DNA of 64,000 bases. It comes from Candidatus Omnitrophota bacterium (GTDB lineage: Bacteria; Omnitrophota; Gorgyraeia; 2-01-FULL-45-10). Below, in pieces: positions 1 through 64,000 of this stretch (within the stretch, counting starts at the first letter, position 1; every line of letters starts with the position of its first letter). The position numbers and the translations under genes were made by a program. The notes under the pieces were generated by a model. That model worked only from the letters and a program-made list of their open reading frames with translations. It ran no database searches and was not told where the DNA came from. Location: assembly GCA_903843285.1 (NCBI GenBank), contig CAIMPC010000068.1:1200-65199 (forward strand). The letters run 5' to 3'.

Positions 1-1204
1 GATTGAGAAAACATTAAAGGATGCCATAGGGTCTTTTCCCGCTGTTTTTATCGGTGGACCGAGAAGGTCGGGGAAAACGACTTTATCAAAGGCGTTTCTC
101 AAGGGGTATAATTATGTGCTTCTTGATGAGATAGATATACGTTCACTGGCTATTGAGGACCCTCGTGGCTTTCTGGAAAAATATCCACCCCCTATTATTA
201 TTGACGAGATTCAAAACGCCCCTACCCTCTTATCGCATATCAAAGCTCGTATTGAACATAATAAGAAGCCGGGTCAGTGGATTCTCACCGGTTCTCAGCA
301 GTGGGCCCTAGTGAAAGGTATTAGTGAAACCTTGGCTGGTCGTATTGCTATTTTACATTTGTTTCCATTTTCTCTGGAAGAAGTACAAAAGATCGGGCGG
401 TTTCATTTGAGTTCAGCAGATGAATTTATAAAGGATCTTCTACAATCTAAAAAACTTCCGGATAAGTTTGTGCCGGTTGGAAAGTGGATTTTAGGGGGAG
501 GATACCCGGAGGTTGTGCTTAATAGGAGAATGTCTCGTAAACTATGGTTTTCCAGTTATCTGCAGACCTATGTGGATCGCGATGTCCGCGGGTATATCAA
601 ACAGTCAAACCTTCACGACTTTGAGAGATTTGTAAAGCTTTTGGCTTCGCGTACAGCTCAGGAGCTGAATTGTTCGACGCTTTCACGAGATATCGGCGTT
701 TCGGTTCCTACTATAAAATCATGGCTCACTCTTTTGGAGGCAAGCGGCCTCATATTTTTCCTAATGCCTTATCATAACAATTTCGGTAAACGACTTATTA
801 AAGCGCCAAAATGTTATTTTATCGATACAGGGCTTGTTTCATATCTTGTCGGGCTTCAGGATGAAGACCATGCGCTTGAAGGACCTATGGCAGGTGCACT
901 CTTTGAGACGGCATGCGTCTCCCAGTTTTATAAACGCTTTTCCGCTTTTGCCGACCCTTGCTCACTTTATTATTATCGTAGTACTGATGGGTTAGAAATA
1001 GATCTATTGATTGAGACCGGCAAAATGATCTATCCTGTTGAAATAAAATTGTCTTCCACAATTAATTATGGTCGTGTTAGTTCTTTAATAAAATGGCTGG
1101 AAATCTCACGCATCAAAGATGCTCGAGGATTGGTAATTTCCACTTCCAAAGAACTAGGGATCATGGGAAAGAATGTGATAAATTGTCACTACTCTTTGAT
1201 TTAG
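1..1204 (+). CDS. AAA+ ATPase, DUF4143 family; 5'-partial because the reading frame is open from base 2
   Basis: The frame continues upstream of the track ORF to the window edge. A Walker A motif GGPRRSGKTTL is encoded at about 40-75. Overall length and the C-terminal DUF4143-like region fit the ATP-binding protein family often found in mobile or defence islands. Confidence 0.65.
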   Translation, partial: IEKTLKDAIGSFPAVFIGGPRRSGKTTLSKAFLKGYNYVLLDEIDIRSLAIEDPRGFLEKYPPPIIIDEIQNAPTLLSHIKARIEHNKKPGQWILTGSQQWALVKGISETLAGRIAILHLFPFSLEEVQKIGRFHLSSADEFIKDLLQSKKLPDKFVPVGKWILGGGYPEVVLNRRMSRKLWFSSYLQTYVDRDVRGYIKQSNLHDFERFVKLLASRTAQELNCSTLSRDIGVSVPTIKSWLTLLEASGLIFFLMPYHNNFGKRLIKAPKCYFIDTGLVSYLVGLQDEDHALEGPMAGALFETACVSQFYKRFSAFADPCSLYYYRSTDGLEIDLLIETGKMIYPVEIKLSSTINYGRVSSLIKWLEISRIKDARGLVISTSKELGIMGKNVINCHYSLI

Positions 1205-1222
1205 AATGGGCTGCAGCAATTC

Positions 1223-3649
1223 ATGGATACATCGAGCGAAATCAAGTTTCTTAAAGCAAAGGTCGCATTATTAGAGACAGAGAAAAAGCACCTCATTCAG
1301 AAATTAGCTGATTTAGAAGAGAAAAAATCCGAAGCACCTCATAATATATTATCCTCACGCATTAACAATCCTATAGTAGTTTCCGCAGAAAGCAGCTCCG
1401 ATTTTACCATCGAACAAAAAATACAGTTATTAAGGAATGCCTTCCGCGGCCGCGAAGATGTTTATGCCAAGTCGTGGGTTAATAACCGGACAGGTAAGCG
1501 CGGATACAGCCCAGTCTGTAAAAACGAATGGGTTCGGTCTTTTTGTCGTAAACCCGCCGTTAGGTGTTCCGAGTGCCCCAATCAGCAGTTTCTGCCTTTT
1601 GATGATATTGCTATTCGCCAGCACTTGGATGGTCGGCAAGTTATTGGTGTTTATCCTATGCTCAAGAACGAGAGCTGTTATTTTTTAGCTATAGATTTTG
1701 ATAAAGAAAACTGGCTTGAGGATATCCGGGCGATTATGACAACTTGTCGTGGAGAAGGGATCCCTGCGGCCGTAGAGCGGTCGCGCTCGGGAAGCGGTGG
1801 GCATGCCTGGATTTTCTTCAGCGAAGAAGTGCCGGCGATTTTAGCGCGTAAGCTCGGAAGCTCTTTAATTACCAAGACCATGGCTCGGCGATATCAGATA
1901 GATATGAAAAGCTATGATCGGATATTTCCTAATCAGGACACAATGCCCAAGGGTGGGTATGGAAACTTGATTGCACTTCCATTCCAGAAAGAAGCATCGC
2001 AGATAGGAAACAGTGTTTTTATTAATGATCATGGAGTGCCTTATCCTGACCAGTGGGCGTTTTTATCATCTGTTGGCAAAATGTCTTATCGAGATGTCGA
2101 GGCAGTCGTGGATGATGCTTCAAAGACCGGACAGATCATCGCGGTGCGGCAGAGCCCTATCGAGGAGAACGACGAGCCATGGATGCGCTTACCTTCTGGT
2201 AAACGTCGTTTCAAAGTTGATATCAGTGAATTACCGGAGGCACTGGATGCTGTTCTTGCGAACCGGCTATATATCAAGATAGGGGAAGGACCCTCTGTTT
2301 TGGTCAATCAGCTTAAGCATTTGGCCGCATTCCAGAATCCTGAGTTTTACAGAAAGCAAAAAATGCGGTTTTCGACGCATGCTACGCCGAGGATTATTTG
2401 TTGTGCGGAGATTATTGATGGATATCTGTCTTTGCCGCGAGGGTGTCTGGATGATGTTAAAGCTTTGCTTGATGAGTATGGTGTGCGGTTGAATATTGAT
2501 GATAAACGTTTTGTTGGCCGTGAGGCAAATTTTGTTTTCAATGGTGTGCTTACGATTGAACAGGAGGGGGCATTAAAGGAAATACTGGATTCTGACTTTG
2601 GCGTGTTTGTCGCTCCTCCGGGTATGGGAAAGACAGTTTTGGCGCTTGCCGCAGTGGCCAAGCGAAAGACTAATACATTAATTCTTGTCCACCGCAAACC
2701 TCTGATGGATCAATGGCGTTTACAGGCATCTTCACTTTTTGATATCAATAAGAAGGAGGTCGGTCAAATTGGTGGTGGGAAGAATAGGTCGAATGGTGTT
2801 ATTGATGTCGCCATGGTTCAGAGCATGGATTTGACGAATGGCGTAGACGATCGCATTATGGATTATGGCTTCGTTATCATTGATGAATGTCATCATGTCG
2901 GTGCAGTGTCATTTGAGAAGGTTTTGGCGCAAGTTAAAGCGAGATATGTGTTGGGTTTAACCGCGACACCATACCGCCGTGATGGTCACCAGCCGATTAT
3001 TCATATGCAGTGCGGGCCCATTTGTCATCAGATTAAGCAAAAAGATTTTTCCGCGCATATTTCGAGTTCGCAGGTTATTACGCGACCAACAGAGTTTGAT
3101 TATCCCTGGAGTGACGATTCAAGAATATCTGATCTGTGGAGTCAATTGCTCAAAGACAGCCAGCGTAACGATAAAATTGTTGATGATATTCTTGCTAATG
3201 TAGATGAAGGACGGTTTCCGTTGATTTTAACGGAGCGTCGGGAGCATCTGGAGATTCTCGCGGAGCGCCTACAGGACAAGATTGATTTTCTCGCCATTTT
3301 GTATGGAGGTATGGGGCGTAAGGATCAGCGAGAAATCTTTGACCAAATTAAAAAGAGTGCCGAGGGTTCGCGGCGTGCTATTTTAGCCACAGGATCGTAT
3401 ATTGGCGAAGGTTTTGACGAACCGCGTCTGGACACGCTTTTTCTGACGATGCCCAGCTCGTTCAAAGGTAAGATTGTTCAATATACAGGGCGTTTGCACA
3501 GGTATCATCATGATAAGCATGATATTAGGATTTATGACTACGTTGATTCCCGATTGCCGATTTTGGAAAGGATGTTTAAGCGCCGTTCGAAGACGTATAA
3601 ATTATTGGGGTATGAGATTAGAGATCACCTGAGGGTTAATGATCAATGA
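1223..3649 (+). CDS. Fusion protein: N-terminal coiled-coil, Zn-knuckle, PrimPol (archaeo-eukaryotic primase) domain, C-terminal SF2 DEAH-like helicase
   Basis: The Zn-knuckle reads C-x7-C-x7-C-x2-C (CKNEWVRSFCRKPAVRCSECPNQ). AEP motif I is FLAIDFD (DxD) and motif II is SGSGGHAWIFF. Helicase motif I is PPGMGKT, motif II is IIDECHH, motif III is GLTATP, and a C-terminal RecA-like domain follows. The gene begins 18 nt after the upstream ATPase. Confidence 0.65.
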   Translation: MDTSSEIKFLKAKVALLETEKKHLIQKLADLEEKKSEAPHNILSSRINNPIVVSAESSSDFTIEQKIQLLRNAFRGREDVYAKSWVNNRTGKRGYSPVCKNEWVRSFCRKPAVRCSECPNQQFLPFDDIAIRQHLDGRQVIGVYPMLKNESCYFLAIDFDKENWLEDIRAIMTTCRGEGIPAAVERSRSGSGGHAWIFFSEEVPAILARKLGSSLITKTMARRYQIDMKSYDRIFPNQDTMPKGGYGNLIALPFQKEASQIGNSVFINDHGVPYPDQWAFLSSVGKMSYRDVEAVVDDASKTGQIIAVRQSPIEENDEPWMRLPSGKRRFKVDISELPEALDAVLANRLYIKIGEGPSVLVNQLKHLAAFQNPEFYRKQKMRFSTHATPRIICCAEIIDGYLSLPRGCLDDVKALLDEYGVRLNIDDKRFVGREANFVFNGVLTIEQEGALKEILDSDFGVFVAPPGMGKTVLALAAVAKRKTNTLILVHRKPLMDQWRLQASSLFDINKKEVGQIGGGKNRSNGVIDVAMVQSMDLTNGVDDRIMDYGFVIIDECHHVGAVSFEKVLAQVKARYVLGLTATPYRRDGHQPIIHMQCGPICHQIKQKDFSAHISSSQVITRPTEFDYPWSDDSRISDLWSQLLKDSQRNDKIVDDILANVDEGRFPLILTERREHLEILAERLQDKIDFLAILYGGMGRKDQREIFDQIKKSAEGSRRAILATGSYIGEGFDEPRLDTLFLTMPSSFKGKIVQYTGRLHRYHHDKHDIRIYDYVDSRLPILERMFKRRSKTYKLLGYEIRDHLRVNDQ

Positions 3650-3733
3650 GCTTAGGACTTGGTTTACCAAAACTCCTGTAACAGCCCAGTAATATAACAA
3701 CCTTTGCCATTGAGGAAACCGTTGCCGATCGAG

Positions 3734-3777
3734 AAGCTGGAAGTGAAAATAGTTAAGTGGGAAGAGCGAAGACATGA
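3734..3777 (+). promoter_or_regulatory. Purine-rich 44-nt leader motif, copy 1 (AAGCTGGAAGTGAAAATAGTTAAGTGGGAAGAGCGAAGACATGA), upstream of the membrane-protein gene
   Basis: It matches 38 of 44 positions of a second copy at 4578-4621. It lies 4 nt before the ATG at 3782. It contains several GGA/GAAG motifs. Confidence 0.4.
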
Positions 3778-3781
3778 TAAT

Positions 3782-4579
3782 ATGGCTACTATGAATACAA
3801 GGATAAAAAATAGAGTTCCGCATATCATTTTCCTATATTGGATTATTAAGATAGTAGCAACAACTTTAGGGGAAACCGGAGCAGATATGTTTTCCATGAC
3901 CCTTAATTTAGGTTATTGGGTTACAATTGCAATATTCATGAGCATATTTCTCATATTGCTTGTGATTAAACTTTCCTTGAAAGGCTATCACCCATTAGTT
4001 TATTGGCTAACTTTTATCGCATCGGCCATAGCAGGTACCGCAATATCCGATTTCATAGATCGTACATTAGGGCTTGGTTATGCGGCAGGATCCGTTATTT
4101 TGATAGCGATCTTATTGGTAGTTCTGGCGGCTTGGTACAAAAAAGAAAAATCAATAAGCGTAGAATATATTACTACACCTATAGCTGAAATTTTTTATTG
4201 GGTAGCTTTTTTAATTGCAAACACACTAGGAACAGCAGCGGGAGACTTTTTTGCTGATAATATGGGGCTTGGTTTTATGAACAGTGCAATTTTGATATCC
4301 GTAGTACTCATTACTGTAGCTTTATTGCACTTCTTTACAAAGATTTCCAATATACTACTATTCTGGGTGGCATTTGTTTTGACAAGGCCATTTGGCGCTA
4401 CATTCGGTGATTTTCTTACCAAAACCAGCACAAAAGGAGGGGTTAACTTCGGCACAGTTGCTTCTTCGATAGTTATTTGTGTGATTTTTGTTATTGTAAT
4501 TCACATAGAAACTAACCTAGAAAAGAAGAGGTGGGCGATTGACCCTCCCCACCTTGATAAAGATGATGCCGCTCTCTAA
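3782..4579 (+). CDS. Integral membrane protein with four tandem ~35-aa repeats (G-x-x-G-x-D-F ... LGLGY followed by a TM helix), DUF347/COG4705-like
   Basis: The repeats are GETGADMFSMTLNLGY, GTAISDFIDRTLGLGY, GTAAGDFFADNMGLGF and GATFGDFLTKTS, each followed by a hydrophobic helix. The track ORF starts at 3704; I chose the ATG at 3782 because the leader motif sits just upstream. Confidence 0.45.
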   Translation: MATMNTRIKNRVPHIIFLYWIIKIVATTLGETGADMFSMTLNLGYWVTIAIFMSIFLILLVIKLSLKGYHPLVYWLTFIASAIAGTAISDFIDRTLGLGYAAGSVILIAILLVVLAAWYKKEKSISVEYITTPIAEIFYWVAFLIANTLGTAAGDFFADNMGLGFMNSAILISVVLITVALLHFFTKISNILLFWVAFVLTRPFGATFGDFLTKTSTKGGVNFGTVASSIVICVIFVIVIHIETNLEKKRWAIDPPHLDKDDAAL

Positions 4580-4621
4580 GCTGGAAGCGGAAATAGTTAA
4601 GCGTGAAGAGTGAAGACACGA
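4578..4621 (+). promoter_or_regulatory. Purine-rich 44-nt leader motif, copy 2, followed by a 7-codon uORF (MNTTDEL, 4627-4650) whose stop overlaps the rluB-like start (ATGA)
   Basis: The sequence AAGCTGGAAGCGGAAATAGTTAAGCGTGAAGAGTGAAGACACGA starts at the stop codon of the upstream gene. Twenty-five nt later comes atgaacactaccgatgagttaTGA, which overlaps the ATG at 4647. Confidence 0.4.
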
Positions 4622-4646
4622 CCCTTATGAACACTACCGATGAGTT

Positions 4647-5363
4647 ATGATAAAAAACTCGAATAAGTTTGCCTTAGAACGTGCCTTGTCGAAGCTGGGC
4701 ACGGCTTCCCGCAGTCAGACCCGGGCATGGATCCTGGAGGGACGGCTGAGTGTTAACGGGAAGGTGGTTAAAGACCCCTTTCGCATGATTACCCCGGGCA
4801 AAGACAAGATTGCTTTAGATGGGGAAGAAGTGCAGAAGAAGGGCTGGAAAACGATCCTGTTATATAAGCCGAGATCCGTCGTGACGACCAGGTTCGACGA
4901 ACATGGCCGCAACACCGTCTTCGATCTCTTACCCAAAGAATTGAAATCTCTTCATCCTGTGGGCCGTCTGGACATGGCGACGACCGGACTATTGCTACTG
5001 ACCAACGATACGAGTCTATCTGCTTATTTGACCGACCCTGCCAATGCCATTAAGCGCACCTATGTAGTCTCCGTTAATGGTAAGGTTACGCCCGAGGAAA
5101 TCCAGAAGCTCGTCCGGGGCATTTACGACAGGGGCGAATTTTTAAAGCCGTTAAAAATAATCCTGCGCAAAGCCAGTAATAAAGAGTCTCATCTGATCGT
5201 GGAGTTAACCGAGGGAAAAAATCGGGAGATTCGCAGGATATTCGAATCTATAGGCCGCGAGGTAACGAGCCTTAGGCGCATTGCCTTCGGTCCTATGAAG
5301 CTGGGAGAGATGCAGCCCGGGCAGTTTCGTTACCTGAGTCCCGAAGAGATCAAAATCACTTAA
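4647..5363 (+). CDS. Pseudouridine synthase, RsuA/RluB/RluE family (S4 domain plus catalytic domain)
   Basis: N-terminal S4-like RNA-binding region. The catalytic motif HPVGRLDMATTGLLLLTNDT carries the conserved Asp. Length is 238 aa. Confidence 0.8.
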   Translation: MIKNSNKFALERALSKLGTASRSQTRAWILEGRLSVNGKVVKDPFRMITPGKDKIALDGEEVQKKGWKTILLYKPRSVVTTRFDEHGRNTVFDLLPKELKSLHPVGRLDMATTGLLLLTNDTSLSAYLTDPANAIKRTYVVSVNGKVTPEEIQKLVRGIYDRGEFLKPLKIILRKASNKESHLIVELTEGKNREIRRIFESIGREVTSLRRIAFGPMKLGEMQPGQFRYLSPEEIKIT

Positions 5364-6075
5364 CTCGCAACACCCCCAGATGCTTCCGTATGAACTTTAA
5401 GATGCACCATTCAAGCTTGCGTTCACGAGCTACTTTTTGGAAGGCTTCCAGGACGGGATGCGGGTGTTCGGCAGAAGCCTCTGTGCCCAAGTTTATTTTA
5501 GGATCGACGTCGTGTACCAATATGAATCCGCCATTTTTCATCATTGGCAGTCCATTTTCGATATCAGCCAGCGCGGCTTCATATGTATGCGCGGCATCGA
5601 CAAGATAAATATCAACTTCCCCGGCCAATCTCCTGGCAATATTAGGAAGCTCTGCCAGCGAATCGGCGCAGATAAGCTCTATCGAATCTCCTCCGAGGCC
5701 TGTCGCTATGATATTCTTTCGCGCAACATCGGGAAAACTACATGGCACGCCCAGGCCGCCATCGACGCATACCAACCTGCCCTTACCGTTTTCAAAGAGC
5801 CCTCTGGCTGTACCCACAGCACTGCCGCCGGCATTCGTTCCAACCTCTACGACGATATCGGGACGGTAAAATCGCACTAATGCGTGCATCCATCTGCCGT
5901 ATCTGGGGTGATCCTTACCTCTGCCGGATACTTCCGGAGCCGCCCCACGAAAGCCGGGGAGAGGGTCGTCCGGCAATGAAAGAAATAGCCGGAAGAGCTC
6001 CTCATCTAATTTTAGAGGCCCTGTGATCCTGGCACGCATAGTAGATGCCAGTATGACATTTTCGAGAATATTCAT
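5356..6075 (-). CDS. Class I SAM-dependent methyltransferase, CmcI/Methyltransf_24-like
   Basis: Motifs VEVGTNAGGSAV (SAM-binding loop) and IYLVDAAHTYEAALADIENGLPMMKNGGFILVHD. The longest ORF extends to 6117; the ATG at 6075 (MNILENV) is more plausible. It is one of three paralogs in the window, with 42165-42857 and 45018-45776. Confidence 0.6.
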   Translation of the reverse strand: MNILENVILASTMRARITGPLKLDEELFRLFLSLPDDPLPGFRGAAPEVSGRGKDHPRYGRWMHALVRFYRPDIVVEVGTNAGGSAVGTARGLFENGKGRLVCVDGGLGVPCSFPDVARKNIIATGLGGDSIELICADSLAELPNIARRLAGEVDIYLVDAAHTYEAALADIENGLPMMKNGGFILVHDVDPKINLGTEASAEHPHPVLEAFQKVARERKLEWCILKFIRKHLGVLRVK

Positions 6076-6255
6076 ATTATTTGTATTATATATTATGAAG
6101 GCGTAATATGGAACCATATAATTATCGCCGAATTACCGCAGTGTGATACAATTAGTTACGGACAGACGTTCATAACGATCTGAATCTGTATTGGGCCATA
6201 AGGAGATCGGGCAGATGAGGAGCTTTCTCCGGAAGGGAGGATTTAACCCCGAACC

Positions 6256-7206
6256 ATGATAAAACTCATAATCGATTGGTTGGTATACGATATTCTTAAG
6301 ATGCGGCAAGGGGCACTCCTTACCGAAGCCCTAAACTTTTTTCTATATGACACGATAAAGATATTTCTATTATTATCCATCATCATCTTCATCGTCGCTA
6401 TCATAAGGACTTTCTTTTCACCCGAGAAAACCCGGTCGATCCTAAGCCATAAGCAGGGCTATTTGGGCAACGTGCTTGCGGCTTTACTGGGGATCGTAAC
6501 GCCTTTTTGTTCATGCAGCGCTGTTCCGTTATTTCTGGGATTTGTAGAGGCAGGTGTCCCGCTGGGAGTTACGTTCTCATTTTTAGTGGCGTCACCCATG
6601 ATTAATGAAGTGGCGCTGATCATGCTATGGGGACTTTTCGGATGGAAAATATCCCTTATCTATATCGGCAGTGGGCTTGTCATAGCTATATTTTCCGGGT
6701 TGGTCATCGGAAGGCTTAAGGTTGAGGATCTGGTCGAGCACTTCGCAATTAAAAAACAGACGTGTTGCGCCCAGTCGACAGGCATGACGTTTAAGGATAG
6801 GATCGATTATGCCAAAGGATATACAAAGGATATCTTAAAAGGCATATGGCTATTTGTAATTATCGGCATAGGATTAGGGGCGTGGATCCATGGTTATGTG
6901 CCGGCTGATTTTCTTGCAAAATATGCGGGCCGAGGAAATTGGTTTGCCGTGCCCCTGGCAACCCTGATCGGTATTCCTCTTTATTCTAACGCGGCCGGCG
7001 TCATCCCTCTGGTCAGCGCGTTGACCGAGAAAGGCGTGGCTATGGGGACGGCCCTTTCGTTCATGATGGCGGTAACCGCGCTTTCACTGCCCGAGTTCAT
7101 AATACTTCGAAAAGCTATGAAGATGAAACTGCTTATAATCTTTGCTTCGGTAGTGGGCGTCGGCATTATATTTATGGGGTATATGTTCAATCTCATTCTG
7201 AAATAA
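6256..7206 (+). CDS. Predicted permease (COG0701/DUF318 family) with a CSC motif
   Basis: Multi-TM protein carrying TPFCSCSAVPLFLGFVEAGVPLG. This family is classically paired with the small thioredoxin-like 'redox-active disulfide protein 2' encoded immediately downstream. Confidence 0.65.
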   Translation: MIKLIIDWLVYDILKMRQGALLTEALNFFLYDTIKIFLLLSIIIFIVAIIRTFFSPEKTRSILSHKQGYLGNVLAALLGIVTPFCSCSAVPLFLGFVEAGVPLGVTFSFLVASPMINEVALIMLWGLFGWKISLIYIGSGLVIAIFSGLVIGRLKVEDLVEHFAIKKQTCCAQSTGMTFKDRIDYAKGYTKDILKGIWLFVIIGIGLGAWIHGYVPADFLAKYAGRGNWFAVPLATLIGIPLYSNAAGVIPLVSALTEKGVAMGTALSFMMAVTALSLPEFIILRKAMKMKLLIIFASVVGVGIIFMGYMFNLILK

Positions 7207-7215
7207 GGAAAAATA

Positions 7216-7449
7216 ATGAAGATAGAAATATTAGGCGTAGGTTGCCCGAAATGCAAACAGCTTGCCGTGAATGTAGACGCGGCCGTAAGAGAGCTTAATC
7301 TCTCAGTAGAGATAGTTAAGGTGACGGATATTATGAAAATTACAGAATATGGTGTGATGATGACGCCTGCGCTTGCGATCGATGGCGCTATTATATCGTC
7401 CGGTAAGGCATTAAGTAAAGACGATATAAAGAAGATCCTATCCAGATAA
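7216..7449 (+). CDS. Thioredoxin-family small protein (redox-active disulfide protein 2 type), CPKC active site
   Basis: A 77-aa protein beginning MKIEILGVGCPKCKQL. It lies 10 nt after the permease. Confidence 0.75.
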   Translation: MKIEILGVGCPKCKQLAVNVDAAVRELNLSVEIVKVTDIMKITEYGVMMTPALAIDGAIISSGKALSKDDIKKILSR

Positions 7450-7460
7450 TAGGGGGAAGA

Positions 7461-7898
7461 TTGAAAAAAATATTTTCAACCCTTTTGGCAGTCACTATGC
7501 TTATCAGCGGTAGCGTGATCCTTCTCTCGAACGCCCGGGCCGCGGATGGCGATAGAGACAGTCACGTCGTTGCCTATTATTTTCATGGCTCTTTTCGCTG
7601 TCCGACATGCCATAAGCTGGAGCAGTATTCAAAGGAAGCTATAGAGACCAACTTTAAGGATGAGCTTTCTTCCGGAAAATTGGAGCTGAAGGCAGTAAAT
7701 GTCGAGGAGGGCCGTAATGAGCATTATACGAGCGATTACCAACTCTATACCAAATCGCTTATTTTGTCATTGATCAGGGATGGCAAGGAGACAAAATATA
7801 AGAACCTGGACAAGATCTGGGAGTATGTGCACAATAAACAAAGATTTCTGGATTACGTTAAGGCAGAGGTCGCTGATTTCCTGAAGGAAGCAAGATGA
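7461..7898 (+). CDS. Secreted thioredoxin-fold protein with a CPTC motif
   Basis: It has a signal peptide and the motif FHGSFRCPTCHKLEQ. Its 3' end overlaps the start of the CcdA-like gene. Confidence 0.4.
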   Translation: MKKIFSTLLAVTMLISGSVILLSNARAADGDRDSHVVAYYFHGSFRCPTCHKLEQYSKEAIETNFKDELSSGKLELKAVNVEEGRNEHYTSDYQLYTKSLILSLIRDGKETKYKNLDKIWEYVHNKQRFLDYVKAEVADFLKEAR

Positions 7899-8587
7899 TG
7901 GAAATGATTATAGTCTTTGCGTCAGCGTTATGGCTCGGTATATTAACTTCAATAAGCCCATGTCCATTGGCCGCCAATGTGGCCGCCATCTCTTTTTTAT
8001 CTAAAAGAGTAACTCATCCGGCCCTTGTATTCATTTCAGGATTGGCTTATACGCTGGGGAGGATGGTTTCATATTGCGTTCTGGGATGGATAATTATAAA
8101 CTCTCTTTTAAGCGTTCCCCAGACGGCCCAGTTCCTGCAGAAATACATGGGTAAGGCTTTAGGGCCCATACTTATCATTACGGGACTTATACTGCTCGAA
8201 ATGATCACTATTTGCATTCCAGGGTTTTCGCTTTCACAAAAACATGGCAATAAGCTTGTGGAATCCGGCGCGTTCGGAGCTTTTCTGCTCGGAATGATTT
8301 TTGCACTCGCATTCTGTCCGATCTCCGCGGCATTATTTTTCGGAAGCCTGATTCCCCTGGCGCTTAAAAGCAAGCTCAGCGTTTTATTACCGATTCTTTA
8401 TGGTGTAGGAACGGGGCTACCCGTCCTTTTGTTTGCTTTCGGTATAGCCGTGGGTATTACGTCGCTGAGTCGCTGGTTTCATCAGATCTCCAGGATTGAA
8501 TACTACACACGGAGAATCACCGGGGCCGTATTTGTGGCAGTGGGGCTGTATTATACAGGGGTATATATTTTTAGATTATTTTATTAG
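7895..8587 (+). CDS. CcdA/DsbD-like transmembrane thiol-disulfide transporter
   Basis: Six TM helices. SISPCPLAANVAAISFL is in the first TM (SPC-P-L, as in CcdA) and FCPISAALFFG is in a later TM. Confidence 0.5.
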   Translation: MMEMIIVFASALWLGILTSISPCPLAANVAAISFLSKRVTHPALVFISGLAYTLGRMVSYCVLGWIIINSLLSVPQTAQFLQKYMGKALGPILIITGLILLEMITICIPGFSLSQKHGNKLVESGAFGAFLLGMIFALAFCPISAALFFGSLIPLALKSKLSVLLPILYGVGTGLPVLLFAFGIAVGITSLSRWFHQISRIEYYTRRITGAVFVAVGLYYTGVYIFRLFY

Positions 8588-8598
8588 GATATAATTAT

Positions 8599-8627
8599 TG
8601 ATTAGTTGTTTTCGACGTGGTATAAAT
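8599..8627 (+). promoter_or_regulatory. Sigma70-like promoter: TTGATT, 17-nt spacer, TATAAA
   Basis: The sequence ttgattagttgttttcgacgtggtataaat lies 16 nt upstream of an AAAAGGAGA RBS and the ATG at 8644. Confidence 0.5.
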
Positions 8628-8643
8628 TCATAAAAGGAGATGT

Positions 8644-8778
8644 ATGGAAAATAGCAAGAAGAGCAATAAGGGTGAAACCAAAATAAACAAAAGTGATATT
8701 ATAGCGAGCAGGAAGACGTGCTCGGCAGATGGCACCGGCTTATCGCATTACGTTCTGATGGATAAGAAGACCAAGTAA
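8644..8778 (+). CDS. Small ORF of 44 aa (MENSKKSNKGETKINKSDIIASRKTCSADGTGLSHYVLMDKKTK); candidate precursor or substrate peptide for the downstream radical SAM/SPASM enzyme
   Basis: It has its own promoter and a strong RBS (AAAAGGAGAtgtATG). It ends 21 nt before the rSAM gene. It is too short to appear in the 60-aa ORF track. Confidence 0.35.
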   Translation: MENSKKSNKGETKINKSDIIASRKTCSADGTGLSHYVLMDKKTK

Positions 8779-8799
8779 GAGTCATCGCGATAATCCCAT

Positions 8800-10191
8800 A
8801 TGCCCCATAATAAGATCCCCTCTACGGGCCGGTATGTCAATTCAGGCTCAGGCCCTACGATTCAACCTATCGACATAGGCCATCCGCACTATGTGGGACT
8901 GGTGGACGCTGATACCGCGTTTTGGTCGCTGGTTAGGCGCGACAGCTTGTCCGACGTTCTGCGCGACAGCGCGCTACTCACATCCTACATGAGAAAGAGG
9001 GAATCTTTCCGAAAAGAGATGCACAGGCTTCGCTTCGGATTAAAGCCCTCCGCCGTATATTTTAATATCACCGAAAGATGCAATCTCAATTGCCGTTATT
9101 GTTATATTCCTGGGGATATGCGCCGTAATGGGAAACACATGTCCGAGGATAAGGTGATAGAGGCCCTCCGGACGCTTAAGCAATATTTTAATAAAACGAT
9201 AGATAGAAAATTAGTGCCTAAGATAATTTTCCATGGGGCCGAACCTCTGCTTAATAAAAAAGCATTGTTCACTGCCATTGAAAAATTTGGGAAAGATTTC
9301 ACATTCGGGGTGCAAACGAACACTGTCCTATTGGATGCCGAAACAGTCGCGTTTTTGAAATCGAAAAAAGTAAGCATCGGTATATCACTCGACGGCCCGA
9401 CGGCCGGAATAGTTAACAAAACCAGGGCGAGCTGGTCCGGGGAAGGCGTCTTCGAACACGTTATGAAGGCGATGGAGCTGTTAAGGAGCTACGATGCATG
9501 GAGCGTGATATGCACCGTCACTACCGAAAATATGCGTTCCCTTCCGGGGTTCGTCAATTTTTTACATAAGAATGAAGTTCCGACATGTCTTTTAAATGTT
9601 GTCAGATGCACGCTTCCCTCCGCCCGCAAAATCAAACCCGATGATGCGGTCGTCGCGCGGCACTTTATCGATGCGCTCGAGACGAGCTATAAGCTTTATA
9701 AAGAAAGCGGACGAAAACTGGTGGTGGGTAATTTTGCGAACATATTGATCAGCATACTTGCTCCGACGGCGCGCAGGCTGATGTGCGATATTTCACCCTG
9801 CGGGGGAGGTAGAAGCTTTTTTGCGCTGGCGCCGAGCGGTGATATATTTCCCTGCAGTGAATTTATCGGATTGAAACATTTCAAAGGCGGCAACATTTTT
9901 AAGGATAGCGTAAAAGATATCTTAAAGAGCGGCCCATTCAAACTGGTAACGGAAAGAAAAGTGGAAGATATTGAACCATGCCGCCGCTGTGCCATTCGGC
10001 ATTTTTGCGGATCGCCCTGTCCCGCCGAAGCATATGAGATGAACGGCGGAATGAATAAGACAGGCTCATTCTGCGGGTTCTATGAAGAGCAGGCCCGATA
10101 TGCTCTGCGTCTCATAGCGGATAATAAACATACTGCTTTTCTGTGGGACGGCTGGGATCGCGGCACCAAAGAGATATTTAACGTCATATAG
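8800..10191 (+). CDS. Radical SAM/SPASM-domain protein with a ~95-aa N-terminal extension
   Basis: The CxxxCxxC motif is CNLNCRYC in YFNITERCNLNCRYCYIP. The C-terminal SPASM Cys cluster reads CRRCAIRHFCGSPCPAEAY...SFCGFY. The N-terminal extension before the rSAM core could be an RRE-like domain. Confidence 0.8.
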   Translation: MPHNKIPSTGRYVNSGSGPTIQPIDIGHPHYVGLVDADTAFWSLVRRDSLSDVLRDSALLTSYMRKRESFRKEMHRLRFGLKPSAVYFNITERCNLNCRYCYIPGDMRRNGKHMSEDKVIEALRTLKQYFNKTIDRKLVPKIIFHGAEPLLNKKALFTAIEKFGKDFTFGVQTNTVLLDAETVAFLKSKKVSIGISLDGPTAGIVNKTRASWSGEGVFEHVMKAMELLRSYDAWSVICTVTTENMRSLPGFVNFLHKNEVPTCLLNVVRCTLPSARKIKPDDAVVARHFIDALETSYKLYKESGRKLVVGNFANILISILAPTARRLMCDISPCGGGRSFFALAPSGDIFPCSEFIGLKHFKGGNIFKDSVKDILKSGPFKLVTERKVEDIEPCRRCAIRHFCGSPCPAEAYEMNGGMNKTGSFCGFYEEQARYALRLIADNKHTAFLWDGWDRGTKEIFNVI

Positions 10192-10314
10192 AGATTTTAA
10201 GTAATTCAAAGTTGTATTCCTGAGCAAAATTCCCCATCCTGTTTCTGAGGGCTTGTTATTATCACGGCCGTGGTGTAAAATCGTGTTAATTGTAAAAAGG
10301 AGGATTATCATACT

Positions 10315-11307
10315 ATGAAGAAGATACTGCAAATTATAATCGCCATAGTTACCATACTATCTTTACCGCAGGCGCACGCCGAGGATAATATGCCTCTAAA
10401 GCTCGCCGCAAAAATTACACTACCCAAAGTACGCGGGCGAATAGACCATATGGCGGTAGACCTGAAGAACGATCGCTTGCTCATAGCCTGCGCAGGCAAT
10501 AATACGCTGGAGGTCGTGGATTTAAGAGCGGGTAAGCATCTTTACAGCGTTGCCGGGTTTAAAAAGCCGCAAGGGGTGGTATGTGTATCGGAATATAATA
10601 AGATCTATGTCACGAACGGCGGAAACGGTGAATGCGATATTCTGGACGGAGATTCTCTAAAATTAATTAACGGCATACCGCTATCCGACAATGCGGATAG
10701 TATTCGTTACGAACCATCGGGTAAATTGATCTATGTGGGATACGGTAAAGGGGCCATCGGTATTATTGACCCTTCGACAGATAAGCTTATCAGCCGCTTC
10801 AGCATCGATGGACACCCGGAATCTTTTCAGGTCGAGAGCTCCGGCAATAGAATATATGTTAATGTGCCGGAGGCAGGCAATATTTCAGTGATCAATAAAG
10901 CAAGAGGAGGGATCGTTGACAGATGGCCTCTGCCGAACTTAAAAGGTAATTTTTCGATGGCGCTGGATGAGGCCGGATACAGGGCATTTGTGGGTTGTGG
11001 CGAGGCGCCAACGCTCGTGGTATTTAATACCAAGGCCGGAGAATATGTGGCTAAAATGAAGATCGACAAAGACGCCGACGATATCTATTATGATCAGGCG
11101 CGTAAACGCATCTATATTTCATGCGGCAGTGGTTTCATAGATTGTTTCAGCAGTGACGGAGCCGACCATTATACCAATATAGCTAAGATAAAGACTCCTG
11201 TCGGTTCACGCACCTCGCTATTTGTGCCGGAACAGAACCGGTTTTATGTCGCAGTCCCGTCCCATGGTAAACAGCCTTCGGAGGTCTGGGTTTACGATGC
11301 CCAGTAA
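10315..11307 (+). CDS. Secreted YVTN/YncE-type beta-propeller repeat protein
   Basis: Signal peptide MKKILQIIIAIVTILSLPQAHA. Repeated blade-like segments follow (YVTNGGNG, IYVGYGKG, RIYVNVPEAGN, RFYVAVPSHG). RBS AAAAGGAGGA. Confidence 0.6.
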   Translation: MKKILQIIIAIVTILSLPQAHAEDNMPLKLAAKITLPKVRGRIDHMAVDLKNDRLLIACAGNNTLEVVDLRAGKHLYSVAGFKKPQGVVCVSEYNKIYVTNGGNGECDILDGDSLKLINGIPLSDNADSIRYEPSGKLIYVGYGKGAIGIIDPSTDKLISRFSIDGHPESFQVESSGNRIYVNVPEAGNISVINKARGGIVDRWPLPNLKGNFSMALDEAGYRAFVGCGEAPTLVVFNTKAGEYVAKMKIDKDADDIYYDQARKRIYISCGSGFIDCFSSDGADHYTNIAKIKTPVGSRTSLFVPEQNRFYVAVPSHGKQPSEVWVYDAQ

Positions 11308-11399
11308 TAACCAAAGCCCCACGGCGGATAAGGCCGTCGCGTTATACACGTCTTAAGACTATCGCATGACTTTCAAATAAGGATGATAGATAACCCAAA

Positions 11400-13037
11400 G
11401 TGCGGACACATCTTTCGAATAAGATAATATCCGACCCATTCAAAACAAATATTTTATCATGGGCCATTGTGTGTTTTGTGATAATATGCGCGAGCCTGAT
11501 AAAGATCCGTTTACTGGGAATGCCGCTTGAGCGCGACGAGGGCGAGTACGCCTACATCGCTCAGCTTTTTTTGCACAAAGCGCCTTTATACATAAATGCC
11601 TATAGCATGAAACTCCCGGGCATATATTTTATATATGCGATTGTCATAAAACTTTTCGGCCATAGCATACAAAGTATACATCTGGGCCTTACCGTAATAA
11701 CCGGCATAACGGGCGTGCTGGTATTTGTATTGGCGAAGCGGCTGTTCAATCCTATAACCGGCGTCGTAGCCGGCATATCTTACATGCTACTCACCATGGG
11801 CAAGTATACGCTGGCCTTTAATATCGAACATGCGGTTATGCTGTTTGTCGTAGGGGGAACCATTCTGCTGATGGAGCCCGCAGGGGGCAGTCGGCGGTTA
11901 TTCATCAGTGGTTTAATGTTCGGTCTCGCATTTATAACAAAACAGCATGCAATATTTTTCATAGCATTCGCATCTGCCTATATAGTATGGGGTCATTTAA
12001 AAGCTCATGCCTCGTCATATGCGCCTTGCGTAAATAGATTGCGCATATTTCTATCCGGGGCGGTATTGCCCTTTATCTTAGTATGCATATTCTTGGCCTG
12101 GCAGGGTGTATTTAATGTTTTTTGGTTCTGGGCCTTCACGTATTCTGCAAAGTACTGCGGCATAATAAAATTTAAAGACGGTATCGAGAATCTTTTCTAC
12201 ACAGCGAATAAGATTATAGGCTGTTCGCCCCTGATATGGCTCGCCGGGGCCTTCGGTATTGTCGTAATGAAATTGGACTCCAGCACCCGGTCGAATATGG
12301 TCATTGTGTCGGGATTTGTTATAGCCTCTATTCTTGCCGTAGTGCCCGGGCTCTATTTTCGCCACCATTATTTTATTTTCATATTTCCTGCCCTGGCCAT
12401 CCTGGCGGGCAGGGCCGTTCATTATGCATGGCAGCGCCTGTCTGCATCGCCCTTATCCGGTGGATACCGAAAGTCGATTATGGCCACCCTATTTATCCTC
12501 CTCTTTGGCATTTCGATATTTCATCAGAGGAAATTCTTATTTAAGATGGATACCGCAGAAGCCGTAAATGATATCTATATAACATCCCCTATAGTCGAGA
12601 CGATGGAGATAGCTAAGTATATCGAAAAACATTCCGATAGCAGTAAGAGCGTCGTGGTGTTTGGCTCGGAGCCCCAGATATTTTATTACTTAAATAGGTT
12701 CTCGCCGATCAGCTACATATATGTGTATCCGCTCATGGAAGAGACTCGGTATGTTTTAAATTTGCAGAAGAATTTTATAAAGCAGGTCGAATCGGCCAAT
12801 GCGGACTATCTGGTATATGTGAATGTAAGCACGTCATGGTTTAACAGATATATAAATAAAGCTATAGCATATCCGCTATTTGAATGGATGCACGCTTATC
12901 AGAAGAGGTATTATGATATAGTGGGCGTTATAGATATGATCTCGCGCAATAACAGTGTCTATGTCTGGGATTCTGAGGTGATCAAATATAGACCGAAGTC
13001 GGATAGTTTTATATACGTACTGAAGCGAAAAGAATAA
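11400..13037 (+). CDS. GT-C fold membrane glycosyltransferase, PMT/ArnT (GT39/GT83)-like
   Basis: Multi-TM protein. A DE motif (ERDEGEYAY) sits in the first periplasmic loop, as in the dolichyl-phosphate-mannose protein mannosyltransferase / ArnT family. Confidence 0.55.
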   Translation: MRTHLSNKIISDPFKTNILSWAIVCFVIICASLIKIRLLGMPLERDEGEYAYIAQLFLHKAPLYINAYSMKLPGIYFIYAIVIKLFGHSIQSIHLGLTVITGITGVLVFVLAKRLFNPITGVVAGISYMLLTMGKYTLAFNIEHAVMLFVVGGTILLMEPAGGSRRLFISGLMFGLAFITKQHAIFFIAFASAYIVWGHLKAHASSYAPCVNRLRIFLSGAVLPFILVCIFLAWQGVFNVFWFWAFTYSAKYCGIIKFKDGIENLFYTANKIIGCSPLIWLAGAFGIVVMKLDSSTRSNMVIVSGFVIASILAVVPGLYFRHHYFIFIFPALAILAGRAVHYAWQRLSASPLSGGYRKSIMATLFILLFGISIFHQRKFLFKMDTAEAVNDIYITSPIVETMEIAKYIEKHSDSSKSVVVFGSEPQIFYYLNRFSPISYIYVYPLMEETRYVLNLQKNFIKQVESANADYLVYVNVSTSWFNRYINKAIAYPLFEWMHAYQKRYYDIVGVIDMISRNNSVYVWDSEVIKYRPKSDSFIYVLKRKE

Positions 13038-13082
13038 CCCGCATGATACATTTTTTCGACATGATGGTATAATAAGAGACTG

Positions 13083-13200
13083 CCTGCGAAATACCCAACT
13101 CCGCGTCATTCTGAACGAAGTGAAGAATCTCGACGGTAAATAGATTCTTCGGTCGGCCGATGACCTCCCTCAGAATGACGGAAGTTGCATTTCGCAACAG
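13083..13200. repeat. Palindromic MITE/REP-like intergenic element, copy A (~118 bp, nested inverted repeats)
   Basis: Inverted pairs are tgcgaaat/atttcgca, cgtcattctga/tcagaatgacg and gaagaatct/agattcttc, around a centre near 13137. It shares the GCGTCATTCTGAGG and GAAGAATCT cores with copies at 25247-25325 and 59218-59310. Confidence 0.6.
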
Positions 13201-13222
13201 TCCCAATAAAACAAGTGATAAA

Positions 13223-14158
13223 ATGAAAACCAAGATAATATTATTTTTAGCTTTCCTAATAGTTTTTGGCATAGGCTCATTTTTTATTTATAAGGGCTAT
13301 AGAGATCATCGCCGGCAGATCGTGATGGATAAGATCCTATCGGAAAAGAAGGAAAAGGCGTGGCTAAGCCTAAGGAAGACATTAGAGGATAGGATAGAGC
13401 ACTTTAATGGCATCGTCTGCGTTGTCATAGAAGATTTAGGTTCCCTCAGGCAGATCCGTTTTAACGAGGACATTCCCATTCCTTCGGCAAGCTTAGTAAA
13501 GGTCCCCATATTGCTCTCATGTTTCTACGCCGCGCAGGATAAAAAGATCCAGCTCGAGGACGTAGTAAATATCAGGCCTTCAGATAGGGTGGCCGGTTCA
13601 AAAGTATTGGGGAACAGATCCGCGGGTTGTAAATTTACGATAAAAGAATTATTCGAGCCCATGATAACAGAGAGCGATAATACTGCGGCAAACGCCCTTA
13701 TAGATTGCTTGGGGTTTGATGTATTGAATTCATATTTTAAAAAGATTGGTTTAAGGAACACCAACATTTTACGAAAGATGATGGATTTTGAAGAAAGAAA
13801 AGAGGGAAGAGAGAACTATACCACCGCCCGGGACATGGCTTATCTCATGAGGAGATTATATTGCAAGGATTTCTTAAATAAAGGCGTATCCACACAATGT
13901 CTGAAATTGCTCGAACAACAGAAGATAAACGATCGCATACCGAAAAGACTGCCCAAAGACGGCATGCGCATCGCCCATAAGACGGGCTTGGAAAAACATA
14001 TCTGCCATGATGTGGGAATTGTATTCAGTCCCAATGGTGATTTTTTAATATGCGTTTTGATCAAACATAAGGATAAGACTGCGGTTAGCGCAAAAAAACT
14101 TATTTCAGATATCGCGCTACTTACGTATAATTATTATAATCTGCATTTTAAAATGTAA
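13223..14158 (+). CDS. Class A beta-lactamase-related serine hydrolase, membrane-anchored or secreted
   Basis: SxxK is in PSASLVKVPIL, SDN in ESDNTAANAL and KTG in HKTG. The track ORF starts at 13160 inside the hairpin repeat; the ATG for MKTKIILFLAF at about 13223 follows the repeat. Confidence 0.55.
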   Translation: MKTKIILFLAFLIVFGIGSFFIYKGYRDHRRQIVMDKILSEKKEKAWLSLRKTLEDRIEHFNGIVCVVIEDLGSLRQIRFNEDIPIPSASLVKVPILLSCFYAAQDKKIQLEDVVNIRPSDRVAGSKVLGNRSAGCKFTIKELFEPMITESDNTAANALIDCLGFDVLNSYFKKIGLRNTNILRKMMDFEERKEGRENYTTARDMAYLMRRLYCKDFLNKGVSTQCLKLLEQQKINDRIPKRLPKDGMRIAHKTGLEKHICHDVGIVFSPNGDFLICVLIKHKDKTAVSAKKLISDIALLTYNYYNLHFKM

Positions 14159-14176
14159 ATAAAGATCCGGAGGTTT

Positions 14177-15601
14177 ATGGACGATTATACGATCATGGAC
14201 AGCGCCCGACAGAAATGGCTGATAGCCCTGGCCTCGATAACGGTCTTCATGTTCAGCATAGACTATAGCCTGGTCAATATTTCATTGCCCTCGATCGCGA
14301 AATATTTTACAGCCACGATAGCGCATGTCTCGATGGTGCCGCTGGCGTATCTGCTGGTGGTGACCAGCACCGTACTTTTGTTCGGGAAGCTCGGAGATAT
14401 AATAGGATATAAGAAGATATTTGTAACGGGACTCGTAATTTTTGTCACAGGAACTTTCTTCTGCAGTATCGCGCCTACGTTGAACATCCTCTTAGGTCTA
14501 AGGGTTTATCAGTGCATCGGGGAAGCGATGTTCAGCCCTATGGCGATCGCGCTGGTTATGGTTTTATTGCCGCCGTCGATCCGCGGCAGGGCCCTTGGCC
14601 TAATGGCGACGGCTCAGGGGGCGGGTTTTTGTCTCGGTTCGCTATTAGGCGGGGGCATTAATAATTATCTGGGATGGCGGGGGATATTTTATATAAATAT
14701 TCCGATAGGCATATGCATGATAGTCCTGGCCGTTAAGATGATCCCGTCGAAACAGCGGCAAGCCGCGGATAGCCGTATAGATTTTATAGGCGCGATCCTG
14801 GCGTTTATATCGCTCTCCGCTTTCATCTACGCCATCAATTCGATCTCAAGTCTGGGGTTGAGAAACCAATCTGTAATTTTGTGTTTTTTAATATCCGCCA
14901 TTACACTGTTTTTATTTGTATTACAGGAGATCCGTACGCCGAATCCGATACTCCACATGCCGCTATTCTTAAACCGCGATTTTACGTTTGCCACCGCTTC
15001 GGCATTTTGCGTCGTCTTTGTGTATATGGGGTTGATATTTTTACTGCCCTTTTATTTAAATATGGTCCGGGGTATAAACATGATGTCGGCCGGACTTCTG
15101 CTTATGATACCGGCATTGATGGTTATAATCTTTGCGCCCATAGCAGGGATTTTATCGGACAGGTTCGGCTCCAGGGTAATATGCACCATAGCTATAGCCA
15201 TGACAACGATCGCGTTCTTTATTCTATCAAGGCTTGCCGCCGGCTCACCCATACATAGCATCATGCCTTCGCTGGTGCTATCCGGCATAGCAATAGGATC
15301 TTTCTTGCCGGCGAATAACAAATTAGTTATGATACAAGCTCCATCGGATAAGCAGGGTATGGCCTCGGCCGTCTATAAGATAATCAACTCCACGGGCGGC
15401 GTCTTCGGATTAGCCGTACTGCCATTGGTTCTGATAAAGAAGGTGTATGCTCAGGCCGAGTCGATGCATATAAATATGGCCTCGGCTAAAAACAGTCCGG
15501 AAATTTTGGCGGCAGGATTTGACGCGGCTTTTAAATTTGGCATGTTGGTTTGCTTAGCCGGATTGATCTTCGCCGCCCTGGCACGGGATAAGAAGCCGTA
15601 G
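14177..15601 (+). CDS. MFS transporter (DHA2-like, about 14 TM)
   Basis: Hydropathy fits an MFS transporter. Motif A-like sequence GKLGDIIGYKKIF lies between TM2 and TM3. Length is 474 aa. Confidence 0.75.
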   Translation: MDDYTIMDSARQKWLIALASITVFMFSIDYSLVNISLPSIAKYFTATIAHVSMVPLAYLLVVTSTVLLFGKLGDIIGYKKIFVTGLVIFVTGTFFCSIAPTLNILLGLRVYQCIGEAMFSPMAIALVMVLLPPSIRGRALGLMATAQGAGFCLGSLLGGGINNYLGWRGIFYINIPIGICMIVLAVKMIPSKQRQAADSRIDFIGAILAFISLSAFIYAINSISSLGLRNQSVILCFLISAITLFLFVLQEIRTPNPILHMPLFLNRDFTFATASAFCVVFVYMGLIFLLPFYLNMVRGINMMSAGLLLMIPALMVIIFAPIAGILSDRFGSRVICTIAIAMTTIAFFILSRLAAGSPIHSIMPSLVLSGIAIGSFLPANNKLVMIQAPSDKQGMASAVYKIINSTGGVFGLAVLPLVLIKKVYAQAESMHINMASAKNSPEILAAGFDAAFKFGMLVCLAGLIFAALARDKKP

Positions 15602-15629
15602 TATAATGATTAAACGATAGGATGGCGGA

Positions 15630-16472
15630 ATGAAGATCAATATCGCGAAAAGCGCAGGTTTCTGTTTCGGTGTAAGGCGCGCCATACAGATCGCCATGAA
15701 AGCCGCCCGGAGCGGACGTGAAGTCTATATGCTCGGTGATATCGTCCATAACGAGGTGGTCGTCGGTAAGCTGAAAGATTCAGGCGTGAAGAAAATTAAA
15801 TCCCTCGGCCCGGGCCGGGGCAGAACCCTCCTTATACGCGCGCATGGCGCACAGGCCGGCACCATATCCGGCGCCCGAAGCGCGGGATATAATATCATCG
15901 ACGCCACGTGCCCGATGGTCAAAGAGATACACGCGATCGCGAAGAAACTGGAAGATGAGGGCAGGATGGTCATAATAATAGGTGATAAGGAGCACGACGA
16001 GGTGCGTGGTATCGTCGGGCAGTTAAATAAAAAGCCGATCATCATCAGTTCTCTCGCAGATGTAAAACTCAAAAGGCTCCACCGCATCAAGGGCGTCGGT
16101 ATAGTAGTTCAGTCGACGCAGGAAGAGTCGAAGGTGATGGAAATAGTGGCGCGCATTAAAAAATATATCGGTGACGTTGCCTTTAAAAATACCATATGCG
16201 ATCCAACGAAATTGAAACAGAGTCAGGCGAAGACACTACCCGCCGAGAATGACGTAGTGGTGGTGGTCGGATCGAGATCCAGCGCAAATACAAAACGTCT
16301 CTATCAGATATCCCGCCGACTTAACAGAAGGACGTATTGGGTGAACTCGCCGGGCGAGATCAGGCCTTCATGGTTTAAAGAGGCAGGGTCGGTAGGCATT
16401 ACAGCGGGGGCATCTACCCCCGAGAGCTCCATAAAGAAAGTCGCGGAGGGCATAAAAAATCTATGCGCATAG
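15630..16472 (+). CDS. ispH: 4-hydroxy-3-methylbut-2-enyl diphosphate reductase IspH/LytB
   Basis: The N-terminus MKINIAKSAGFCFGVRRAIQIA carries the conserved Cys. It is 280 aa with two further Cys-containing segments typical of IspH. Confidence 0.85.
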   Translation: MKINIAKSAGFCFGVRRAIQIAMKAARSGREVYMLGDIVHNEVVVGKLKDSGVKKIKSLGPGRGRTLLIRAHGAQAGTISGARSAGYNIIDATCPMVKEIHAIAKKLEDEGRMVIIIGDKEHDEVRGIVGQLNKKPIIISSLADVKLKRLHRIKGVGIVVQSTQEESKVMEIVARIKKYIGDVAFKNTICDPTKLKQSQAKTLPAENDVVVVVGSRSSANTKRLYQISRRLNRRTYWVNSPGEIRPSWFKEAGSVGITAGASTPESSIKKVAEGIKNLCA

Positions 16473-16951
16473 TAAAAATATATATCATAGCTATTCTGGT
16501 GATGCTATCGACATGCGGCATAGCAATGTGCGGCATGGATGAAGACCGCGCAAAAATAAAGACGCCTGAGGATATTGCCAAACTGCTTTCAAAAGAATAT
16601 TCCTACGAATGGCGGATAGCATCTAAATGGCATACTGCCGAGGAGACCTTAGAGTCGAAGCGGGGAAGTTGTAAAGATCTTGCCACGCTGAGCCAGTCGC
16701 TATTGGCCGATATAGGTATACGTTCCGACATAATAGTGATCAGGTTTAAAGGGCTGAAAATATCACACGCTGTATGTACCTGGATGGATGAAGGGGGATA
16801 CAGTTTTATGACGAATAGAGGATACGTGAAGACCGGAGCGCAATCTCTGGAGGGCGCGTTAGACGCATACTATCCGGACTGGAAAGAGATAGTTTTCACT
16901 ACACCCGATGGTAAATACGGAGAGGTTATCAAATCGGATGACAATAGGTAG
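16463..16951 (+). CDS. Secreted transglutaminase-like (Cys-His-Asp) small protein, paralog 1
   Basis: Signal peptide. The Cys motif is KRGSCKDLATLSQSLLADIGIRSD and the His motif is KISHAVCTW. It is about 60% identical to the adjacent paralog. Confidence 0.45.
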   Translation: MRIVKIYIIAILVMLSTCGIAMCGMDEDRAKIKTPEDIAKLLSKEYSYEWRIASKWHTAEETLESKRGSCKDLATLSQSLLADIGIRSDIIVIRFKGLKISHAVCTWMDEGGYSFMTNRGYVKTGAQSLEGALDAYYPDWKEIVFTTPDGKYGEVIKSDDNR

Positions 16952-17446
16952 GTGATAATGCGCATAACAAAGATTCTTATCGCGGCGATCTCGATAATTC
17001 TCTTGTCATATCATATGGGCTATTCTGATGTCGAGAAGGATCGATCGGATATACAGTCACCGAATGACGTCGCCAAGTGGCTGTCAAAAGAGTTCACTTA
17101 CGAATGGCAGATACCTACGCCATGGCAGAGCGCGCAGGAGACCATGAATTTAAAACGGGGCAGCTGCATGGATTTTGCCATTCTCAGCCAGTCTCTTTTA
17201 TCAAGGATGGGTGTTCACTGCGACATAGTTATAATAAAATTTAAGAATTTAAAAATTGCACACGCCGTATGCGCCTGGAAAGACAAAAAAGGTTACAGTT
17301 TTATGACGAACAAGGAATATGTGCAGACCAGGGCACACTCCTTAAGGGATGCCGTAAATAAATACTATCCTGACTGGAAAGAGATAGTTTTCACAACTCC
17401 CGACAAACGGCAGGGCGAAATAATAAGATCGGATGATAACGGATGA
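16952..17446 (+). CDS. Secreted transglutaminase-like small protein, paralog 2 (tandem duplicate)
   Basis: It has KRGSCMDFAILSQSLLSRMGVHCD, KIAHAVCAW and a shared C-terminal YYPDWKEIVFTTPD. Confidence 0.45.
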   Translation: MIMRITKILIAAISIILLSYHMGYSDVEKDRSDIQSPNDVAKWLSKEFTYEWQIPTPWQSAQETMNLKRGSCMDFAILSQSLLSRMGVHCDIVIIKFKNLKIAHAVCAWKDKKGYSFMTNKEYVQTRAHSLRDAVNKYYPDWKEIVFTTPDKRQGEIIRSDDNG

Positions 17447-18243
17447 AAGTGATAAACCGGAACTTTGGGGCCATAGCCGGCTTAATCATTATTACGATGT
17501 TGACTATAATAGTCATGTCCGAACGCGTTTATTGCTACGCAGATGATAGCGACGAGTTAATTTCATATTTTGAAAGAGCGTCCGAAATAGTGAATGCAGA
17601 TGCTTCAACTTACATGAATCGCGGCCATGCTTATTCCCATGAAGGCGATTTTGATAGTGCCATTTCCGATTTTAGCCGGGCCATAAAAATAGATCCCACG
17701 AATGTCACCGCCTACAATACGCGCGCTTTTGCATATGCATCCAAAGGCGATACCGAAGGGGCCATCATTGACTTTACGAAAACCATAAAAATAGATCCCA
17801 CGAATGTCACCGCCTACAATACGCGCGCTTTCGCGTATGCCTCTAAGGGCGATTTTGAAACTGCCATCATAGATTTTACCAAAGCGATAGAAATAAGTCC
17901 CGATGACGTAAGCTATAATAATAGAGGAAACGCCTATGCAGGCATCTCCGATCCGGACAAGGCTGCGATAGATTTTACCAAAGCGATAAAAATTAATCCG
18001 AGTAATGTGTCGGCATATAACAACCGCGGTAATGTGTATGCAGGTAAAGGCGATCTCGACAGGGCTATCGCGGACTTCGATACTGCGATAAGGATAGACA
18101 CTTATAATGCATCGGCTTATGCTAACAGGGCAATGGCTTATTTTCTTAAAGGAGAATACGTTAAGAGCAGGGAGGATGTGCGTAAAGCGCAATTTTTAGG
18201 TTATAAGTTTAACGCCGAGTTTCTAAGGAGACTCGAAAAGTAG
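17443..18243 (+). CDS. TPR-repeat protein, membrane-anchored
   Basis: It has about seven 34-aa TPR units (AYNTRAFAYASKGD..., AYNNRGNVYAGKGD...). Two adjacent units are nearly identical at DNA level, reflecting a 102-bp tandem duplication at 17683-17886. Confidence 0.8.
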   Translation: MKVINRNFGAIAGLIIITMLTIIVMSERVYCYADDSDELISYFERASEIVNADASTYMNRGHAYSHEGDFDSAISDFSRAIKIDPTNVTAYNTRAFAYASKGDTEGAIIDFTKTIKIDPTNVTAYNTRAFAYASKGDFETAIIDFTKAIEISPDDVSYNNRGNAYAGISDPDKAAIDFTKAIKINPSNVSAYNNRGNVYAGKGDLDRAIADFDTAIRIDTYNASAYANRAMAYFLKGEYVKSREDVRKAQFLGYKFNAEFLRRLEK

Positions 18244-18304
18244 CGTATTTATTCTGTATAATTTTTTTGGCGCAGTAGGCTAATTACAGCGGAGGATATA
18301 AAAA

Positions 18305-19306
18305 ATGAAGATAAAAGAATTGGCTATGCTCATACACGGTGTCGTCGAGGGTGATGGTGATGCGGATGTTACGGGCTTAAGCGGCATAGAGACGTCGAAT
18401 GCCGGAGACCTGATATTCGCTACCGACGATGAGAAGCTCGGTTTTGCGGAGAAGTCCGGGGCGTCATGTGTACTTACATCGAAGTCTACCAGAGCCGCGA
18501 TGAAGCCGCTCGTGAGAGTGGATAATCCGAAGCTGGCATTTCTATTATTATATAATTTTATGAATAAGCCGGCAGGGAGAGAGGCTTTTACGGATCCATC
18601 CGCGACCATATCGGTTTCAGCGAAGGTAGGTAATAATGTCTGGATAGATGCCGGTGTGCGAATAGGTGGTAATGTCAGTATCGGGGACAATACCATTATA
18701 GAGGCCAACGCCGTAATAAAGAAGAATTGCTCGATAGGGTCATTTTGCCACATCCATCCGAATGTGACGCTTTACGATAACGTCGTGCTTAAAGATAGGG
18801 TTGTTTTGCATAGCGGTGTCGTTCTGGGCGCCGATGGATTCGGATATGTGAGAGAAAAAGATAAAATCTATAAGTTTCCTCAGCTGGGCAGGGTGATAAT
18901 AGAGAATGATGTCGAGATCGGGGCCAATTCCACAATAGATAGGGGGTCTCTGGGCGATACTGTTGTGGGGGCCGGCGCCAAGATTGACAACTTATGCCAG
19001 ATAGCCCATAACATAAAGATAGGAAAGAACTTTATTATGGCTGCGCAGTCCGGAATATCGGGAAGTGTTACCATAAAAGATAATGTCACCATGGGCGGAC
19101 AGGTCGGTATCAGGGATAATGTAACGATCGGGAATAATGCCATGATAGGCGCGCAGAGCGGTGTCCTGGGCGATCTGGCAGACGGCTCGGTCGTCTGGGG
19201 GACTCCGTCCAAGTCCCTTATACAAACTAAGAGGGAAGTTATCGTTCTCGGATGGCTTACCGATAATTTTATTCGGATAAAGAAACTGCTTAAGGGAAAA
19301 ATATAG
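18305..19306 (+). CDS. lpxD: UDP-3-O-acylglucosamine N-acyltransferase LpxD
   Basis: The LpxD-type N-terminal domain reads [38 protein letters not shown]. Left-handed beta-helix hexapeptide repeats follow, and a C-terminal helix. Length is 333 aa. Confidence 0.8.
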
Positions 19307-19332
19307 CGCTATACATGGGATACGGAGAAATA

Positions 19333-19367
19333 AAAAAGGATAACGTGTGAACGCTATCCTTTTTTAT
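19333..19367. terminator. Bidirectional rho-independent terminator between the convergent lpxD and the minus-strand small gene
   Basis: In aaaaaaGGATAACGtgtgaaCGCTATCCttttttat the hairpin is flanked by an A-run and a T-run. Confidence 0.55.
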
Positions 19368-19383
19368 AGTTTTGAAGCTATAG

Positions 19384-19656
19384 TTACTTAGAGCAACTTC
19401 CAGCTACTTTTTCCGTAGTATCAGAGACGGCCTGAACGACATCGCCGGTTGCTCCGGTTACGTCTTTGGTAGCTTTTGCGGCAGTATCAGAAACGGTGCC
19501 TACAACATCACCGGCCGCTGTCCCGACCTTCTTCGTAGTATCTGCAGTGGCAGAAACCACAGTGCTTACAGGGTTATTCTTATCCTGATCGGCAGCGATG
19601 GCGCACATGGTCACACCGATCATAAGCACCACAACTAAACTCATTAAACGCTTCAT
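19384..19656 (-). CDS. Small secreted repeat protein with DVxGTxxDTxxK-type repeats
   Basis: Signal peptide MKRLMSLVVVLMIGVTMCAIA. Repeated GTAAGDVVGTVSDTAAKATKDVTGATGDVVQAVSDTTEKVAG units follow. It converges on lpxD and shares the terminator. Confidence 0.4.
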   Translation of the reverse strand: MKRLMSLVVVLMIGVTMCAIAADQDKNNPVSTVVSATADTTKKVGTAAGDVVGTVSDTAAKATKDVTGATGDVVQAVSDTTEKVAGSCSK

Positions 19657-19759
19657 TCTATCTCACCCCCTTAAAATCATTATATTTATTATACGTATTT
19701 TGCAGCGATAATCAATAAATAAGTGAAGTTCACCCCCAATGGTGATATATTGAAAGAAC

Positions 19760-19834
19760 GCGCCTGTGGCCTAACGGATAAGGCAATGGCCTCCGAAGCC
19801 ATGTATGGCAGTTCGATTCTGCCCAGGCGCGCCA
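19760..19834 (+). tRNA. tRNA-Arg(CCG): tRNA-Arg (anticodon CCG)
   Basis: Cloverleaf with acceptor GCGCCTG/CAGGCGC, D-arm TGGCCTAACGGATAAGGCA, anticodon stem-loop ATGGC-CTCCGAA-GCCAT, T-arm GGCAGTTCGATTCTGCC, discriminator G and an encoded CCA. Confidence 0.85.
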
Positions 19835-19969
19835 GTTTCGTCTCTCAGTCAGGCGTTTACTTTTGGGTGGTGCCTTCGCTTGTCGTTCGAACAGATTAGA
19901 CTAACCTGGTTAGACTTGATATTTCAGAACGTTTGTAATACAATATCGGAAAAGAGGAGATCCCATGTT

Positions 19970-20407
19970 ATGAAAAAAATGTTTCTATCCCTATTAATAC
20001 TTACTGCGGCAGTATCCTTAGCATTTGCCGATGCCGGAGAAGATAAACAACCTGAAGCTCAGACACAGCCCCAGGCCCAGCAGAAGATTCCTGCTCCAGC
20101 GCCGGTTGTCGAGAAGATAATAGTTAAGGAAGTGACGCTCAATACCGGAGCGACAGGCTTTGTTAACGGCAAGGTCGCCAGCGTGACGCCTGCGGATATG
20201 CTGACCAGGCCTAAGTCGAGGATAGTTATCGTCGATGGCGCCGGTAATTCAAACGAATTTATTGTGAAGACGCTCGCAGTCGTGTATGATTCGGCCGGTA
20301 AATTTCTGACTCTGAACGATGTAAAGAAGGACCAGGAAGTCCAAGTCAATTATACGGTCAAGAGCGATAAGTCGAAAGAAGCGGCGGCGATAAAGATACT
20401 GAAATAG
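19970..20407 (+). CDS. Secreted hypothetical protein (145 aa)
   Basis: RBS AAAGAGGAGA, then ATG. Signal peptide MKKMFLSLLILTAAVSLAFA. The track ORF from 19805 overlaps the tRNA and is rejected in favour of this start. Confidence 0.5.
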   Translation: MKKMFLSLLILTAAVSLAFADAGEDKQPEAQTQPQAQQKIPAPAPVVEKIIVKEVTLNTGATGFVNGKVASVTPADMLTRPKSRIVIVDGAGNSNEFIVKTLAVVYDSAGKFLTLNDVKKDQEVQVNYTVKSDKSKEAAAIKILK

Positions 20408-20439
20408 AATTTTTTTCAGTCCAGCCGGGACCATATCAG

Positions 20440-21249
20440 ATGCCGATAAAAAAGATCGTGTTGGTTCTTGCCATTGCGGTGTTTCTTCCGACAGTCCCCG
20501 CGATATTTCTTTTACACAGCTCACGCAGTACGCCCATCGTCAGAGTCATTAAAGAATGCAGTTCCTCCGTCGTCAATATAAGCACGGAGAGGATCGTCTC
20601 TCTCGAGGGCCATCCCTATTGGAGCCAATACGGGGGAAGCTTTGATAAATTCTTTGTCCCATATCAGAGCGTTCTCTTCGGCGCCATGAAACTTAACGGT
20701 GTTGGCTCAGGTGTCATATTAGCGAAAGACGGCCTGATCGTGACCAATGCGCATGTTGTGAATATGGCAAGCCGTGTCTACGTAATATTATCCGACGGTA
20801 AAGTTTGCGAGGCTTCGCTCGAGGCCATTAATCCGAGGCTGGACCTGGCAATAATAAAAATTAACCCTCCCGAAAAACTTAAGAGCGTCCGCCTGGCAAG
20901 GAATGTCATCATAGGCGAGACGGTCATCTCTATCGGTAATCCTTTCGGTTTACAGAATTCCGTTTCAGCGGGAATCATCAGTGGAATTAATCGCAGTTTT
21001 TCGGCGCCCGGCGCCCAAAACACCATCACTAACCTTATCCAGACGGATGCCTCGATAAATCAGGGTTCGTCGGGGGGAGCGTTATTAAATCTGGACGGAG
21101 AATTGGCAGGGATAAGCTTCGCCGTGGTCCAGAATGCCCAAAACATAGGCTTTGCTATACCTGTTGAAAAAGTGAATATAATCCTAAAAGATCTCAGAGA
21201 TGCCAGGGCGAGGGGGCCCATAAATCCAAATGAAACTGTTTTTTCTTGA
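20440..21249 (+). CDS. Trypsin-like serine protease, S1C (DegP-like catalytic domain, no PDZ)
   Basis: Catalytic His in TNAHVV, Asp in DLAIIK and Ser in GSSGGALLN. N-terminal membrane anchor. Confidence 0.75.
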   Translation: MPIKKIVLVLAIAVFLPTVPAIFLLHSSRSTPIVRVIKECSSSVVNISTERIVSLEGHPYWSQYGGSFDKFFVPYQSVLFGAMKLNGVGSGVILAKDGLIVTNAHVVNMASRVYVILSDGKVCEASLEAINPRLDLAIIKINPPEKLKSVRLARNVIIGETVISIGNPFGLQNSVSAGIISGINRSFSAPGAQNTITNLIQTDASINQGSSGGALLNLDGELAGISFAVVQNAQNIGFAIPVEKVNIILKDLRDARARGPINPNETVFS

Positions 21250-21332
21250 ATAACGAATGATTTACGCTTATACTACCATAAGAATTTACGTGGTACGACA
21301 GATAATGACATTAATAACGAAAGAGGGACGAT

Positions 21333-22307
21333 ATGAGACTAAATAAGATCAGCCTTTGGGTTCTGTCTGTTATGGTTCTCGTAGCCTTAATGATAAGCTC
21401 GGCCATGGCCGTGGAACAGCTCTCCCGTCAGGAGAGTCGAGCCAAGGATGTGCAGAAACTACAGGAGAAGTTTATCTGGTGGGGAACCAGCGGCGCCCAG
21501 CCTGCGCCCGTAAGAGATGCCGAGCGGGGCGGATACTGGTGGATGCCGAAAAAGCCCGCGGCCACTTCACCTAAGATATGGGGCAATGGCGGATACATTT
21601 ATGTCTATAAGATAATTTTCGATTACAAGGAAGAGGAACTGCCGGCTCCGAAGCCGAAAGAGATGAGGCCGTCCCTGCTCGTTAAAAAGATAATAAAGAA
21701 CGTGAAAATTTATTTCGATTATGACAAGTCCGACATAAGAGATGATGCATCAAAGATACTGGCCAATGCGGCCGATCTCTTAAAGCGTAATAAAGAAGCG
21801 AGCATATTAATAAGCGGTAATTGCGATGCCCGGGGGAGCGAAAAGTATAACGATAAGCTGGGTAAGAACAGGGGGCTTGCCGTTAAAAAGTCTATGCTCG
21901 ACCAGGGTGTGACGGACGAGCGCATTAAGATCATCAGCCGCGGCAAGCTCGATGCCATAGCGCCGGTAACAGATCTGGAAGGCATGCAGAAGGACCGTAA
22001 CGCGCAATTTATGGTGGCCGAGGTCGAAGAGGTTATGATACCGTATCCTGAAGTGGTGCAGGAGTCGGGCGCTAAAGCCGTCGAAGAGGGCAAGTATATG
22101 GTCGAGAAGGAAGAGACCATAGAGTCAGAGACTAAGGTCTCGACCAAAGAGTATGTTACAAAGAAGGGCGATACCCTCTGGAAGATAGCCGAGGAAGTAT
22201 ATGGCAATGGCCGTAAGTGGAAGAACATATACAGATTCAATAAGGATAAGATTAAGGATCCGAACCGTCTTAAGGCAGGAGTAACGCTTACGATACCTAT
22301 TGAATAG
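21333..22307 (+). CDS. OmpA-family protein with a C-terminal LysM domain
   Basis: Signal peptide. OmpA_C motif NCDARGSEKYNDKLGKNRGLAV. LysM motif KKGDTLWKIAEEVYGNGRKWKNIY...LKAGVTLTIP. Confidence 0.75.
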   Translation: MRLNKISLWVLSVMVLVALMISSAMAVEQLSRQESRAKDVQKLQEKFIWWGTSGAQPAPVRDAERGGYWWMPKKPAATSPKIWGNGGYIYVYKIIFDYKEEELPAPKPKEMRPSLLVKKIIKNVKIYFDYDKSDIRDDASKILANAADLLKRNKEASILISGNCDARGSEKYNDKLGKNRGLAVKKSMLDQGVTDERIKIISRGKLDAIAPVTDLEGMQKDRNAQFMVAEVEEVMIPYPEVVQESGAKAVEEGKYMVEKEETIESETKVSTKEYVTKKGDTLWKIAEEVYGNGRKWKNIYRFNKDKIKDPNRLKAGVTLTIPIE

Positions 22308-22310
22308 CCG

Positions 22311-22679
22311 ATGAGTAAGATAGCGTTTTGGGTAATAATTATGACCTTGGTATCATTTTCGGGCGCATATGCCGAGGGGCTCGATACGCTCATTAAGGTC
22401 GGTAGATCGATGGCCGACATAAGCTCTGCTTACGACGGAGAGACAAAGTCATTTAACCGCGTGAAGTCGGCTGTGGATGATGGCGATATTAAAAAGGGCA
22501 TGGCCAAAGAGGATATCAGGCGCAGGTATGGGGATCCGGTAATAGCTAATAACGACTCCGTCACCAATAGTGAAAAGTGGGTGTACAAACCGGCCGGCTC
22601 TACATTCTTTAAGGGTATTCGCATATACTTGTACTTTGACGATAAGGGCCTCCTGGATGAGATTAAGACACTATCGTAG
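22311..22679 (+). CDS. Small periplasmic or outer-membrane protein, BamE (SmpA/OmlA)-like
   Basis: Signal peptide, then KKGMAKEDIRRRYGDPV...EKWVYKP, typical of the SmpA/OmlA fold. It lies 4 nt after the OmpA gene. Confidence 0.4.
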   Translation: MSKIAFWVIIMTLVSFSGAYAEGLDTLIKVGRSMADISSAYDGETKSFNRVKSAVDDGDIKKGMAKEDIRRRYGDPVIANNDSVTNSEKWVYKPAGSTFFKGIRIYLYFDDKGLLDEIKTLS

Positions 22680-22687
22680 CGCCTATT

Positions 22688-22716
22688 GACTTTTACAATC
22701 GTCGCAGATATACTTC
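22688..22716 (+). promoter_or_regulatory. Sigma70-like promoter (TTGACT, 17-nt spacer, TATACT) upstream of the ExeA-like gene
   Basis: The sequence is ttgacttttacaatcgtcgcagatatact. Confidence 0.35.
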
Positions 22717-22770
22717 ATACTCAGATATATTATAATAAATGTGCGCCGAAACTAGTTAAAACCAGGAAAA

Positions 22771-23664
22771 ATGTATACTGCCTACTGGGGATTAACAGAG
22801 AAGCCTTTCGAAAATACGCCAGACCCTAAATTCATCTACTATTCTCAGAAGCATGAAGAGGCTATGGCGCGTATGCTTTATGTGGTGCGTGAACATAAGG
22901 GCGCGGCCCTACTGACCGGCGAATACGGTTGCGGTAAGACCCTTCTAAGCCGCGTCATAAGGAAAGAGCTCCAGCAGGAAAATAAGTACCAATCCGTCTT
23001 CATACTTGATCCCCACCTGACAGTCAGAGAATTCCTTCGGGAGATAATCTATCAGCTCGGAGTGGACAAAATACCTAAGAACAAACTAGATATATCCCAT
23101 GCATTGAATAAGACCATTCTCGCAAACCATAATTCCGGAAAACATACCGTGCTTGTGGTAGACGAAGCCCAGTCTATTCATAATATCGATATATTTGAAG
23201 AAATGAGACTGCTTTTAAATTATCAACTCGATGCGGCATTTCTGCTCACGATAATACTCTTAGGCGCGCCTGAGCTAAAACAGATGGTTACGGGGATGCA
23301 GCACTTAGTGCAAAGAATGGCCGCAGGTTATCATTTAAACGGATTGAGCGAAGCCGAGACTAAGAATTATATAAATCATCGTTTGCTTATAGCAGGCGCT
23401 AAGAGACAATTATTCACAGACGACTCATACCACGAGATATATCTGCATTCCTACGGGGTTCCCAGGCGTATCAACACTATTTGTGATCTTGCCCTTCTGG
23501 TGGGGTTTAGTAATAACCAAAATGTGATCGATAGAAAGGCCATAATAGATATCAATGAGGATATGGATCTGCCGAAACCCGACATGGAAAATCTATATCA
23601 GCCGTCATCTCTAACACCCCAAGGTGCGCCCGGTCGTTATGCCGGGCAGAAGGTCCACGCATGA
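22771..23664 (+). CDS. ExeA/GspA-like AAA ATPase (COG3267)
   Basis: The N-terminus YWGLTEKPFENTPDPKFIY matches the ExeA signature. Walker A is GEYGCGKT and Walker B is LVVDEAQ. Confidence 0.6.
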   Translation: MYTAYWGLTEKPFENTPDPKFIYYSQKHEEAMARMLYVVREHKGAALLTGEYGCGKTLLSRVIRKELQQENKYQSVFILDPHLTVREFLREIIYQLGVDKIPKNKLDISHALNKTILANHNSGKHTVLVVDEAQSIHNIDIFEEMRLLLNYQLDAAFLLTIILLGAPELKQMVTGMQHLVQRMAAGYHLNGLSEAETKNYINHRLLIAGAKRQLFTDDSYHEIYLHSYGVPRRINTICDLALLVGFSNNQNVIDRKAIIDINEDMDLPKPDMENLYQPSSLTPQGAPGRYAGQKVHA

Positions 23665-24773
23665 TAAAGCTGTCGAATTTATTTAAGAAACATGAGCAGT
23701 CTAAAGATGTGCCGCTTCCTAAGGGTATAAAAGAGGATACGAGGCCGCCCGAAGAGATATTAGCCGCGGAGGCCGTTATAAAAAGATCAACAGACATCCG
23801 CCATCATCAGTCGAGCATTAAGCTTTCACCGGCAATGAATGTGGAACTCGAGAAGGAACGGCCAACGACCCCCAACATAAAGAATCTTTATAATGATCTT
23901 CTGGAGAAGGCGAAGGAGATATATAAATCCGGCCCCGGCACTAAAAGGAATCTGGCCGCAGAAATTCATCCGCTCGTCGAAAAAATGCTCGAGTCCCTAT
24001 CCTCCGGAAGCGATGAATTGCTTCTTATAGTTCTCAGGAATTATCCTAAACCGGAAGATATGCTCTTCTATCACGTGGTCAATATCACTATAATGTCGGT
24101 TGTTGTGGGGCTGGGGCTCGGGTACGAACGCAATCGTTTGTTTGAGCTATGTATCGCGGCTTTCGTTCATGATATAGGGTCAAGAAATCAAGATATATTG
24201 AACAAACCGGATTCTTTCAGTGAAGAAGATTTCGACAAGATAAAGACTCATCCGAACGAGGGCGCACTCACGTTGAGTAAGATAGACCCAAGTCTTAACC
24301 AGAAGATACTCGACGCCGTAAAACAGGAGCATGAGAGGGCCGACGGCTCCGGATACCCGGAAGGGCTGGTATCAGATGAGATTAACGAATACGCCGAGGT
24401 CATAGGGCTCGCTGATGTATATGAGGCGCTTATGCACAACCGCCCATACAGGACCAAATATACATCCATAGACACTATCAGGATAATACTGAAGAATAAG
24501 AAGCTGTTTACCTCTAAGGTTATAAAGGCGTTAATAGAAGCGTTCGGAATATTTCCCATTGAGACGCTTGTGCAATTAAACACTAAAGAGATAGGCGTTG
24601 TTGTAAAGCGCGACCAGGAACTGATATCCAGACCTGTCGTTGACATAATAATCGACTCATACGGCAAAGAAGTGAAACAGCCGAAACGTATAAACCTGGC
24701 GAGCAATCCGGTAATATATATAGATAATTGTGTTAAGCAGGAAGATAAGTATATTAAGACCCCGATCAAATAA
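23661..24773 (+). CDS. HD-GYP domain protein (c-di-GMP phosphodiesterase family)
   Basis: Motifs HDIGS, HPNEGA and HERADGSGYPEGL (HD-GYP signature). Its start overlaps the ExeA-like stop (ATGA). Confidence 0.8.
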   Translation: MIKLSNLFKKHEQSKDVPLPKGIKEDTRPPEEILAAEAVIKRSTDIRHHQSSIKLSPAMNVELEKERPTTPNIKNLYNDLLEKAKEIYKSGPGTKRNLAAEIHPLVEKMLESLSSGSDELLLIVLRNYPKPEDMLFYHVVNITIMSVVVGLGLGYERNRLFELCIAAFVHDIGSRNQDILNKPDSFSEEDFDKIKTHPNEGALTLSKIDPSLNQKILDAVKQEHERADGSGYPEGLVSDEINEYAEVIGLADVYEALMHNRPYRTKYTSIDTIRIILKNKKLFTSKVIKALIEAFGIFPIETLVQLNTKEIGVVVKRDQELISRPVVDIIIDSYGKEVKQPKRINLASNPVIYIDNCVKQEDKYIKTPIK

Positions 24774-24798
24774 ATTGGAAGTAAGGGTATAAAAAGAA

Positions 24799-25245
24799 AT
24801 GAATAAAGTAAATACGATATTATTGGCTATTATCGCGGCGGTGTTCGCCGGGTATGCCCTGTATGTGAATATCCAGCTTAAGGATACGGTAAAACGCTAT
24901 GAGACCTCCGCTACCGACATGGCGGATAAGTTTGAGAAGATTAACGAAGATGTGCTAAGGGCCAGGGAAGAGCTTGCGAAGCAGAAAATATTGGTCGAAG
25001 AGGCTAAGTCTCAGGCGGAAATCGCTAAGGCCGAAGCGGCAAAGATAGTCGAAGAAGCTAAGCAAAAGGCCGAAGAGGCGGTGGTCGCGGCAAAAGAGGC
25101 CGAGCCGGTGAAATTGACTAAAAAGGAGCAGGAAGCCCTCGATGCGAAGGCTAAGGCGGAGGAAGCCAAGGCTAAAGCGGAGGCCCTTATGGGCACGGTC
25201 AATAACGAGCCGAATGCATGGGAAGCGCGCGAGGCACATTTATAG
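24799..25245 (+). CDS. Membrane-anchored coiled-coil protein, Ala/Glu/Lys-rich
   Basis: One N-terminal TM helix, then KAEAAKIVEEAKQKAEEA-type heptads. No enzymatic motif. Confidence 0.4.
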   Translation: MNKVNTILLAIIAAVFAGYALYVNIQLKDTVKRYETSATDMADKFEKINEDVLRAREELAKQKILVEEAKSQAEIAKAEAAKIVEEAKQKAEEAVVAAKEAEPVKLTKKEQEALDAKAKAEEAKAKAEALMGTVNNEPNAWEAREAHL

Positions 25246-25246
25246 T

Positions 25247-25325
25247 AGCGTGTCATTCTGAGGGAGGCCAACGGCCGATCGTCTCCGACCCTAACGGGTC
25301 GTAGACCCTTTAGGGAAGAATCTGT
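25247..25325. repeat. MITE/REP-like intergenic element, copy B
   Basis: It reads AGCGTGTCATTCTGAGGGAGG...CGGCCGA...GAAGAATCTG and contains the hairpin gtctccgaccc-taac-gggtcgtagac. It shares both cores with copy A on the opposite orientation. Confidence 0.5.
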
Positions 25326-25338
25326 TATAAGGAACAGT

Positions 25339-26250
25339 ATGAATAATAAATTAAAAATAGTAATGATATTTTCGCTAAGCGTCCTGATGCTCGGCGGGTG
25401 CAGATATAACAGCGCCGCTATGAAGGAAGGCGCCAAAAAACATTATGAAAAAGGCGTGAAATACTATGACGATGGCAAATTTAAACAGGCGGATAAGGAA
25501 TTCGATACCGCTAATAACCTGCTCGAAAGGGACAAGAAGATAAATGAGAAGCTTAATAAATCCGCTCCGGAGTCCAGGGGTGAGATAGCGTCCGAAAAGA
25601 CGAACCAGGAGACGTTGGCCAATAGGGGAAAGAGGACGCTGAAACCCCAGTATACTATAGGCGCCGAGGACGTCCTATCTGTGTTCATCTGGCAGAACCC
25701 GGATATGTCGCAGGATGTCACTGTAAGACCGGATGGTAGGATATCGTTTCCTCTTATCGAGGACATAGAGGTAGAAGGCCTGACGATCCCCCAGCTTGAT
25801 AAGGTGATAACAGAAAAGCTGCAAACATTTATAAAATATCCCGAAGTAACGATATCGATCAGGCGTCTGGGCGGTAAGAGAGTCATTGTCCTAGGAGAGG
25901 TTCAGTACCCCGGCGTATACCAGGTCACCGGCACGGAGAGCGTGCTCGAAGCTGTTGCTATGGCGCAGGGCTTCAAAGATAGTTCTCTGGCATCGAGCAT
26001 GATAGTCATAAAGGGCATGTTCTCAGGCAACCCGAGGATTATAAGGGCCAGCGCCAATATGGCATTAAGAGGAATTGGAAGCCAGAATATCAAGCTCGAC
26101 TCCGGAGATGTGGTATTCGTGCCGAAGAAACCTATATCCGATCTTAATTGGCTGGCCACGGAAATATCAGGCCCGATCCTGGCGATCACCGGTGACATTA
26201 CGGCTATTAAGACACTTACTCACGTGGCTTCTAAAACGCTGACAAAATAG
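25339..26250 (+). CDS. wza: Polysaccharide export outer-membrane protein, Wza family (Poly_export plus SLBB)
   Basis: Lipoprotein-type signal (LGGC). The Poly_export motif is VRPDGRISFPLIEDIEVEGLTIPQLDKVITEKL. SLBB-like VIVLGEVQYPGVYQ follows. Confidence 0.8.
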   Translation: MNNKLKIVMIFSLSVLMLGGCRYNSAAMKEGAKKHYEKGVKYYDDGKFKQADKEFDTANNLLERDKKINEKLNKSAPESRGEIASEKTNQETLANRGKRTLKPQYTIGAEDVLSVFIWQNPDMSQDVTVRPDGRISFPLIEDIEVEGLTIPQLDKVITEKLQTFIKYPEVTISIRRLGGKRVIVLGEVQYPGVYQVTGTESVLEAVAMAQGFKDSSLASSMIVIKGMFSGNPRIIRASANMALRGIGSQNIKLDSGDVVFVPKKPISDLNWLATEISGPILAITGDITAIKTLTHVASKTLTK

Positions 26251-26259
26251 GCACCGCCA

Positions 26260-26541
26260 ATGACTAAAGTCTATTCTAAAAGTCCCGACGTAGTATTTCG
26301 GAAGATCGCGGATGAATTTGTGCTGGTGCCGATCCGTAAGAACGCGGCCGATCTTGAGAGCATATATGCGCTGAACGAGGTGGGCGGACGCATATGGGAG
26401 CTGATAGACGGCCATCGTACAACCGTTGAGATACATAAAACAATCGCGGATGAATTTGATGTGACTCCGGACGAGGCCGAAGAGGATCTGCAGAATTTCG
26501 TTAAGAGCCTGGCAGAGACCGGCAGTATAAAAGAGAGTTGA
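26260..26541 (+). CDS. PqqD-family peptide chaperone (RiPP recognition element)
   Basis: A 93-aa protein. VFRKIADEFVLVP...LNEVGGRIWELIDGHRTTVEIHKTIADEFDV is the PqqD signature. It lies directly upstream of the rSAM gene with a 1-nt gap. Confidence 0.75.
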   Translation: MTKVYSKSPDVVFRKIADEFVLVPIRKNAADLESIYALNEVGGRIWELIDGHRTTVEIHKTIADEFDVTPDEAEEDLQNFVKSLAETGSIKES

Positions 26542-26542
26542 G

Positions 26543-27670
26543 ATGGAGCGCGTTCACTCCGTTCCGCAGGAAACCTACACCGCATTCAGTAATTCGATTC
26601 ACTCCAAAGTGTTAGAAAAGAACATCCCGATTGATGGGACGATAGAGCTGACCCAGCGCTGCAACTTAAAATGCGTGCAATGTTATTGCTGTCATGACCC
26701 GTCTAAGCGGGAGCTAAGCTATGACGAAATATGCCGTATACTGGACGAGATCGCCGAAGCAGGATGTCTTTGGCTACTGATAACCGGCGGGGAACCTCTA
26801 TTGAGACCCGACTTTTTAGATATCTATATGTATGCAAAAAAGAAGGGTTTTCTAATCACGCTATTTACCAATGCGACATTAGTCACTCCTGAGATATTGG
26901 ATCATCTGAGTAAATATCCGCCTTTTTCTATAGAAGTCAGCGTATACGGCGCGACCAAAGAAATATATGAAAAGATTACGGGGGTCACAGGATCATTTGA
27001 ATCCTGCATGGCCGGGATAAAGCTTATTCTCGACAGAAAACTACCGTTAAAATTAAAGACAATGGCCATGGCATTAAACCACCACGAGGTATCTCAGATG
27101 AAGGAATGGTCCGAAGGCATGGGCATCGAATTCAGGTTTGATGCGATGCTTCACCCGAAGTTAACCGGATTGAAGGATCCGTGGGATGTAAGGCTTTCGC
27201 CTGAGGATGCAGTGGCGCTCGATGGTTCAGACCAGAAGAAGCTCGATGCCTGGCGTGAGGTCTGTAAGCATCCATGGGAGCCATCGCAGAATGGGAGGCT
27301 ATTTACCTGCGGCGCCGGGAAGAATTCATTTCATATCGATCCGTACGGTTATCTCAGGCCCTGCGATATGATGCGAACGTTCAGCTACGATCTGCGTAAG
27401 CACTCATTCCGTGAAGCATGGGTTGAGATGTGCAGTGCGGTTTCGGTCGAGAAAGCCCCCGGTGATTATAAGTGCAGAGGCTGTAAGATGACTTTTATCT
27501 GCAACCAGTGTCCCGGATGGGGATTTCTGGAGAACGGAGATATCTATAGCATATCAGAAAATATGTGTGATGTGGCCCAATTAAGGGCGCGGAAGTTTGG
27601 GGCGGGAAGTGGTAACACAAAGGGAGGTATGTCAAATGAAGAAGAAATCTTATCAAAAGCCCAGCGTTAA
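26543..27670 (+). CDS. Radical SAM/SPASM-domain peptide-maturase-like enzyme
   Basis: The CxxxCxxC is CNLKCVQC in ELTQRCNLKCVQCYC at about aa 40. The SPASM cluster reads CGAGKNSFHIDPYGYLRPC...CRGCKMTFICNQCPGWG. There is no N-terminal RRE, consistent with the separate PqqD protein. Confidence 0.85.
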   Translation: MERVHSVPQETYTAFSNSIHSKVLEKNIPIDGTIELTQRCNLKCVQCYCCHDPSKRELSYDEICRILDEIAEAGCLWLLITGGEPLLRPDFLDIYMYAKKKGFLITLFTNATLVTPEILDHLSKYPPFSIEVSVYGATKEIYEKITGVTGSFESCMAGIKLILDRKLPLKLKTMAMALNHHEVSQMKEWSEGMGIEFRFDAMLHPKLTGLKDPWDVRLSPEDAVALDGSDQKKLDAWREVCKHPWEPSQNGRLFTCGAGKNSFHIDPYGYLRPCDMMRTFSYDLRKHSFREAWVEMCSAVSVEKAPGDYKCRGCKMTFICNQCPGWGFLENGDIYSISENMCDVAQLRARKFGAGSGNTKGGMSNEEEILSKAQR

Positions 27671-27794
27671 AAAGGTGCTCCTGACACCGGAGGACGCGGT
27701 ATTAGCTAATTGCAAAAGAGCTACGGGCAGTAACAAGAGTAGCGGCAGATGCAGAAGCCTTGGAACCTGCCCGAACAGGACGCGGGGCTCATAG
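27636..27794 (+). CDS. Candidate RiPP precursor peptide of 52 aa (MKKKSYQKPSVKKVLLTPEDAVLANCKRATGSNKSSGRCRSLGTCPNRTRGS)
   Basis: The RBS AGGGAGGT and the ATG lie inside the last 35 nt of the rSAM gene, indicating translational coupling. It has a Lys-rich leader and a core with 3 Cys, 7 Ser/Thr and a C-terminal Ser. The track shows the frame from 27597 only as an alternative-start ORF. Confidence 0.45.
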   Translation: MKKKSYQKPSVKKVLLTPEDAVLANCKRATGSNKSSGRCRSLGTCPNRTRGS

Positions 27795-27836
27795 TAATTA
27801 TTGTGATAGCATATAGTTTGAACGCGGGATATTTTC

Positions 27837-28721
27837 TTGCCCTTGAGTAATATTTGTGTTGGGGCAGATGTTCGGTTTAATATCGGCGGTGCCTCGATTC
27901 TGGTATCTGGGCCCAGCCATATGAAATTCAGGATTGACGAATCCTATAGCGGATTCACCGGTATATCGGAACCTGATATCGTTCTGTCCGTTCATGGTCC
28001 GGAAAAAAATATAGCCAAGTATATATCCGGTAGGTTGGTTTTCGATTCAGGTCTTACGTGGCGCCTGAACCGTGACAACGCCAGCCATATCTTCAGTTTC
28101 TACTCCCGGGATTTCGGAAAACTTCCTCATAAAGTAGCGGTGATAGATGAGGATTTCAAATCAGGCGATATCTTTCTCGGAGAAATAGCGGATAATATCT
28201 GTGAGCCTCTCGAATACCCCCTCGATGAAGTTTTAATGGTAAACCTTCTGGCCGCCGGCAGAGGTATCATGGCTCATGGATGTGGCATGAAGATGGGTGG
28301 AGATGGGCTCCTTTTTGTGGGTGTCTCTGGGAGCGGGAAGAGTACGATGGCGAAAATTGCCATGAAGGCTGCGCAAGCCAAAATCCTTAATGACGACAGA
28401 ACCGTTATACGAAAAATGGGCAGTGAATATTTTATTTACGGAACACCGTGGCATGGAGAGATCGATGAGTGTTGCCCGGACCATGCGCCGTTAAAAAAAC
28501 TCTTCTTTATAAAACATGCCAAAGACAATAAGATCCGGAAGCTTTCACCCGCAGATGCCGTCTCCCGCTTTATAAGCTGTTCCTTCCCGCCATTCTGGAG
28601 CGATAAGGGCATGGAATTTACGCTACAATTTTTGTCTGAACTTGTCAGCGACATTCCGGCCTATGAGCTCGGTTTCCTTCCCGACGAACGCGTCCTGGAA
28701 TTGATCGATAAAGATATATGA
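27837..28721 (+). CDS. HPr kinase/phosphorylase C-terminal-domain-like kinase (HprK-related)
   Basis: P-loop LLFVGVSGSGKSTMAKIA, followed by NDDRT...GTPWHGE, as in the HprK C-terminal domain. The start is uncertain: TTG at 27837 or ATG at about 27921. Confidence 0.55.
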   Translation: MPLSNICVGADVRFNIGGASILVSGPSHMKFRIDESYSGFTGISEPDIVLSVHGPEKNIAKYISGRLVFDSGLTWRLNRDNASHIFSFYSRDFGKLPHKVAVIDEDFKSGDIFLGEIADNICEPLEYPLDEVLMVNLLAAGRGIMAHGCGMKMGGDGLLFVGVSGSGKSTMAKIAMKAAQAKILNDDRTVIRKMGSEYFIYGTPWHGEIDECCPDHAPLKKLFFIKHAKDNKIRKLSPADAVSRFISCSFPPFWSDKGMEFTLQFLSELVSDIPAYELGFLPDERVLELIDKDI

Positions 28722-30250
28722 AGTCCGATAGCTCGACTATCTTAGAGCTCACGGAAGAGATCCTGCGCAAAGGGAGCTCTATCCGCTTTAAGGCCACGGG
28801 CGCAAGTATGTACCCCTTCATCAGGGACGGCGATATCGTATGTGCCGAACCCATCGAACTCCGGAATATCGAATACGCCGACATAGTCCTATTTCGCACA
28901 CCCGCCGGAAAGATGGTAATACACCGCGTTATTAAGCTAAAAAAAGTGAATAAAGCAATAATTTCTATAGTGACTAAGGGAGACTCTTCGCTTGCTCCGG
29001 ATGGGGAGGTGTATCCGGAAGCAATACTCGGAAGGGTTGTGTCAGTCGAGAATCGCACCGGGGTGCTACGATTAGATAAAAAGATTCCGCGCTTTGCCAA
29101 TCTTCTTTATGCATCTCTCCTACCGCTCAGTAAATGGCCGTATCTTTTAATATCTGTGATCCTTAGACGAATAGAAAAGAGAGACGGGATGGTCGTCATT
29201 GCGAGTCCGCCATTGTTTCAGCGGCGGACGAAGCAATCTAAAAATCGAAATTGCGTCATCGGACAATGTGAAGACGACAGCCTTCTCGCAATGACAGCGT
29301 CCAGTGGAGGCGAAGCGCTACAGGACAATCGTCACTACATAAGTTCTTATAAGAGCATCATGATGCTTGAGCAGGCAAAGAAGGTGATCTCCGGATTTGA
29401 CGGCCTTAATATTCCGACGATAATCCTCAAAGGGATTTTTTTTGCAGAGAAGATCTATGGAGACATTGCCGCAAGGCTGATGACGGATATAGATATTCTT
29501 ATAGATAAGAAAGACCTTGCCGGCGCAGATGCAATTTTATGCGCCTTAGGATATAGCCAGCCGCCACAGTATAAAGATTTTCTCAATAATTGCGCACCGT
29601 GTCCGGTTAACAGTATCATGTATTTTGCCAATGACAGAACGAAGCCGGCTGTTCACATACATTGGCATCTAATAAATTCTACGTGGCCGCTCGACGCTCT
29701 GGTCGAGAAATTTGATATGGGCAGGGTCTGGCAGTCTTCAGGCGACACAGAGATCAACGGTATCCCGACGCGCGCGCTTTCGCCCGAGCATCTCGTCATA
29801 TACTCCGCATATCACGGACTGCACCATTCATTCGATAAACCCGCGATGGTCTCCGATATTATAGAGTTAATAAAATTCTACGGTAACCGTATAGATTGGA
29901 ATATTGTCAGGGAAGAGTGCGACAGATCGGGCCTTAAATTTATTGTATATGCAGCCCTTAAGCATGCCATGACGGTTTCGGGATCTGATATTTCAGAGAT
30001 AGAGAAAGTAAGGCCAAAATATTTTGGGGCTATAGATAGAGCGGTACTGAAAAGTGTAAAAGACGGTAGAAGTAGCTATAAAATATCATATTTTGCGTTT
30101 TTATCTGCCCAAAAGGGCGCGTGGGGGAAGTTAGTCTTTTTATTCAGGACGATATTTCCGTCTCGGATCGTTATGTCGCATAATCTGCGTATTCCGGCAT
30201 CTCAAGTGAGAGTGCGTCATTATTTATCGCGTATGGCCTGCAGTCGTTAA
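28718..30250 (+). CDS. Fusion protein: N-terminal S24/S26-like (signal-peptidase-fold) peptidase plus C-terminal uncharacterised nucleotidyltransferase (PF14907-like)
   Basis: N-terminal TGASMYPFIRDGDIV (Ser-Met box), with Lys in HRVIKLKK. The C-terminal ~300 aa (GIFFAEKIYGDIAARLMTDIDILIDKKD...) resemble the nucleotidyltransferase family that co-occurs with HprK-like kinases. Its start overlaps the kinase stop. Confidence 0.45.
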   Translation: MKSDSSTILELTEEILRKGSSIRFKATGASMYPFIRDGDIVCAEPIELRNIEYADIVLFRTPAGKMVIHRVIKLKKVNKAIISIVTKGDSSLAPDGEVYPEAILGRVVSVENRTGVLRLDKKIPRFANLLYASLLPLSKWPYLLISVILRRIEKRDGMVVIASPPLFQRRTKQSKNRNCVIGQCEDDSLLAMTASSGGEALQDNRHYISSYKSIMMLEQAKKVISGFDGLNIPTIILKGIFFAEKIYGDIAARLMTDIDILIDKKDLAGADAILCALGYSQPPQYKDFLNNCAPCPVNSIMYFANDRTKPAVHIHWHLINSTWPLDALVEKFDMGRVWQSSGDTEINGIPTRALSPEHLVIYSAYHGLHHSFDKPAMVSDIIELIKFYGNRIDWNIVREECDRSGLKFIVYAALKHAMTVSGSDISEIEKVRPKYFGAIDRAVLKSVKDGRSSYKISYFAFLSAQKGAWGKLVFLFRTIFPSRIVMSHNLRIPASQVRVRHYLSRMACSR

Positions 30251-30253
30251 CCT

Positions 30254-30934
30254 TCAAGGCTTCTTATTCCTCCAAATCACCGTCCTGCCATTATTGAGCT
30301 CGGTTTCGAATTCAAGCCAGGGGGCCTCATCAAACAAATATCGATATTGAGGACAGTAGTAGACCGTGTGCGCTCTTCTTGGAGATTTTTCCAGGGAGAA
30401 TTTTATATTATCGAGAACCTTTGCCATGGTATTATGACCGAAGGGGTTATAAAAGAAGAATACGGTACCCAGGTCGATGTTATATGTGGCGGCGTCATGC
30501 GCCACGATCTCGACCGGACAATTAAGTGTCTTAGCGTTTTGCAGATTCTGTCCGGCGACAGCCAGTAATCTCTCGTCCAGCTCTACGCCTATCGCTTTCT
30601 TCAGGTTCTCCGATGCCGCCACAAATAAGGCGCGCCCTTTCCCACAGCCAAGATCTATAAAAACATCTTCCGGAGTCATCTTAAGATAGTCGATTATCCG
30701 TCTCATGTCGGCATACGGTGCGGGTACGTGAGATATCATATCTCTGTGGAGGCTGTTGTCACGCCATAATTGACATTCACCAGTCTCGATTCCGAGGCGC
30801 TTATCCTCATAATGATCTTTGTAGATAGTAGAGATGCGCAATATCTGCCAGTAAAATGCCATCCAGATTTGCAGAAATAGGTTTTTGAACTCCCGCAGAA
30901 GTTTATAGACGAGACTATTCTTTAAATCATCCAT
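30254..30934 (-). CDS. Class I SAM-dependent methyltransferase
   Basis: FIDLGCGKGRALFVAAS is the GxGxG SAM-binding motif. It converges on the + strand operon. Confidence 0.7.
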   Translation of the reverse strand: MDDLKNSLVYKLLREFKNLFLQIWMAFYWQILRISTIYKDHYEDKRLGIETGECQLWRDNSLHRDMISHVPAPYADMRRIIDYLKMTPEDVFIDLGCGKGRALFVAASENLKKAIGVELDERLLAVAGQNLQNAKTLNCPVEIVAHDAATYNIDLGTVFFFYNPFGHNTMAKVLDNIKFSLEKSPRRAHTVYYCPQYRYLFDEAPWLEFETELNNGRTVIWRNKKP

Positions 30935-30948
30935 TGTGCACCTTATCT

Positions 30949-31755
30949 TTAATATTGGGCCAGACTTCCTTCTCGCCGGGCTTTATTAATGCTGTACTTA
31001 AACAGGCAGAGGCTTATAGGAAGAAGCACTATGATGAATAGAAGTAGAAATCCTATCTCCTTATACAACTGCACAAGCGTGTATCCTTTATAAACCGAAA
31101 ACTCGATGGCTCTTATCGCGTAGGTGATGGGCAAAAACTGCGCGAGGAGTTGTAGCCAGGATGGAAGGACCGTTATGGGGAAGTAGACTCCGCTTATGAG
31201 GCCTTCGAGGCTCGAGACTATCCATCCGAATGGGTTACCTCGTTTAAAGATCATTATGAAGCACGCTGAAATTATTCCAAGGCATCCGAATGAGAGTATG
31301 GTCAGAATAAATACTACTATCGTCGACAGTATATTGGTATGAGCAAAATTGACTTTAAATAAGAATACGGCAAGTAATATGTATATGGCCATGTCGATCG
31401 TGGCCAGGACGAGGTTCCATAGTGTAAGCGATAAGAGTATCGTCGATATCTTGGTAGGAGTTACTAATACGGCCTCGAGAGTGCCCTGCATTTGTTCGCC
31501 CCGTATGCGATCGGAAAATGAGCCAAGCCCGACGCCGACGTAACCGAAGAACGCCATGCTCACCAAAACATAAGAGAAGTAATTGACTCCGAATTCCTCG
31601 AGATGCGGTGTTATGCGGCTCCCAAACAGCCTGTCGATGAAAAAATAACCAAGGATGCTAACGAATATTCCGAAGAAATTAAAGAGGAAGGCCATGCCGT
31701 AGCTCGACTCCATCAGGAAGTCTTTTTTTAAGAAAGCGATAGGTTTTCTTAGCAT
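30949..31755 (-). CDS. ABC transporter permease (ABC-2 type)
   Basis: About six TM helices, 268 aa. It sits immediately downstream of the ABC ATPase gene with stop and start overlapping. Confidence 0.7.
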   Translation of the reverse strand: MLRKPIAFLKKDFLMESSYGMAFLFNFFGIFVSILGYFFIDRLFGSRITPHLEEFGVNYFSYVLVSMAFFGYVGVGLGSFSDRIRGEQMQGTLEAVLVTPTKISTILLSLTLWNLVLATIDMAIYILLAVFLFKVNFAHTNILSTIVVFILTILSFGCLGIISACFIMIFKRGNPFGWIVSSLEGLISGVYFPITVLPSWLQLLAQFLPITYAIRAIEFSVYKGYTLVQLYKEIGFLLLFIIVLLPISLCLFKYSINKARREGSLAQY

Positions 31756-32549
31756 TATTTCGCCCCTCCGGTAAGGCGGACGAATATTTCGCCAAGTGAG
31801 GCCGTAGGTAAATTAGTTTCCGCCCGTAATTCTTCCAGCGTTCCGTAAGCGAAAAGCTTGCCTTCATGCAGTATCATAAATATGCCGCCGAAGTCGATAG
31901 CCTCGTCCATGTGATGTGTTGTGAATATAACGGTCTTTCCGTGCTTCTTTACGAGAACGTCCTTAATGAAGTTTCTTAGCTCGAGTGATGAGGCGTAGTC
32001 GAGACTCTTTGTCGGCTCGTCGAGTAACAGGATCTCGGGGTCATGGATGAGCGCGCGCATCAGCGCGAACTTTTGCTGCATGCCGGTCGAGTATGAGTCG
32101 AAGCGTTTATCCTGGTAGGTGACGCCGAATAGCTCGAGCAGCTCTTTTATGCGTTCGGCGGCCTGTTTCTTACCGAGTGAGTACATCGCGGCGAAGAAGT
32201 CGAGGTTCTGCCGCCCGCTCAGGCGCCAGTAGAAACTTCGCTCGCCCGATGTCGCGAGGCCGACGGATGCCTTTATCCGCTCATCATTCTCCCCGAGAAT
32301 CTGGCCGTTGACCTTCACAGATCCCTTGTCGGGGAGGATCAGCGTCGAGATGATCTTTAACAGGGTAGTCTTGCCGGCACCGTTTGGTCCGAGTATGCCG
32401 AGCGTAGAACCTTTGGTGAGCGTAAGCGAGAGTCCGTCGAGTGCGCGTGTGGCGCTCGGCCGTCTGAGCCCGGAGCTGAGCAGTCCCGACAGCGAGAATG
32501 CGGGGGAGAAGTCCTTAGTGACGCCATTAACTTCAAGTATCGTCTCCAT
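31755..32549 (-). CDS. ABC transporter ATP-binding protein
   Basis: Walker A is GILGPNGAGKTT, the signature is YSTGMQQK, Walker B is ILLLDEPT and the H-loop is TTHHMDE. Confidence 0.85.
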   Translation of the reverse strand: METILEVNGVTKDFSPAFSLSGLLSSGLRRPSATRALDGLSLTLTKGSTLGILGPNGAGKTTLLKIISTLILPDKGSVKVNGQILGENDERIKASVGLATSGERSFYWRLSGRQNLDFFAAMYSLGKKQAAERIKELLELFGVTYQDKRFDSYSTGMQQKFALMRALIHDPEILLLDEPTKSLDYASSLELRNFIKDVLVKKHGKTVIFTTHHMDEAIDFGGIFMILHEGKLFAYGTLEELRAETNLPTASLGEIFVRLTGGAK

Positions 32550-32786
32550 GTGCTTTCGAGTCTAACAAATAATCCGCGTTCAGTCAACCGCGAACAAGAG
32601 AAAGTATCCTTCATGGCTCCTACCGCTCTCCCGCGGCGTTTACTTTTGTAACTGCCTTCCGCCGCTTGAATCCCTGCGCTTCCCTACCTTACAAATTAAT
32701 CAATTGAACAAAGACAATTCTCTTAACGCCCTTGATAATTCTATAATTGTATGATATCTTCTACATAATAGTATCTATGGAGTAAG

Positions 32787-34715
32787 ATGCCAAAATACGA
32801 ATTGAATGTCCGTGACTACCTGCGTATCCTTCGTAAGCGAAGGCTGGTAGTCATTGTCACGTTTATAGCAGTTCTCATAGGTACGGTTATCTATATATCC
32901 ACTCAGCCCGTCATCTACGACGCCAGCACCACAATCAAAATAGAAGAACGGAAGACCGTATCGGGTTTACTCACCGAGTGGGTACTTTATAGCCCTGCCG
33001 ACGTTATGGAGTCCGAGACGAAGCTCATAAAAGGTTACGAGATCATGAAGCAGACAGCGATCCGTCTGGGAATGATCAACGAACAATCGGATCTTGACAA
33101 TATCAACCGGGCCGTAGGAGAACTGCAGGGTGCTGTAACTACCGAGAGGGTTGGCGGTACCAATATGATCCGTATTATGGTGACTGCCGATACGGCGAAG
33201 AAGGCAATGGAGATTGCTAACGGCGTAACCGAGACCTATATGGTGGAGAACCTGAAAGATAAGGCCAAGCAGGTGAAGCATGCGAGGCTCTTTATAGAGG
33301 AACAATTGACCTCCCTCGAGAACAGGATGAAGACAGCGGAAGATAAAATACGGCTAATAGGCGAAAATTTCGGAGATGTCAGGTTGGCTGAGCCGATAGA
33401 GAAGAAGCTGAACGAACTGCAATTCGATCTGGCGGAGGCAAGCCAGAAATACACCGAGAAACACCCCAGGGTAATACAACTCAGAGAGCAGATAGTCGAT
33501 ATAGAGGCACAGATAAAGGGATTCTCGGGTAAGGAGATCGAATATGCGAGGCTTATCCGCGAGACTGATGTAAATAAAAAATTATATGCGATGCTAAGAG
33601 AAAAGCTCGAAGAGGCCAGAATAACGGAGGCCCAGAAAGTCAGCGATATATCTGTGGTCGATCCGGCCGTTATGCCACTGGCACCTATCTCTACAAATAA
33701 ACATCTGGCTTTGATAGTGGGTATGGTGATGGGAACTGTCTTAGGTGCTTCCTTAGCATTCGTGGTCGAGACCCTGGATACGTCTATAAGCACGATCGAG
33801 GACGTTGAAAGCATGGTCAAGCTGAGAGTGCTCGGCGTAGTCCCGCCGCTTGGCAGGGAGGCCAAATTGAAGCGCGGCTTTTTCAGAGACCTTAAGGAGA
33901 GGATATTTCCTACGGACAATATCCATAGGGATACAGAGGAACCCATATATCTTATAGCGCACTTCGAGCCGAATTCTACTGCCGCGGAAGCATTCCGCAA
34001 TATCCAGACGAATCTAAAGCTCGACCCTACTCAGAAGACGATATTAATAACCAGTTCGGGCCCGAGGGAAGGAAAGTCGAGCATCTCATCGAATCTCGCG
34101 GTGGTTATGGCGCAATCAGGTCTTAGAACGCTTTTAGTATCGGCTGATCTCAGGAGACCAGCACTCGACAAAGTCTTCGGCATAAAACGCGAGCCCGGCA
34201 TGAACGAATATATTACCGGCTCGGCCAGCCTGAAAGAGGTGTTGAATGGTATAGTGGATATAATGGTCGGCGAGATGGACTTTGACGATATTCGTAAGAC
34301 CCCCGGCTTGGATAATATATCGATCATACCTTCCGGCAGACTTTCGTATAATCCGGCTGAGATATTGAAATCGAAGGAAGTTAAGAACCTGATTGAGAAG
34401 GTGAAGAACAGATACGACCTGATAATATTTGACGCACCCCCGGTACTGCCCGTAACCGATGCGAGCCTTCTGGCTCCCACGATGGACTGCGTGGTGCTGA
34501 TATATGAGATCGGACGGACCAGCCGCGAAGCGTTGATACGTACGAAGATACAGCTGGAATCCGTAGGCGCGAAGATAACGGGAGTCGTCCTGAACCACAC
34601 CCAACCCGAAACGGAAGCTGTGATGTCATATCCCTACTACAAATACAGGTACGGATATGCGTCGAAGGAGAGCCCTTTTAATAGAGCGGAAAACAAGACC
34701 AAAACGAGAGTTTAG
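32787..34715 (+). CDS. wzc: Polysaccharide co-polymerase / tyrosine autokinase, Wzc (BY-kinase) family
   Basis: N-terminal Wzz/GumC domain with two TM helices. Walker A is SSGPREGKSS, Walker A' is LLVSADLRRP and Walker B is DLIIFDAPP. The C-terminal Tyr cluster is YPYYKYRYGY. Confidence 0.85.
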   Translation: MPKYELNVRDYLRILRKRRLVVIVTFIAVLIGTVIYISTQPVIYDASTTIKIEERKTVSGLLTEWVLYSPADVMESETKLIKGYEIMKQTAIRLGMINEQSDLDNINRAVGELQGAVTTERVGGTNMIRIMVTADTAKKAMEIANGVTETYMVENLKDKAKQVKHARLFIEEQLTSLENRMKTAEDKIRLIGENFGDVRLAEPIEKKLNELQFDLAEASQKYTEKHPRVIQLREQIVDIEAQIKGFSGKEIEYARLIRETDVNKKLYAMLREKLEEARITEAQKVSDISVVDPAVMPLAPISTNKHLALIVGMVMGTVLGASLAFVVETLDTSISTIEDVESMVKLRVLGVVPPLGREAKLKRGFFRDLKERIFPTDNIHRDTEEPIYLIAHFEPNSTAAEAFRNIQTNLKLDPTQKTILITSSGPREGKSSISSNLAVVMAQSGLRTLLVSADLRRPALDKVFGIKREPGMNEYITGSASLKEVLNGIVDIMVGEMDFDDIRKTPGLDNISIIPSGRLSYNPAEILKSKEVKNLIEKVKNRYDLIIFDAPPVLPVTDASLLAPTMDCVVLIYEIGRTSREALIRTKIQLESVGAKITGVVLNHTQPETEAVMSYPYYKYRYGYASKESPFNRAENKTKTRV

Positions 34716-34770
34716 CGAATGGATAAATGATATGCTGTTGGTGCTTGGTCACGAGTAAGCGGTATGTGTA

Positions 34771-34800
34771 AAGGCGGGGGCTGTCAAAGCCCCTTTATTA
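34771..34800 (+). terminator. Rho-independent terminator after wzc
   Basis: In aaggcGGGGCtgtcaaaGCCCCtttatta a GC stem is followed by a T-run. Confidence 0.5.
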
Positions 34801-34819
34801 GTTTAAGGACTCATATATC

Positions 34820-36190
34820 ATGCTGAATAACAGTAAGGGCCAGGTAGCGTTTACGATCGTAGGTATACTTCTCTTCGTCGCCACGATGCTTCTCCTCACT
34901 ATGATGGGCATCCCGCTCAATATCTCCACGGCGATCCTTATCGGCGGCCTGATATTCGTCATATCGTTCGTAAATACGGATCTCGCTCTCATAATCCTCA
35001 TATTCACGATGCTTCTCTCTCCGGAATTCACCGCGGGCGAGGCTGCGGGTAGATCGATTAAGATCCGTGCTGATGACATATTCATAATAATCATATTTTT
35101 AGGTTGGCTGGCCAAAATGGCTATCAATAAAGAATTAGGTCTTTTAAGAGCCACGAGACTTAATTCTGCGATCATGTCATATATAGTCATATGCGTACTC
35201 GTTAGCGCTATTGCCGTAATAGAAGGCAGGGTAAAACTGCGTTCATCGATCTTTTACCTTCTGAAATATATAGAGTACTTTATCATCTTCTTCATGGTAA
35301 CGAATAATTTAAAGACCGTGGTCCAGGCCAAAAAATATATATTTTACCTTCTATTGACATGCTTTATCGTCAATATTTACGCCCTGGTCAGTGGTTCAAT
35401 AAGCGGAAGAGTCAGCGCGCCGTTTGAGTCGGGAGCGGGAGGCGAGCCGAATACATATGCGGGATATCTTATCATCATGATGTCGCTTACGCTTGGGCTT
35501 ATATTTAATGCATCGCCAGGTAGAAAACGGTTGGCCCTGGTATGTCTTCTAGGTATGTCGGCGGTTGCGCTTCTCCAAACATTATCGCGGAGTGGGTGGT
35601 TGGGTTTCTTTGTCGCGTTGGCGGCATTTATTTACTTCAACAAGAAGCACAGAATCATCATGATAGCGGTGCTGCTGGCTTCAATTGTTATTATTCCACT
35701 CATCGCGCCTAAAGCTGTATACCAACGGGTAAGTGATACGTTCGTGACTTGGAAGACTTATAAGGTCATGGGATCAAGGATAGGTCTGGATGAATCGGCA
35801 TCGACACGAATAGAGTCATGGAAGGTAGGATTTAAGCGCTGGGCGAAACGACCGATATTAGGCTTCGGCATACCGGCCGGAGTCACGATAGATAACCAGT
35901 ATACGCGCGTCTTGAATGAGACGGGATTAGTAGGCTTTACGGCCTTCTGCCTTATCTTATTTGCCATATTCAGATCGGCGTATTCTGTCTATACGTCTAT
36001 GTACGACAATGATTTCGCGCAGGCGATTAGCATAGGGTTTCTGTCGGGCTTTATGGGGTTATTGCTATTCTCGGCCGCCGCCGCAACCTTCATCATCATC
36101 CGCATCATGGAACCTTTTTGGTTCATAGTCGCCATTATAGCGGTGTTGCCGGAGCTGGAGACCGAGGGTGTGGGGGCCGACGTTATATGA
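34820..36190 (+). CDS. O-antigen ligase / Wzy-like polymerase family membrane protein
   Basis: At least 10 TM helices. The Wzy_C-like segment is LLQTLSRSGWLGFFVALAAFIYF. Confidence 0.6.
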   Translation: MLNNSKGQVAFTIVGILLFVATMLLLTMMGIPLNISTAILIGGLIFVISFVNTDLALIILIFTMLLSPEFTAGEAAGRSIKIRADDIFIIIIFLGWLAKMAINKELGLLRATRLNSAIMSYIVICVLVSAIAVIEGRVKLRSSIFYLLKYIEYFIIFFMVTNNLKTVVQAKKYIFYLLLTCFIVNIYALVSGSISGRVSAPFESGAGGEPNTYAGYLIIMMSLTLGLIFNASPGRKRLALVCLLGMSAVALLQTLSRSGWLGFFVALAAFIYFNKKHRIIMIAVLLASIVIIPLIAPKAVYQRVSDTFVTWKTYKVMGSRIGLDESASTRIESWKVGFKRWAKRPILGFGIPAGVTIDNQYTRVLNETGLVGFTAFCLILFAIFRSAYSVYTSMYDNDFAQAISIGFLSGFMGLLLFSAAAATFIIIRIMEPFWFIVAIIAVLPELETEGVGADVI

Positions 36191-37776
36191 AGACCAGCCA
36201 CGCAGCGCAGGGCAGTATCTCCGGTAAGATTATGAAGAACACAGCTTATAACATATTGGGAAAGCTGTGGTGGATCCTGATAGCGATTTTTCTGACCCCG
36301 TATATAGTCTCGAAGATCGGCATAGAGCGATTCGGTGTCTGGGCGATAGTGGGCGTTATCACGGGTTATTTTGGGCTTCTCGATTTTGGAATAGGGATGT
36401 CATTTATTAAATATATAGCCGAGTTTCACACGAAGGGCGAGTATGATAAGATAAACCGACTTATCGACACGGGCTTCACTCTATACGCGATATTTGCCTT
36501 TATGTGCTTTTCTCTGGTATTCATTCTCAGAGGTCCGATCCTTAAATTATTGAATGTTCCAGTTTACCTTCATCACGAAGCCGGCATAGTTTTGCTGATA
36601 GGAATCGCTCTCTTTGGCGCAGCTAATGCGATGAGTCCTTTCCTGGCTATCCAGGGAGGATTACAGCGCATGGACATATCCAATAAGATCGGGATCGGGC
36701 TGTCCGTGATAAATATCGCCGGAACGGTATATTTTTTGGAGTGCGGTTACGGGATCATAGGCCTGATGGTGAACAATGTTATAGTATTCACCGTGATGGC
36801 CGTTATCAACGTGATCGCCGCCCATAAGCTCATTCCGGCTATACGCTTCAGAGCCTTCCATCTCGACAAGTTAATATTTAGGAAGTTGTTCAGCTTCGGA
36901 TATAATATGCAGATCTCCAAGATCTCCGGCCTAATATCGGCCCAGACCGATAAGATCCTGATATCCTGTTTCCTATCCATCGGACTGGTAACATTTTATC
37001 AACTGGGCAGTTCCATCGTTTATAACGCATGCTCGTTCGCCTATGTGCTATCCTCGGCGCTGATGCCGGCATTCTCCGAAATAGATGCTCTCGGCGATAG
37101 GGCCAGGCTTGTCGAGGCGTATTTGAGGAGTGTAAAGTACCTGAGCTTTTTCACTGTCCCGGTATTCATATTCATGGCCATCTCGGCAGGAGAGATAATG
37201 TTCATATGGATGGGGTTCGGGTACGGCCAATCAGTACTTGTCATACAGGTACTGGCGTTTGCACTCCTAGTATACACGCTCGCGCAATCCTCATCATCGG
37301 TGTCGGCGGCCATCGGTAAGCCGCAGCTTCTGGCGATGGGCTCACTTATCATAATATTCCTGAACGTGATATTGAGCGCGGTATTCATAAAGGCCTTCGG
37401 CTTCCTGGGAGCGGCCTGGGGAACGCTGATAGCTGTGAATGTGGGTACGGTATATTTTCTGAACCAGTTGCATAAAGATATAAGAGTCAGCACCCGGTCT
37501 TATATAGGCACGACTGTGCCTTTCTTCCTGGCGTGCGCCGCGGCGACGGCCGTAATATTTGTCGTATGGAATATTCTCGGACGCTTTGTTAATTTCTCCG
37601 GTATTGGGAGGTTATGGTCCATGGCGTTCTTCCTTGCCAGAGGGACAATATTCCTACTTACTTATTTCTTATGCGTGAAGGCGCTCTCGCCGTTCCGGGC
37701 GAAAGAGCTCGAGGTGATAAGAGAGAAGATACCGGTTCTCGGGTCGGTAATGGTTAAGATGATAAGCCGTCAATAA
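36187..37776 (+). CDS. wzx: Polysaccharide biosynthesis protein / flippase (Wzx, MOP superfamily)
   Basis: About 14 TM helices, 529 aa. The ATG at 36187 overlaps the upstream stop (ATGA). The track ORF from 36118 is a frame extension. Confidence 0.65.
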   Translation: MKTSHAAQGSISGKIMKNTAYNILGKLWWILIAIFLTPYIVSKIGIERFGVWAIVGVITGYFGLLDFGIGMSFIKYIAEFHTKGEYDKINRLIDTGFTLYAIFAFMCFSLVFILRGPILKLLNVPVYLHHEAGIVLLIGIALFGAANAMSPFLAIQGGLQRMDISNKIGIGLSVINIAGTVYFLECGYGIIGLMVNNVIVFTVMAVINVIAAHKLIPAIRFRAFHLDKLIFRKLFSFGYNMQISKISGLISAQTDKILISCFLSIGLVTFYQLGSSIVYNACSFAYVLSSALMPAFSEIDALGDRARLVEAYLRSVKYLSFFTVPVFIFMAISAGEIMFIWMGFGYGQSVLVIQVLAFALLVYTLAQSSSSVSAAIGKPQLLAMGSLIIIFLNVILSAVFIKAFGFLGAAWGTLIAVNVGTVYFLNQLHKDIRVSTRSYIGTTVPFFLACAAATAVIFVVWNILGRFVNFSGIGRLWSMAFFLARGTIFLLTYFLCVKALSPFRAKELEVIREKIPVLGSVMVKMISRQ

Positions 37777-37787
37777 AGGGGACGCTC

Positions 37788-38375
37788 ATGGAGCATTTAA
37801 AACTGTTTATCAAGAGGCTGTCGTGCATTATAAAAGGTATCACTGACGCCGGTAAAGGCGCATTTGTCTCTCCGGAGGCGGAGGTGAAGTTCCCGCGGCG
37901 CGTGCATCTGGGTGAGGATTCGATCCTGGAGAGCCGCTCACGCCTGATAGCCAACGGTGAAACCGCTTCGATAAAAGTCGGCCGTTATACGACGATCTAT
38001 CCTTACGCGTTACTTAAGGCCAACGGCGGCAAGATCGAGATAGGGACTGCATCGGCGATCCATGATTATTCGGTGCTATACGGAAATTTCGGCATATCTA
38101 TAGGTGACGATGTCCACATCGCCGCCCATGTTGTCATGGTGGCCTTCGAACACGATTACGAAAAGCTCGGCTCAATAGATTTTAGCCTTCACATGACCGG
38201 CCGCGGCATCAAAATCGGAAACAGTGTATGGATTGGAGCAAACGTAGTTATACTGGACGGACTTACGATAGGTGACGGCTCCGTCATAGGCGCCGGAGCC
38301 GTTGTGACGGAGGACATCCCGCCTAATTCGATAGCTTATGGTGTACCTGCGAAAGTCGTAAAGAAGAGGAAATAA
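37788..38375 (+). CDS. Hexapeptide-repeat sugar O-acetyltransferase (LbH family)
   Basis: The stretch IGNSVWIGANVVILDGLTIGDGSVIGAGAVV consists of hexapeptide repeats. Confidence 0.7.
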   Translation: MEHLKLFIKRLSCIIKGITDAGKGAFVSPEAEVKFPRRVHLGEDSILESRSRLIANGETASIKVGRYTTIYPYALLKANGGKIEIGTASAIHDYSVLYGNFGISIGDDVHIAAHVVMVAFEHDYEKLGSIDFSLHMTGRGIKIGNSVWIGANVVILDGLTIGDGSVIGAGAVVTEDIPPNSIAYGVPAKVVKKRK

Positions 38376-38376
38376 T

Positions 38377-39441
38377 GTGAGGGTGCTATTAGCCGCGCCG
38401 GAAGACAGTACTGTCTTAGGGACGGTCGGAGGTTATTGCCGGTCGGCCCTTGAGTCGCTGGGCCACGAGGTCCGCATTTTCGATTTCCGTAAAAAGCCTT
38501 TCTTTCGCGGCGCTTTCGCCTCGCGGATAAAATCGGCAGTTCGGGCCATAGTGCCGCGGTATATATCGCCCTACCAGGCTCCGGTGATCAGGGCCGCTGT
38601 GGACAGAAAGGTGAATGACGAAATCCTTAAAATAGCCAAAGAGTTCAAACCCGAATTATTCCTGGTGCTTCTGGGCGAGAACATATCTGCTAAAACCGTT
38701 GAATCCATAAAGGGCTTGGGAGCTGTTACGGCAAACTGGCTCCTGGATTCGATCATACTGCCGCACAGGCTGGAATTTATGCGGGCATCGGCCCCTGCAT
38801 ATGACCATATATTTCTGATCGACTCGCCGGACGTCTTAGATAAGATAGATTTTAAGGCCGCTCACGTTGACAGCATACCGCTCGGATGCGATCCGGAGGT
38901 GCATAATAAGATAGAGCTGTCTAAGTCCGAGATTGCCAAATACGGTAGTGACATCGCGTTCGTCGGCTCCGTATCACCGGAACGCCAGAAGGTGCTCGAC
39001 GAGTTGAGCGATTTTGATATAAAGATCTGGGGTCGGTGGCAGGCCGAGAGCGATAAACTGAAAGGTCGTTACATGGCCAGGGATATTTACGGGCCTGACA
39101 CGACAAAGATATATAATGCCTCGAAGATAGTGATCGACATACACGGCCGGTTCGGATCACCCGATGGCATATTTAATGTTACTCCGAGGGTGTTCGAGGT
39201 TCCGGCGAGCGGCACGCTACTGATGACCAACGATATTCCCCAGGTACATTCATTGTATAAGACGCCCGATGAGATGGTGGTATATAGCGACGTCGCAGGC
39301 CTTAGGGAGCGTATAACTTACTTTCTTGCCCACGAGCCCGAGAGAAGATCGATCGCCGAGAGAGGCTATAAAAGAGCACATCGCGATCATACATACGCCC
39401 GGAGGCTTACCAGACTAATAGAGATCGTTCGGAGAAAATGA
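38377..39441 (+). CDS. CgeB-like / DUF3880 glycosyltransferase-family protein
   Basis: C-terminal FEVPASGTLLMTNDIPQVHSLYKTPDEMVVYSDVAGLRERI...ERGYKRAHRDHTY, typical of the CgeB family. GTG start. Confidence 0.45.
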   Translation: MRVLLAAPEDSTVLGTVGGYCRSALESLGHEVRIFDFRKKPFFRGAFASRIKSAVRAIVPRYISPYQAPVIRAAVDRKVNDEILKIAKEFKPELFLVLLGENISAKTVESIKGLGAVTANWLLDSIILPHRLEFMRASAPAYDHIFLIDSPDVLDKIDFKAAHVDSIPLGCDPEVHNKIELSKSEIAKYGSDIAFVGSVSPERQKVLDELSDFDIKIWGRWQAESDKLKGRYMARDIYGPDTTKIYNASKIVIDIHGRFGSPDGIFNVTPRVFEVPASGTLLMTNDIPQVHSLYKTPDEMVVYSDVAGLRERITYFLAHEPERRSIAERGYKRAHRDHTYARRLTRLIEIVRRK

Positions 39442-40586
39442 TGGCTCGGAATAAGATACTATATATCCATGAGACATCCCGGTTTAGCGGCGGCGAGAAC
39501 AGTCTTCTGAATCTCGCGCTGAATCTCGATAAGGAGGCCTTCGAACCTGTATTTGCATGCCCGCCAGGCGGGCCGTTTGTCGAGATCCTGCTTAAGAGCG
39601 GCATAAAGGTCTATCCGGTCGGTTTTCCGGCGGTGCGAAAGCTTACAGGCGTCTTAGGCGCTGTAGTAAGGGTGCGTAAGATCATCCGGGATGAGCATAT
39701 TTCGCTGGTCCATTCGAACAGCATCCGGACGCATATGTATGCATGGCTTGCCGGACGCGCTGAAAAGGTACCGGTAATATGGCACGAGAGAAACCTGATC
39801 GAAAGAGAGATTATAGATCCCGACAGGGCGCTGTCATTTCTACCCGATGCCATAATCTGCAACTCCCGCGCCATAGCCGAACGGTTTATAAATAAAGGCT
39901 CCCTGCCGGAAAAGGTACGAGTTATTCATAACGGCGTCGATATCCAGAAATTCAGTCCCGCGGCAAGCGGCAATAATATGAGAAAAGCATTTGGCATAGG
40001 CAGTGACGAGATAGTCATAGGCATTGCCTCGAGATTCAATAAGGGCAAGGGGCATGAAATATTTCTGGCCTCTGCGGCCAGACTTCTAAAAGATGTGCCC
40101 GACGGTAGGCGTAAGTTAAGATTTTTAATCGCCGGAGGCGCGGTCTTCGAAGAGGATAAGGACCGTGAAAAGTACGTTAAATCCCTCGCCGGGGAATATG
40201 GCATATCCGATAGAGTTATATTCACAGGCATTATAAAAGATATGCCGGATATATATGCGGCGATCGATATATTTGTGCTGGCGTCACTTGCCGAGCCATG
40301 CGGGAGAGTGGTCTCTGAAGCAATGGCTTGCGGTAAGCCGGTTATCGGGACCGACTCCGGAGGAACTCCCGAGATGATAACAGACGGCGTGACCGGACTA
40401 TTGGTTATGCCGGGGAATGCCGATGCGATCGCGGATGCGCTGGCGATATTAATAGGGGATAAAGATAAGAGGCTCGAGATGGGGCGCTCATCCAGACAAA
40501 AGGCCGAAAAGGATTTTGACATCAGCCTTCACGCGAAAGAGACCGGGCAACTGTACCTCGATATGATAGATAAGGCGAAAAGGTAA
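39438..40586 (+). CDS. Glycosyltransferase family 4
   Basis: The EX7E region is LASLAEPCGRVVSEAMACGKPVIGTDSGGTPEMI. GT-B fold, 382 aa. Confidence 0.8.
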   Translation: MMARNKILYIHETSRFSGGENSLLNLALNLDKEAFEPVFACPPGGPFVEILLKSGIKVYPVGFPAVRKLTGVLGAVVRVRKIIRDEHISLVHSNSIRTHMYAWLAGRAEKVPVIWHERNLIEREIIDPDRALSFLPDAIICNSRAIAERFINKGSLPEKVRVIHNGVDIQKFSPAASGNNMRKAFGIGSDEIVIGIASRFNKGKGHEIFLASAARLLKDVPDGRRKLRFLIAGGAVFEEDKDREKYVKSLAGEYGISDRVIFTGIIKDMPDIYAAIDIFVLASLAEPCGRVVSEAMACGKPVIGTDSGGTPEMITDGVTGLLVMPGNADAIADALAILIGDKDKRLEMGRSSRQKAEKDFDISLHAKETGQLYLDMIDKAKR

Positions 40587-41380
40587 TGGCGCCGGATGAT
40601 GATTTAAGACAAAGGATACTGGAGGGTAATATAAAACTGCACCGAGTCGAGGCGCCGCATTATGACGTGCTCCACCCGGAAGAGTTCAACTGGTTTGAAC
40701 AGCATCGCTTGCGACGGGACATAGCGCGAATAGCGGCGCAATTACCGGCTAATGCCTTAGCGCTCGATATCGGATGCGGCACAGGTAATATATTATTGAA
40801 ATTGATAGCTCTTGGCATCAATGTTAGCGGAGTAGATATATCGGAAGATATGGTGAGATTGTTAAAGAGCAGGATACCGACGCATTCGGAGGGTAAGGTT
40901 AATTTGACGGTGCAGAATGTGGAAGATTTTCTCGTTGGTTGTGCCAAGGAATACGATCTGGTGACGGCGAGTTCTGTTCTGCATCATATGCCTGACTACA
41001 TCTCAACGCTTCGATCGGCCATAGGCAGGATCAAGCCCGGCGGGTGGTTATACATAGTCCATGAGCCGACCAAGAATGCGCTCGGACCGGATACATTTCC
41101 ACGGAAGATATTATGGCAGATGGATAACCTGGCCTACAATTTATTACATGCTCGATCGATTCCACAGACGGAAGCCAGGGACTACAGGATGTCGGACTAC
41201 CAGTTATATCATGGATTTGATGAAGATAAAGTGGCCCGGGAGTGCCGCGGCTTGGGCCTGGATGTGGTCAGCTTTGTCAGATACTCGAGTACGATGCGTA
41301 CGGGGCTTTCATGCTGGATAGATTCGTCCGTATTGGGCAGTAGAAGGCATTTCAGCCTGATCGCCCACAAAAAAAGATAA
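40586..41380 (+). CDS. Class I SAM-dependent methyltransferase
   Basis: LDIGCGTGNILLKL and LYIVHEP motifs. Confidence 0.7.
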   Translation: MAPDDDLRQRILEGNIKLHRVEAPHYDVLHPEEFNWFEQHRLRRDIARIAAQLPANALALDIGCGTGNILLKLIALGINVSGVDISEDMVRLLKSRIPTHSEGKVNLTVQNVEDFLVGCAKEYDLVTASSVLHHMPDYISTLRSAIGRIKPGGWLYIVHEPTKNALGPDTFPRKILWQMDNLAYNLLHARSIPQTEARDYRMSDYQLYHGFDEDKVARECRGLGLDVVSFVRYSSTMRTGLSCWIDSSVLGSRRHFSLIAHKKR

Positions 41381-41388
41381 ATCTATAA

Positions 41389-42168
41389 ATGATAAACAAG
41401 ATAAAAGTATCGGTGATAATAGTTACGTTCAATGAGGAGAAGCGCATCCGCAGATGCCTCGAATCTGTCAGGTGGGCGGATGAAGTAGTGATCGTCGACC
41501 AGTCATCGACCGATAATACGGCCGCCATCTGCAGAGAGTATACCCGGAAAGTATCCGTGGTATCCAATAAAGGTTACTGCGAGCCGGACAGGCCCCTTGC
41601 CCTGTCAAAGGCCTCGAACGAATGGATACTATATCTCGACGCGGACGAATCGATAACGGATGGGTTGCGGCAGGAGATAGAGGAGACGCTCGGCTATGTC
41701 GCGAAGTTCGACAGCTATTACATTCCGAGGAAGAATATGTATCTCGGCAAATGGGTCAGGTATTCCGGGTGGTACCCGAATTACATCATGAGGTTATTCC
41801 GAAAAGATAAGGTAACATTCTCCGACAGGATCCATACCGATGTGACGCCGATCGGAACGTCGGGGCATCTTAAGAACGCGATAGAGCATTATACCTATGA
41901 GAGCATCGAGGAGCACGTTTCGAAGATGATCCGTTATACGAACGTCCTGGCCCGGCAGTCGTTCGAAAGGAAAGAGCGGATAACGGCGAGAAATTTCTTC
42001 TGGAAGCTTGCATTATTGCCACTGGGATATTCGCTGAAAAAGTATATATTTAAGCAGGGTTACCGCGACGGAGTTCGCGGGTTTTTGATCGCGGCATTCA
42101 CGTTCATGACTGTATTTGCCGCAAATGCAAAGCTGTGGGAGATGGCGAGGACCGGGAGAAGTAAATGA
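41389..42168 (+). CDS. Glycosyltransferase family 2
   Basis: VSVIIVTFNEEKRIRRCLESV...DEVVIVDQSSTDNT is the GT2 signature. DAD is present in YLDADE. Confidence 0.8.
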   Translation: MINKIKVSVIIVTFNEEKRIRRCLESVRWADEVVIVDQSSTDNTAAICREYTRKVSVVSNKGYCEPDRPLALSKASNEWILYLDADESITDGLRQEIEETLGYVAKFDSYYIPRKNMYLGKWVRYSGWYPNYIMRLFRKDKVTFSDRIHTDVTPIGTSGHLKNAIEHYTYESIEEHVSKMIRYTNVLARQSFERKERITARNFFWKLALLPLGYSLKKYIFKQGYRDGVRGFLIAAFTFMTVFAANAKLWEMARTGRSK

Positions 42169-42857
42169 GTTTAAAAAAGACCATAGAGCGAGTGATGGGA
42201 CTTACCGATATTTTAGGTAATTTTGTCTATCTGGTGCTCTACAAGATGATTAATAGAATCGAGAGCACGACAGGCTATAGCGATCTGGCCTGCCTCTTTC
42301 TTTTAGCAAGAGATGGCAAGGGTGAGGGCGCTATCGTGGAGATAGGCTCATATAAGGGCAAGTCTGCTGTCGTGATGGCCCTTGGCAGTAAAGCCGGCCG
42401 GCGCGAGGCCGTTAACAGCGTTGATCCGCATCTCGAAGGCACGAAGGATATATTCATGAAGAACGTGAAGGCCTTCGGAGTAGAGGATTATGTGAAAGCT
42501 ATAGTGGCCACCAGCTTCGCCGGCCGCAAACTCTTTGACTCCAAGATAAGATTATTATTCATAGACGGTTGCCATGAGTATGAATTTATTAAGAATGATA
42601 TACTTTTATGGAAGGATCTGATGATAGACGGCGGCGTTATAGTGTTTCATGATATTAACTGGAAGACGGTGGCGCGCGCAATCGATGAACTGATAAAGCC
42701 ATCCGGCGATTTTATCATAGAAGGCACAACCGGATGCAGTCTCATAGTCTCCAAAAAATTCACCGCCAATAAAAAGATTTTCGACGAGATAGAGCTATTT
42801 AATAAGATAAAGGATTTTATAAGGCCCTGGAGAAATCCGGCGCCGATAGTCATATGA
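42165..42857 (+). CDS. Class I SAM-dependent methyltransferase, CmcI-like (paralog)
   Basis: VEIGSYKGKSAVVMA and LLFIDGCHEYEF...GGVIVFHD, paralogous to 5356-6075 and 45018-45776. Confidence 0.6.
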   Translation: MSLKKTIERVMGLTDILGNFVYLVLYKMINRIESTTGYSDLACLFLLARDGKGEGAIVEIGSYKGKSAVVMALGSKAGRREAVNSVDPHLEGTKDIFMKNVKAFGVEDYVKAIVATSFAGRKLFDSKIRLLFIDGCHEYEFIKNDILLWKDLMIDGGVIVFHDINWKTVARAIDELIKPSGDFIIEGTTGCSLIVSKKFTANKKIFDEIELFNKIKDFIRPWRNPAPIVI

Positions 42858-45013
42858 CGAAGATCATAAAGGATAAGATCCGCATACTTCATTTCATACA
42901 CGCTTCCGGTGTCACCGGCCCCGGACGCATAGTATACGGGCTTGTCGACAAACTCGATAAGGGCGAATTCGCCTGCGACGTAGTTTGTCCGGCGGCAGGA
43001 CCGCTTACTGACGATCTCAGGAGGATAAGTGCGCACATAATTCCGTTCGATCCGAAGGATCTGAAGAGGCCATCGCGCCTGGCCGGGCTGGGTCGAGTAA
43101 TAAGCTCGGGAAAGTATCATATACTCCATATTCATTCGGGCCAGTTCAGCGCGTTCTGGAAGATCTTCGGCAGGCTTCTCGGTATACCGGTGATAATCTA
43201 TACCGAGCATGTCGAAGGGTCGGACCATTCGTGGATCAAGTCTCGCATAAAGCTGGCACTGCATCTTTTGACCCATCCCATCTTGAACATGGCTGTCGAT
43301 CAGGTGATAGCTGTTTCGGAAGAGACTCGCAGGTTATTTATAAAAAGGCAGGGTTTATCGGCCGATAAGGTCACAGCGATACATAACGGTGTATATACGG
43401 ATAGGCTGAGGGATTGCCGGGCAGATTGTCATACGATAAGAGAGAGATTGGCGGTGCCGGAGGGTGCTTTACTGGTTGGTGTGTTCGCAAGGCTATCGCC
43501 GGAGAAGGGGCACAGGTTCCTCATAAATGCCGCCGCCGAGATATTGAAGATCCGGCAGGACGTCAGGTTTATTATTGTCGGCGAAGGGCCTGCCAGGAAG
43601 GAGATCGAGGACCTAATAGAATCAAAAGGCTTAAAAGAGTATTTCAGGGTAGTCGGATTCAGGGATGATGCATACGATATCATGAGTTATATGGACATAA
43701 TAGTCCAACCGTCGATAAAGAAGAGCGAATCGTTCGGGCTGACGGTTGTGGAGGCCATGGCAAAGTCCAGGCCTGTGATAGCATCCGATATAGCCTGCTT
43801 TAAGGAGATAGTCGATGACGGCCTAGACGGCCTTCTATTCACAATGGCCGATGCAGGGGCCCTTAGAGATAAACTCACCATATTGCTGGACGATCGCGCA
43901 CTGAGGCAGAGGATATCTCTGGCTGCCCAAAGGAAAGCCATTGAGAAGTTCGATATCGCACTCACTGCCAGGAGAACGGGCGAGCTTTATAAAAGGGTGC
44001 TCGCATCCAAAGGTTACATGATAGAGAAGGACGTGATAGTGAAGACGGTCGGCGCCTTTATAAGTGAGACCTCAAGCCGTAAGCATCCGGATCCCGGGAG
44101 GGCATCGACCTACGATCAGGCTCTCAGACAATTTATTGATATCTCTTCGAAAGGCATTCTCGATGAGAAGGAGGCTGTACAATATCTCGATCGGGCGGAT
44201 AACCTGATCGTAGAGAATTTTATAAATTATATCGATCGCACCAAGTGTATGAAGGACCTCACCTTTTTATCCAATGTCGCGCTATTTCGTAGCGTCTTAA
44301 AACGAAAACCGATCACATCCAAAGATTACGATGAACGCATAATGGCGCAATCTCTCGAATTCCAGATAGATAATTACTATGAACCGAAAGATAAGGCCCT
44401 GAAGGCGAGGGTGGACATAGTTCTATCGCATCTTCAACCCGTTCCTGGGGAGAAGATCCTCGATGTAGGATGCGGTGTCGGGACATTCGCGTATCACGCG
44501 GCGAAGGCCGGGGCCGCGGCATACGGTGCGGACTATTCCGATGCATCGATCGACACGGCAAAAAAACTCGCCGATAAGTTTGGAATCCTCGACAAAATAC
44601 AATATAAGTGCTGTGATGTCTGTCGTCAGCTTCCGTACCCGAATAGCTTATTTGATAAGATCACCGCCGCCGACTTCATCGAACATATAACTACTTCACA
44701 GAAAGAGGAACTGCTTTCCGAGATGGTTCGGGTACTTAAGCCGGATGGTGAGATTATAATATTCACGCCGAACCTGATACGCGAGAATATCGGCGCGTTT
44801 AAGTCCGCGTTATTTAAGGCTATCGGGGCGCATCGAGACCAGACGCGCTTGCATTACGGCCTGACGGACAGGTTCACGTTCGAAAGGATGCTGAAGAAGA
44901 AGGGCCTTAAATTCAAACGCTTCTTCTATGACGTCGAGAGGCCGTGCCTGGCAGGGATACCGATGTTGAATGAATTACTGAGTCTCGACATATTGTGGGT
45001 GATCAGGAAATGA
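42854..45013 (+). CDS. Bifunctional glycosyltransferase family 4 (N-terminal) / class I SAM methyltransferase (C-terminal) fusion
   Basis: The GT4 EX7E is PSIKKSESFGLTVVEAMAKSRPVIASDIACFKEIV. The MTase domain carries LDVGCGVGTFAYHAAKAG and LKPDGEIIIFTPN. Confidence 0.75.
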   Translation: MTKIIKDKIRILHFIHASGVTGPGRIVYGLVDKLDKGEFACDVVCPAAGPLTDDLRRISAHIIPFDPKDLKRPSRLAGLGRVISSGKYHILHIHSGQFSAFWKIFGRLLGIPVIIYTEHVEGSDHSWIKSRIKLALHLLTHPILNMAVDQVIAVSEETRRLFIKRQGLSADKVTAIHNGVYTDRLRDCRADCHTIRERLAVPEGALLVGVFARLSPEKGHRFLINAAAEILKIRQDVRFIIVGEGPARKEIEDLIESKGLKEYFRVVGFRDDAYDIMSYMDIIVQPSIKKSESFGLTVVEAMAKSRPVIASDIACFKEIVDDGLDGLLFTMADAGALRDKLTILLDDRALRQRISLAAQRKAIEKFDIALTARRTGELYKRVLASKGYMIEKDVIVKTVGAFISETSSRKHPDPGRASTYDQALRQFIDISSKGILDEKEAVQYLDRADNLIVENFINYIDRTKCMKDLTFLSNVALFRSVLKRKPITSKDYDERIMAQSLEFQIDNYYEPKDKALKARVDIVLSHLQPVPGEKILDVGCGVGTFAYHAAKAGAAAYGADYSDASIDTAKKLADKFGILDKIQYKCCDVCRQLPYPNSLFDKITAADFIEHITTSQKEELLSEMVRVLKPDGEIIIFTPNLIRENIGAFKSALFKAIGAHRDQTRLHYGLTDRFTFERMLKKKGLKFKRFFYDVERPCLAGIPMLNELLSLDILWVIRK

Positions 45014-45017
45014 ATTT

Positions 45018-45776
45018 ATGAATAACATATTTTCGCGAACTTACAGGTCTTTAAGGAATGAGGGGATGAAAGCCTCTCTCCGTAAGGCCGTGTGGTGGGT
45101 GGGTGAATTTTGCCGTGTATTTTACGCCACTTTAACTATTAGATCGAAGGTCAGAGGCCTGAAGCGGGATGCGCTCATAGATTTCGTCTTTACAAAATAC
45201 GATAGGGTCATTAAGCCGATCCAGCTGAAGAGTGAGATAGCCGGCCTTATGGATATAGTTAAAGAGGCTGGGCCCGAAACGATAATTGAGATAGGTACGG
45301 CATCGGGTGGGACATTGGCTCTCTTATGTCATTCTTCTTCAGAGAATGCCATAGCGATCAGCATAGATCTTCCTTATGGCAGAGGAGGCGGAGGATACCC
45401 TGCCTGGAGAAGGCCGCTATACAGGGCATGTGCAAGGCCCGGTCAGCGGTTACATCTTATAAGAAAGAGTTCGCATGAGAATAAAACACTTAAAAAAGTA
45501 AAAAAGATATTAAAAGGCGCCCCGGTAGATTTTTTATTCATAGATGGTGACCACGCATATGAGGGCGTGAAGAGAGATTTTGAAATGTATTCCCCGCTTG
45601 TATCAAGTGGCGGCATCATCGCTCTGCATGATATAGCGAAGCACCCCCCGGATACCATGTGCAATGTATATAAATTCTGGGAAGAGATCAAATCTAGCTA
45701 TAAGAATGTCGAGATCATCGCCGATAAAGATCAGTCAGGTTTCGGCATAGGAGTACTATATGTTGGTCATCAGTAG
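45018..45776 (+). CDS. Class I SAM-dependent methyltransferase, CmcI-like (paralog)
   Basis: IIEIGTASGGTLALL and FLFIDGDHAYEGV...GGIIALHDI. Confidence 0.6.
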   Translation: MNNIFSRTYRSLRNEGMKASLRKAVWWVGEFCRVFYATLTIRSKVRGLKRDALIDFVFTKYDRVIKPIQLKSEIAGLMDIVKEAGPETIIEIGTASGGTLALLCHSSSENAIAISIDLPYGRGGGGYPAWRRPLYRACARPGQRLHLIRKSSHENKTLKKVKKILKGAPVDFLFIDGDHAYEGVKRDFEMYSPLVSSGGIIALHDIAKHPPDTMCNVYKFWEEIKSSYKNVEIIADKDQSGFGIGVLYVGHQ

Positions 45777-47973
45777 AGTCGCCGGCATAAAGGAAGGGCT
45801 AAAGAAAATATATTTGGCCGCCAGAGTCCTGGCGCTAAAGGCGCTCGTCCGGAGGGCTCGCCCCGCCATTACCGACGCCGACCTCATACGCTCGATACTC
45901 GTTATAAGGATCGACCGCATAGGAGATGTCGTCCTGTCACTGCCTGCGATCAGGGCATTGAAGGAAATATTCCCGAATGCCAAGATCTCGTTATTGGCCC
46001 GGCAGTTAAATGCGCCGCTCGTCGAGAACTCGCCCTATATAGCAGAGGTAATATATTATGATGGCCTGAGCAGGACTCTTAGCAAGCTTCGTAATCTAAA
46101 ATTTGATATAGCCGTGGACCTTCTCATGGATTATTCTTTGAATACGGCGATAATCGCAGCGGGAAGCAATGCGTCCGTACGTGCAGGATTCGATATAGCA
46201 TCGCGTGGAAGATTCTTCGATATAACTGTGAAACCCGATGAGCGTAAAAAGCGCATGTGTGAGCATACTCTCGACCTGGTGCGGCAAATAGGAAGAGTAT
46301 ATGAGGTCGAGCACCGTTCCGACTGGAGCGCTGTGCCGTGCCTTAATCTATCAATCGGTTCTATCGAACGTGCGTGGAAGATCCTGGAGGAGAATGGGAT
46401 AAGCAGAAATAATAGGATAGTCATCATCCATCCAGGCGCGCATTTCCCGAGCCAGCGCTGGATGCCGGAGGCGTTTGCTGAGCTTGTCGACAGAGTGACC
46501 GACCGTTATAATGTGAGCATAGTTATTCTGGGAGGGCCTTCCGAAGAGAAGCTGGTCGGGGAGATAGTCTCTCTGACTAAGAAAAAGCCATTGTCCGTAG
46601 TGTGCCCCGGCCTGGATGTATTGGCTGGAATAATAGCGGCATCGAAATTACTGATATGCAATAACTCAGGCCCTCTTCATATAGCCGAGGCACTCGGCAT
46701 ACCCACGGTCTCCACGATGGGGCCTACCGTTCCGTATCTTTGGAGACCGGTAGGGCCGGCTCATATAGTTGTCACCAGTAATGAACCCTGCAGTCCCTGC
46801 GGCGCCGGATCCTGCCGGAGCCACGAATGTATGAAGCATATATCGGTCGATAGGATGGAGGAGGCCGTCCGGAGTCAGCTTGAGAATATCGAAAGGAGCC
46901 GAACCACTGCGAATGTCAGCGTCCCGGGCAGATTTGAAGCCGATAAGGTGCTCGTGATAAATCTCGGCGGCATAGGGGATCTGCTTCTGTCGACCCCGGC
47001 CCTGCGGGCGCTAAGAAATACTTATCCGAGAGCCCGCATATATTTTCTGGGATCCCCCGGCGCAAGTGAGCTTGCAAAAAACCTGCCATATATCGATGAG
47101 ACATTGAATTTAGATTTGGGGCTTACGCCAAATGCCTTATACCGCAGTATGAAGTCGATTCTATACTTAAGGCGAGCCGGCATCGACCTTGCAATCAATA
47201 TGCGCACGCTCGTCCGGCGTACCGGCGCATTAAAGATCAGGCTTCTTATGGATCTGATAGGCGCCAAGATCACTGCCGGCAGAGATACGGAGCTCATGGG
47301 AAGTTTTTTTAACGTGAGCATTCCGGAGTCGCGATTGGGCGATAAATACGAGATGGAATATGACCTGGATATGGTAAGAGTTTTGGGCGCCGACGTGATC
47401 GATAAGCAGCCGGATCTTCCGATAGAAGAGTCATGCGTTAACAATGCAGCTCTTCTGCTTAAAAGTAACGGTATCTCAGGTGGAGATATTCTGATAGGCA
47501 TACACCCCGGCGGTAAACCTTCTCACAGATGGCCGCCGGACAAATATGCCGAAGTTATAAATAAGCTTGCGGGAACTGTAAAGGCCAAATTTGTTATCAC
47601 AGGCGATAAAGCTGATGCGCCGCTGGCCGCGGCGATAAGGAGATCAACATTTGCCGATATTATTAATACCGCAGGAATATTAAGCATCGGAGACCTGGGC
47701 GCCATTATTAAACGCTGTAACCTATATATATGTAATGATACTGCGGCGATGCATATGGCCGCGATACTTAAGACGCCGCTTGTGGCGATATTTGGCCCGG
47801 GGTATCTGAAGCGATTCGATCCGCGCAATATATCGCCCGATGCTGTAGTCATATTCAAAAACGCTGAGTGCTCTCCGTGCGATAGACATGCGTGTCGTGA
47901 TGCCGGGTGTTTGAAGTCGATAGGCTCGGAGGAAGTTATAGATGCCTCGCTAAAACTCCTTAAGGCAAAATGA
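45760..47973 (+). CDS. Tandem fusion of two glycosyltransferase family 9 (heptosyltransferase-like) domains
   Basis: Two full GT9 units begin RIDRIGDVVLSLPAIRAL and INLGGIGDLLLSTPALRAL. Each ends in a Cys cluster (CSPCGAGSCRSHEC and CSPCDRHACRDAGC). Confidence 0.7.
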   Translation: MLVISRVAGIKEGLKKIYLAARVLALKALVRRARPAITDADLIRSILVIRIDRIGDVVLSLPAIRALKEIFPNAKISLLARQLNAPLVENSPYIAEVIYYDGLSRTLSKLRNLKFDIAVDLLMDYSLNTAIIAAGSNASVRAGFDIASRGRFFDITVKPDERKKRMCEHTLDLVRQIGRVYEVEHRSDWSAVPCLNLSIGSIERAWKILEENGISRNNRIVIIHPGAHFPSQRWMPEAFAELVDRVTDRYNVSIVILGGPSEEKLVGEIVSLTKKKPLSVVCPGLDVLAGIIAASKLLICNNSGPLHIAEALGIPTVSTMGPTVPYLWRPVGPAHIVVTSNEPCSPCGAGSCRSHECMKHISVDRMEEAVRSQLENIERSRTTANVSVPGRFEADKVLVINLGGIGDLLLSTPALRALRNTYPRARIYFLGSPGASELAKNLPYIDETLNLDLGLTPNALYRSMKSILYLRRAGIDLAINMRTLVRRTGALKIRLLMDLIGAKITAGRDTELMGSFFNVSIPESRLGDKYEMEYDLDMVRVLGADVIDKQPDLPIEESCVNNAALLLKSNGISGGDILIGIHPGGKPSHRWPPDKYAEVINKLAGTVKAKFVITGDKADAPLAAAIRRSTFADIINTAGILSIGDLGAIIKRCNLYICNDTAAMHMAAILKTPLVAIFGPGYLKRFDPRNISPDAVVIFKNAECSPCDRHACRDAGCLKSIGSEEVIDASLKLLKAK

Positions 47974-49517
47974 ATATAAGAGCGTATAAAATTACTATTC
48001 CGGCAGTAATAATTATCGTAGGAATACTCCTGCGGTCATATATAGCCTTCGCCATAAAACCTTTCAGCGGAGACAGCGCTGTCTTTGCGCTCATGGCCAA
48101 ACATATATCGGAATTCAGGGAGTTTTATATTTACATGCCGCTGGCGCATTACGCCGGAGCCATGTCCAGCTATATAGGCGCGGCGTTGTTTACAGCGTTC
48201 GGAGTGTCATATAATAGCTTTATATCAGGCGGGCTGATATTCTCATCAGTTGGGCTTATCGCAGGATGCATATTGAGCCGGAAAATACTGGATGGATTCG
48301 GCGAGTTGATCTCGGATCTGCTTATAGCGATTCCGTCGGTCTTCATAATCAGGTATTCAATATTTGCGGGAGTTTTGGCTGAGAATGCATTATTTATACC
48401 TTTGCTACTTCTTATTGCGGTAAAGATAAATGTAGGAGATAGCAGACGTCCCGGATTGCTGGCAACTATATCAGGAGTCGTATCCGGTATCGCCCTATGG
48501 GCTACGCCGAGCTCCTTTCCTGCCATTCTTACAGTCATAACACTGCTTATGATGACAAGGCATCGGCGTCTTCCGTCCGCGGCGGTAATCCTATTTTTTA
48601 TGGGCTTACTGATCGGATATACGCCGGCTATAATATATAATTTTCAAAACCCGAATGCGACATTATTCAGGATGGCCGGAAGGGTGTTAAGCCTTGATAG
48701 AAGCGCTCTCTCGTGTCCCGACCTGCCGGCGCTTATATTTAGGCAGATATGCTGGAGGCTGTCGACCGTCCCGGATTCTCTGTATCGTATCCCCCGCTTA
48801 ATGGCAGAGCTTATCTCTTTTCCCGGCATGCTGTTATTCTGTATCTCTACGATTATAGTCTTTACCGGCAGATTGAGCAGGTGGTTCGATAATAGGCGGC
48901 TGGATGGGGTGGGGGTCGTGCTTTTGTACACATTATGGAATGTCATATTTTATCCGCTCCTGGTAGGAGAGGCGGCTTCCCGATACATGATGCCGCTTGT
49001 CCTTGCCGGGCCGTTTCTAATAGGAGATGCCTTATCCAGCGTCAGCAAATGGACCGGACGATTTCTTATCATAGCCATAGCGGCAGTATTTCTATATTAT
49101 AATGTCTCGACCGTAAAAGCCTCGGCATCTTTACCCGACTCGGGGCGATACGCGCATCTGGCGGATTGGCTTGTTAAAAATAACGCGCTTTACGGATATT
49201 CGGATTACGATACGGCATATATAACAGATTTTGATACGCTCGAGAAAGCGACGATCTCTCCGACGCTATTTCATCCGACGTTTGCCGATAGATGGCCCGA
49301 TAAGACAAAAGAGGTGAGGAACTCACAGAACGTATGTTATATTATTGACAGAAAACGATACACTGGTTTAATAAAGGCTTTCGAAAATAACTTAGCCGCA
49401 TTAGGCCTGCCGGTTAACGCTCATCAGGTGGATGGCTTTGCGGTCTACCGTGACATACCCGGAAATGTTCGTCCCGGCCAATTGATCCCCATAGGGGATA
49501 AACAGGAAAGACGATGA
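47970..49517 (+). CDS. Polytopic membrane protein, possibly a GT-C type glycosyltransferase
   Basis: At least 10 TM helices, 515 aa. It is embedded in the glycan locus and has no soluble catalytic motif. Confidence 0.35.
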   Translation: MNIRAYKITIPAVIIIVGILLRSYIAFAIKPFSGDSAVFALMAKHISEFREFYIYMPLAHYAGAMSSYIGAALFTAFGVSYNSFISGGLIFSSVGLIAGCILSRKILDGFGELISDLLIAIPSVFIIRYSIFAGVLAENALFIPLLLLIAVKINVGDSRRPGLLATISGVVSGIALWATPSSFPAILTVITLLMMTRHRRLPSAAVILFFMGLLIGYTPAIIYNFQNPNATLFRMAGRVLSLDRSALSCPDLPALIFRQICWRLSTVPDSLYRIPRLMAELISFPGMLLFCISTIIVFTGRLSRWFDNRRLDGVGVVLLYTLWNVIFYPLLVGEAASRYMMPLVLAGPFLIGDALSSVSKWTGRFLIIAIAAVFLYYNVSTVKASASLPDSGRYAHLADWLVKNNALYGYSDYDTAYITDFDTLEKATISPTLFHPTFADRWPDKTKEVRNSQNVCYIIDRKRYTGLIKAFENNLAALGLPVNAHQVDGFAVYRDIPGNVRPGQLIPIGDKQERR

Positions 49518-50170
49518 TAAGAAGATTGTATTCGTGGTTTTATAAGCTCACCGCAAGAAATGATGAGAAGGGTGAGTATGCCTGCGGCATTATCCAGTGC
49601 ATCATCAGGGATGAGGCGCTAAAATTATGCCGCCTCCAAAGCGGCAAGGCCCTCGAGATCGGAACGGGCGCCGGGCTGTTTTTGGTCAAGTTTGCGAGGC
49701 AGAACCCGCTTCTTAAGATATCGAGCGTAGATATGAATGACGCCTGCCTCGATCGCGCTGCGGGTAAGATCGCAGGATCCGGGATGGAGAATGTCAAATT
49801 ATTGCATCAGGACGCGCAGGCGCTCTCCTTTGATGATAACTATTTCGATCTGGTAATATGCATAAATTTTTTTATCGACGTAGATATAGAATCGATGATC
49901 AGGGTGCTATCGGAGATGCGGCGCGTCTGTAAGCCATCGGGGCGGATAATATTCGAATTCAGGAGTTCCCGAAACGCTTTGTTTAAACTTAAATATAAAT
50001 TGGCCAGATACTACGACCCATCGGCGCCATACCCTCTTTACACTTATGATCCTGACCGGGTCGACGGGATAATGAAGGAAATGAATATGCGCATAGTGGA
50101 AAAGAGATATATAGGCTTCCCTGTAAAATATTATGCGCCGATCATAATGGTGGAGGCGAGTAAAAGTTGA
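49514..50170 (+). CDS. Class I SAM-dependent methyltransferase
   Basis: LEIGTGAGLFLVKFA and PSGRIIFEF motifs. Confidence 0.7.
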   Translation: MIRRLYSWFYKLTARNDEKGEYACGIIQCIIRDEALKLCRLQSGKALEIGTGAGLFLVKFARQNPLLKISSVDMNDACLDRAAGKIAGSGMENVKLLHQDAQALSFDDNYFDLVICINFFIDVDIESMIRVLSEMRRVCKPSGRIIFEFRSSRNALFKLKYKLARYYDPSAPYPLYTYDPDRVDGIMKEMNMRIVEKRYIGFPVKYYAPIIMVEASKS

Positions 50171-51351
50171 TAAGACGCCTGCCGATAATAAGCTCATCAG
50201 CGAATATCCGGGACGCTATCTTTGCCGTGAATTCGATGCGTTCATCGGAAGAAGCTTCAAAATTCATCGAAATGCTATCTGCGGCTATTGGCGCCGGAAA
50301 TATATACCTGACGAGTTCAGGAGTATCGGCATGTTATCTTATATTGACGGCGCTGTCGAAAATCTCGCCTAAAAAAGAGGTAGTACTGAGCGCGTATACA
50401 GCAGGCAGTCTCGTCGTGGCCATAAGGAAGGCAGGGCTTAAGCCGGTGCTGGCCGATATCTCGCTCGACGATTTTAATGCCGATACCGATAAGCTATCGG
50501 GAGCAGTGAATGACGACACTCTCGCAGTGCTTGCAATACATATGTTCGGCATTACATCCGGCGGCCTTGGCGGCCTGCGAAATAATCTTCCCGAAGGGAC
50601 ATTCCTGGTCGAGGACTGCTGTCAGGCGATGGGGTCCGTCACGCTCGGGCGTACCGTAGGCTCGTTGGGTGACGTGAGCTTCTTCAGCTTTAATCGCGGG
50701 AAGAACCTGCCGCTTTGCGGCGGCGGATGCATAGCTACAGATGATTTATTTATAACTAAGGCCATCGAGCCCCGGATCCACGAATTAGCGCCGGTTTCCG
50801 CTCTCGGAGAATTCAGCGCATTTGTAAAAACGTTGGCATTCTCTGCCTCGACAAACCCATATGTGTACGGCCCGGCTTACGCGGTTGTCTCGAGATTTAA
50901 GGAGTCATTTCCACCGGACGATATCGCTCCGGAGCGTATGAGCAATTTTCAGATTGCCCTCGGGGGGCGTTTAATGTGGAGACTCGGACGGCTGACGGAT
51001 AAGAGATATGAGAATGGGATGTATCTGCTAAAGGGGCTTGCGGGATTAAGCGGTGTTATCATTCCGAAGATCCATGATCGTGATCGTCCGGCCTTTGGCC
51101 GGTTGCCGATAATATTTAAGAATACAGATAAGCGCGCCCTGGCGGAGGAGATGCTTAGCAGGTCGGGGATAGAGTCATCGAGGATGTATCTAAGGCCTCT
51201 GCATCATATGTTTGATCTCGGATACAATGCATCAGATTTTCCCAACGCGATTTATCTTGCCGAGCGGTTATTGACCATACCTGTCTATTCCAAGCTTAAA
51301 AAACGGGATCTGGACCTGATGATAAAGATAATTGATGAGGCGGCACGATAA
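50167..51351 (+). CDS. DegT/DnrJ/EryC1/StrS-family PLP-dependent sugar aminotransferase
   Basis: FFSFNRGKNLPLCGGG contains the PLP-Lys motif. Family-typical N-terminal segment. 394 aa. Confidence 0.8.
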   Translation: MIRRLPIISSSANIRDAIFAVNSMRSSEEASKFIEMLSAAIGAGNIYLTSSGVSACYLILTALSKISPKKEVVLSAYTAGSLVVAIRKAGLKPVLADISLDDFNADTDKLSGAVNDDTLAVLAIHMFGITSGGLGGLRNNLPEGTFLVEDCCQAMGSVTLGRTVGSLGDVSFFSFNRGKNLPLCGGGCIATDDLFITKAIEPRIHELAPVSALGEFSAFVKTLAFSASTNPYVYGPAYAVVSRFKESFPPDDIAPERMSNFQIALGGRLMWRLGRLTDKRYENGMYLLKGLAGLSGVIIPKIHDRDRPAFGRLPIIFKNTDKRALAEEMLSRSGIESSRMYLRPLHHMFDLGYNASDFPNAIYLAERLLTIPVYSKLKKRDLDLMIKIIDEAAR

Positions 51352-52502
51352 TGGCGCACCCTAATATAAAGAGGATATTGAATAAGACGTTGAGACAGCC
51401 GGCATATGCGCTGAGGACCGGTATTAAAAGATTAGGCGCATACGCGGCCTATCGGTTCGGTAACGGCAGGTCTGAACCGCCGGAGGCGGTGACCATATTT
51501 TTAACGCGCAAGTGTAACCTTCACTGTAAGATGTGCGGCCAATGGGGAGAGGGAGGGGTTACCGGACGGCGCTCCGAGGAAATAATTCAGGAAGAGCTTC
51601 CGCTCGATATATTAAAGAAGAGGCTGGATGAGATGGCATCGTTCTCACCCGGGGTAACGCTGTTCGGGGGAGAACCGCTTCTTTATAAAGGCTGTTTGGA
51701 ACTGATCAGGCACATTAAGGCTAATCGAATGCACTGCCTTATCATTACGAACGGATTTCTGGTGCATGATCTTGCGCGCGAGCTCGTTGATTCCGGGCTG
51801 GACGAGCTTAATGTGTCGCTCGATGGCCGTCGGGAAGTGCACGACCGCATAAGGGGGATGAACGGCCTATTTGATAAGATAATGTCGGGGCTGGAAGCCG
51901 TGAGAGATATTAAGATATCTTCCGGCGGTAAAAGGCCGCTGGTCAATATCCAGTGCACTATATCTAAGTATAACTATCGCGATCTGGAGGACATGATAGA
52001 GATCGCTCGGGGCCTCCGCGCAGATTCACTGACATTTCATAATCTCATATTTACGAATAAGGAGATCCTGGAAAAGCAGAAGAGGTTCGATGATATTCTG
52101 GGGTCTTCCTCCGAAGACTGGCGCGGGTTCGATTTTGATCCGGGCGTGGATCCCGACGTCGTTCGCGACGAGATGGATCGGATGCTTGGCGGAAGATACC
52201 CATTCGGGGTGGACTTCTATCCGAACCTGTCACGCTCGGCGCTTAGGAGCTACTACAGGGATCCGGCCTTTGTGCCGCGTGAGTATAGGGCCAGATGCCT
52301 GAGCCCGTGGATCGCCGCGTATATATTTCCCGATGGAGAGGTGCGGCCATGCCTTAACAGCACATTTTCATACGGTAACATAAAGAGTTCAAGATTTGAG
52401 GATATATGGAACAGCGATGACGCGGTAAAGTATCGGCGCATTCTTAAGGAGAATAAGATATTCCCTGCCTGCGCCAGATGCACGGAGCTTTACAGATATT
52501 GA
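51351..52502 (+). CDS. Radical SAM/SPASM-domain protein embedded in the glycan locus
   Basis: The CxxxCxxC is CNLHCKMC in IFLTRKCNLHCKMCGQWG. C-terminal Cys cluster CLSPWIAAYIFPDGEVRPC...CARCTELY. Its start overlaps the DegT stop. Confidence 0.75.
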   Translation: MAHPNIKRILNKTLRQPAYALRTGIKRLGAYAAYRFGNGRSEPPEAVTIFLTRKCNLHCKMCGQWGEGGVTGRRSEEIIQEELPLDILKKRLDEMASFSPGVTLFGGEPLLYKGCLELIRHIKANRMHCLIITNGFLVHDLARELVDSGLDELNVSLDGRREVHDRIRGMNGLFDKIMSGLEAVRDIKISSGGKRPLVNIQCTISKYNYRDLEDMIEIARGLRADSLTFHNLIFTNKEILEKQKRFDDILGSSSEDWRGFDFDPGVDPDVVRDEMDRMLGGRYPFGVDFYPNLSRSALRSYYRDPAFVPREYRARCLSPWIAAYIFPDGEVRPCLNSTFSYGNIKSSRFEDIWNSDDAVKYRRILKENKIFPACARCTELYRY

Positions 52503-52564
52503 TGAGGGGAGTACATATCTAACCTGGTTAGATATGCCAGGTTAGAGGCATAGGAGCGAGAGAT

Positions 52565-53740
52565 ATGGAAAAGATTAGGGTGGCGGAGGTGATAACGAGG
52601 CTCGATCGGGGCGGGGCGCCTGATATATTCAGGACCCTCTCATCGAACCTCGACCCGGCCGCATTTGACGTGACGTTGATAACGGGTCCATCCGAGCACC
52701 TGACAAAAAAGACGAAGGACTTTGTGCGGAGGTTCGGCGGTAGGCTGATAAAAGTGCCGTCTCTCGTAAGAGATATAGATCCACTGCGCGACGCGAAGGC
52801 GCTATTCAGCCTGTGGCATATATTTCGCGAGCAGAAATTCGATATAGTCCACACTCACACTGCTAAGGCCGGCGCGCTCGGCCGCTTAGCGGCCCGGCTA
52901 GCAGGAATAAGCTCGATCGTCCATACGCCCCACGGACATAATCTTTACGGATACTTCGATGAAAGGGCTACGGAAAATCTTATAAGGATAGAACGATATC
53001 TGTCGAAGCGGACCGATAAAATAATCGCGCTTACCGAACTCGAAAAGAGCGATTACATTAAACATGATATCGCGCCCGCGGAAAAGATAGAGGTCATTTA
53101 TCAGGGGCTCGAGCTCGATCGTTATATGTGTGACTGGAAAGAATCCGCGGAGCTAAAGAGAGGCCTTAATATATTGCCGGGTGAGAATGTCGTCGGGATG
53201 ATAGGACGCCTCGAAACCGTCAAAGGGCCCGAATATTTTATAGATATGGCGGCGGAGATCACGAAGACCTTTCCGAATACAAAGTTTATCATTGCCGGCG
53301 ATGGAAGCCTGCGCCAGGAGCTCGAGGCGAAAGCCGGGAAGCTCGGGATAAAGTCCAAGGTCATATTTGCCGGATGGCGCGATGATGTGCCGGAGGTGCT
53401 CTCAATACTGGATATCCTCGTCATGCCATCGCTTAATGAGGCTGTAGGCATCGCCGCGATAGAGGCCTCTGCCGAAGGAGTGAGTGTGGTGGCGACGCGT
53501 GTGGGCGGGATACCGGAAGTCGTTAAAGATAATGTGACCGGATTATTGGTGGCGCCTGCCGATGGACGGGCGCTGGCTGAAGCGGTATCTACTTTGATAC
53601 AGGATAAAGCTATGAGAGATCGTATGGGCAGCCAGGGCAGGAGCTGGATCAGAGGCAGATTCGATGCATGGGAGATGGTAAACAGGACCTCGACCTTATA
53701 TGGGGAACTATTTAACAGAAAGAAGTACGGAATAGTGTAG
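52565..53740 (+). CDS. Glycosyltransferase family 4
   Basis: PSLNEAVGIAAIEASAEGVSVVATRVGGIPEVV is the EX7E motif. Confidence 0.8.
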   Translation: MEKIRVAEVITRLDRGGAPDIFRTLSSNLDPAAFDVTLITGPSEHLTKKTKDFVRRFGGRLIKVPSLVRDIDPLRDAKALFSLWHIFREQKFDIVHTHTAKAGALGRLAARLAGISSIVHTPHGHNLYGYFDERATENLIRIERYLSKRTDKIIALTELEKSDYIKHDIAPAEKIEVIYQGLELDRYMCDWKESAELKRGLNILPGENVVGMIGRLETVKGPEYFIDMAAEITKTFPNTKFIIAGDGSLRQELEAKAGKLGIKSKVIFAGWRDDVPEVLSILDILVMPSLNEAVGIAAIEASAEGVSVVATRVGGIPEVVKDNVTGLLVAPADGRALAEAVSTLIQDKAMRDRMGSQGRSWIRGRFDAWEMVNRTSTLYGELFNRKKYGIV

Positions 53741-53751
53741 AGGAGTTATAT

Positions 53752-55242
53752 ATGGTCTTTAGATCTAAAATCATAATTGGTGCGATCCTGTTCATATCTA
53801 TAATTTCGGTGAAAACGGCATTCTGTGAAGATTATATGCAGGTCCAGGCGGCCATAGATGTAACTACCGTGGCCAGCGATGGCAAATTTATACTCTCGCA
53901 GATAGCCGATACGGCCCGGAAGAATAATATCAGCATCGTAATACCTACGGACGGCTTCCTCAATAAGTGGGAGTACGGCCTCTGGCCGTTCCGCAATATT
54001 ATAAAAAGGACTATGGAAATAAGATCAGTTTCGAAGTTCGGTATAAGGCGCTACCTGGACGAGATAAAGACTGTCGGAAGGCAGAATCCGGATATGATCT
54101 TTATCCCCGGCTTGGAGACAGGGCCTTTTTACTATTGGCAGGGGGGACCGTTCGGGAAAAATTTTTCTATCAGGGACTGGCATAAACACCTACTGGTGAT
54201 AGGTCTGGAGAACGAAAAGGATTACAAGAGTCTTCCGGTTATCGGTAACGGTCTTGCGCTAAATAACCCATTCGGCATAAAGGGAATATTGCTCATATCC
54301 GTTTTAATCTCTTTTCTGGCCGCAGGCTTACTGCTTATAAGAGAAGGATCGAAGTCACAGCGGGGTATTTATGCCAGGTGGCATGGATTGACCTTACGTC
54401 AATGTAAACGTGCCGGCATACTTCTTGTGGTGATCTCTGCCGGATTTTTAATTAACAGCTTCCCGTATAGCGGTGTGAAGTATGATCAATATCATGGTGA
54501 TGCAGGTGTAGTGCCGTATCAGAATATGATTAACTATGTAAAAGCGAGAGGTGGAGTTACCTTCTGGGAGCATCCTGAGGCCAAGAATATAGATAAGCTC
54601 GGAAATATAAGCATCGAGACATACGAGCACACCGATCTTCTATTGGCCTCTCGCCGGTATACAGGTTTCGCAATATTCTACGAAGGATACGATCGAGTCG
54701 GCGCCCCCGGATGCATATGGGACGAAGCATTGAAGGATTATTGCAATGGAATAAGGCCGTCGCCGATATGGGCTATAGGAGCGCTCGATTTCGAAAAGGC
54801 GGACGATCTCGATAGGTGCATGAAGAACCTCCGGACGGTATTTCTACTGTCTCATTTCAGTAAGGCCGATGCGCTAAATGCCATGAAAGAAGGACGCATG
54901 TATGTCTCAAAGGAGAAGGATGCCGGGAACTTCATCCTCGATAATTTCACTGTAAAGGATTCTGTAAAGGCCGATGTAAAGATTATGGGCCAGGAGCTTG
55001 TAACCTCAGATGCTCCATGCCTTACGATAGCCGGCCATTTCATCGATAACGCGGCAAAGAGCCTTAAGATAACGATAATAAGGAGCGGCGAGATAATAAA
55101 GATCATGAGCCTTGGCTCTCCGTTTAAGATAGATTATAAGGACGATGGCGACATCGGAGATAGAAAATTCTACTACAGGCTCGAGATATCGTCGGAAGGG
55201 TTATTCCTGGTGACTAATCCTATATTCGTCAGCAGGAAATAA
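53752..55242 (+). CDS. Hypothetical membrane-anchored protein (496 aa), no confident family
   Basis: Signal/anchor, a mid-protein TM helix and scattered His/Asp motifs (FWEHPEAKN). Function unknown. Confidence 0.3.
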   Translation: MVFRSKIIIGAILFISIISVKTAFCEDYMQVQAAIDVTTVASDGKFILSQIADTARKNNISIVIPTDGFLNKWEYGLWPFRNIIKRTMEIRSVSKFGIRRYLDEIKTVGRQNPDMIFIPGLETGPFYYWQGGPFGKNFSIRDWHKHLLVIGLENEKDYKSLPVIGNGLALNNPFGIKGILLISVLISFLAAGLLLIREGSKSQRGIYARWHGLTLRQCKRAGILLVVISAGFLINSFPYSGVKYDQYHGDAGVVPYQNMINYVKARGGVTFWEHPEAKNIDKLGNISIETYEHTDLLLASRRYTGFAIFYEGYDRVGAPGCIWDEALKDYCNGIRPSPIWAIGALDFEKADDLDRCMKNLRTVFLLSHFSKADALNAMKEGRMYVSKEKDAGNFILDNFTVKDSVKADVKIMGQELVTSDAPCLTIAGHFIDNAAKSLKITIIRSGEIIKIMSLGSPFKIDYKDDGDIGDRKFYYRLEISSEGLFLVTNPIFVSRK

Positions 55243-55279
55243 TTGGCTACATTGAAGTCATATTGTATAATGAGGTAAG

Positions 55280-55972
55280 ATGATAATATCGGTGCACCAG
55301 CCGCAATATATACCATGGCTCGGTTTTTTTGATAAGATTGCTCATAGCGATGCTTTCGTATTTCTGGATAACGTGCAGTATAAGCCGAGGGAGTTTCAGA
55401 ACCGTAATAAGATCAGGACGAAGGATGGATGGATGTGGCTCAGCGTCCCGGTCATGTCGAAGGCAAGAGGCCGGCAGATAATATCGAATGTTATTATAGA
55501 TAACGAGCTCGACTGGCGAAAAGAGCACCTTATGAGCCTGAGGACATCTTACGGCCGTGCCAGATATTTTGACAGATATTTCCCATTCCTTGAAGGCCTT
55601 TACAGCAAGAGATGGGAAAAGCTCGCAGAGCTCAACGTCGAGATAATAAGATATGTATTGAAAGATCTCTCTGTCGATACGCCTCTATATTTCGAATCAG
55701 GACTCGGGATAATTACCGCAAAGACGTCCCGCATAATAGATATATGTAAGGCCCTTAAGGCAGACCGGTATCTCTCGGGATCCGGTGGGAGGGATTATCT
55801 GGATGTGGAAAAATTCAAGTCCTCCGATATAAAACTCATATATCAGGATTTCAGGCATCCTGTATATGCACAGCAATTCATGAAGACGGAGGAGAACTTT
55901 ATACCTTATATGTCTATACTGGACCTACTGTTTAATGAAGGGCCAAATGCCAGGGAGGTACTAAAGATATGA
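55280..55972 (+). CDS. WbqC-family protein
   Basis: The N-terminus ISVHQPQYIPWLGFFDKIAHSDAFVFLDNVQY is the WbqC-like signature. Confidence 0.7.
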   Translation: MIISVHQPQYIPWLGFFDKIAHSDAFVFLDNVQYKPREFQNRNKIRTKDGWMWLSVPVMSKARGRQIISNVIIDNELDWRKEHLMSLRTSYGRARYFDRYFPFLEGLYSKRWEKLAELNVEIIRYVLKDLSVDTPLYFESGLGIITAKTSRIIDICKALKADRYLSGSGGRDYLDVEKFKSSDIKLIYQDFRHPVYAQQFMKTEENFIPYMSILDLLFNEGPNAREVLKI

Positions 55973-56586
55973 ATATACTCGCTATAGGTGCGCATCCCGA
56001 TGATATCGAAATAGGTTGCGGCGGAACTCTTTTAAAATATGCCAGGGCCGGCCATAAGGTGCACCTTCTCGTATTGAGCTATGGGAGTTTTGGCGGAGAT
56101 CCGAACGTAAGACGAGTCGAACAGCTTCGCGCGGTGAAGGCGATGGGCGCTAAGAGCATATCGTGGGGTAACCTTATAGATACGGAGATAGTCAATAATA
56201 GGGAACTTATAATAAAGATGGATGAGATGATCGGTAAGGTCAGGCCCGACGTGGTATTTCTTAATCATGTTAAGGACGTCCATCAGGATCATAGGGCTGC
56301 GGCATTGGCCGGTATATCTGCCACCAGATATATTAAAGAGGTTTTATTTTATGAAGTCCCGACGACATATAACTTTGAGCCGAATGTATTTGTAGATATT
56401 CAGGATGTGCTGGAGAAGAAACTGCACTTACTTAAAGCCCATGCCTCCCAGGTGGGGAAGACACGCGTAAAGAACCAGACGATTTTGGAGAGCGCGAAGT
56501 CGTGCGCGAACTTTCGCGGGTTCCAGGGCAGGGTGAAGTATGCGGAAGGATTCATGGCACTTAGAATATTCAGGAAAATAAAGTAG
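55969..56586 (+). CDS. PIG-L/LmbE-family N-acetylglucosaminyl deacetylase
   Basis: NILAIGAHPDDIEIGCGGTLLKY contains the HPDDE motif. Confidence 0.75.
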   Translation: MNILAIGAHPDDIEIGCGGTLLKYARAGHKVHLLVLSYGSFGGDPNVRRVEQLRAVKAMGAKSISWGNLIDTEIVNNRELIIKMDEMIGKVRPDVVFLNHVKDVHQDHRAAALAGISATRYIKEVLFYEVPTTYNFEPNVFVDIQDVLEKKLHLLKAHASQVGKTRVKNQTILESAKSCANFRGFQGRVKYAEGFMALRIFRKIK

Positions 56587-56589
56587 CCA

Positions 56590-57630
56590 GTGAAACTATA
56601 CATAGCGGTGCTGATATCGTTTCTTTTTGTGCTTTTATCTATGCCGATATTTCGCTTCCTGGCGTTTAAATTTCGCATAGTCGATTTTCCCGGCAAGAGG
56701 AAGATGCACAGGACTATGACCCCGCTTCTGGGCGGCCTGGCGATTTATACGGGTTTCATTGTGGGCATGGCGATAAGTCCCGGCGTTATCATTAAGACCC
56801 TGCCCATACTGATCGGGTCCGGCCTGATACTGATACTCGGTCTCGTAGATGATATGCGGGGATTAAGCGCTAAAGTACGCATCTTCGTACAGCTTATCGC
56901 GGCGCTGATAGTAGTCTTATTCGGTGATAAAATCAGTCTTCTGCCGAGGTCCTGGTGGGGCGACACCATAGAGGTCATAGTATCGCTCGTGTGGATACTG
57001 GGCATAACGAACGGCTATAACTATCTGGACGGCCTCGACGGCCTTGCTGCAGGCTCTGCCGTTATAAACCTCTCGTGTTTTGCGATCATACTATTTATTA
57101 CCGGGCAATCTGCCTTATTTATTATGACATCGCTATTGGCAGGCGCATGCCTGGGGTTCCTACCGTATAATTTTATGAAGGGCAGGAGTAAAGTATTTCT
57201 GGGGGATGCGGGTAGCACGGTGATCGGATTTATTCTGGCCAGTATAGCGCTCGTCGGGTACTGGGCCGAAGGCGATATGGTCAAAATATTGATACCTGTG
57301 CTCATACTGGGAGTTCCGATATTCGATATGGTGTTCACGACGATCATGAGGATCGCGGAGAAGAAGATCAGAACCATTAATGAATGGCTTAAATACGCCG
57401 GTAAAGACCATTTCCATCATTATCTATTTGATATCGGCCTGGCCTCACCCGGGGCTGTAATATTCATATATTTCACTTCGATATCATTGGGACTCAGCGC
57501 TATAATAATCAGTCATGCGCATCCATTGATGGCGTTTTTAGCGGTGATGCAGGGTTTTATAATATTCGCCATGATAGGAGTGCTGATAGTATTAGGTAAC
57601 AGAAATCGTCGCCCGAACGGGGAAAATTAA
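56590..57630 (+). CDS. Undecaprenyl-phosphate sugar-1-phosphate transferase, MraY/WecA (GPT) family
   Basis: About 10 TM helices. DD in LVDDMRGL. NGYNYLDGLDGLAAG. GTG start. Confidence 0.75.
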   Translation: MKLYIAVLISFLFVLLSMPIFRFLAFKFRIVDFPGKRKMHRTMTPLLGGLAIYTGFIVGMAISPGVIIKTLPILIGSGLILILGLVDDMRGLSAKVRIFVQLIAALIVVLFGDKISLLPRSWWGDTIEVIVSLVWILGITNGYNYLDGLDGLAAGSAVINLSCFAIILFITGQSALFIMTSLLAGACLGFLPYNFMKGRSKVFLGDAGSTVIGFILASIALVGYWAEGDMVKILIPVLILGVPIFDMVFTTIMRIAEKKIRTINEWLKYAGKDHFHHYLFDIGLASPGAVIFIYFTSISLGLSAIIISHAHPLMAFLAVMQGFIIFAMIGVLIVLGNRNRRPNGEN

Positions 57631-57672
57631 TATTACCGGAAGCGCTACTTTTAAAGAAAGGGGTTTGGCACA

Positions 57673-58047
57673 ATGAAAAAGATACTGCTTATCGATGATG
57701 AGAAAGATTTTCTATATTTTATTAAAAAGGATTTCGAGCAGGGCGGCGCTTTTAAAGTGCTGACTGCCTCGAATGGCAGGGAAGGCATCGAGCTGGCTAT
57801 CCACCAAAGGCCAGATATCATAATACTGGATATCCTGATGCCCATAATGGGCGGGTTTGAAGTATTAAAACTGCTTAAGGGTAACAAGGATACAACCACG
57901 ATACCCGTCATTATGATGACGGCGATAGATAATAATGAGGCCAAGGATAAGGCGGCCGGCCTCTATGTGGAGGACTATATAGTTAAGCCTGTGTCGCTGT
58001 CAGAACTGAGGACGAAGATCGAAAGCGTATTGGCAAGGAAGATATGA
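57673..58047 (+). CDS. Single-domain response regulator (CheY-like receiver)
   Basis: KILLIDDEKD forms the acidic pocket. The phospho-acceptor Asp is in IIILDILMP. Conserved Thr and Lys positions. 124 aa. Confidence 0.8.
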   Translation: MKKILLIDDEKDFLYFIKKDFEQGGAFKVLTASNGREGIELAIHQRPDIIILDILMPIMGGFEVLKLLKGNKDTTTIPVIMMTAIDNNEAKDKAAGLYVEDYIVKPVSLSELRTKIESVLARKI

Positions 58048-58051
58048 ACGC

Positions 58052-58651
58052 ATGTATACAGAACTGAAACCGAGCCGCGTAGAGACGCTGTGCGATGGCA
58101 TATTTGCCATAGCTATGACGCTTCTGGTCGTGAGTTTCAACGACCTGGCAAGGTGGCCCGCCATAATGAATGAGGCGCAGGTCCGTAAGGAGATATTGGA
58201 TCTATTACCGGACTTCGCTTATTATGTCCAGAGCTTCATTATTTTAGGCGCGTTCTGGGTAGAGCATCATCACCAATTTCAATACATAAAGCACGTAGAC
58301 CTGACGCTTCTTTTTATAAATATCTTTGCATTCATGTTCGTCGCGTTGATACCGTTCTCCACTATGGTAGTGGGAGATTATGGGCACACGCGAATAGCGG
58401 CCATGCTATTTGAGATTAATCTTCTGATATCCGGCGCGTTGTTTTGTGTTCATTGGATATATGCGGCAAAGAAGCCCGGGATAGCGAATGAGAGACTTGA
58501 CAGCAAGACCGTAAATTTCTATATCCGAAAGAATCTGGTTGTTCCGATCATCTCGGCGATAGCAATAGGTATCTCAATAATCAATCCGCAAGTGGGCTCC
58601 TCGATGTATTTCGTGGTCCCAATAATTATATTCCTTCAAAGAGATAAATAA
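58052..58651 (+). CDS. DUF1211/TMEM175-like membrane protein (putative K+ channel family)
   Basis: The N-terminus RVETLCDGIFAIAMTLLV resembles the RxxxFSD signature region. About six TM helices. Confidence 0.55.
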   Translation: MYTELKPSRVETLCDGIFAIAMTLLVVSFNDLARWPAIMNEAQVRKEILDLLPDFAYYVQSFIILGAFWVEHHHQFQYIKHVDLTLLFINIFAFMFVALIPFSTMVVGDYGHTRIAAMLFEINLLISGALFCVHWIYAAKKPGIANERLDSKTVNFYIRKNLVVPIISAIAIGISIINPQVGSSMYFVVPIIIFLQRDK

Positions 58652-58754
58652 TATCAGCGAAGGCCCTTTCGACTTAAAGAGTCAGATCCCGGTCTTTGAC
58701 CTTGTCTAATGCAATGCACCATGTTATTATAAGAAAAAAGGAGCGTTTTTATAT

Positions 58755-59075
58755 ATGGCAACATATGAGGATTTTAAGAAATTAGAGTTCAGGATCGCAA
58801 AAATTAAAGATGTGCAGGATCATCCTAACGCCGATAGGCTTTATGTCATTACCGTAGATCTCGGCGATAGGACGAAGCAGGTCGTGGCCGGCATTAAGGG
58901 ATCAAATACGAAAGAGGAGCTCTTAGGCAAACAGGTAGTGATAGTGGATAATCTGGATCCGGCGGTCTTAAGAGGCGTTGAGAGCCAGGGGATGATATTA
59001 GCGGCTTCGGACGAGACCGGTGTTTTTGTAGTATCGCCTGCTCGCGAGATGAAATTGGGAAGCGTAGTGAAGTAA
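58755..59075 (+). CDS. tRNA-binding domain protein (CsaA / Trbp111-like)
   Basis: FRIAKIKDVQDHPNADRLYVITVDLGD is the OB-fold tRNA-binding signature. Confidence 0.7.
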   Translation: MATYEDFKKLEFRIAKIKDVQDHPNADRLYVITVDLGDRTKQVVAGIKGSNTKEELLGKQVVIVDNLDPAVLRGVESQGMILAASDETGVFVVSPAREMKLGSVVK

Positions 59076-59107
59076 GGCGATAGTTTATAGCATAGGAGCT
59101 TTGTCGC

Positions 59108-59184
59108 GTGCCTGTAGCTCAGTTGGATAGAGTACCTGGCTACGAACCAGGTGGTCGCAGGTTCGAATCCTGCCAGGCACGCCA
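59108..59184 (+). tRNA. tRNA-Arg(ACG): tRNA-Arg (anticodon ACG)
   Basis: Acceptor GTGCCTG/CAGGCAC, D-arm GCTCAGTTGGATAGAGT, anticodon stem-loop CCTGG-CTACGAA-CCAGG, T-arm GCAGGTTCGAATCCTGC, discriminator G and an encoded CCA. Confidence 0.9.
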
Positions 59185-59217
59185 GTTTGAGTCGGTCTGT
59201 GTATGGATTCGAAGTGT

Positions 59218-59310
59218 CTGCGTCATTCTGAGGAGGGTTTTAGCCCGACGAAGAATCTAAAAGCAAGATCCTTCGCTTCGCCCTACAGGGCTTCACTCAG
59301 GATGACAAGT
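59218..59310. repeat. MITE/REP-like intergenic element, copy C, immediately downstream of tRNA-Arg(ACG)
   Basis: CTGCGTCATTCTGAGGAGGG...CGACGAAGAATCT...CACTCAGGATGAC has imperfect terminal inverted repeats. It shares its cores with copies A and B. Confidence 0.5.
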
Positions 59311-59410
59311 TCTGGGCAAACTTACTCTGGAACTGAGTTATTACAATTGCGCTGACGAATAGGCAGGATAAGATGAAAATATCAAGTTACAGAAGGGCGC
59401 AATTTACATA

Positions 59411-59749
59411 GTGACTATAATATACAAAATAATCACGACAGGCGAACTAAAAGGTATGGCGTCCGGGACTTTTGGGAATATGGTAAAAGCGGTAGTCGAT
59501 ATCGATAGGGAGATTGTCGCGGTGGACGCCGAACTTCATTCCGACCTGGAAGCATTGCTTTTGGAGAATGGCTCGATGCAGAAAAATTTATGGGGGATCA
59601 ATCTTTATCCCGATATGGTCGGCGAGGACTTTATCGAGTTTGACTCATTAATTAACATCCGGCCGTCCCAGGGCAATAGAGGCCGCGGCGTGGAAGATGA
59701 AGATGTTCGGAACGAGATCTTACATGTGGTTGCCAAAAGGATAAAGTAA
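59411..59749 (+). CDS. Hypothetical protein (112 aa)
   Basis: Intact ORF following the tRNA and repeat. No recognisable motif. Confidence 0.3.
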   Translation: MTIIYKIITTGELKGMASGTFGNMVKAVVDIDREIVAVDAELHSDLEALLLENGSMQKNLWGINLYPDMVGEDFIEFDSLINIRPSQGNRGRGVEDEDVRNEILHVVAKRIK

Positions 59750-60082
59750 ATGGGGTATCAGCATAAAGATTTAGCATCAGGTCGTTGGAGTAAATTGTCA
59801 TTTCTGGAGCAGATGGCAAATATAGGAAGCGAAGTCGAGCGTGCATTAAACTGGCAGATAAAGAATAATACCTTATATAGCAGGAAGGCTTTTGAGCGCG
59901 CCCTCGAGCTTCTGGATCTGACGCTGGACAATACGACGGTCCCTGCCCATTTCAAGGAACTCACCCGTGCACGCGAGGCCATAGCGGATTATTTTGTCGG
60001 CACAAATGAATTCAAGTCTACCGGGATATCCTGGAGAAAATATTTTTTACCTTTTGCTCATGCTGTCCGTTCCCATCATTAA
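59750..60082 (+). CDS. Hypothetical protein (110 aa)
   Basis: Its start abuts the upstream stop (TAAATG). No recognisable motif. Confidence 0.3.
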   Translation: MGYQHKDLASGRWSKLSFLEQMANIGSEVERALNWQIKNNTLYSRKAFERALELLDLTLDNTTVPAHFKELTRAREAIADYFVGTNEFKSTGISWRKYFLPFAHAVRSHH

Positions 60083-60126
60083 AATTGAGACCACCCTCAG
60101 GCTTGAAATCTGTGAAATAACACAAA

Positions 60127-60591
60127 GTGACTATGACAAACTTAGATAATATTTACATGGCAGAGGCGATAAAGGAGGCCGCGCAGGCATTTGATGCCGA
60201 CGAGGTTCCGGTTGGCGCCGTTATCGTGCATAACGGCAGGATGATAGCAAAGGCGCATAATCAGATAAAATTATTGAAGGACCCTACCGCCCACGCCGAA
60301 ATGATCGCTATAACGCAGGCCGCCGCGCATCTGGGTAACGAGCGTTTGCCAGACGTGACCATATATGTTACAATTGAGCCCTGCGCGATGTGCGCAGGTG
60401 CGCTGATACTCGCACGCGTGAAGAGGCTCGTATTCGGCGCCGCTGACGCCAAGACAGGCGCTTTCGGCTCGGCATTAGATTTAAACAAGAAGAAGCTTAA
60501 TCATAAGATTTCTGTGACAAAGGGTATATTGCAGGATGATTGCGCATCCCTTTTGAAGGAATTTTTCAAAAAGAAGCGGCAACTGATTTAA
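60127..60591 (+). CDS. tadA: tRNA adenosine(34) deaminase TadA
   Basis: The HAEMIAI and PCAMCAGAL zinc-binding motifs of the CDA fold. 154 aa. Confidence 0.85.
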   Translation: MTMTNLDNIYMAEAIKEAAQAFDADEVPVGAVIVHNGRMIAKAHNQIKLLKDPTAHAEMIAITQAAAHLGNERLPDVTIYVTIEPCAMCAGALILARVKRLVFGAADAKTGAFGSALDLNKKKLNHKISVTKGILQDDCASLLKEFFKKKRQLI

Positions 60592-60593
60592 GC

Positions 60594-60685
60594 GGAGAGG
60601 TCGCCTAGTGGCCTAGGGCGGCGGTTTGCTAAACCGCTATGTGGGTAATACCGCATCGAGAGTTCAAATCTCTCCCTCTCCGCCA
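60594..60685 (+). tRNA. tRNA-Ser(GCT): tRNA-Ser (anticodon GCT), class II with a long variable arm
   Basis: Acceptor GGAGAGG/CCTCTCC, anticodon stem-loop GCGGT-TTGCTAA-ACCGC, ~20-nt variable arm, T-arm GAGAGTTCAAATCTCTC, encoded CCA. It starts 3 nt after the tadA stop. Confidence 0.85.
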
Positions 60686-60737
60686 ATATTTCCTCATGCT
60701 CGTTTCGTGTCCCGTAACATTACCGCGGAGGTCTCTT

Positions 60738-61124
60738 ATGCTGCCACTTAAGGTTACCGTCAGTAAAACAGGAAGCGGAATATTTACCATATTGCCGGCG
60801 GGGTCCATAGACTCCGACACTTACGAAATATTGGAAAAGAATGCGGATTTGGTATTTAAATCCGATCCAAAGGCTATTATATTCGATATGAAGGACGTCC
60901 AATATATATCGAGCATGGGAATAAGGGTTCTCCTCACAGTTAAAAATAAGATAGAGAGCCACGGCGGATCGTTCGTTATGATCAACCTACAACCGCAGAT
61001 ACGAAAAGTCCTCGACATAGTGAAGGCCATTCCGGGGCAGAATATATTTGAAAGCAGACAGGAGCTGGATCGATATCTCGCCATAATCCAGCAAAAAGAG
61101 ATAGATAAGAGGAAGCCTTTATAG
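60738..61124 (+). CDS. STAS-domain protein (anti-sigma-factor antagonist-like)
   Basis: RBS GGAG, then ATG at 60738. GSIDSDTYEILEKNADLVF...DMKDVQYISSMGIRVLL is STAS-like. The track ORF from 60639 overlaps the tRNA and is rejected as the start. Confidence 0.55.
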   Translation: MLPLKVTVSKTGSGIFTILPAGSIDSDTYEILEKNADLVFKSDPKAIIFDMKDVQYISSMGIRVLLTVKNKIESHGGSFVMINLQPQIRKVLDIVKAIPGQNIFESRQELDRYLAIIQQKEIDKRKPL

Positions 61125-62075
61125 ATGAAACGCGCCTTTCGGATATTAGTAGTAACGATTATTGCCCTATCGCTCTATTCGATGGTTCCTGTCGCGCTTT
61201 TATACCTGAAGAAACAGGTACGCCAGCCCACGAATGCCGAAACAGTAGAGACCCTGAAGGGCAATAAGGGGGAATACTTCGGTTTCATGGTTTTCGGGGA
61301 TAATCACGCCGGTTTCATACTCGACGATAGCGCCGCTATTAAAATATTCAGGAATATGAACAGGGAGGACCGGTTTAAGAAACTGCCGATAGATTTCGTC
61401 GCGAGCCTGGGCGATGTGACATTCTCAAAGGGCCTCGAGAGCGATTATTGCACATACGATAAACTGCGTTCGATATTGAAGTGGCCCATGATAAGCGCGA
61501 TGGGAAATCACGATTATCAGAAGGGCGGCTGGCGCAGTTTCAAGAAGCACATCGGAAGCAACGAATTCTCGTTCGTCGACCGCAATTCATGCTTTATCGT
61601 CCTGGACAATAATATAACGGATATATCCGAAGAGCAGTTTCTATGGCTGGAGGGGGAATTAATAAAATCAGCCCCTTATAAGCACAGATTCATCTTTATG
61701 CACAAATCACCGATCTCTCTTTATCAGAAATCATGGTTCAGGCCTGAGCTGGGCCAGTGGTCATATAAGGCGATGAAGCTGTTCCAGAAGTACGGGGTCG
61801 ATATAGTATTTGCGGGGCATGAACACATGTTCAGGGAGGGCACCTTCGGTGGAGTGCGCTATGTGACGAGCGGCGGCGGAGGAATGCTCATACAGATACC
61901 GGAATCCGAGGGCGGTTATTTACATTATATGGTAGTCAGGGTGTACGGAGACTATGTAGATTATGAGGTCAGGAAGGTATTTCCGCCGTTCTGGGAGTTT
62001 GTCACATACTATATGTGGAAAGAGGCATTCTATTGTCTTAGATCGGTATTTCTTAGGGACGGATTTTTGTTTTAA
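61125..62075 (+). CDS. Calcineurin-like metallophosphoesterase
   Basis: Motifs GDNHAG, GDVTF, GNHDY and GHEHMF. Confidence 0.7.
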   Translation: MKRAFRILVVTIIALSLYSMVPVALLYLKKQVRQPTNAETVETLKGNKGEYFGFMVFGDNHAGFILDDSAAIKIFRNMNREDRFKKLPIDFVASLGDVTFSKGLESDYCTYDKLRSILKWPMISAMGNHDYQKGGWRSFKKHIGSNEFSFVDRNSCFIVLDNNITDISEEQFLWLEGELIKSAPYKHRFIFMHKSPISLYQKSWFRPELGQWSYKAMKLFQKYGVDIVFAGHEHMFREGTFGGVRYVTSGGGGMLIQIPESEGGYLHYMVVRVYGDYVDYEVRKVFPPFWEFVTYYMWKEAFYCLRSVFLRDGFLF

Positions 62076-62084
62076 ATTTAAATC

Positions 62085-63179
62085 ATGAGAATACTTAGAG
62101 ATTATGTATTAAAGGAATTTTCCTATTCGTTTTTTCTGACGCTGGTGGTATTCACTTTCGTTTTTCTCGTGGGCAATATAATCACCCTCGCCAATTATAT
62201 AATCAATAAAGGCGTAGACCCCATCTCTGTATTAAAGCTCTTCGCATTTCTTGTCCCGTGGCTATTAAGTTTCACTCTACCGATAGCCGTCCTGACCGCC
62301 TCAATACTTGCATTCGGGCGCCTGTCTGCCGACGGGGAGCTTACCGCCATGAAGGCCAGCGGCATATCCCTCTACAGAATATCGATGCCGATCGTTATGG
62401 TCGGTATCCTGCTCAGTTTCTTTGCGTTCTACCTTAATGATCAGGTATCGCCGAACGCCTCATTTGCATCCAGGAGGGTGCTTAAGGAGATAGGTATACG
62501 CTCTCCTGCCGCGGCTCTCGAGGAGGGCACATTCATAAGGGGATTCGAGAACTATATAATATTTATTCATGAGATAAAACGAAATAAATTAAAGAATATA
62601 AGAATATATCAGCCACAGGAGAATAAGCCCACACGAACGATAGTGGCTGAGGCCGGCGAGATCAATTCTATTCCGGAAAAGAATCTCATAGAGCTGAAAC
62701 TTTATAACGGAACCAGCGAGGAACCATCCCCGACCGATCCCGACAGTTTCTATAAACTTAATTTTAAGACATATTTTATGTCGCTGGACCTTAGTAAGGT
62801 ATTTAAGAACGAGAAGATACAGAAGAAGACCAGGGAGATGACGATAAGTGAAATTAAAGCTGAGATAGCGAATTGCATAGACCAGAAGATCGATCCGACG
62901 CCACTGCGCGTGGAGATATATAAGAAGATAAATATTTCGATCGCCACGCTGATATTCGCGCTGATAGGCATACCCCTGGGCGTGAAGGCACAGCGAAGCG
63001 AGAAGTCTATAGGGTTCGTTCTGGGGTCCGTCCTTTTTGGCATATACTGGGCGGCGTTCTCGAGCATGCTTGTCGTAGCTTCCGGAGGAAGTATGCCTCC
63101 TTTTATCGCCGCGGCTCTGCCAAATGTAATATTCTTTGGGATCGGCGTGGTGTTGTTTGTTTGGACCGCAAGAAAGTAG
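62085..63179 (+). CDS. LptF/LptG-family (YjgP/YjgQ) LPS export permease
   Basis: The N-terminus ILRDYVLKEFSYSFFLTLVVFTFVFLVGNII matches the family. Six TM helices and a central periplasmic domain. Confidence 0.75.
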   Translation: MRILRDYVLKEFSYSFFLTLVVFTFVFLVGNIITLANYIINKGVDPISVLKLFAFLVPWLLSFTLPIAVLTASILAFGRLSADGELTAMKASGISLYRISMPIVMVGILLSFFAFYLNDQVSPNASFASRRVLKEIGIRSPAAALEEGTFIRGFENYIIFIHEIKRNKLKNIRIYQPQENKPTRTIVAEAGEINSIPEKNLIELKLYNGTSEEPSPTDPDSFYKLNFKTYFMSLDLSKVFKNEKIQKKTREMTISEIKAEIANCIDQKIDPTPLRVEIYKKINISIATLIFALIGIPLGVKAQRSEKSIGFVLGSVLFGIYWAAFSSMLVVASGGSMPPFIAAALPNVIFFGIGVVLFVWTARK

Positions 63180-63185
63180 GGTAAT

Positions 63186-64000
63186 ATGGCAGAAATTTAT
63201 GATATAGCGATAATAGGCGGCGGCCCGGCAGGGCTGACGGCAGGTCTATACACATGCCGCGCCAGGATGAAGACGATACTGGCAGAGAAGATGGTTTGTG
63301 GAGGCCAGGTGTTGATCACCGACGTAATAGAGAACTTTCCCGGATTTCCCGGAGGCATTAAGGGTCTGGAGCTTGCCGATTGGATGCTTAAGCAGGCGGA
63401 GCGTTTCGGGCTCGAGGTATTACCGGCGGAAGCGACGGCGTTAGTCTCTAAAAAGAACGCGAACGGGGCTTTTATCGTCGAGCTATCTGACGGCTCGAAG
63501 ATAGAGACTCTATCGGTGATAGTGTCTACGGGTGCCAGATGGAATAACCTGGGTGTCCCGGGGGAGAAGGAGCTTACAGGCCGCGGAGTATCTTATTGCG
63601 CCACGTGCGATGCGCCTCTATTTAAGGGTAAGGATGTCGCGGTCGTGGGCGGCGGTGATACGGCACTTGAAGACGCGCTATTTCTTACTAAGTTTGCGAA
63701 TAAAGTGACGATAATTCACAGGCGCGATCGCTTCAGGGGAACAAAGATCCTCCAGGAGCGCGTATTTGCCAATCATAAAATAGAAGTCGTATTTAATTCT
63801 ATAGTGACGAATATAAAAGGTACTAAGAAGTGTGAGTCTGTAGAAGTCAAAGATGTTAATTCGGGCATTACGAAGTCGATCAAATCCGACGGAGTATTCA
63901 TCTTAATAGGCATGACACCGAACTCCGAGATATTTAAATCGGCAGTGAAGACCGACGATAAGGGTTACATACTCTGTGACGATGATATGAAGACATCCGC
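63186..64000 (+). CDS. trxB: Thioredoxin-disulfide reductase TrxB, 3'-partial because it runs off the window
   Basis: FAD-binding motif IIGGGPAGLTAG. Redox-active CATC. NADPH-binding motif VVGGGDTALEDA. Confidence 0.85.
   Translation, partial: MAEIYDIAIIGGGPAGLTAGLYTCRARMKTILAEKMVCGGQVLITDVIENFPGFPGGIKGLELADWMLKQAERFGLEVLPAEATALVSKKNANGAFIVELSDGSKIETLSVIVSTGARWNNLGVPGEKELTGRGVSYCATCDAPLFKGKDVAVVGGGDTALEDALFLTKFANKVTIIHRRDRFRGTKILQERVFANHKIEVVFNSIVTNIKGTKKCESVEVKDVNSGITKSIKSDGVFILIGMTPNSEIFKSAVKTDDKGYILCDDDMKTS

Follow-up and report, generated by a model that had tools for sequence, protein, structure and literature searches.

In lasso peptide biosynthesis, the C-terminal Ser of the precursor can be phosphorylated by homologues of HPr kinase (PMC8498205; PMC6993621). 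Addition of one or two hexoses to the phosphate requires PsmN, an 'uncharacterized NTP transferase' that has been modelled on ANT(2''); according to its authors, PsmN may only make the donor for host glycosyltransferases (PMC6993621). In some lasso clusters, a nucleotidyltransferase is fused to the B2 leader protease (PMC8498205; PMC6993621). One Paenibacillus lasso cluster in our comparison (L173) encodes a PF14907 protein (208 bits), an HprK-like kinase, PqqD, a B2 protease and a lasso cyclase, and its precursor ends ...TVTIS. A different type of peptidase matures nickel superoxide dismutase (NiSOD). The protease concerned, SodX, is a small soluble S26 enzyme that has no membrane anchor and cuts an N-terminal propeptide off a cytoplasmic substrate. 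Here, we compare these systems with a locus of a Candidatus Omnitrophota bacterium. The window is the whole stretch of DNA analysed (64,000 nucleotides) and all coordinates refer to it.

A probable peptide-maturation cassette and its precursor family

The features of the locus are listed in Table 1. Genes for a PqqD-family protein, a radical-SAM/SPASM enzyme, a 51-aa precursor, a kinase and a two-domain fusion protein follow one another in this order and are co-directional. The junctions are tightly packed, from 1 nt to overlapping, and the kinase and fusion reading frames share 4 nt (ATGA). An earlier note on this DNA had singled out the kinase and fusion genes; both are present with every motif quoted there. 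They are probably the last two genes of a five-gene RiPP-type peptide-maturation operon. Profile HMM matches and related loci bear out the note's placement of the pair in a kinase-associated RiPP-type cluster. The order PqqD, radical SAM, peptide, kinase, peptidase and, in some cases, nucleotidyltransferase recurs in Omnitrophota, Planctomycetia, Latescibacterota, a delta-proteobacterial MAG and elsewhere.

Table 1. Positions of the cassette genes, their parts and their neighbours within the window.
Feature	Coordinates	Strand	Evidence
Wza-like polysaccharide export protein (flank, context only)	25339-26250	+	PF02563, 85.5 bits
PqqD-family protein, 93 aa	26260-26541	+	PF05402, 64.6 bits (cutoff 23.4)
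Radical SAM/SPASM peptide-maturase-like enzyme, 375 aa	26543-27670	+	PF04055, 82.7 bits; weak SPASM match
Precursor peptide gene, 51 aa	27639-27794	+	Ribosome-binding site; homologous peptides; public gene calls
ScmC-type P-loop kinase, HprK/PEPCK superfamily, 294 aa, TTG start	27837-28721	+	
Peptidase/PF14907 fusion, 510 aa	28718-30250	+	
Fusion: S26B (SEC11/SipW-like) peptidase domain, residues 1-135	28718-29122	+	
Predicted catalytic codon, Ser30	28805-28807	+	
Predicted catalytic codon, His69	28922-28924	+	
Predicted catalytic codon, Asp95	29000-29002	+	
Fusion: conserved amphipathic helix and disordered linker	29123-29338	+	
Fusion: PF14907 nucleotidyltransferase-fold domain, residues 208-510	29339-30250	+	
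SAM-dependent methyltransferase, 226 aa	30254-30934	-	Multiple methyltransferase Pfam matches
ABC-2 permease	30949-31755	-	PF01061
ABC ATPase	31755-32549	-	PF00005
Wzc-like chain-length determinant/tyrosine autokinase (flank, context only)	32787-34715	+	Wzz, GNVR and AAA_31 matches

The five-gene cassette is embedded in an exopolysaccharide locus. The Wza-like protein scores under the TIGR03027 cutoff and the Wzc-like protein reaches 162.9 bits with TIGR01007 (cutoff 108). A polysaccharide export gene lies beside the cassette in other phyla too, and Wzc-like homologues (45-65% identity) are found near it in six related loci. An ABC-2 permease and ATPase pair adjoins the cassette in 15 related loci, where identities are 44-74% for the permease and 38-72% for the ATPase; judged by this conservation, the adjacent transporter is the probable exporter of the cassette. 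The methyltransferase gene is convergent with the operon and has a 44%-identical counterpart at the same position in one related locus. Its product is possibly an accessory tailoring enzyme.

The best NCBIfam matches of the PqqD-family protein are ScmD and the lasso PqqD, both under cutoff. Its gene lies directly upstream of the radical SAM gene in L001-L010 and in other loci, and its probable role is that of a leader-peptide recognition element. The radical SAM enzyme has the CxxxCxxC motif in the form CNLKCVQC. Its matches to MftC, AlbA, StsB, PapB and WgkB are all under the NCBIfam cutoffs.

The precursor, MKKKSYQKPSVKKVLLTPEDAVLANCKRATGSNKSSGRCRSLGTCPNRTRGS, contains three Cys residues and ends in Ser (...TRGS), with the kinase gene adjacent. 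A strong ribosome-binding site (AAGGGAGG) is positioned 7 nt upstream of the ATG, and the gene is included in public gene calls. Homologous peptides occupy the same position in eight genome loci and at least 119 metagenome loci, and range over Omnitrophota, Planctomycetota, Elusimicrobiota, Latescibacterota, a delta-proteobacterial lineage and Clostridia. The metagenome loci, at least 120 in number, were found by a leader DNA pattern alone, which placed no constraint on the C-terminus. Most of the contigs are only 1-3 kb long; among the 120 listed loci, a kinase was seen in 87, a radical SAM enzyme in 70, PqqD in 58, an S26 peptidase in 41 and, among the matches listed, a nucleotidyltransferase in a minority (11 of 120).

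The conserved leader reads Y-x-K-P-x-[IV]-x-x-[IV]-x-L...AVL-x-x-C-K. Among the matches listed, the last residue of complete peptides is Ser in 116 of 119 and Thr in the other three, and 78 of 118 end in Gly-Ser. Peptides of more distant variants, with three radical SAM genes, likewise end in Ser or Thr. Most members of the family have three regularly spaced Cys; the spacings are 13-16 and then 5-8 residues, and the last Cys is 5 residues from the C-terminus in 94 of the 117 peptides scored (again among the matches listed). In the same set, cleavage after the first Cys would fit the -3/-1 rule, with a small residue at -3 in about 80%. Such a cut would throw away a conserved Cys. The residue before the first Cys is Phe in 22 of 118 of these peptides, a mismatch to the -1 pocket of signal peptidases. 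Our literature search found no paper describing the cassette.

The kinase and the peptidase-nucleotidyltransferase fusion

The kinase P-loop, FVGVSGSGKSTMAK, spans residues 160-173, with GVSGSGKS encoded at about 28320-28343. Around it, profile matches are sub-threshold: PF07475 HprK_C scores 17.1 bits (cutoff 33.3), PEPCK_ATP 16.3 and TIGR04355 HprK_rel_B 23. With the HPr kinase/phosphorylase profile TIGR00679 the score is 18.5 against a cutoff of 240. A precomputed Pfam match to PF27840 'ScmC' is flagged weak. GVSGSGKS is invariant among the aligned homologues, and the invariant residues include G162, S164, G167, K168, D186 and R188. The AlphaFold2 model is confident (pLDDT 92.7). In Foldseek searches it matched 1kkl and 1knx (E 1e-5 to 1e-4), and a PEPCK/HprK-type nucleotide-binding fold is present. 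The kinase belongs to Pfam 'ScmC' and is a P-loop kinase of the HprK/PEPCK superfamily. The HprK/P matches cover mainly its C-terminal half, and PEP carboxykinase gives the best superposition of the whole protein (TMq 0.47). Foldseek and AlphaFold2 identified no HprK-type N-terminal domain. Contrary to the note, an N-terminal domain is not simply missing from the kinase; residues 1-125 fold as a confident, PEPCK-like, beta-rich domain (pLDDT >90).

The fusion protein has a mean pLDDT of 79.6. An assembly or frameshift artefact was rejected, since 17 public contigs encode the identical protein and 13 homologues (31-48% identity) have the full two-domain layout. Among the 150 best cluster representatives of the peptidase domain, about 16 have lengths of 470-604 aa. 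The domain boundaries lie at about residues 5-135 for the peptidase, 146-207 for the linker and 208-510 for PF14907. The proposed union of a signal-peptidase fold with PF14907 was upheld by profile scores above cutoff and by Foldseek matches for both folds. The linker is disordered (pLDDT <50) and is variable in length, with gaps, in the alignment. It is preceded by an amphipathic helix, LPxSKWxY, at about residues 131-148; the P136/W140 motif of this helix is also kept in stand-alone peptidases.

The N-terminal domain matches TIGR02228 'signal peptidase I, archaeal type' (57.2 bits, cutoff 51.85, residues 28-109) and PF00717 'Peptidase_S24' (24.3 bits, cutoff 23.3). Its motifs are GASMYPFIRDGDIV at residues 28-41 and HRVIKLKK at 69-76. 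The note had read these as a Ser/Lys dyad. In phmmer alignments to SEC11A/C, Ser30, His69 and Asp95 instead align with Ser56, His96 and Asp122 of SEC11A. Across 14 homologues, S30, H69, R70 and D89 vary little or not at all and Lys73 of 'HRVIK' lacks conservation; His69 occupies the position of the general base. We rejected the bacterial Ser/Lys S26A or S24 (LexA) type because the base is His69, Lys73 is unconserved and TIGR02227 scores only 19 bits (cutoff 47). By sequence, the domain (residues ~5-135) is of the ER/archaeal SEC11/SipW S26B type, with Ser30-His69-Asp95 as the predicted catalytic residues. The model has an S24/S26 beta-barrel fold. Foldseek matches include SEC11A/C, lambda cI and SpsB, with TMt of 0.55-0.57 and 23% identity for 7p2p_A and 7p2q_A. 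There is no N-terminal membrane anchor before Ser30; the best 19-residue Kyte-Doolittle window in residues 1-60 scores 0.80 against a threshold of 1.6. The best window in the whole fusion scores 1.31 (residues 130-148), also under this threshold. By the same measure, the SEC11A anchor scores 1.68 and the neighbouring ABC permease 2.99. Most members of the peptidase family are stand-alone proteins of ~135-215 aa. Four of 29 stand-alone relatives have a window of at least 1.6, which in three of the four lies in a hydrophobic C-terminal helix.

The C-terminal domain matches PF14907 (NTP_transf_5) over residues 210-417 with 120.2 bits (cutoff 31.2). It is modelled at pLDDT >90 and Foldseek matches it to ANT(2'')-Ia, LnuA and TM1012 (TMt 0.62-0.68), which agrees with the nucleotidyltransferase fold expected by the note. 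Its motifs are G239...D257-x-D259 and H313-x-H315-W316. Invariant residues among the fusion homologues include K238, G239, D257, D259, H313, H315 and W316. The predicted structure is that of a Pol-beta-type nucleotidyltransferase with a G-[GS]...D-x-D metal site. By analogy with PsmN, the domain may transfer a nucleotidyl or glycosyl group to a peptide phosphoserine.

The peptidase and nucleotidyltransferase are usually separate genes in related cassettes, as had been supposed. They are separate in L007, L014, L018, L019, L035, L036, L045, L119 and L139, and often adjacent, peptidase first (L007, L119, L139). A single gene encodes both in the window, L001-L004, L011, L027 and L032. In L008-L010, L017 and L021 the two flank a GNAT domain, an S26-GNAT protein occurs without the nucleotidyltransferase in L037, L064, L134 and L155, and one protein (P0077) joins an S24 domain to an ScmC kinase. 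That proteolysis and nucleotidylation or phospho-transfer occur on the same substrate is plausible; gene fusion, gene fission and the conserved gene order speak for it.

A pathway model and its alternatives

We favour, with a probability of roughly 0.55, a radical-SAM RiPP pathway that reuses the lasso tailoring module, with an S26B leader peptidase acting in the cytoplasm and export by the ABC-2 transporter. We infer all of the chemistry of this cassette. PqqD would bind the conserved leader. The radical SAM/SPASM enzyme would then cross-link the three regularly spaced Cys in the manner of a sacti- or ranthipeptide maturase. The kinase would phosphorylate the family-wide C-terminal Ser, like the HPr-kinase homologues of paeninodin and pseudomycoidin. 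Similarity between the window kinase and the lasso-cluster kinase is confined to a P-loop segment of ~54 residues (35% identity), so the same substrate site is assumed. Consistent with the requirement for PsmN, the PF14907 domain would add a hexose or nucleotide-derived group to the Ser phosphate. The presumably soluble Ser-His-Asp S26B domain, having no N-terminal membrane anchor, would remove the leader in the cytoplasm and the ABC-2 pump would export the modified peptide. In the fusion, the flexible ~60-residue linker may hold leader peptidase and late tailoring enzyme together, so that both domains could act on one bound peptide. The same tethering logic would account for peptidase fusions to GNAT and to the kinase; a fused GNAT could acetylate the N-terminus newly exposed by the peptidase.

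An export gene, the cassette, an ABC-2 transporter and Wzc recur in this order in several phyla, which points to a possible link with exopolysaccharide. A peptide with a sugar-extended C-terminal phosphoserine might prime, anchor or cap exopolysaccharide, or it might be a dedicated matrix or signal peptide that leaves the cell together with the polymer; we give this a slim chance. In this reading, PF14907 would add the sugar, and the surrounding Wzx/Wzy-Wza-Wzc locus would build the exopolysaccharide. As primer, anchor or cap, the product would be a conjugate of ribosomal peptide and polysaccharide.

Two alternatives to the RiPP pathway are unlikely but deserve discussion. Mycofactocin is excised from the C-terminus of its precursor and then glycosylated. 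In a pathway of mycofactocin or PQQ style, the radical SAM enzyme would alter the C-terminal Gly-Ser and the S26 domain would free a C-terminal fragment instead of taking off an N-terminal leader. The kinase and nucleotidyltransferase would convert Gly-Ser into a phospho- or nucleotide-linked small molecule. The only near-full-length NCBIfam alignment of the radical SAM enzyme is indeed with MftC (95 bits, residues 28-321), a PqqD partner is present and the C-terminus is the strictly conserved feature of the precursors. However, the scores with MftC, PqqE and similar profiles are far under the family cutoffs, profile HMMs detected no cofactor-dependent oxidoreductases in the operon, and a dedicated ABC-2 exporter accompanies the cassette. 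Furthermore, three Cys with conserved spacing over 20-30 residues suggest a folded or cross-linked product.

We consider it similarly improbable that PF14907 modifies an exopolysaccharide or lipid-linked intermediate, or confers self-resistance, the fusion serving only co-regulation or co-localisation. The closest solved folds are antibiotic nucleotidyltransferases (ANT/Lnu), cassettes with a nucleotidyltransferase often have an ABC-2 transporter as neighbour and a Wza/Wzc polysaccharide locus around them, and the enzyme is dispensable in most cassettes. Conversely, PF14907 and a core cassette enzyme form one polypeptide in at least 13 homologues and about 19 of the best 150 family representatives, and the separate genes are often neighbours. 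The modification of a peptide phosphoserine is either carried out by PsmN or depends on it (PMC6993621), and the Paenibacillus lasso-cluster PF14907 lies outside any Wza/Wzc locus.

A LexA/cI-style self-cleaving or regulatory role for the S26-like domain is very unlikely, as is a role as a non-catalytic peptide-binding module like SipA. A self-cleaving domain would cut its own linker, releasing or activating the nucleotidyltransferase. Such a role would suit the ~60 disordered residues that follow the domain, its fold matches to the lambda cI C-terminal domain (TMt 0.62-0.63) and S. pyogenes SipA, and a PF00717 score just over cutoff. However, the catalytic residues are of SEC11 type (His, not Lys) and, unlike those of SipA, conserved; the stand-alone majority of the family has nothing to release, and profile searches found no other protease for leader removal in the core cassette. 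An ordinary membrane type I signal peptidase, fused by chance and processing secreted proteins of the polysaccharide locus, is scarcely credible despite the TIGR02228 score, given the missing N-terminal transmembrane anchor (0.80 versus 1.68 for SEC11A) and the strict linkage of the domain to the peptide cassette in many phyla.

If the RiPP pathway is correct, the cassettes represent a large uncharacterised family (>120 metagenome loci) with a simple hallmark: three Cys, and Ser or Thr as the invariant last residue. The module that pairs a kinase for the C-terminal Ser with a PF14907 enzyme, not previously known outside lasso peptides, would be portable between RiPP classes, which would help to settle the actual function of PF14907 enzymes. 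A soluble SEC11/SipW-type Ser-His-Asp enzyme would join the known leader peptidases, and its promiscuous fusions (nucleotidyltransferase, GNAT, kinase) could serve as a handle for genome mining. Placement in exopolysaccharide loci would hint at a link between modified peptides and matrix production in uncultivated phyla.

Comparison with known systems

Sacti- and ranthipeptide systems (AlbA, StsB, PapB) resemble the window in pairing a radical SAM/SPASM enzyme with a PqqD element and a Cys-containing precursor, but the window enzyme scores well under the family cutoffs. We know of no kinase, nucleotidyltransferase or S26 peptidase in those systems. SynChlorMet (ScmC, ScmD, ScmE, ScmF; TIGR04248-04251) shares an ScmC-type kinase-like protein, PqqD and radical SAM/SPASM. 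Kinases of related loci match TIGR04249 weakly and the ScmC NCBIfam profile does not match the window kinase. Scores are also far below the equivalog cutoffs for ScmD (43.2 versus 100), ScmE (70.3 versus 400) and ScmF (62.9 versus 400). To our knowledge, the SCM family is defined only bioinformatically; it is not known to contain the S26 peptidase, PF14907 or the precursor family described here.

The peptidase domain is like S26B enzymes (SEC11A/C, SipW, archaeal signal peptidases) in its fold and in having Ser, His and Asp in SM-P, HRV and GD...D motifs. Unlike them, it has no N-terminal signal anchor, its gene belongs to a probable cytoplasmic peptide-maturation operon and its fusion partners are cytoplasmic enzymes. 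From SodX it differs in substrate and genomic context; a stand-alone relative scores 33.2 bits with the NiSOD maturation protease profile TIGR02754, under the 63.25 cutoff.

As for paeninodin (PadeK) and pseudomycoidin (PsmK/PsmN), a precursor ending in Ser is accompanied by a kinase of the HPr kinase superfamily. As in phospho-lasso clusters, a PF14907-type nucleotidyltransferase, PqqD, a leader peptidase and an ABC exporter are found in one cluster. The window PF14907 domain is 24% identical to the Paenibacillus lasso-cluster protein (E 6e-18). However, profile searches of the cassette and its neighbours found neither a lasso cyclase (Asn-synthase-like) nor a B2 transglutaminase-type protease. 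In their place are a radical-SAM/SPASM enzyme and an S26B Ser-His-Asp peptidase, and the core is a three-Cys peptide. The parts are known from lasso peptides and their combination here is new.

The kinase, the fusion protein and their locus

Both ORFs singled out in the earlier note, an HprK-like kinase gene and an adjoining peptidase/PF14907 nucleotidyltransferase (NTase) fusion gene, were confirmed, together with every motif quoted from them. The two overlap by ATGA. They are the last genes of a compact co-directional operon that begins with a PqqD gene, a radical SAM (rSAM)/SPASM gene and a short ORF for a precursor peptide (see table); we refer to these five genes as the cassette. Three genes downstream, one for a methyltransferase and two for the permease and ATPase of an ABC-2 transporter, are convergent with the operon. 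The unit lies within a large Wzx/Wzy-type exopolysaccharide locus, flanked by genes for a Wza-like export protein and a Wzc-like protein. A scan for promoters and terminators between positions 25000 and 33000 gave the same counts as shuffled sequence.

The identical fusion protein is encoded on 17 public metagenome contigs, and its full architecture is common to 13 homologues (31-48% identity). Hence, the fusion is real and under selection. A homologue of the methyltransferase, 44% identical, occupies the same position in the related locus L002 (numbers with the prefix L denote loci from our genome and metagenome scans). The methyltransferase may therefore be an accessory tailoring enzyme.

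The exopolysaccharide locus spans positions 22771-52502. Alongside the Wza-like and Wzc-like genes it carries many glycosyl- and methyltransferase genes, two of them unusual fusions. No exosortase was found among the scanned window ORFs. A second radical SAM protein lies ~21 kb downstream in the same locus; its best match, far below cutoff, is a tungsten-cofactor rSAM maturase, and it has no obvious partner peptide. One GT2 glycosyltransferase is of interest because the nearby precursor is Cys-rich. Its similarity to SunS is probably generic GT2 likeness.

Coordinates of the features discussed, in the window unless another sequence is named
Feature	Sequence	Coordinates	Strand	Remarks
XrtA/PEP-CTERM-like ATPase	window	22771-23664		TIGR03015, 221 bits, below cutoff
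HD-GYP protein	window	23661-24773		
PqqD	window	26260-26541		first operon gene
Radical SAM/SPASM enzyme	window	26543-27670		second operon gene
Precursor ORF	window	27639-27794		51 aa; third operon gene; strong ribosome-binding site
Kinase	window	27837-28721	+	294 aa
Fusion	window	28718-30250	+	510 aa
Methyltransferase	window	30254-30934	-	directly after fusion gene; weak DOT1 and protein-lysine-methyltransferase similarity
O-antigen-ligase-like protein	window	34820-36190		
MOP flippase	window	36118-37776		
GT2 glycosyltransferase	window	41389-42168		best NCBIfam match SunS peptide S-glycosyltransferases, 46 bits (cutoff 350)
GT4 glycosyltransferase/SAM methyltransferase fusion	window	42854-45013		719 aa; unusual
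Tandem double heptosyltransferase	window	45760-47973		737 aa; two full domains; unusual fusion
Second radical SAM protein	window	51351-52502		SPASM/twitch-like C-terminus
Precursor, Elusimicrobia variant	L013	2281-2481		longer, four Cys, same leader; ends SST
Precursor, Clostridia variant	L014	2250-2459		longer, four Cys, same leader; ends AIS
Lasso cluster, paeninodin/pseudomycoidin type	L173, NZ_CP054613.1	1031027-1045560		unannotated

Domains of the fusion protein and kinase

Profile searches placed both proposed fusion domains above cutoff. Residues 28-109 match TIGR02228, 'signal peptidase I, archaeal type' (57.2 bits, cutoff 51.85), and PF00717 (24.3 bits, cutoff 23.3). Residues 210-417 match PF14907 (120.2 bits, cutoff 31.2). 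An AlphaFold2 model, built on a 14-sequence alignment, has a mean pLDDT of 79.6. The N-terminal domain of the model (residues ~5-135, pLDDT 70-90) is rich in beta structure; after it come a short conserved helix (LPxSKWxY), a disordered linker (residues 146-207, pLDDT <50) and an alpha/beta-plus-helical C-terminal domain (residues 208-510, pLDDT >90). Foldseek searches of the PDB matched the C-terminal domain to the nucleotidyltransferases ANT(2'')-Ia, LnuA and TM1012 (TMt 0.62-0.68), which bears out the predicted fold. Invariant residues of this domain in the homologue alignment are K238-G239, D257-x-D259 and the H313-x-H315-W316 motif.

The N-terminal domain matched human SEC11A/C (TMt 0.55-0.57, 23% identity), as well as the lambda cI C-domain and SpsB. 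Using phmmer, Ser30, His69, Asp95 and Asp89 aligned with Ser56, His96, Asp122 and Asp116 of SEC11A. Among homologues, S30, H69, R70, G88 and D89 are invariant or almost so. Judged by these alignments, the domain is of the ER/archaeal (S26B, SEC11/SipW) Ser-His-Asp type. The Ser/Lys dyad assigned in the earlier note is thus wrong, because Ser30-His69-Asp95 align with the SEC11A residues and S30 and H69 are conserved. Nor is this a housekeeping membrane signal peptidase. Over residues 1-60, hydropathy in 19-residue windows peaks at 0.80, and there is no hydrophobic anchor ahead of Ser30. The maximum for the whole fusion is 1.31 (residues 130-148), compared with 2.99 for the adjoining ABC permease. 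The peptidase domain is thus likely to be cytoplasmic or, at most, peripheral on the membrane.

The kinase gave only sub-threshold profile matches, around the P-loop, to HprK_C, PEPCK_ATP and HprK_rel_B; in public precomputed annotation the family carries the Pfam label PF27840, 'ScmC'. In Foldseek searches with an AlphaFold2 model (pLDDT 92.7), ATP-dependent PEP carboxykinases gave the best superposition of the whole protein (TMq up to 0.49). Superposition on the HprK/P catalytic domain (1kkl, 1knx) was limited to the C-terminal half. With such profile scores and so partial a superposition, the kinase is not HprK/P proper. The earlier note held that the regulatory N-terminal domain is missing. 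This stands in that none of HprK type is present; the model does contain an N-terminal domain of ~125 residues. Across 32 homologues, G162, S164, G167, K168, D186 and R188 do not vary.

Precursor peptides and distribution of the cassette

Nine genome-derived precursors have a common leader, Y-x-K-P-x-[IV]-x-x-[IV]-x-L-x-P-E-E-A-V-L-x-x-C-K. We scanned metagenomes with a hand-made degenerate DNA pattern for this leader only, leaving the C-terminus unconstrained, and obtained at least 120 loci. The final residue of the complete peptides listed is Ser (116/119) or Thr (3/119), and 78 of the 118 unique peptides listed end Gly-Ser. Given that the pattern left the C-terminus free and that Ser makes up 15% of core residues, the Ser/Thr ending cannot be chance, with the caveat that related sequences such as these are not fully independent. 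Exactly three Cys occur in 96 of the peptides listed, spaced by 13-16 and then 5-8 residues; the last lies five residues before the C-terminus in 94 of the 117 listed peptides that were scored. A cut after Cys26 would fit the -3/-1 rule, with position -3 small in ~80% of the peptides listed and -2 free; it would also lose a conserved Cys.

All-against-all clustering of small ORFs from L005-L048 yielded two further precursors (L027, L046), and no conserved precursor in Syntrophales-type loci. The remaining clusters consisted of members of the PqqD family or of ORFs that overlap longer genes. Precursors of the distant cassettes L027 and L046, and of the variants L013 and L014, also end in Ser or Thr. 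The two variants have three rSAM/SPASM genes, with peptidase and NTase encoded separately. L086, L092 and L149 each carry a tandem pair of diverged precursor genes from the family; all complete ones end in Ser/Thr. A subfamily with the leader '...K[IV].LDAK[CT]AVL..CK' (L052, L056, L097, L124, L168 and similar) has the apparent order rSAM, S26 peptidase, PqqD, precursor, kinase, NTase, joined from partial contigs. Here, peptidase and NTase appear to be unfused, at opposite ends.

With the alignment of the fusion as query, a scan of 185,579 species-representative genomes gave 48 loci, which were compared with the window proteins by tblastn. The order PqqD-rSAM-peptide-kinase-fusion-(ABC-2) is kept in Omnitrophota and one Planctomycetia MAG. 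Elusimicrobia, NC10, Latescibacterota, Verrucomicrobiota, Lentisphaerae, Clostridia, Aminicenantes and Syntrophales have these components too, in varying order. Peptidase and NTase form one protein in L001-L004, L011, L027 and L032, but are separate in L007, L014, L018, L019, L035, L036 and L045, and joined through an intervening GNAT domain in L008-L010, L017 and L021. The listed peptide-anchored loci (120, mostly 1-3 kb) contain the kinase in 87 cases, rSAM in 70, PqqD in 58, S26 peptidase in 41 and NTase in 11.

Queried with just the peptidase domain, a word-indexed protein search returned 7 matches and an exhaustive profile search 248 cluster representatives (E<=1e-30). Among the best 150 of these, ~109 are stand-alone peptidases (<=~215 aa), ~22 have S26+GNAT lengths (289-371 aa), ~16 have S26+PF14907 lengths (470-604 aa) and 3 are 655-730 aa long. 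The S26+GNAT architecture was confirmed by sequence in L037, L064, L134 and L155, and by precomputed Pfam annotation in the protein matches P0021-27. In a further match, P0077, an S24/S26 domain is fused to the ScmC kinase. On the strength of these stand-alone, GNAT, PF14907 and kinase architectures, the predicted peptidase is a core cassette enzyme that has fused repeatedly to tailoring enzymes. Such a fusion/fission pattern is classic sequence evidence of peptidase and tailoring enzymes in one pathway.

Wza-like and Wzc-like genes flank or neighbour the cassette in several phyla (L005, L007, L012, L013, L016, L020, L024, L026, L035, L119; window 25339-34715). The same loci carry a well-conserved ABC-2 transporter, with permeases 42-74% identical compared with ~25-56% for most cassette enzymes. 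A Wzc match occurs in only 3 of the ~14 contigs of at least 8 kb among the peptide-anchored loci listed. Hence, the Wza/Wzc link may be specific to the NTase-bearing subgroup.

A proposed pathway and its relation to lasso peptides

The earlier interpretation is supported in part, and we propose the following pathway. PqqD would bind the precursor leader and the rSAM/SPASM enzyme would cross-link precursor Cys residues. The kinase would phosphorylate the terminal Ser, and the PF14907 domain would decorate the Ser phosphate. The S26B domain would cut off the leader in the cytoplasm, and the ABC-2 pump would export the product. Because a flippase, a polymerase-like protein, Wzc and Wza are already encoded in the surrounding polymer locus, this extra pump is a better candidate for peptide than for polymer export. 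Thanks to the flexible linker, peptidase and NTase would be able to act on the two ends of a single substrate of ~50 residues. Acetylation of the new N-terminus would fit the GNAT fusions. Although a minority architecture, the fusion draws attention to a large and uncharacterised peptide family that is readily testable; its marks are an invariant Ser or Thr at the C-terminus and a putative leader peptidase of an unusual, soluble SEC11 type. The cassette recurs inside exopolysaccharide loci.

Within the open-access literature we found nothing on the cassette beyond work on lasso peptides, and PF14907 merely listed as uncharacterised. In Firmicutes lasso peptides, the C-terminal Ser of the linear precursor is phosphorylated by an HPr-kinase homologue, and a 'putative nucleotidyltransferase' is at times fused to the B2 leader protease (PMC8498205). 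For pseudomycoidin, one or two hexoses are added to the Ser phosphate. This requires the uncharacterised NTP transferase PsmN, whose model was based on ANT(2'') and whose DxD motif is essential; the exact chemistry is unsettled (PMC6993621).

Used as a query, the window NTase domain identified a lasso cluster in Paenibacillus cellulosilyticus (L173). The cyclase of this cluster is of the Asn-synthase type, its B2 protein is of the transglutaminase type, and its precursor ends ...TVTIS; the cluster further encodes a PF14907 protein (208 bits), PqqD, an HprK-like kinase and an ABC transporter. Directly upstream are sugar-nucleotide genes of GDP-mannose type (NTP_transferase/mannose-6-P isomerase; UDP-glucose/GDP-mannose dehydrogenase), which could be the source of a hexose donor.

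Four known classes were rejected because a defining feature of each fails: the cassette is not a lasso cluster, HprK/P proper, a SynChlorMet cassette (SCM) equivalog or a membrane signal peptidase. SCM membership fails on NCBIfam profile scores, and profile searches of the cassette and its neighbours found no cyclase or B2 protease. The window and L173 NTase domains align (24% identity, E 6e-18), and the kinases match over 54 aa at the P-loop (35% identity, E 4e-5). Thus, both loci combine a precursor ending in Ser, a kinase of the HprK superfamily and a PF14907 protein. They differ in the enzymes that define the class: a cyclase and a Cys protease in the lasso cluster, an rSAM/SPASM enzyme and an S26B peptidase in the cassette. 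By analogy, the cassette resembles a lasso phospho(glyco)sylation module that would have been grafted onto a sacti/ranthipeptide-like rSAM pathway.
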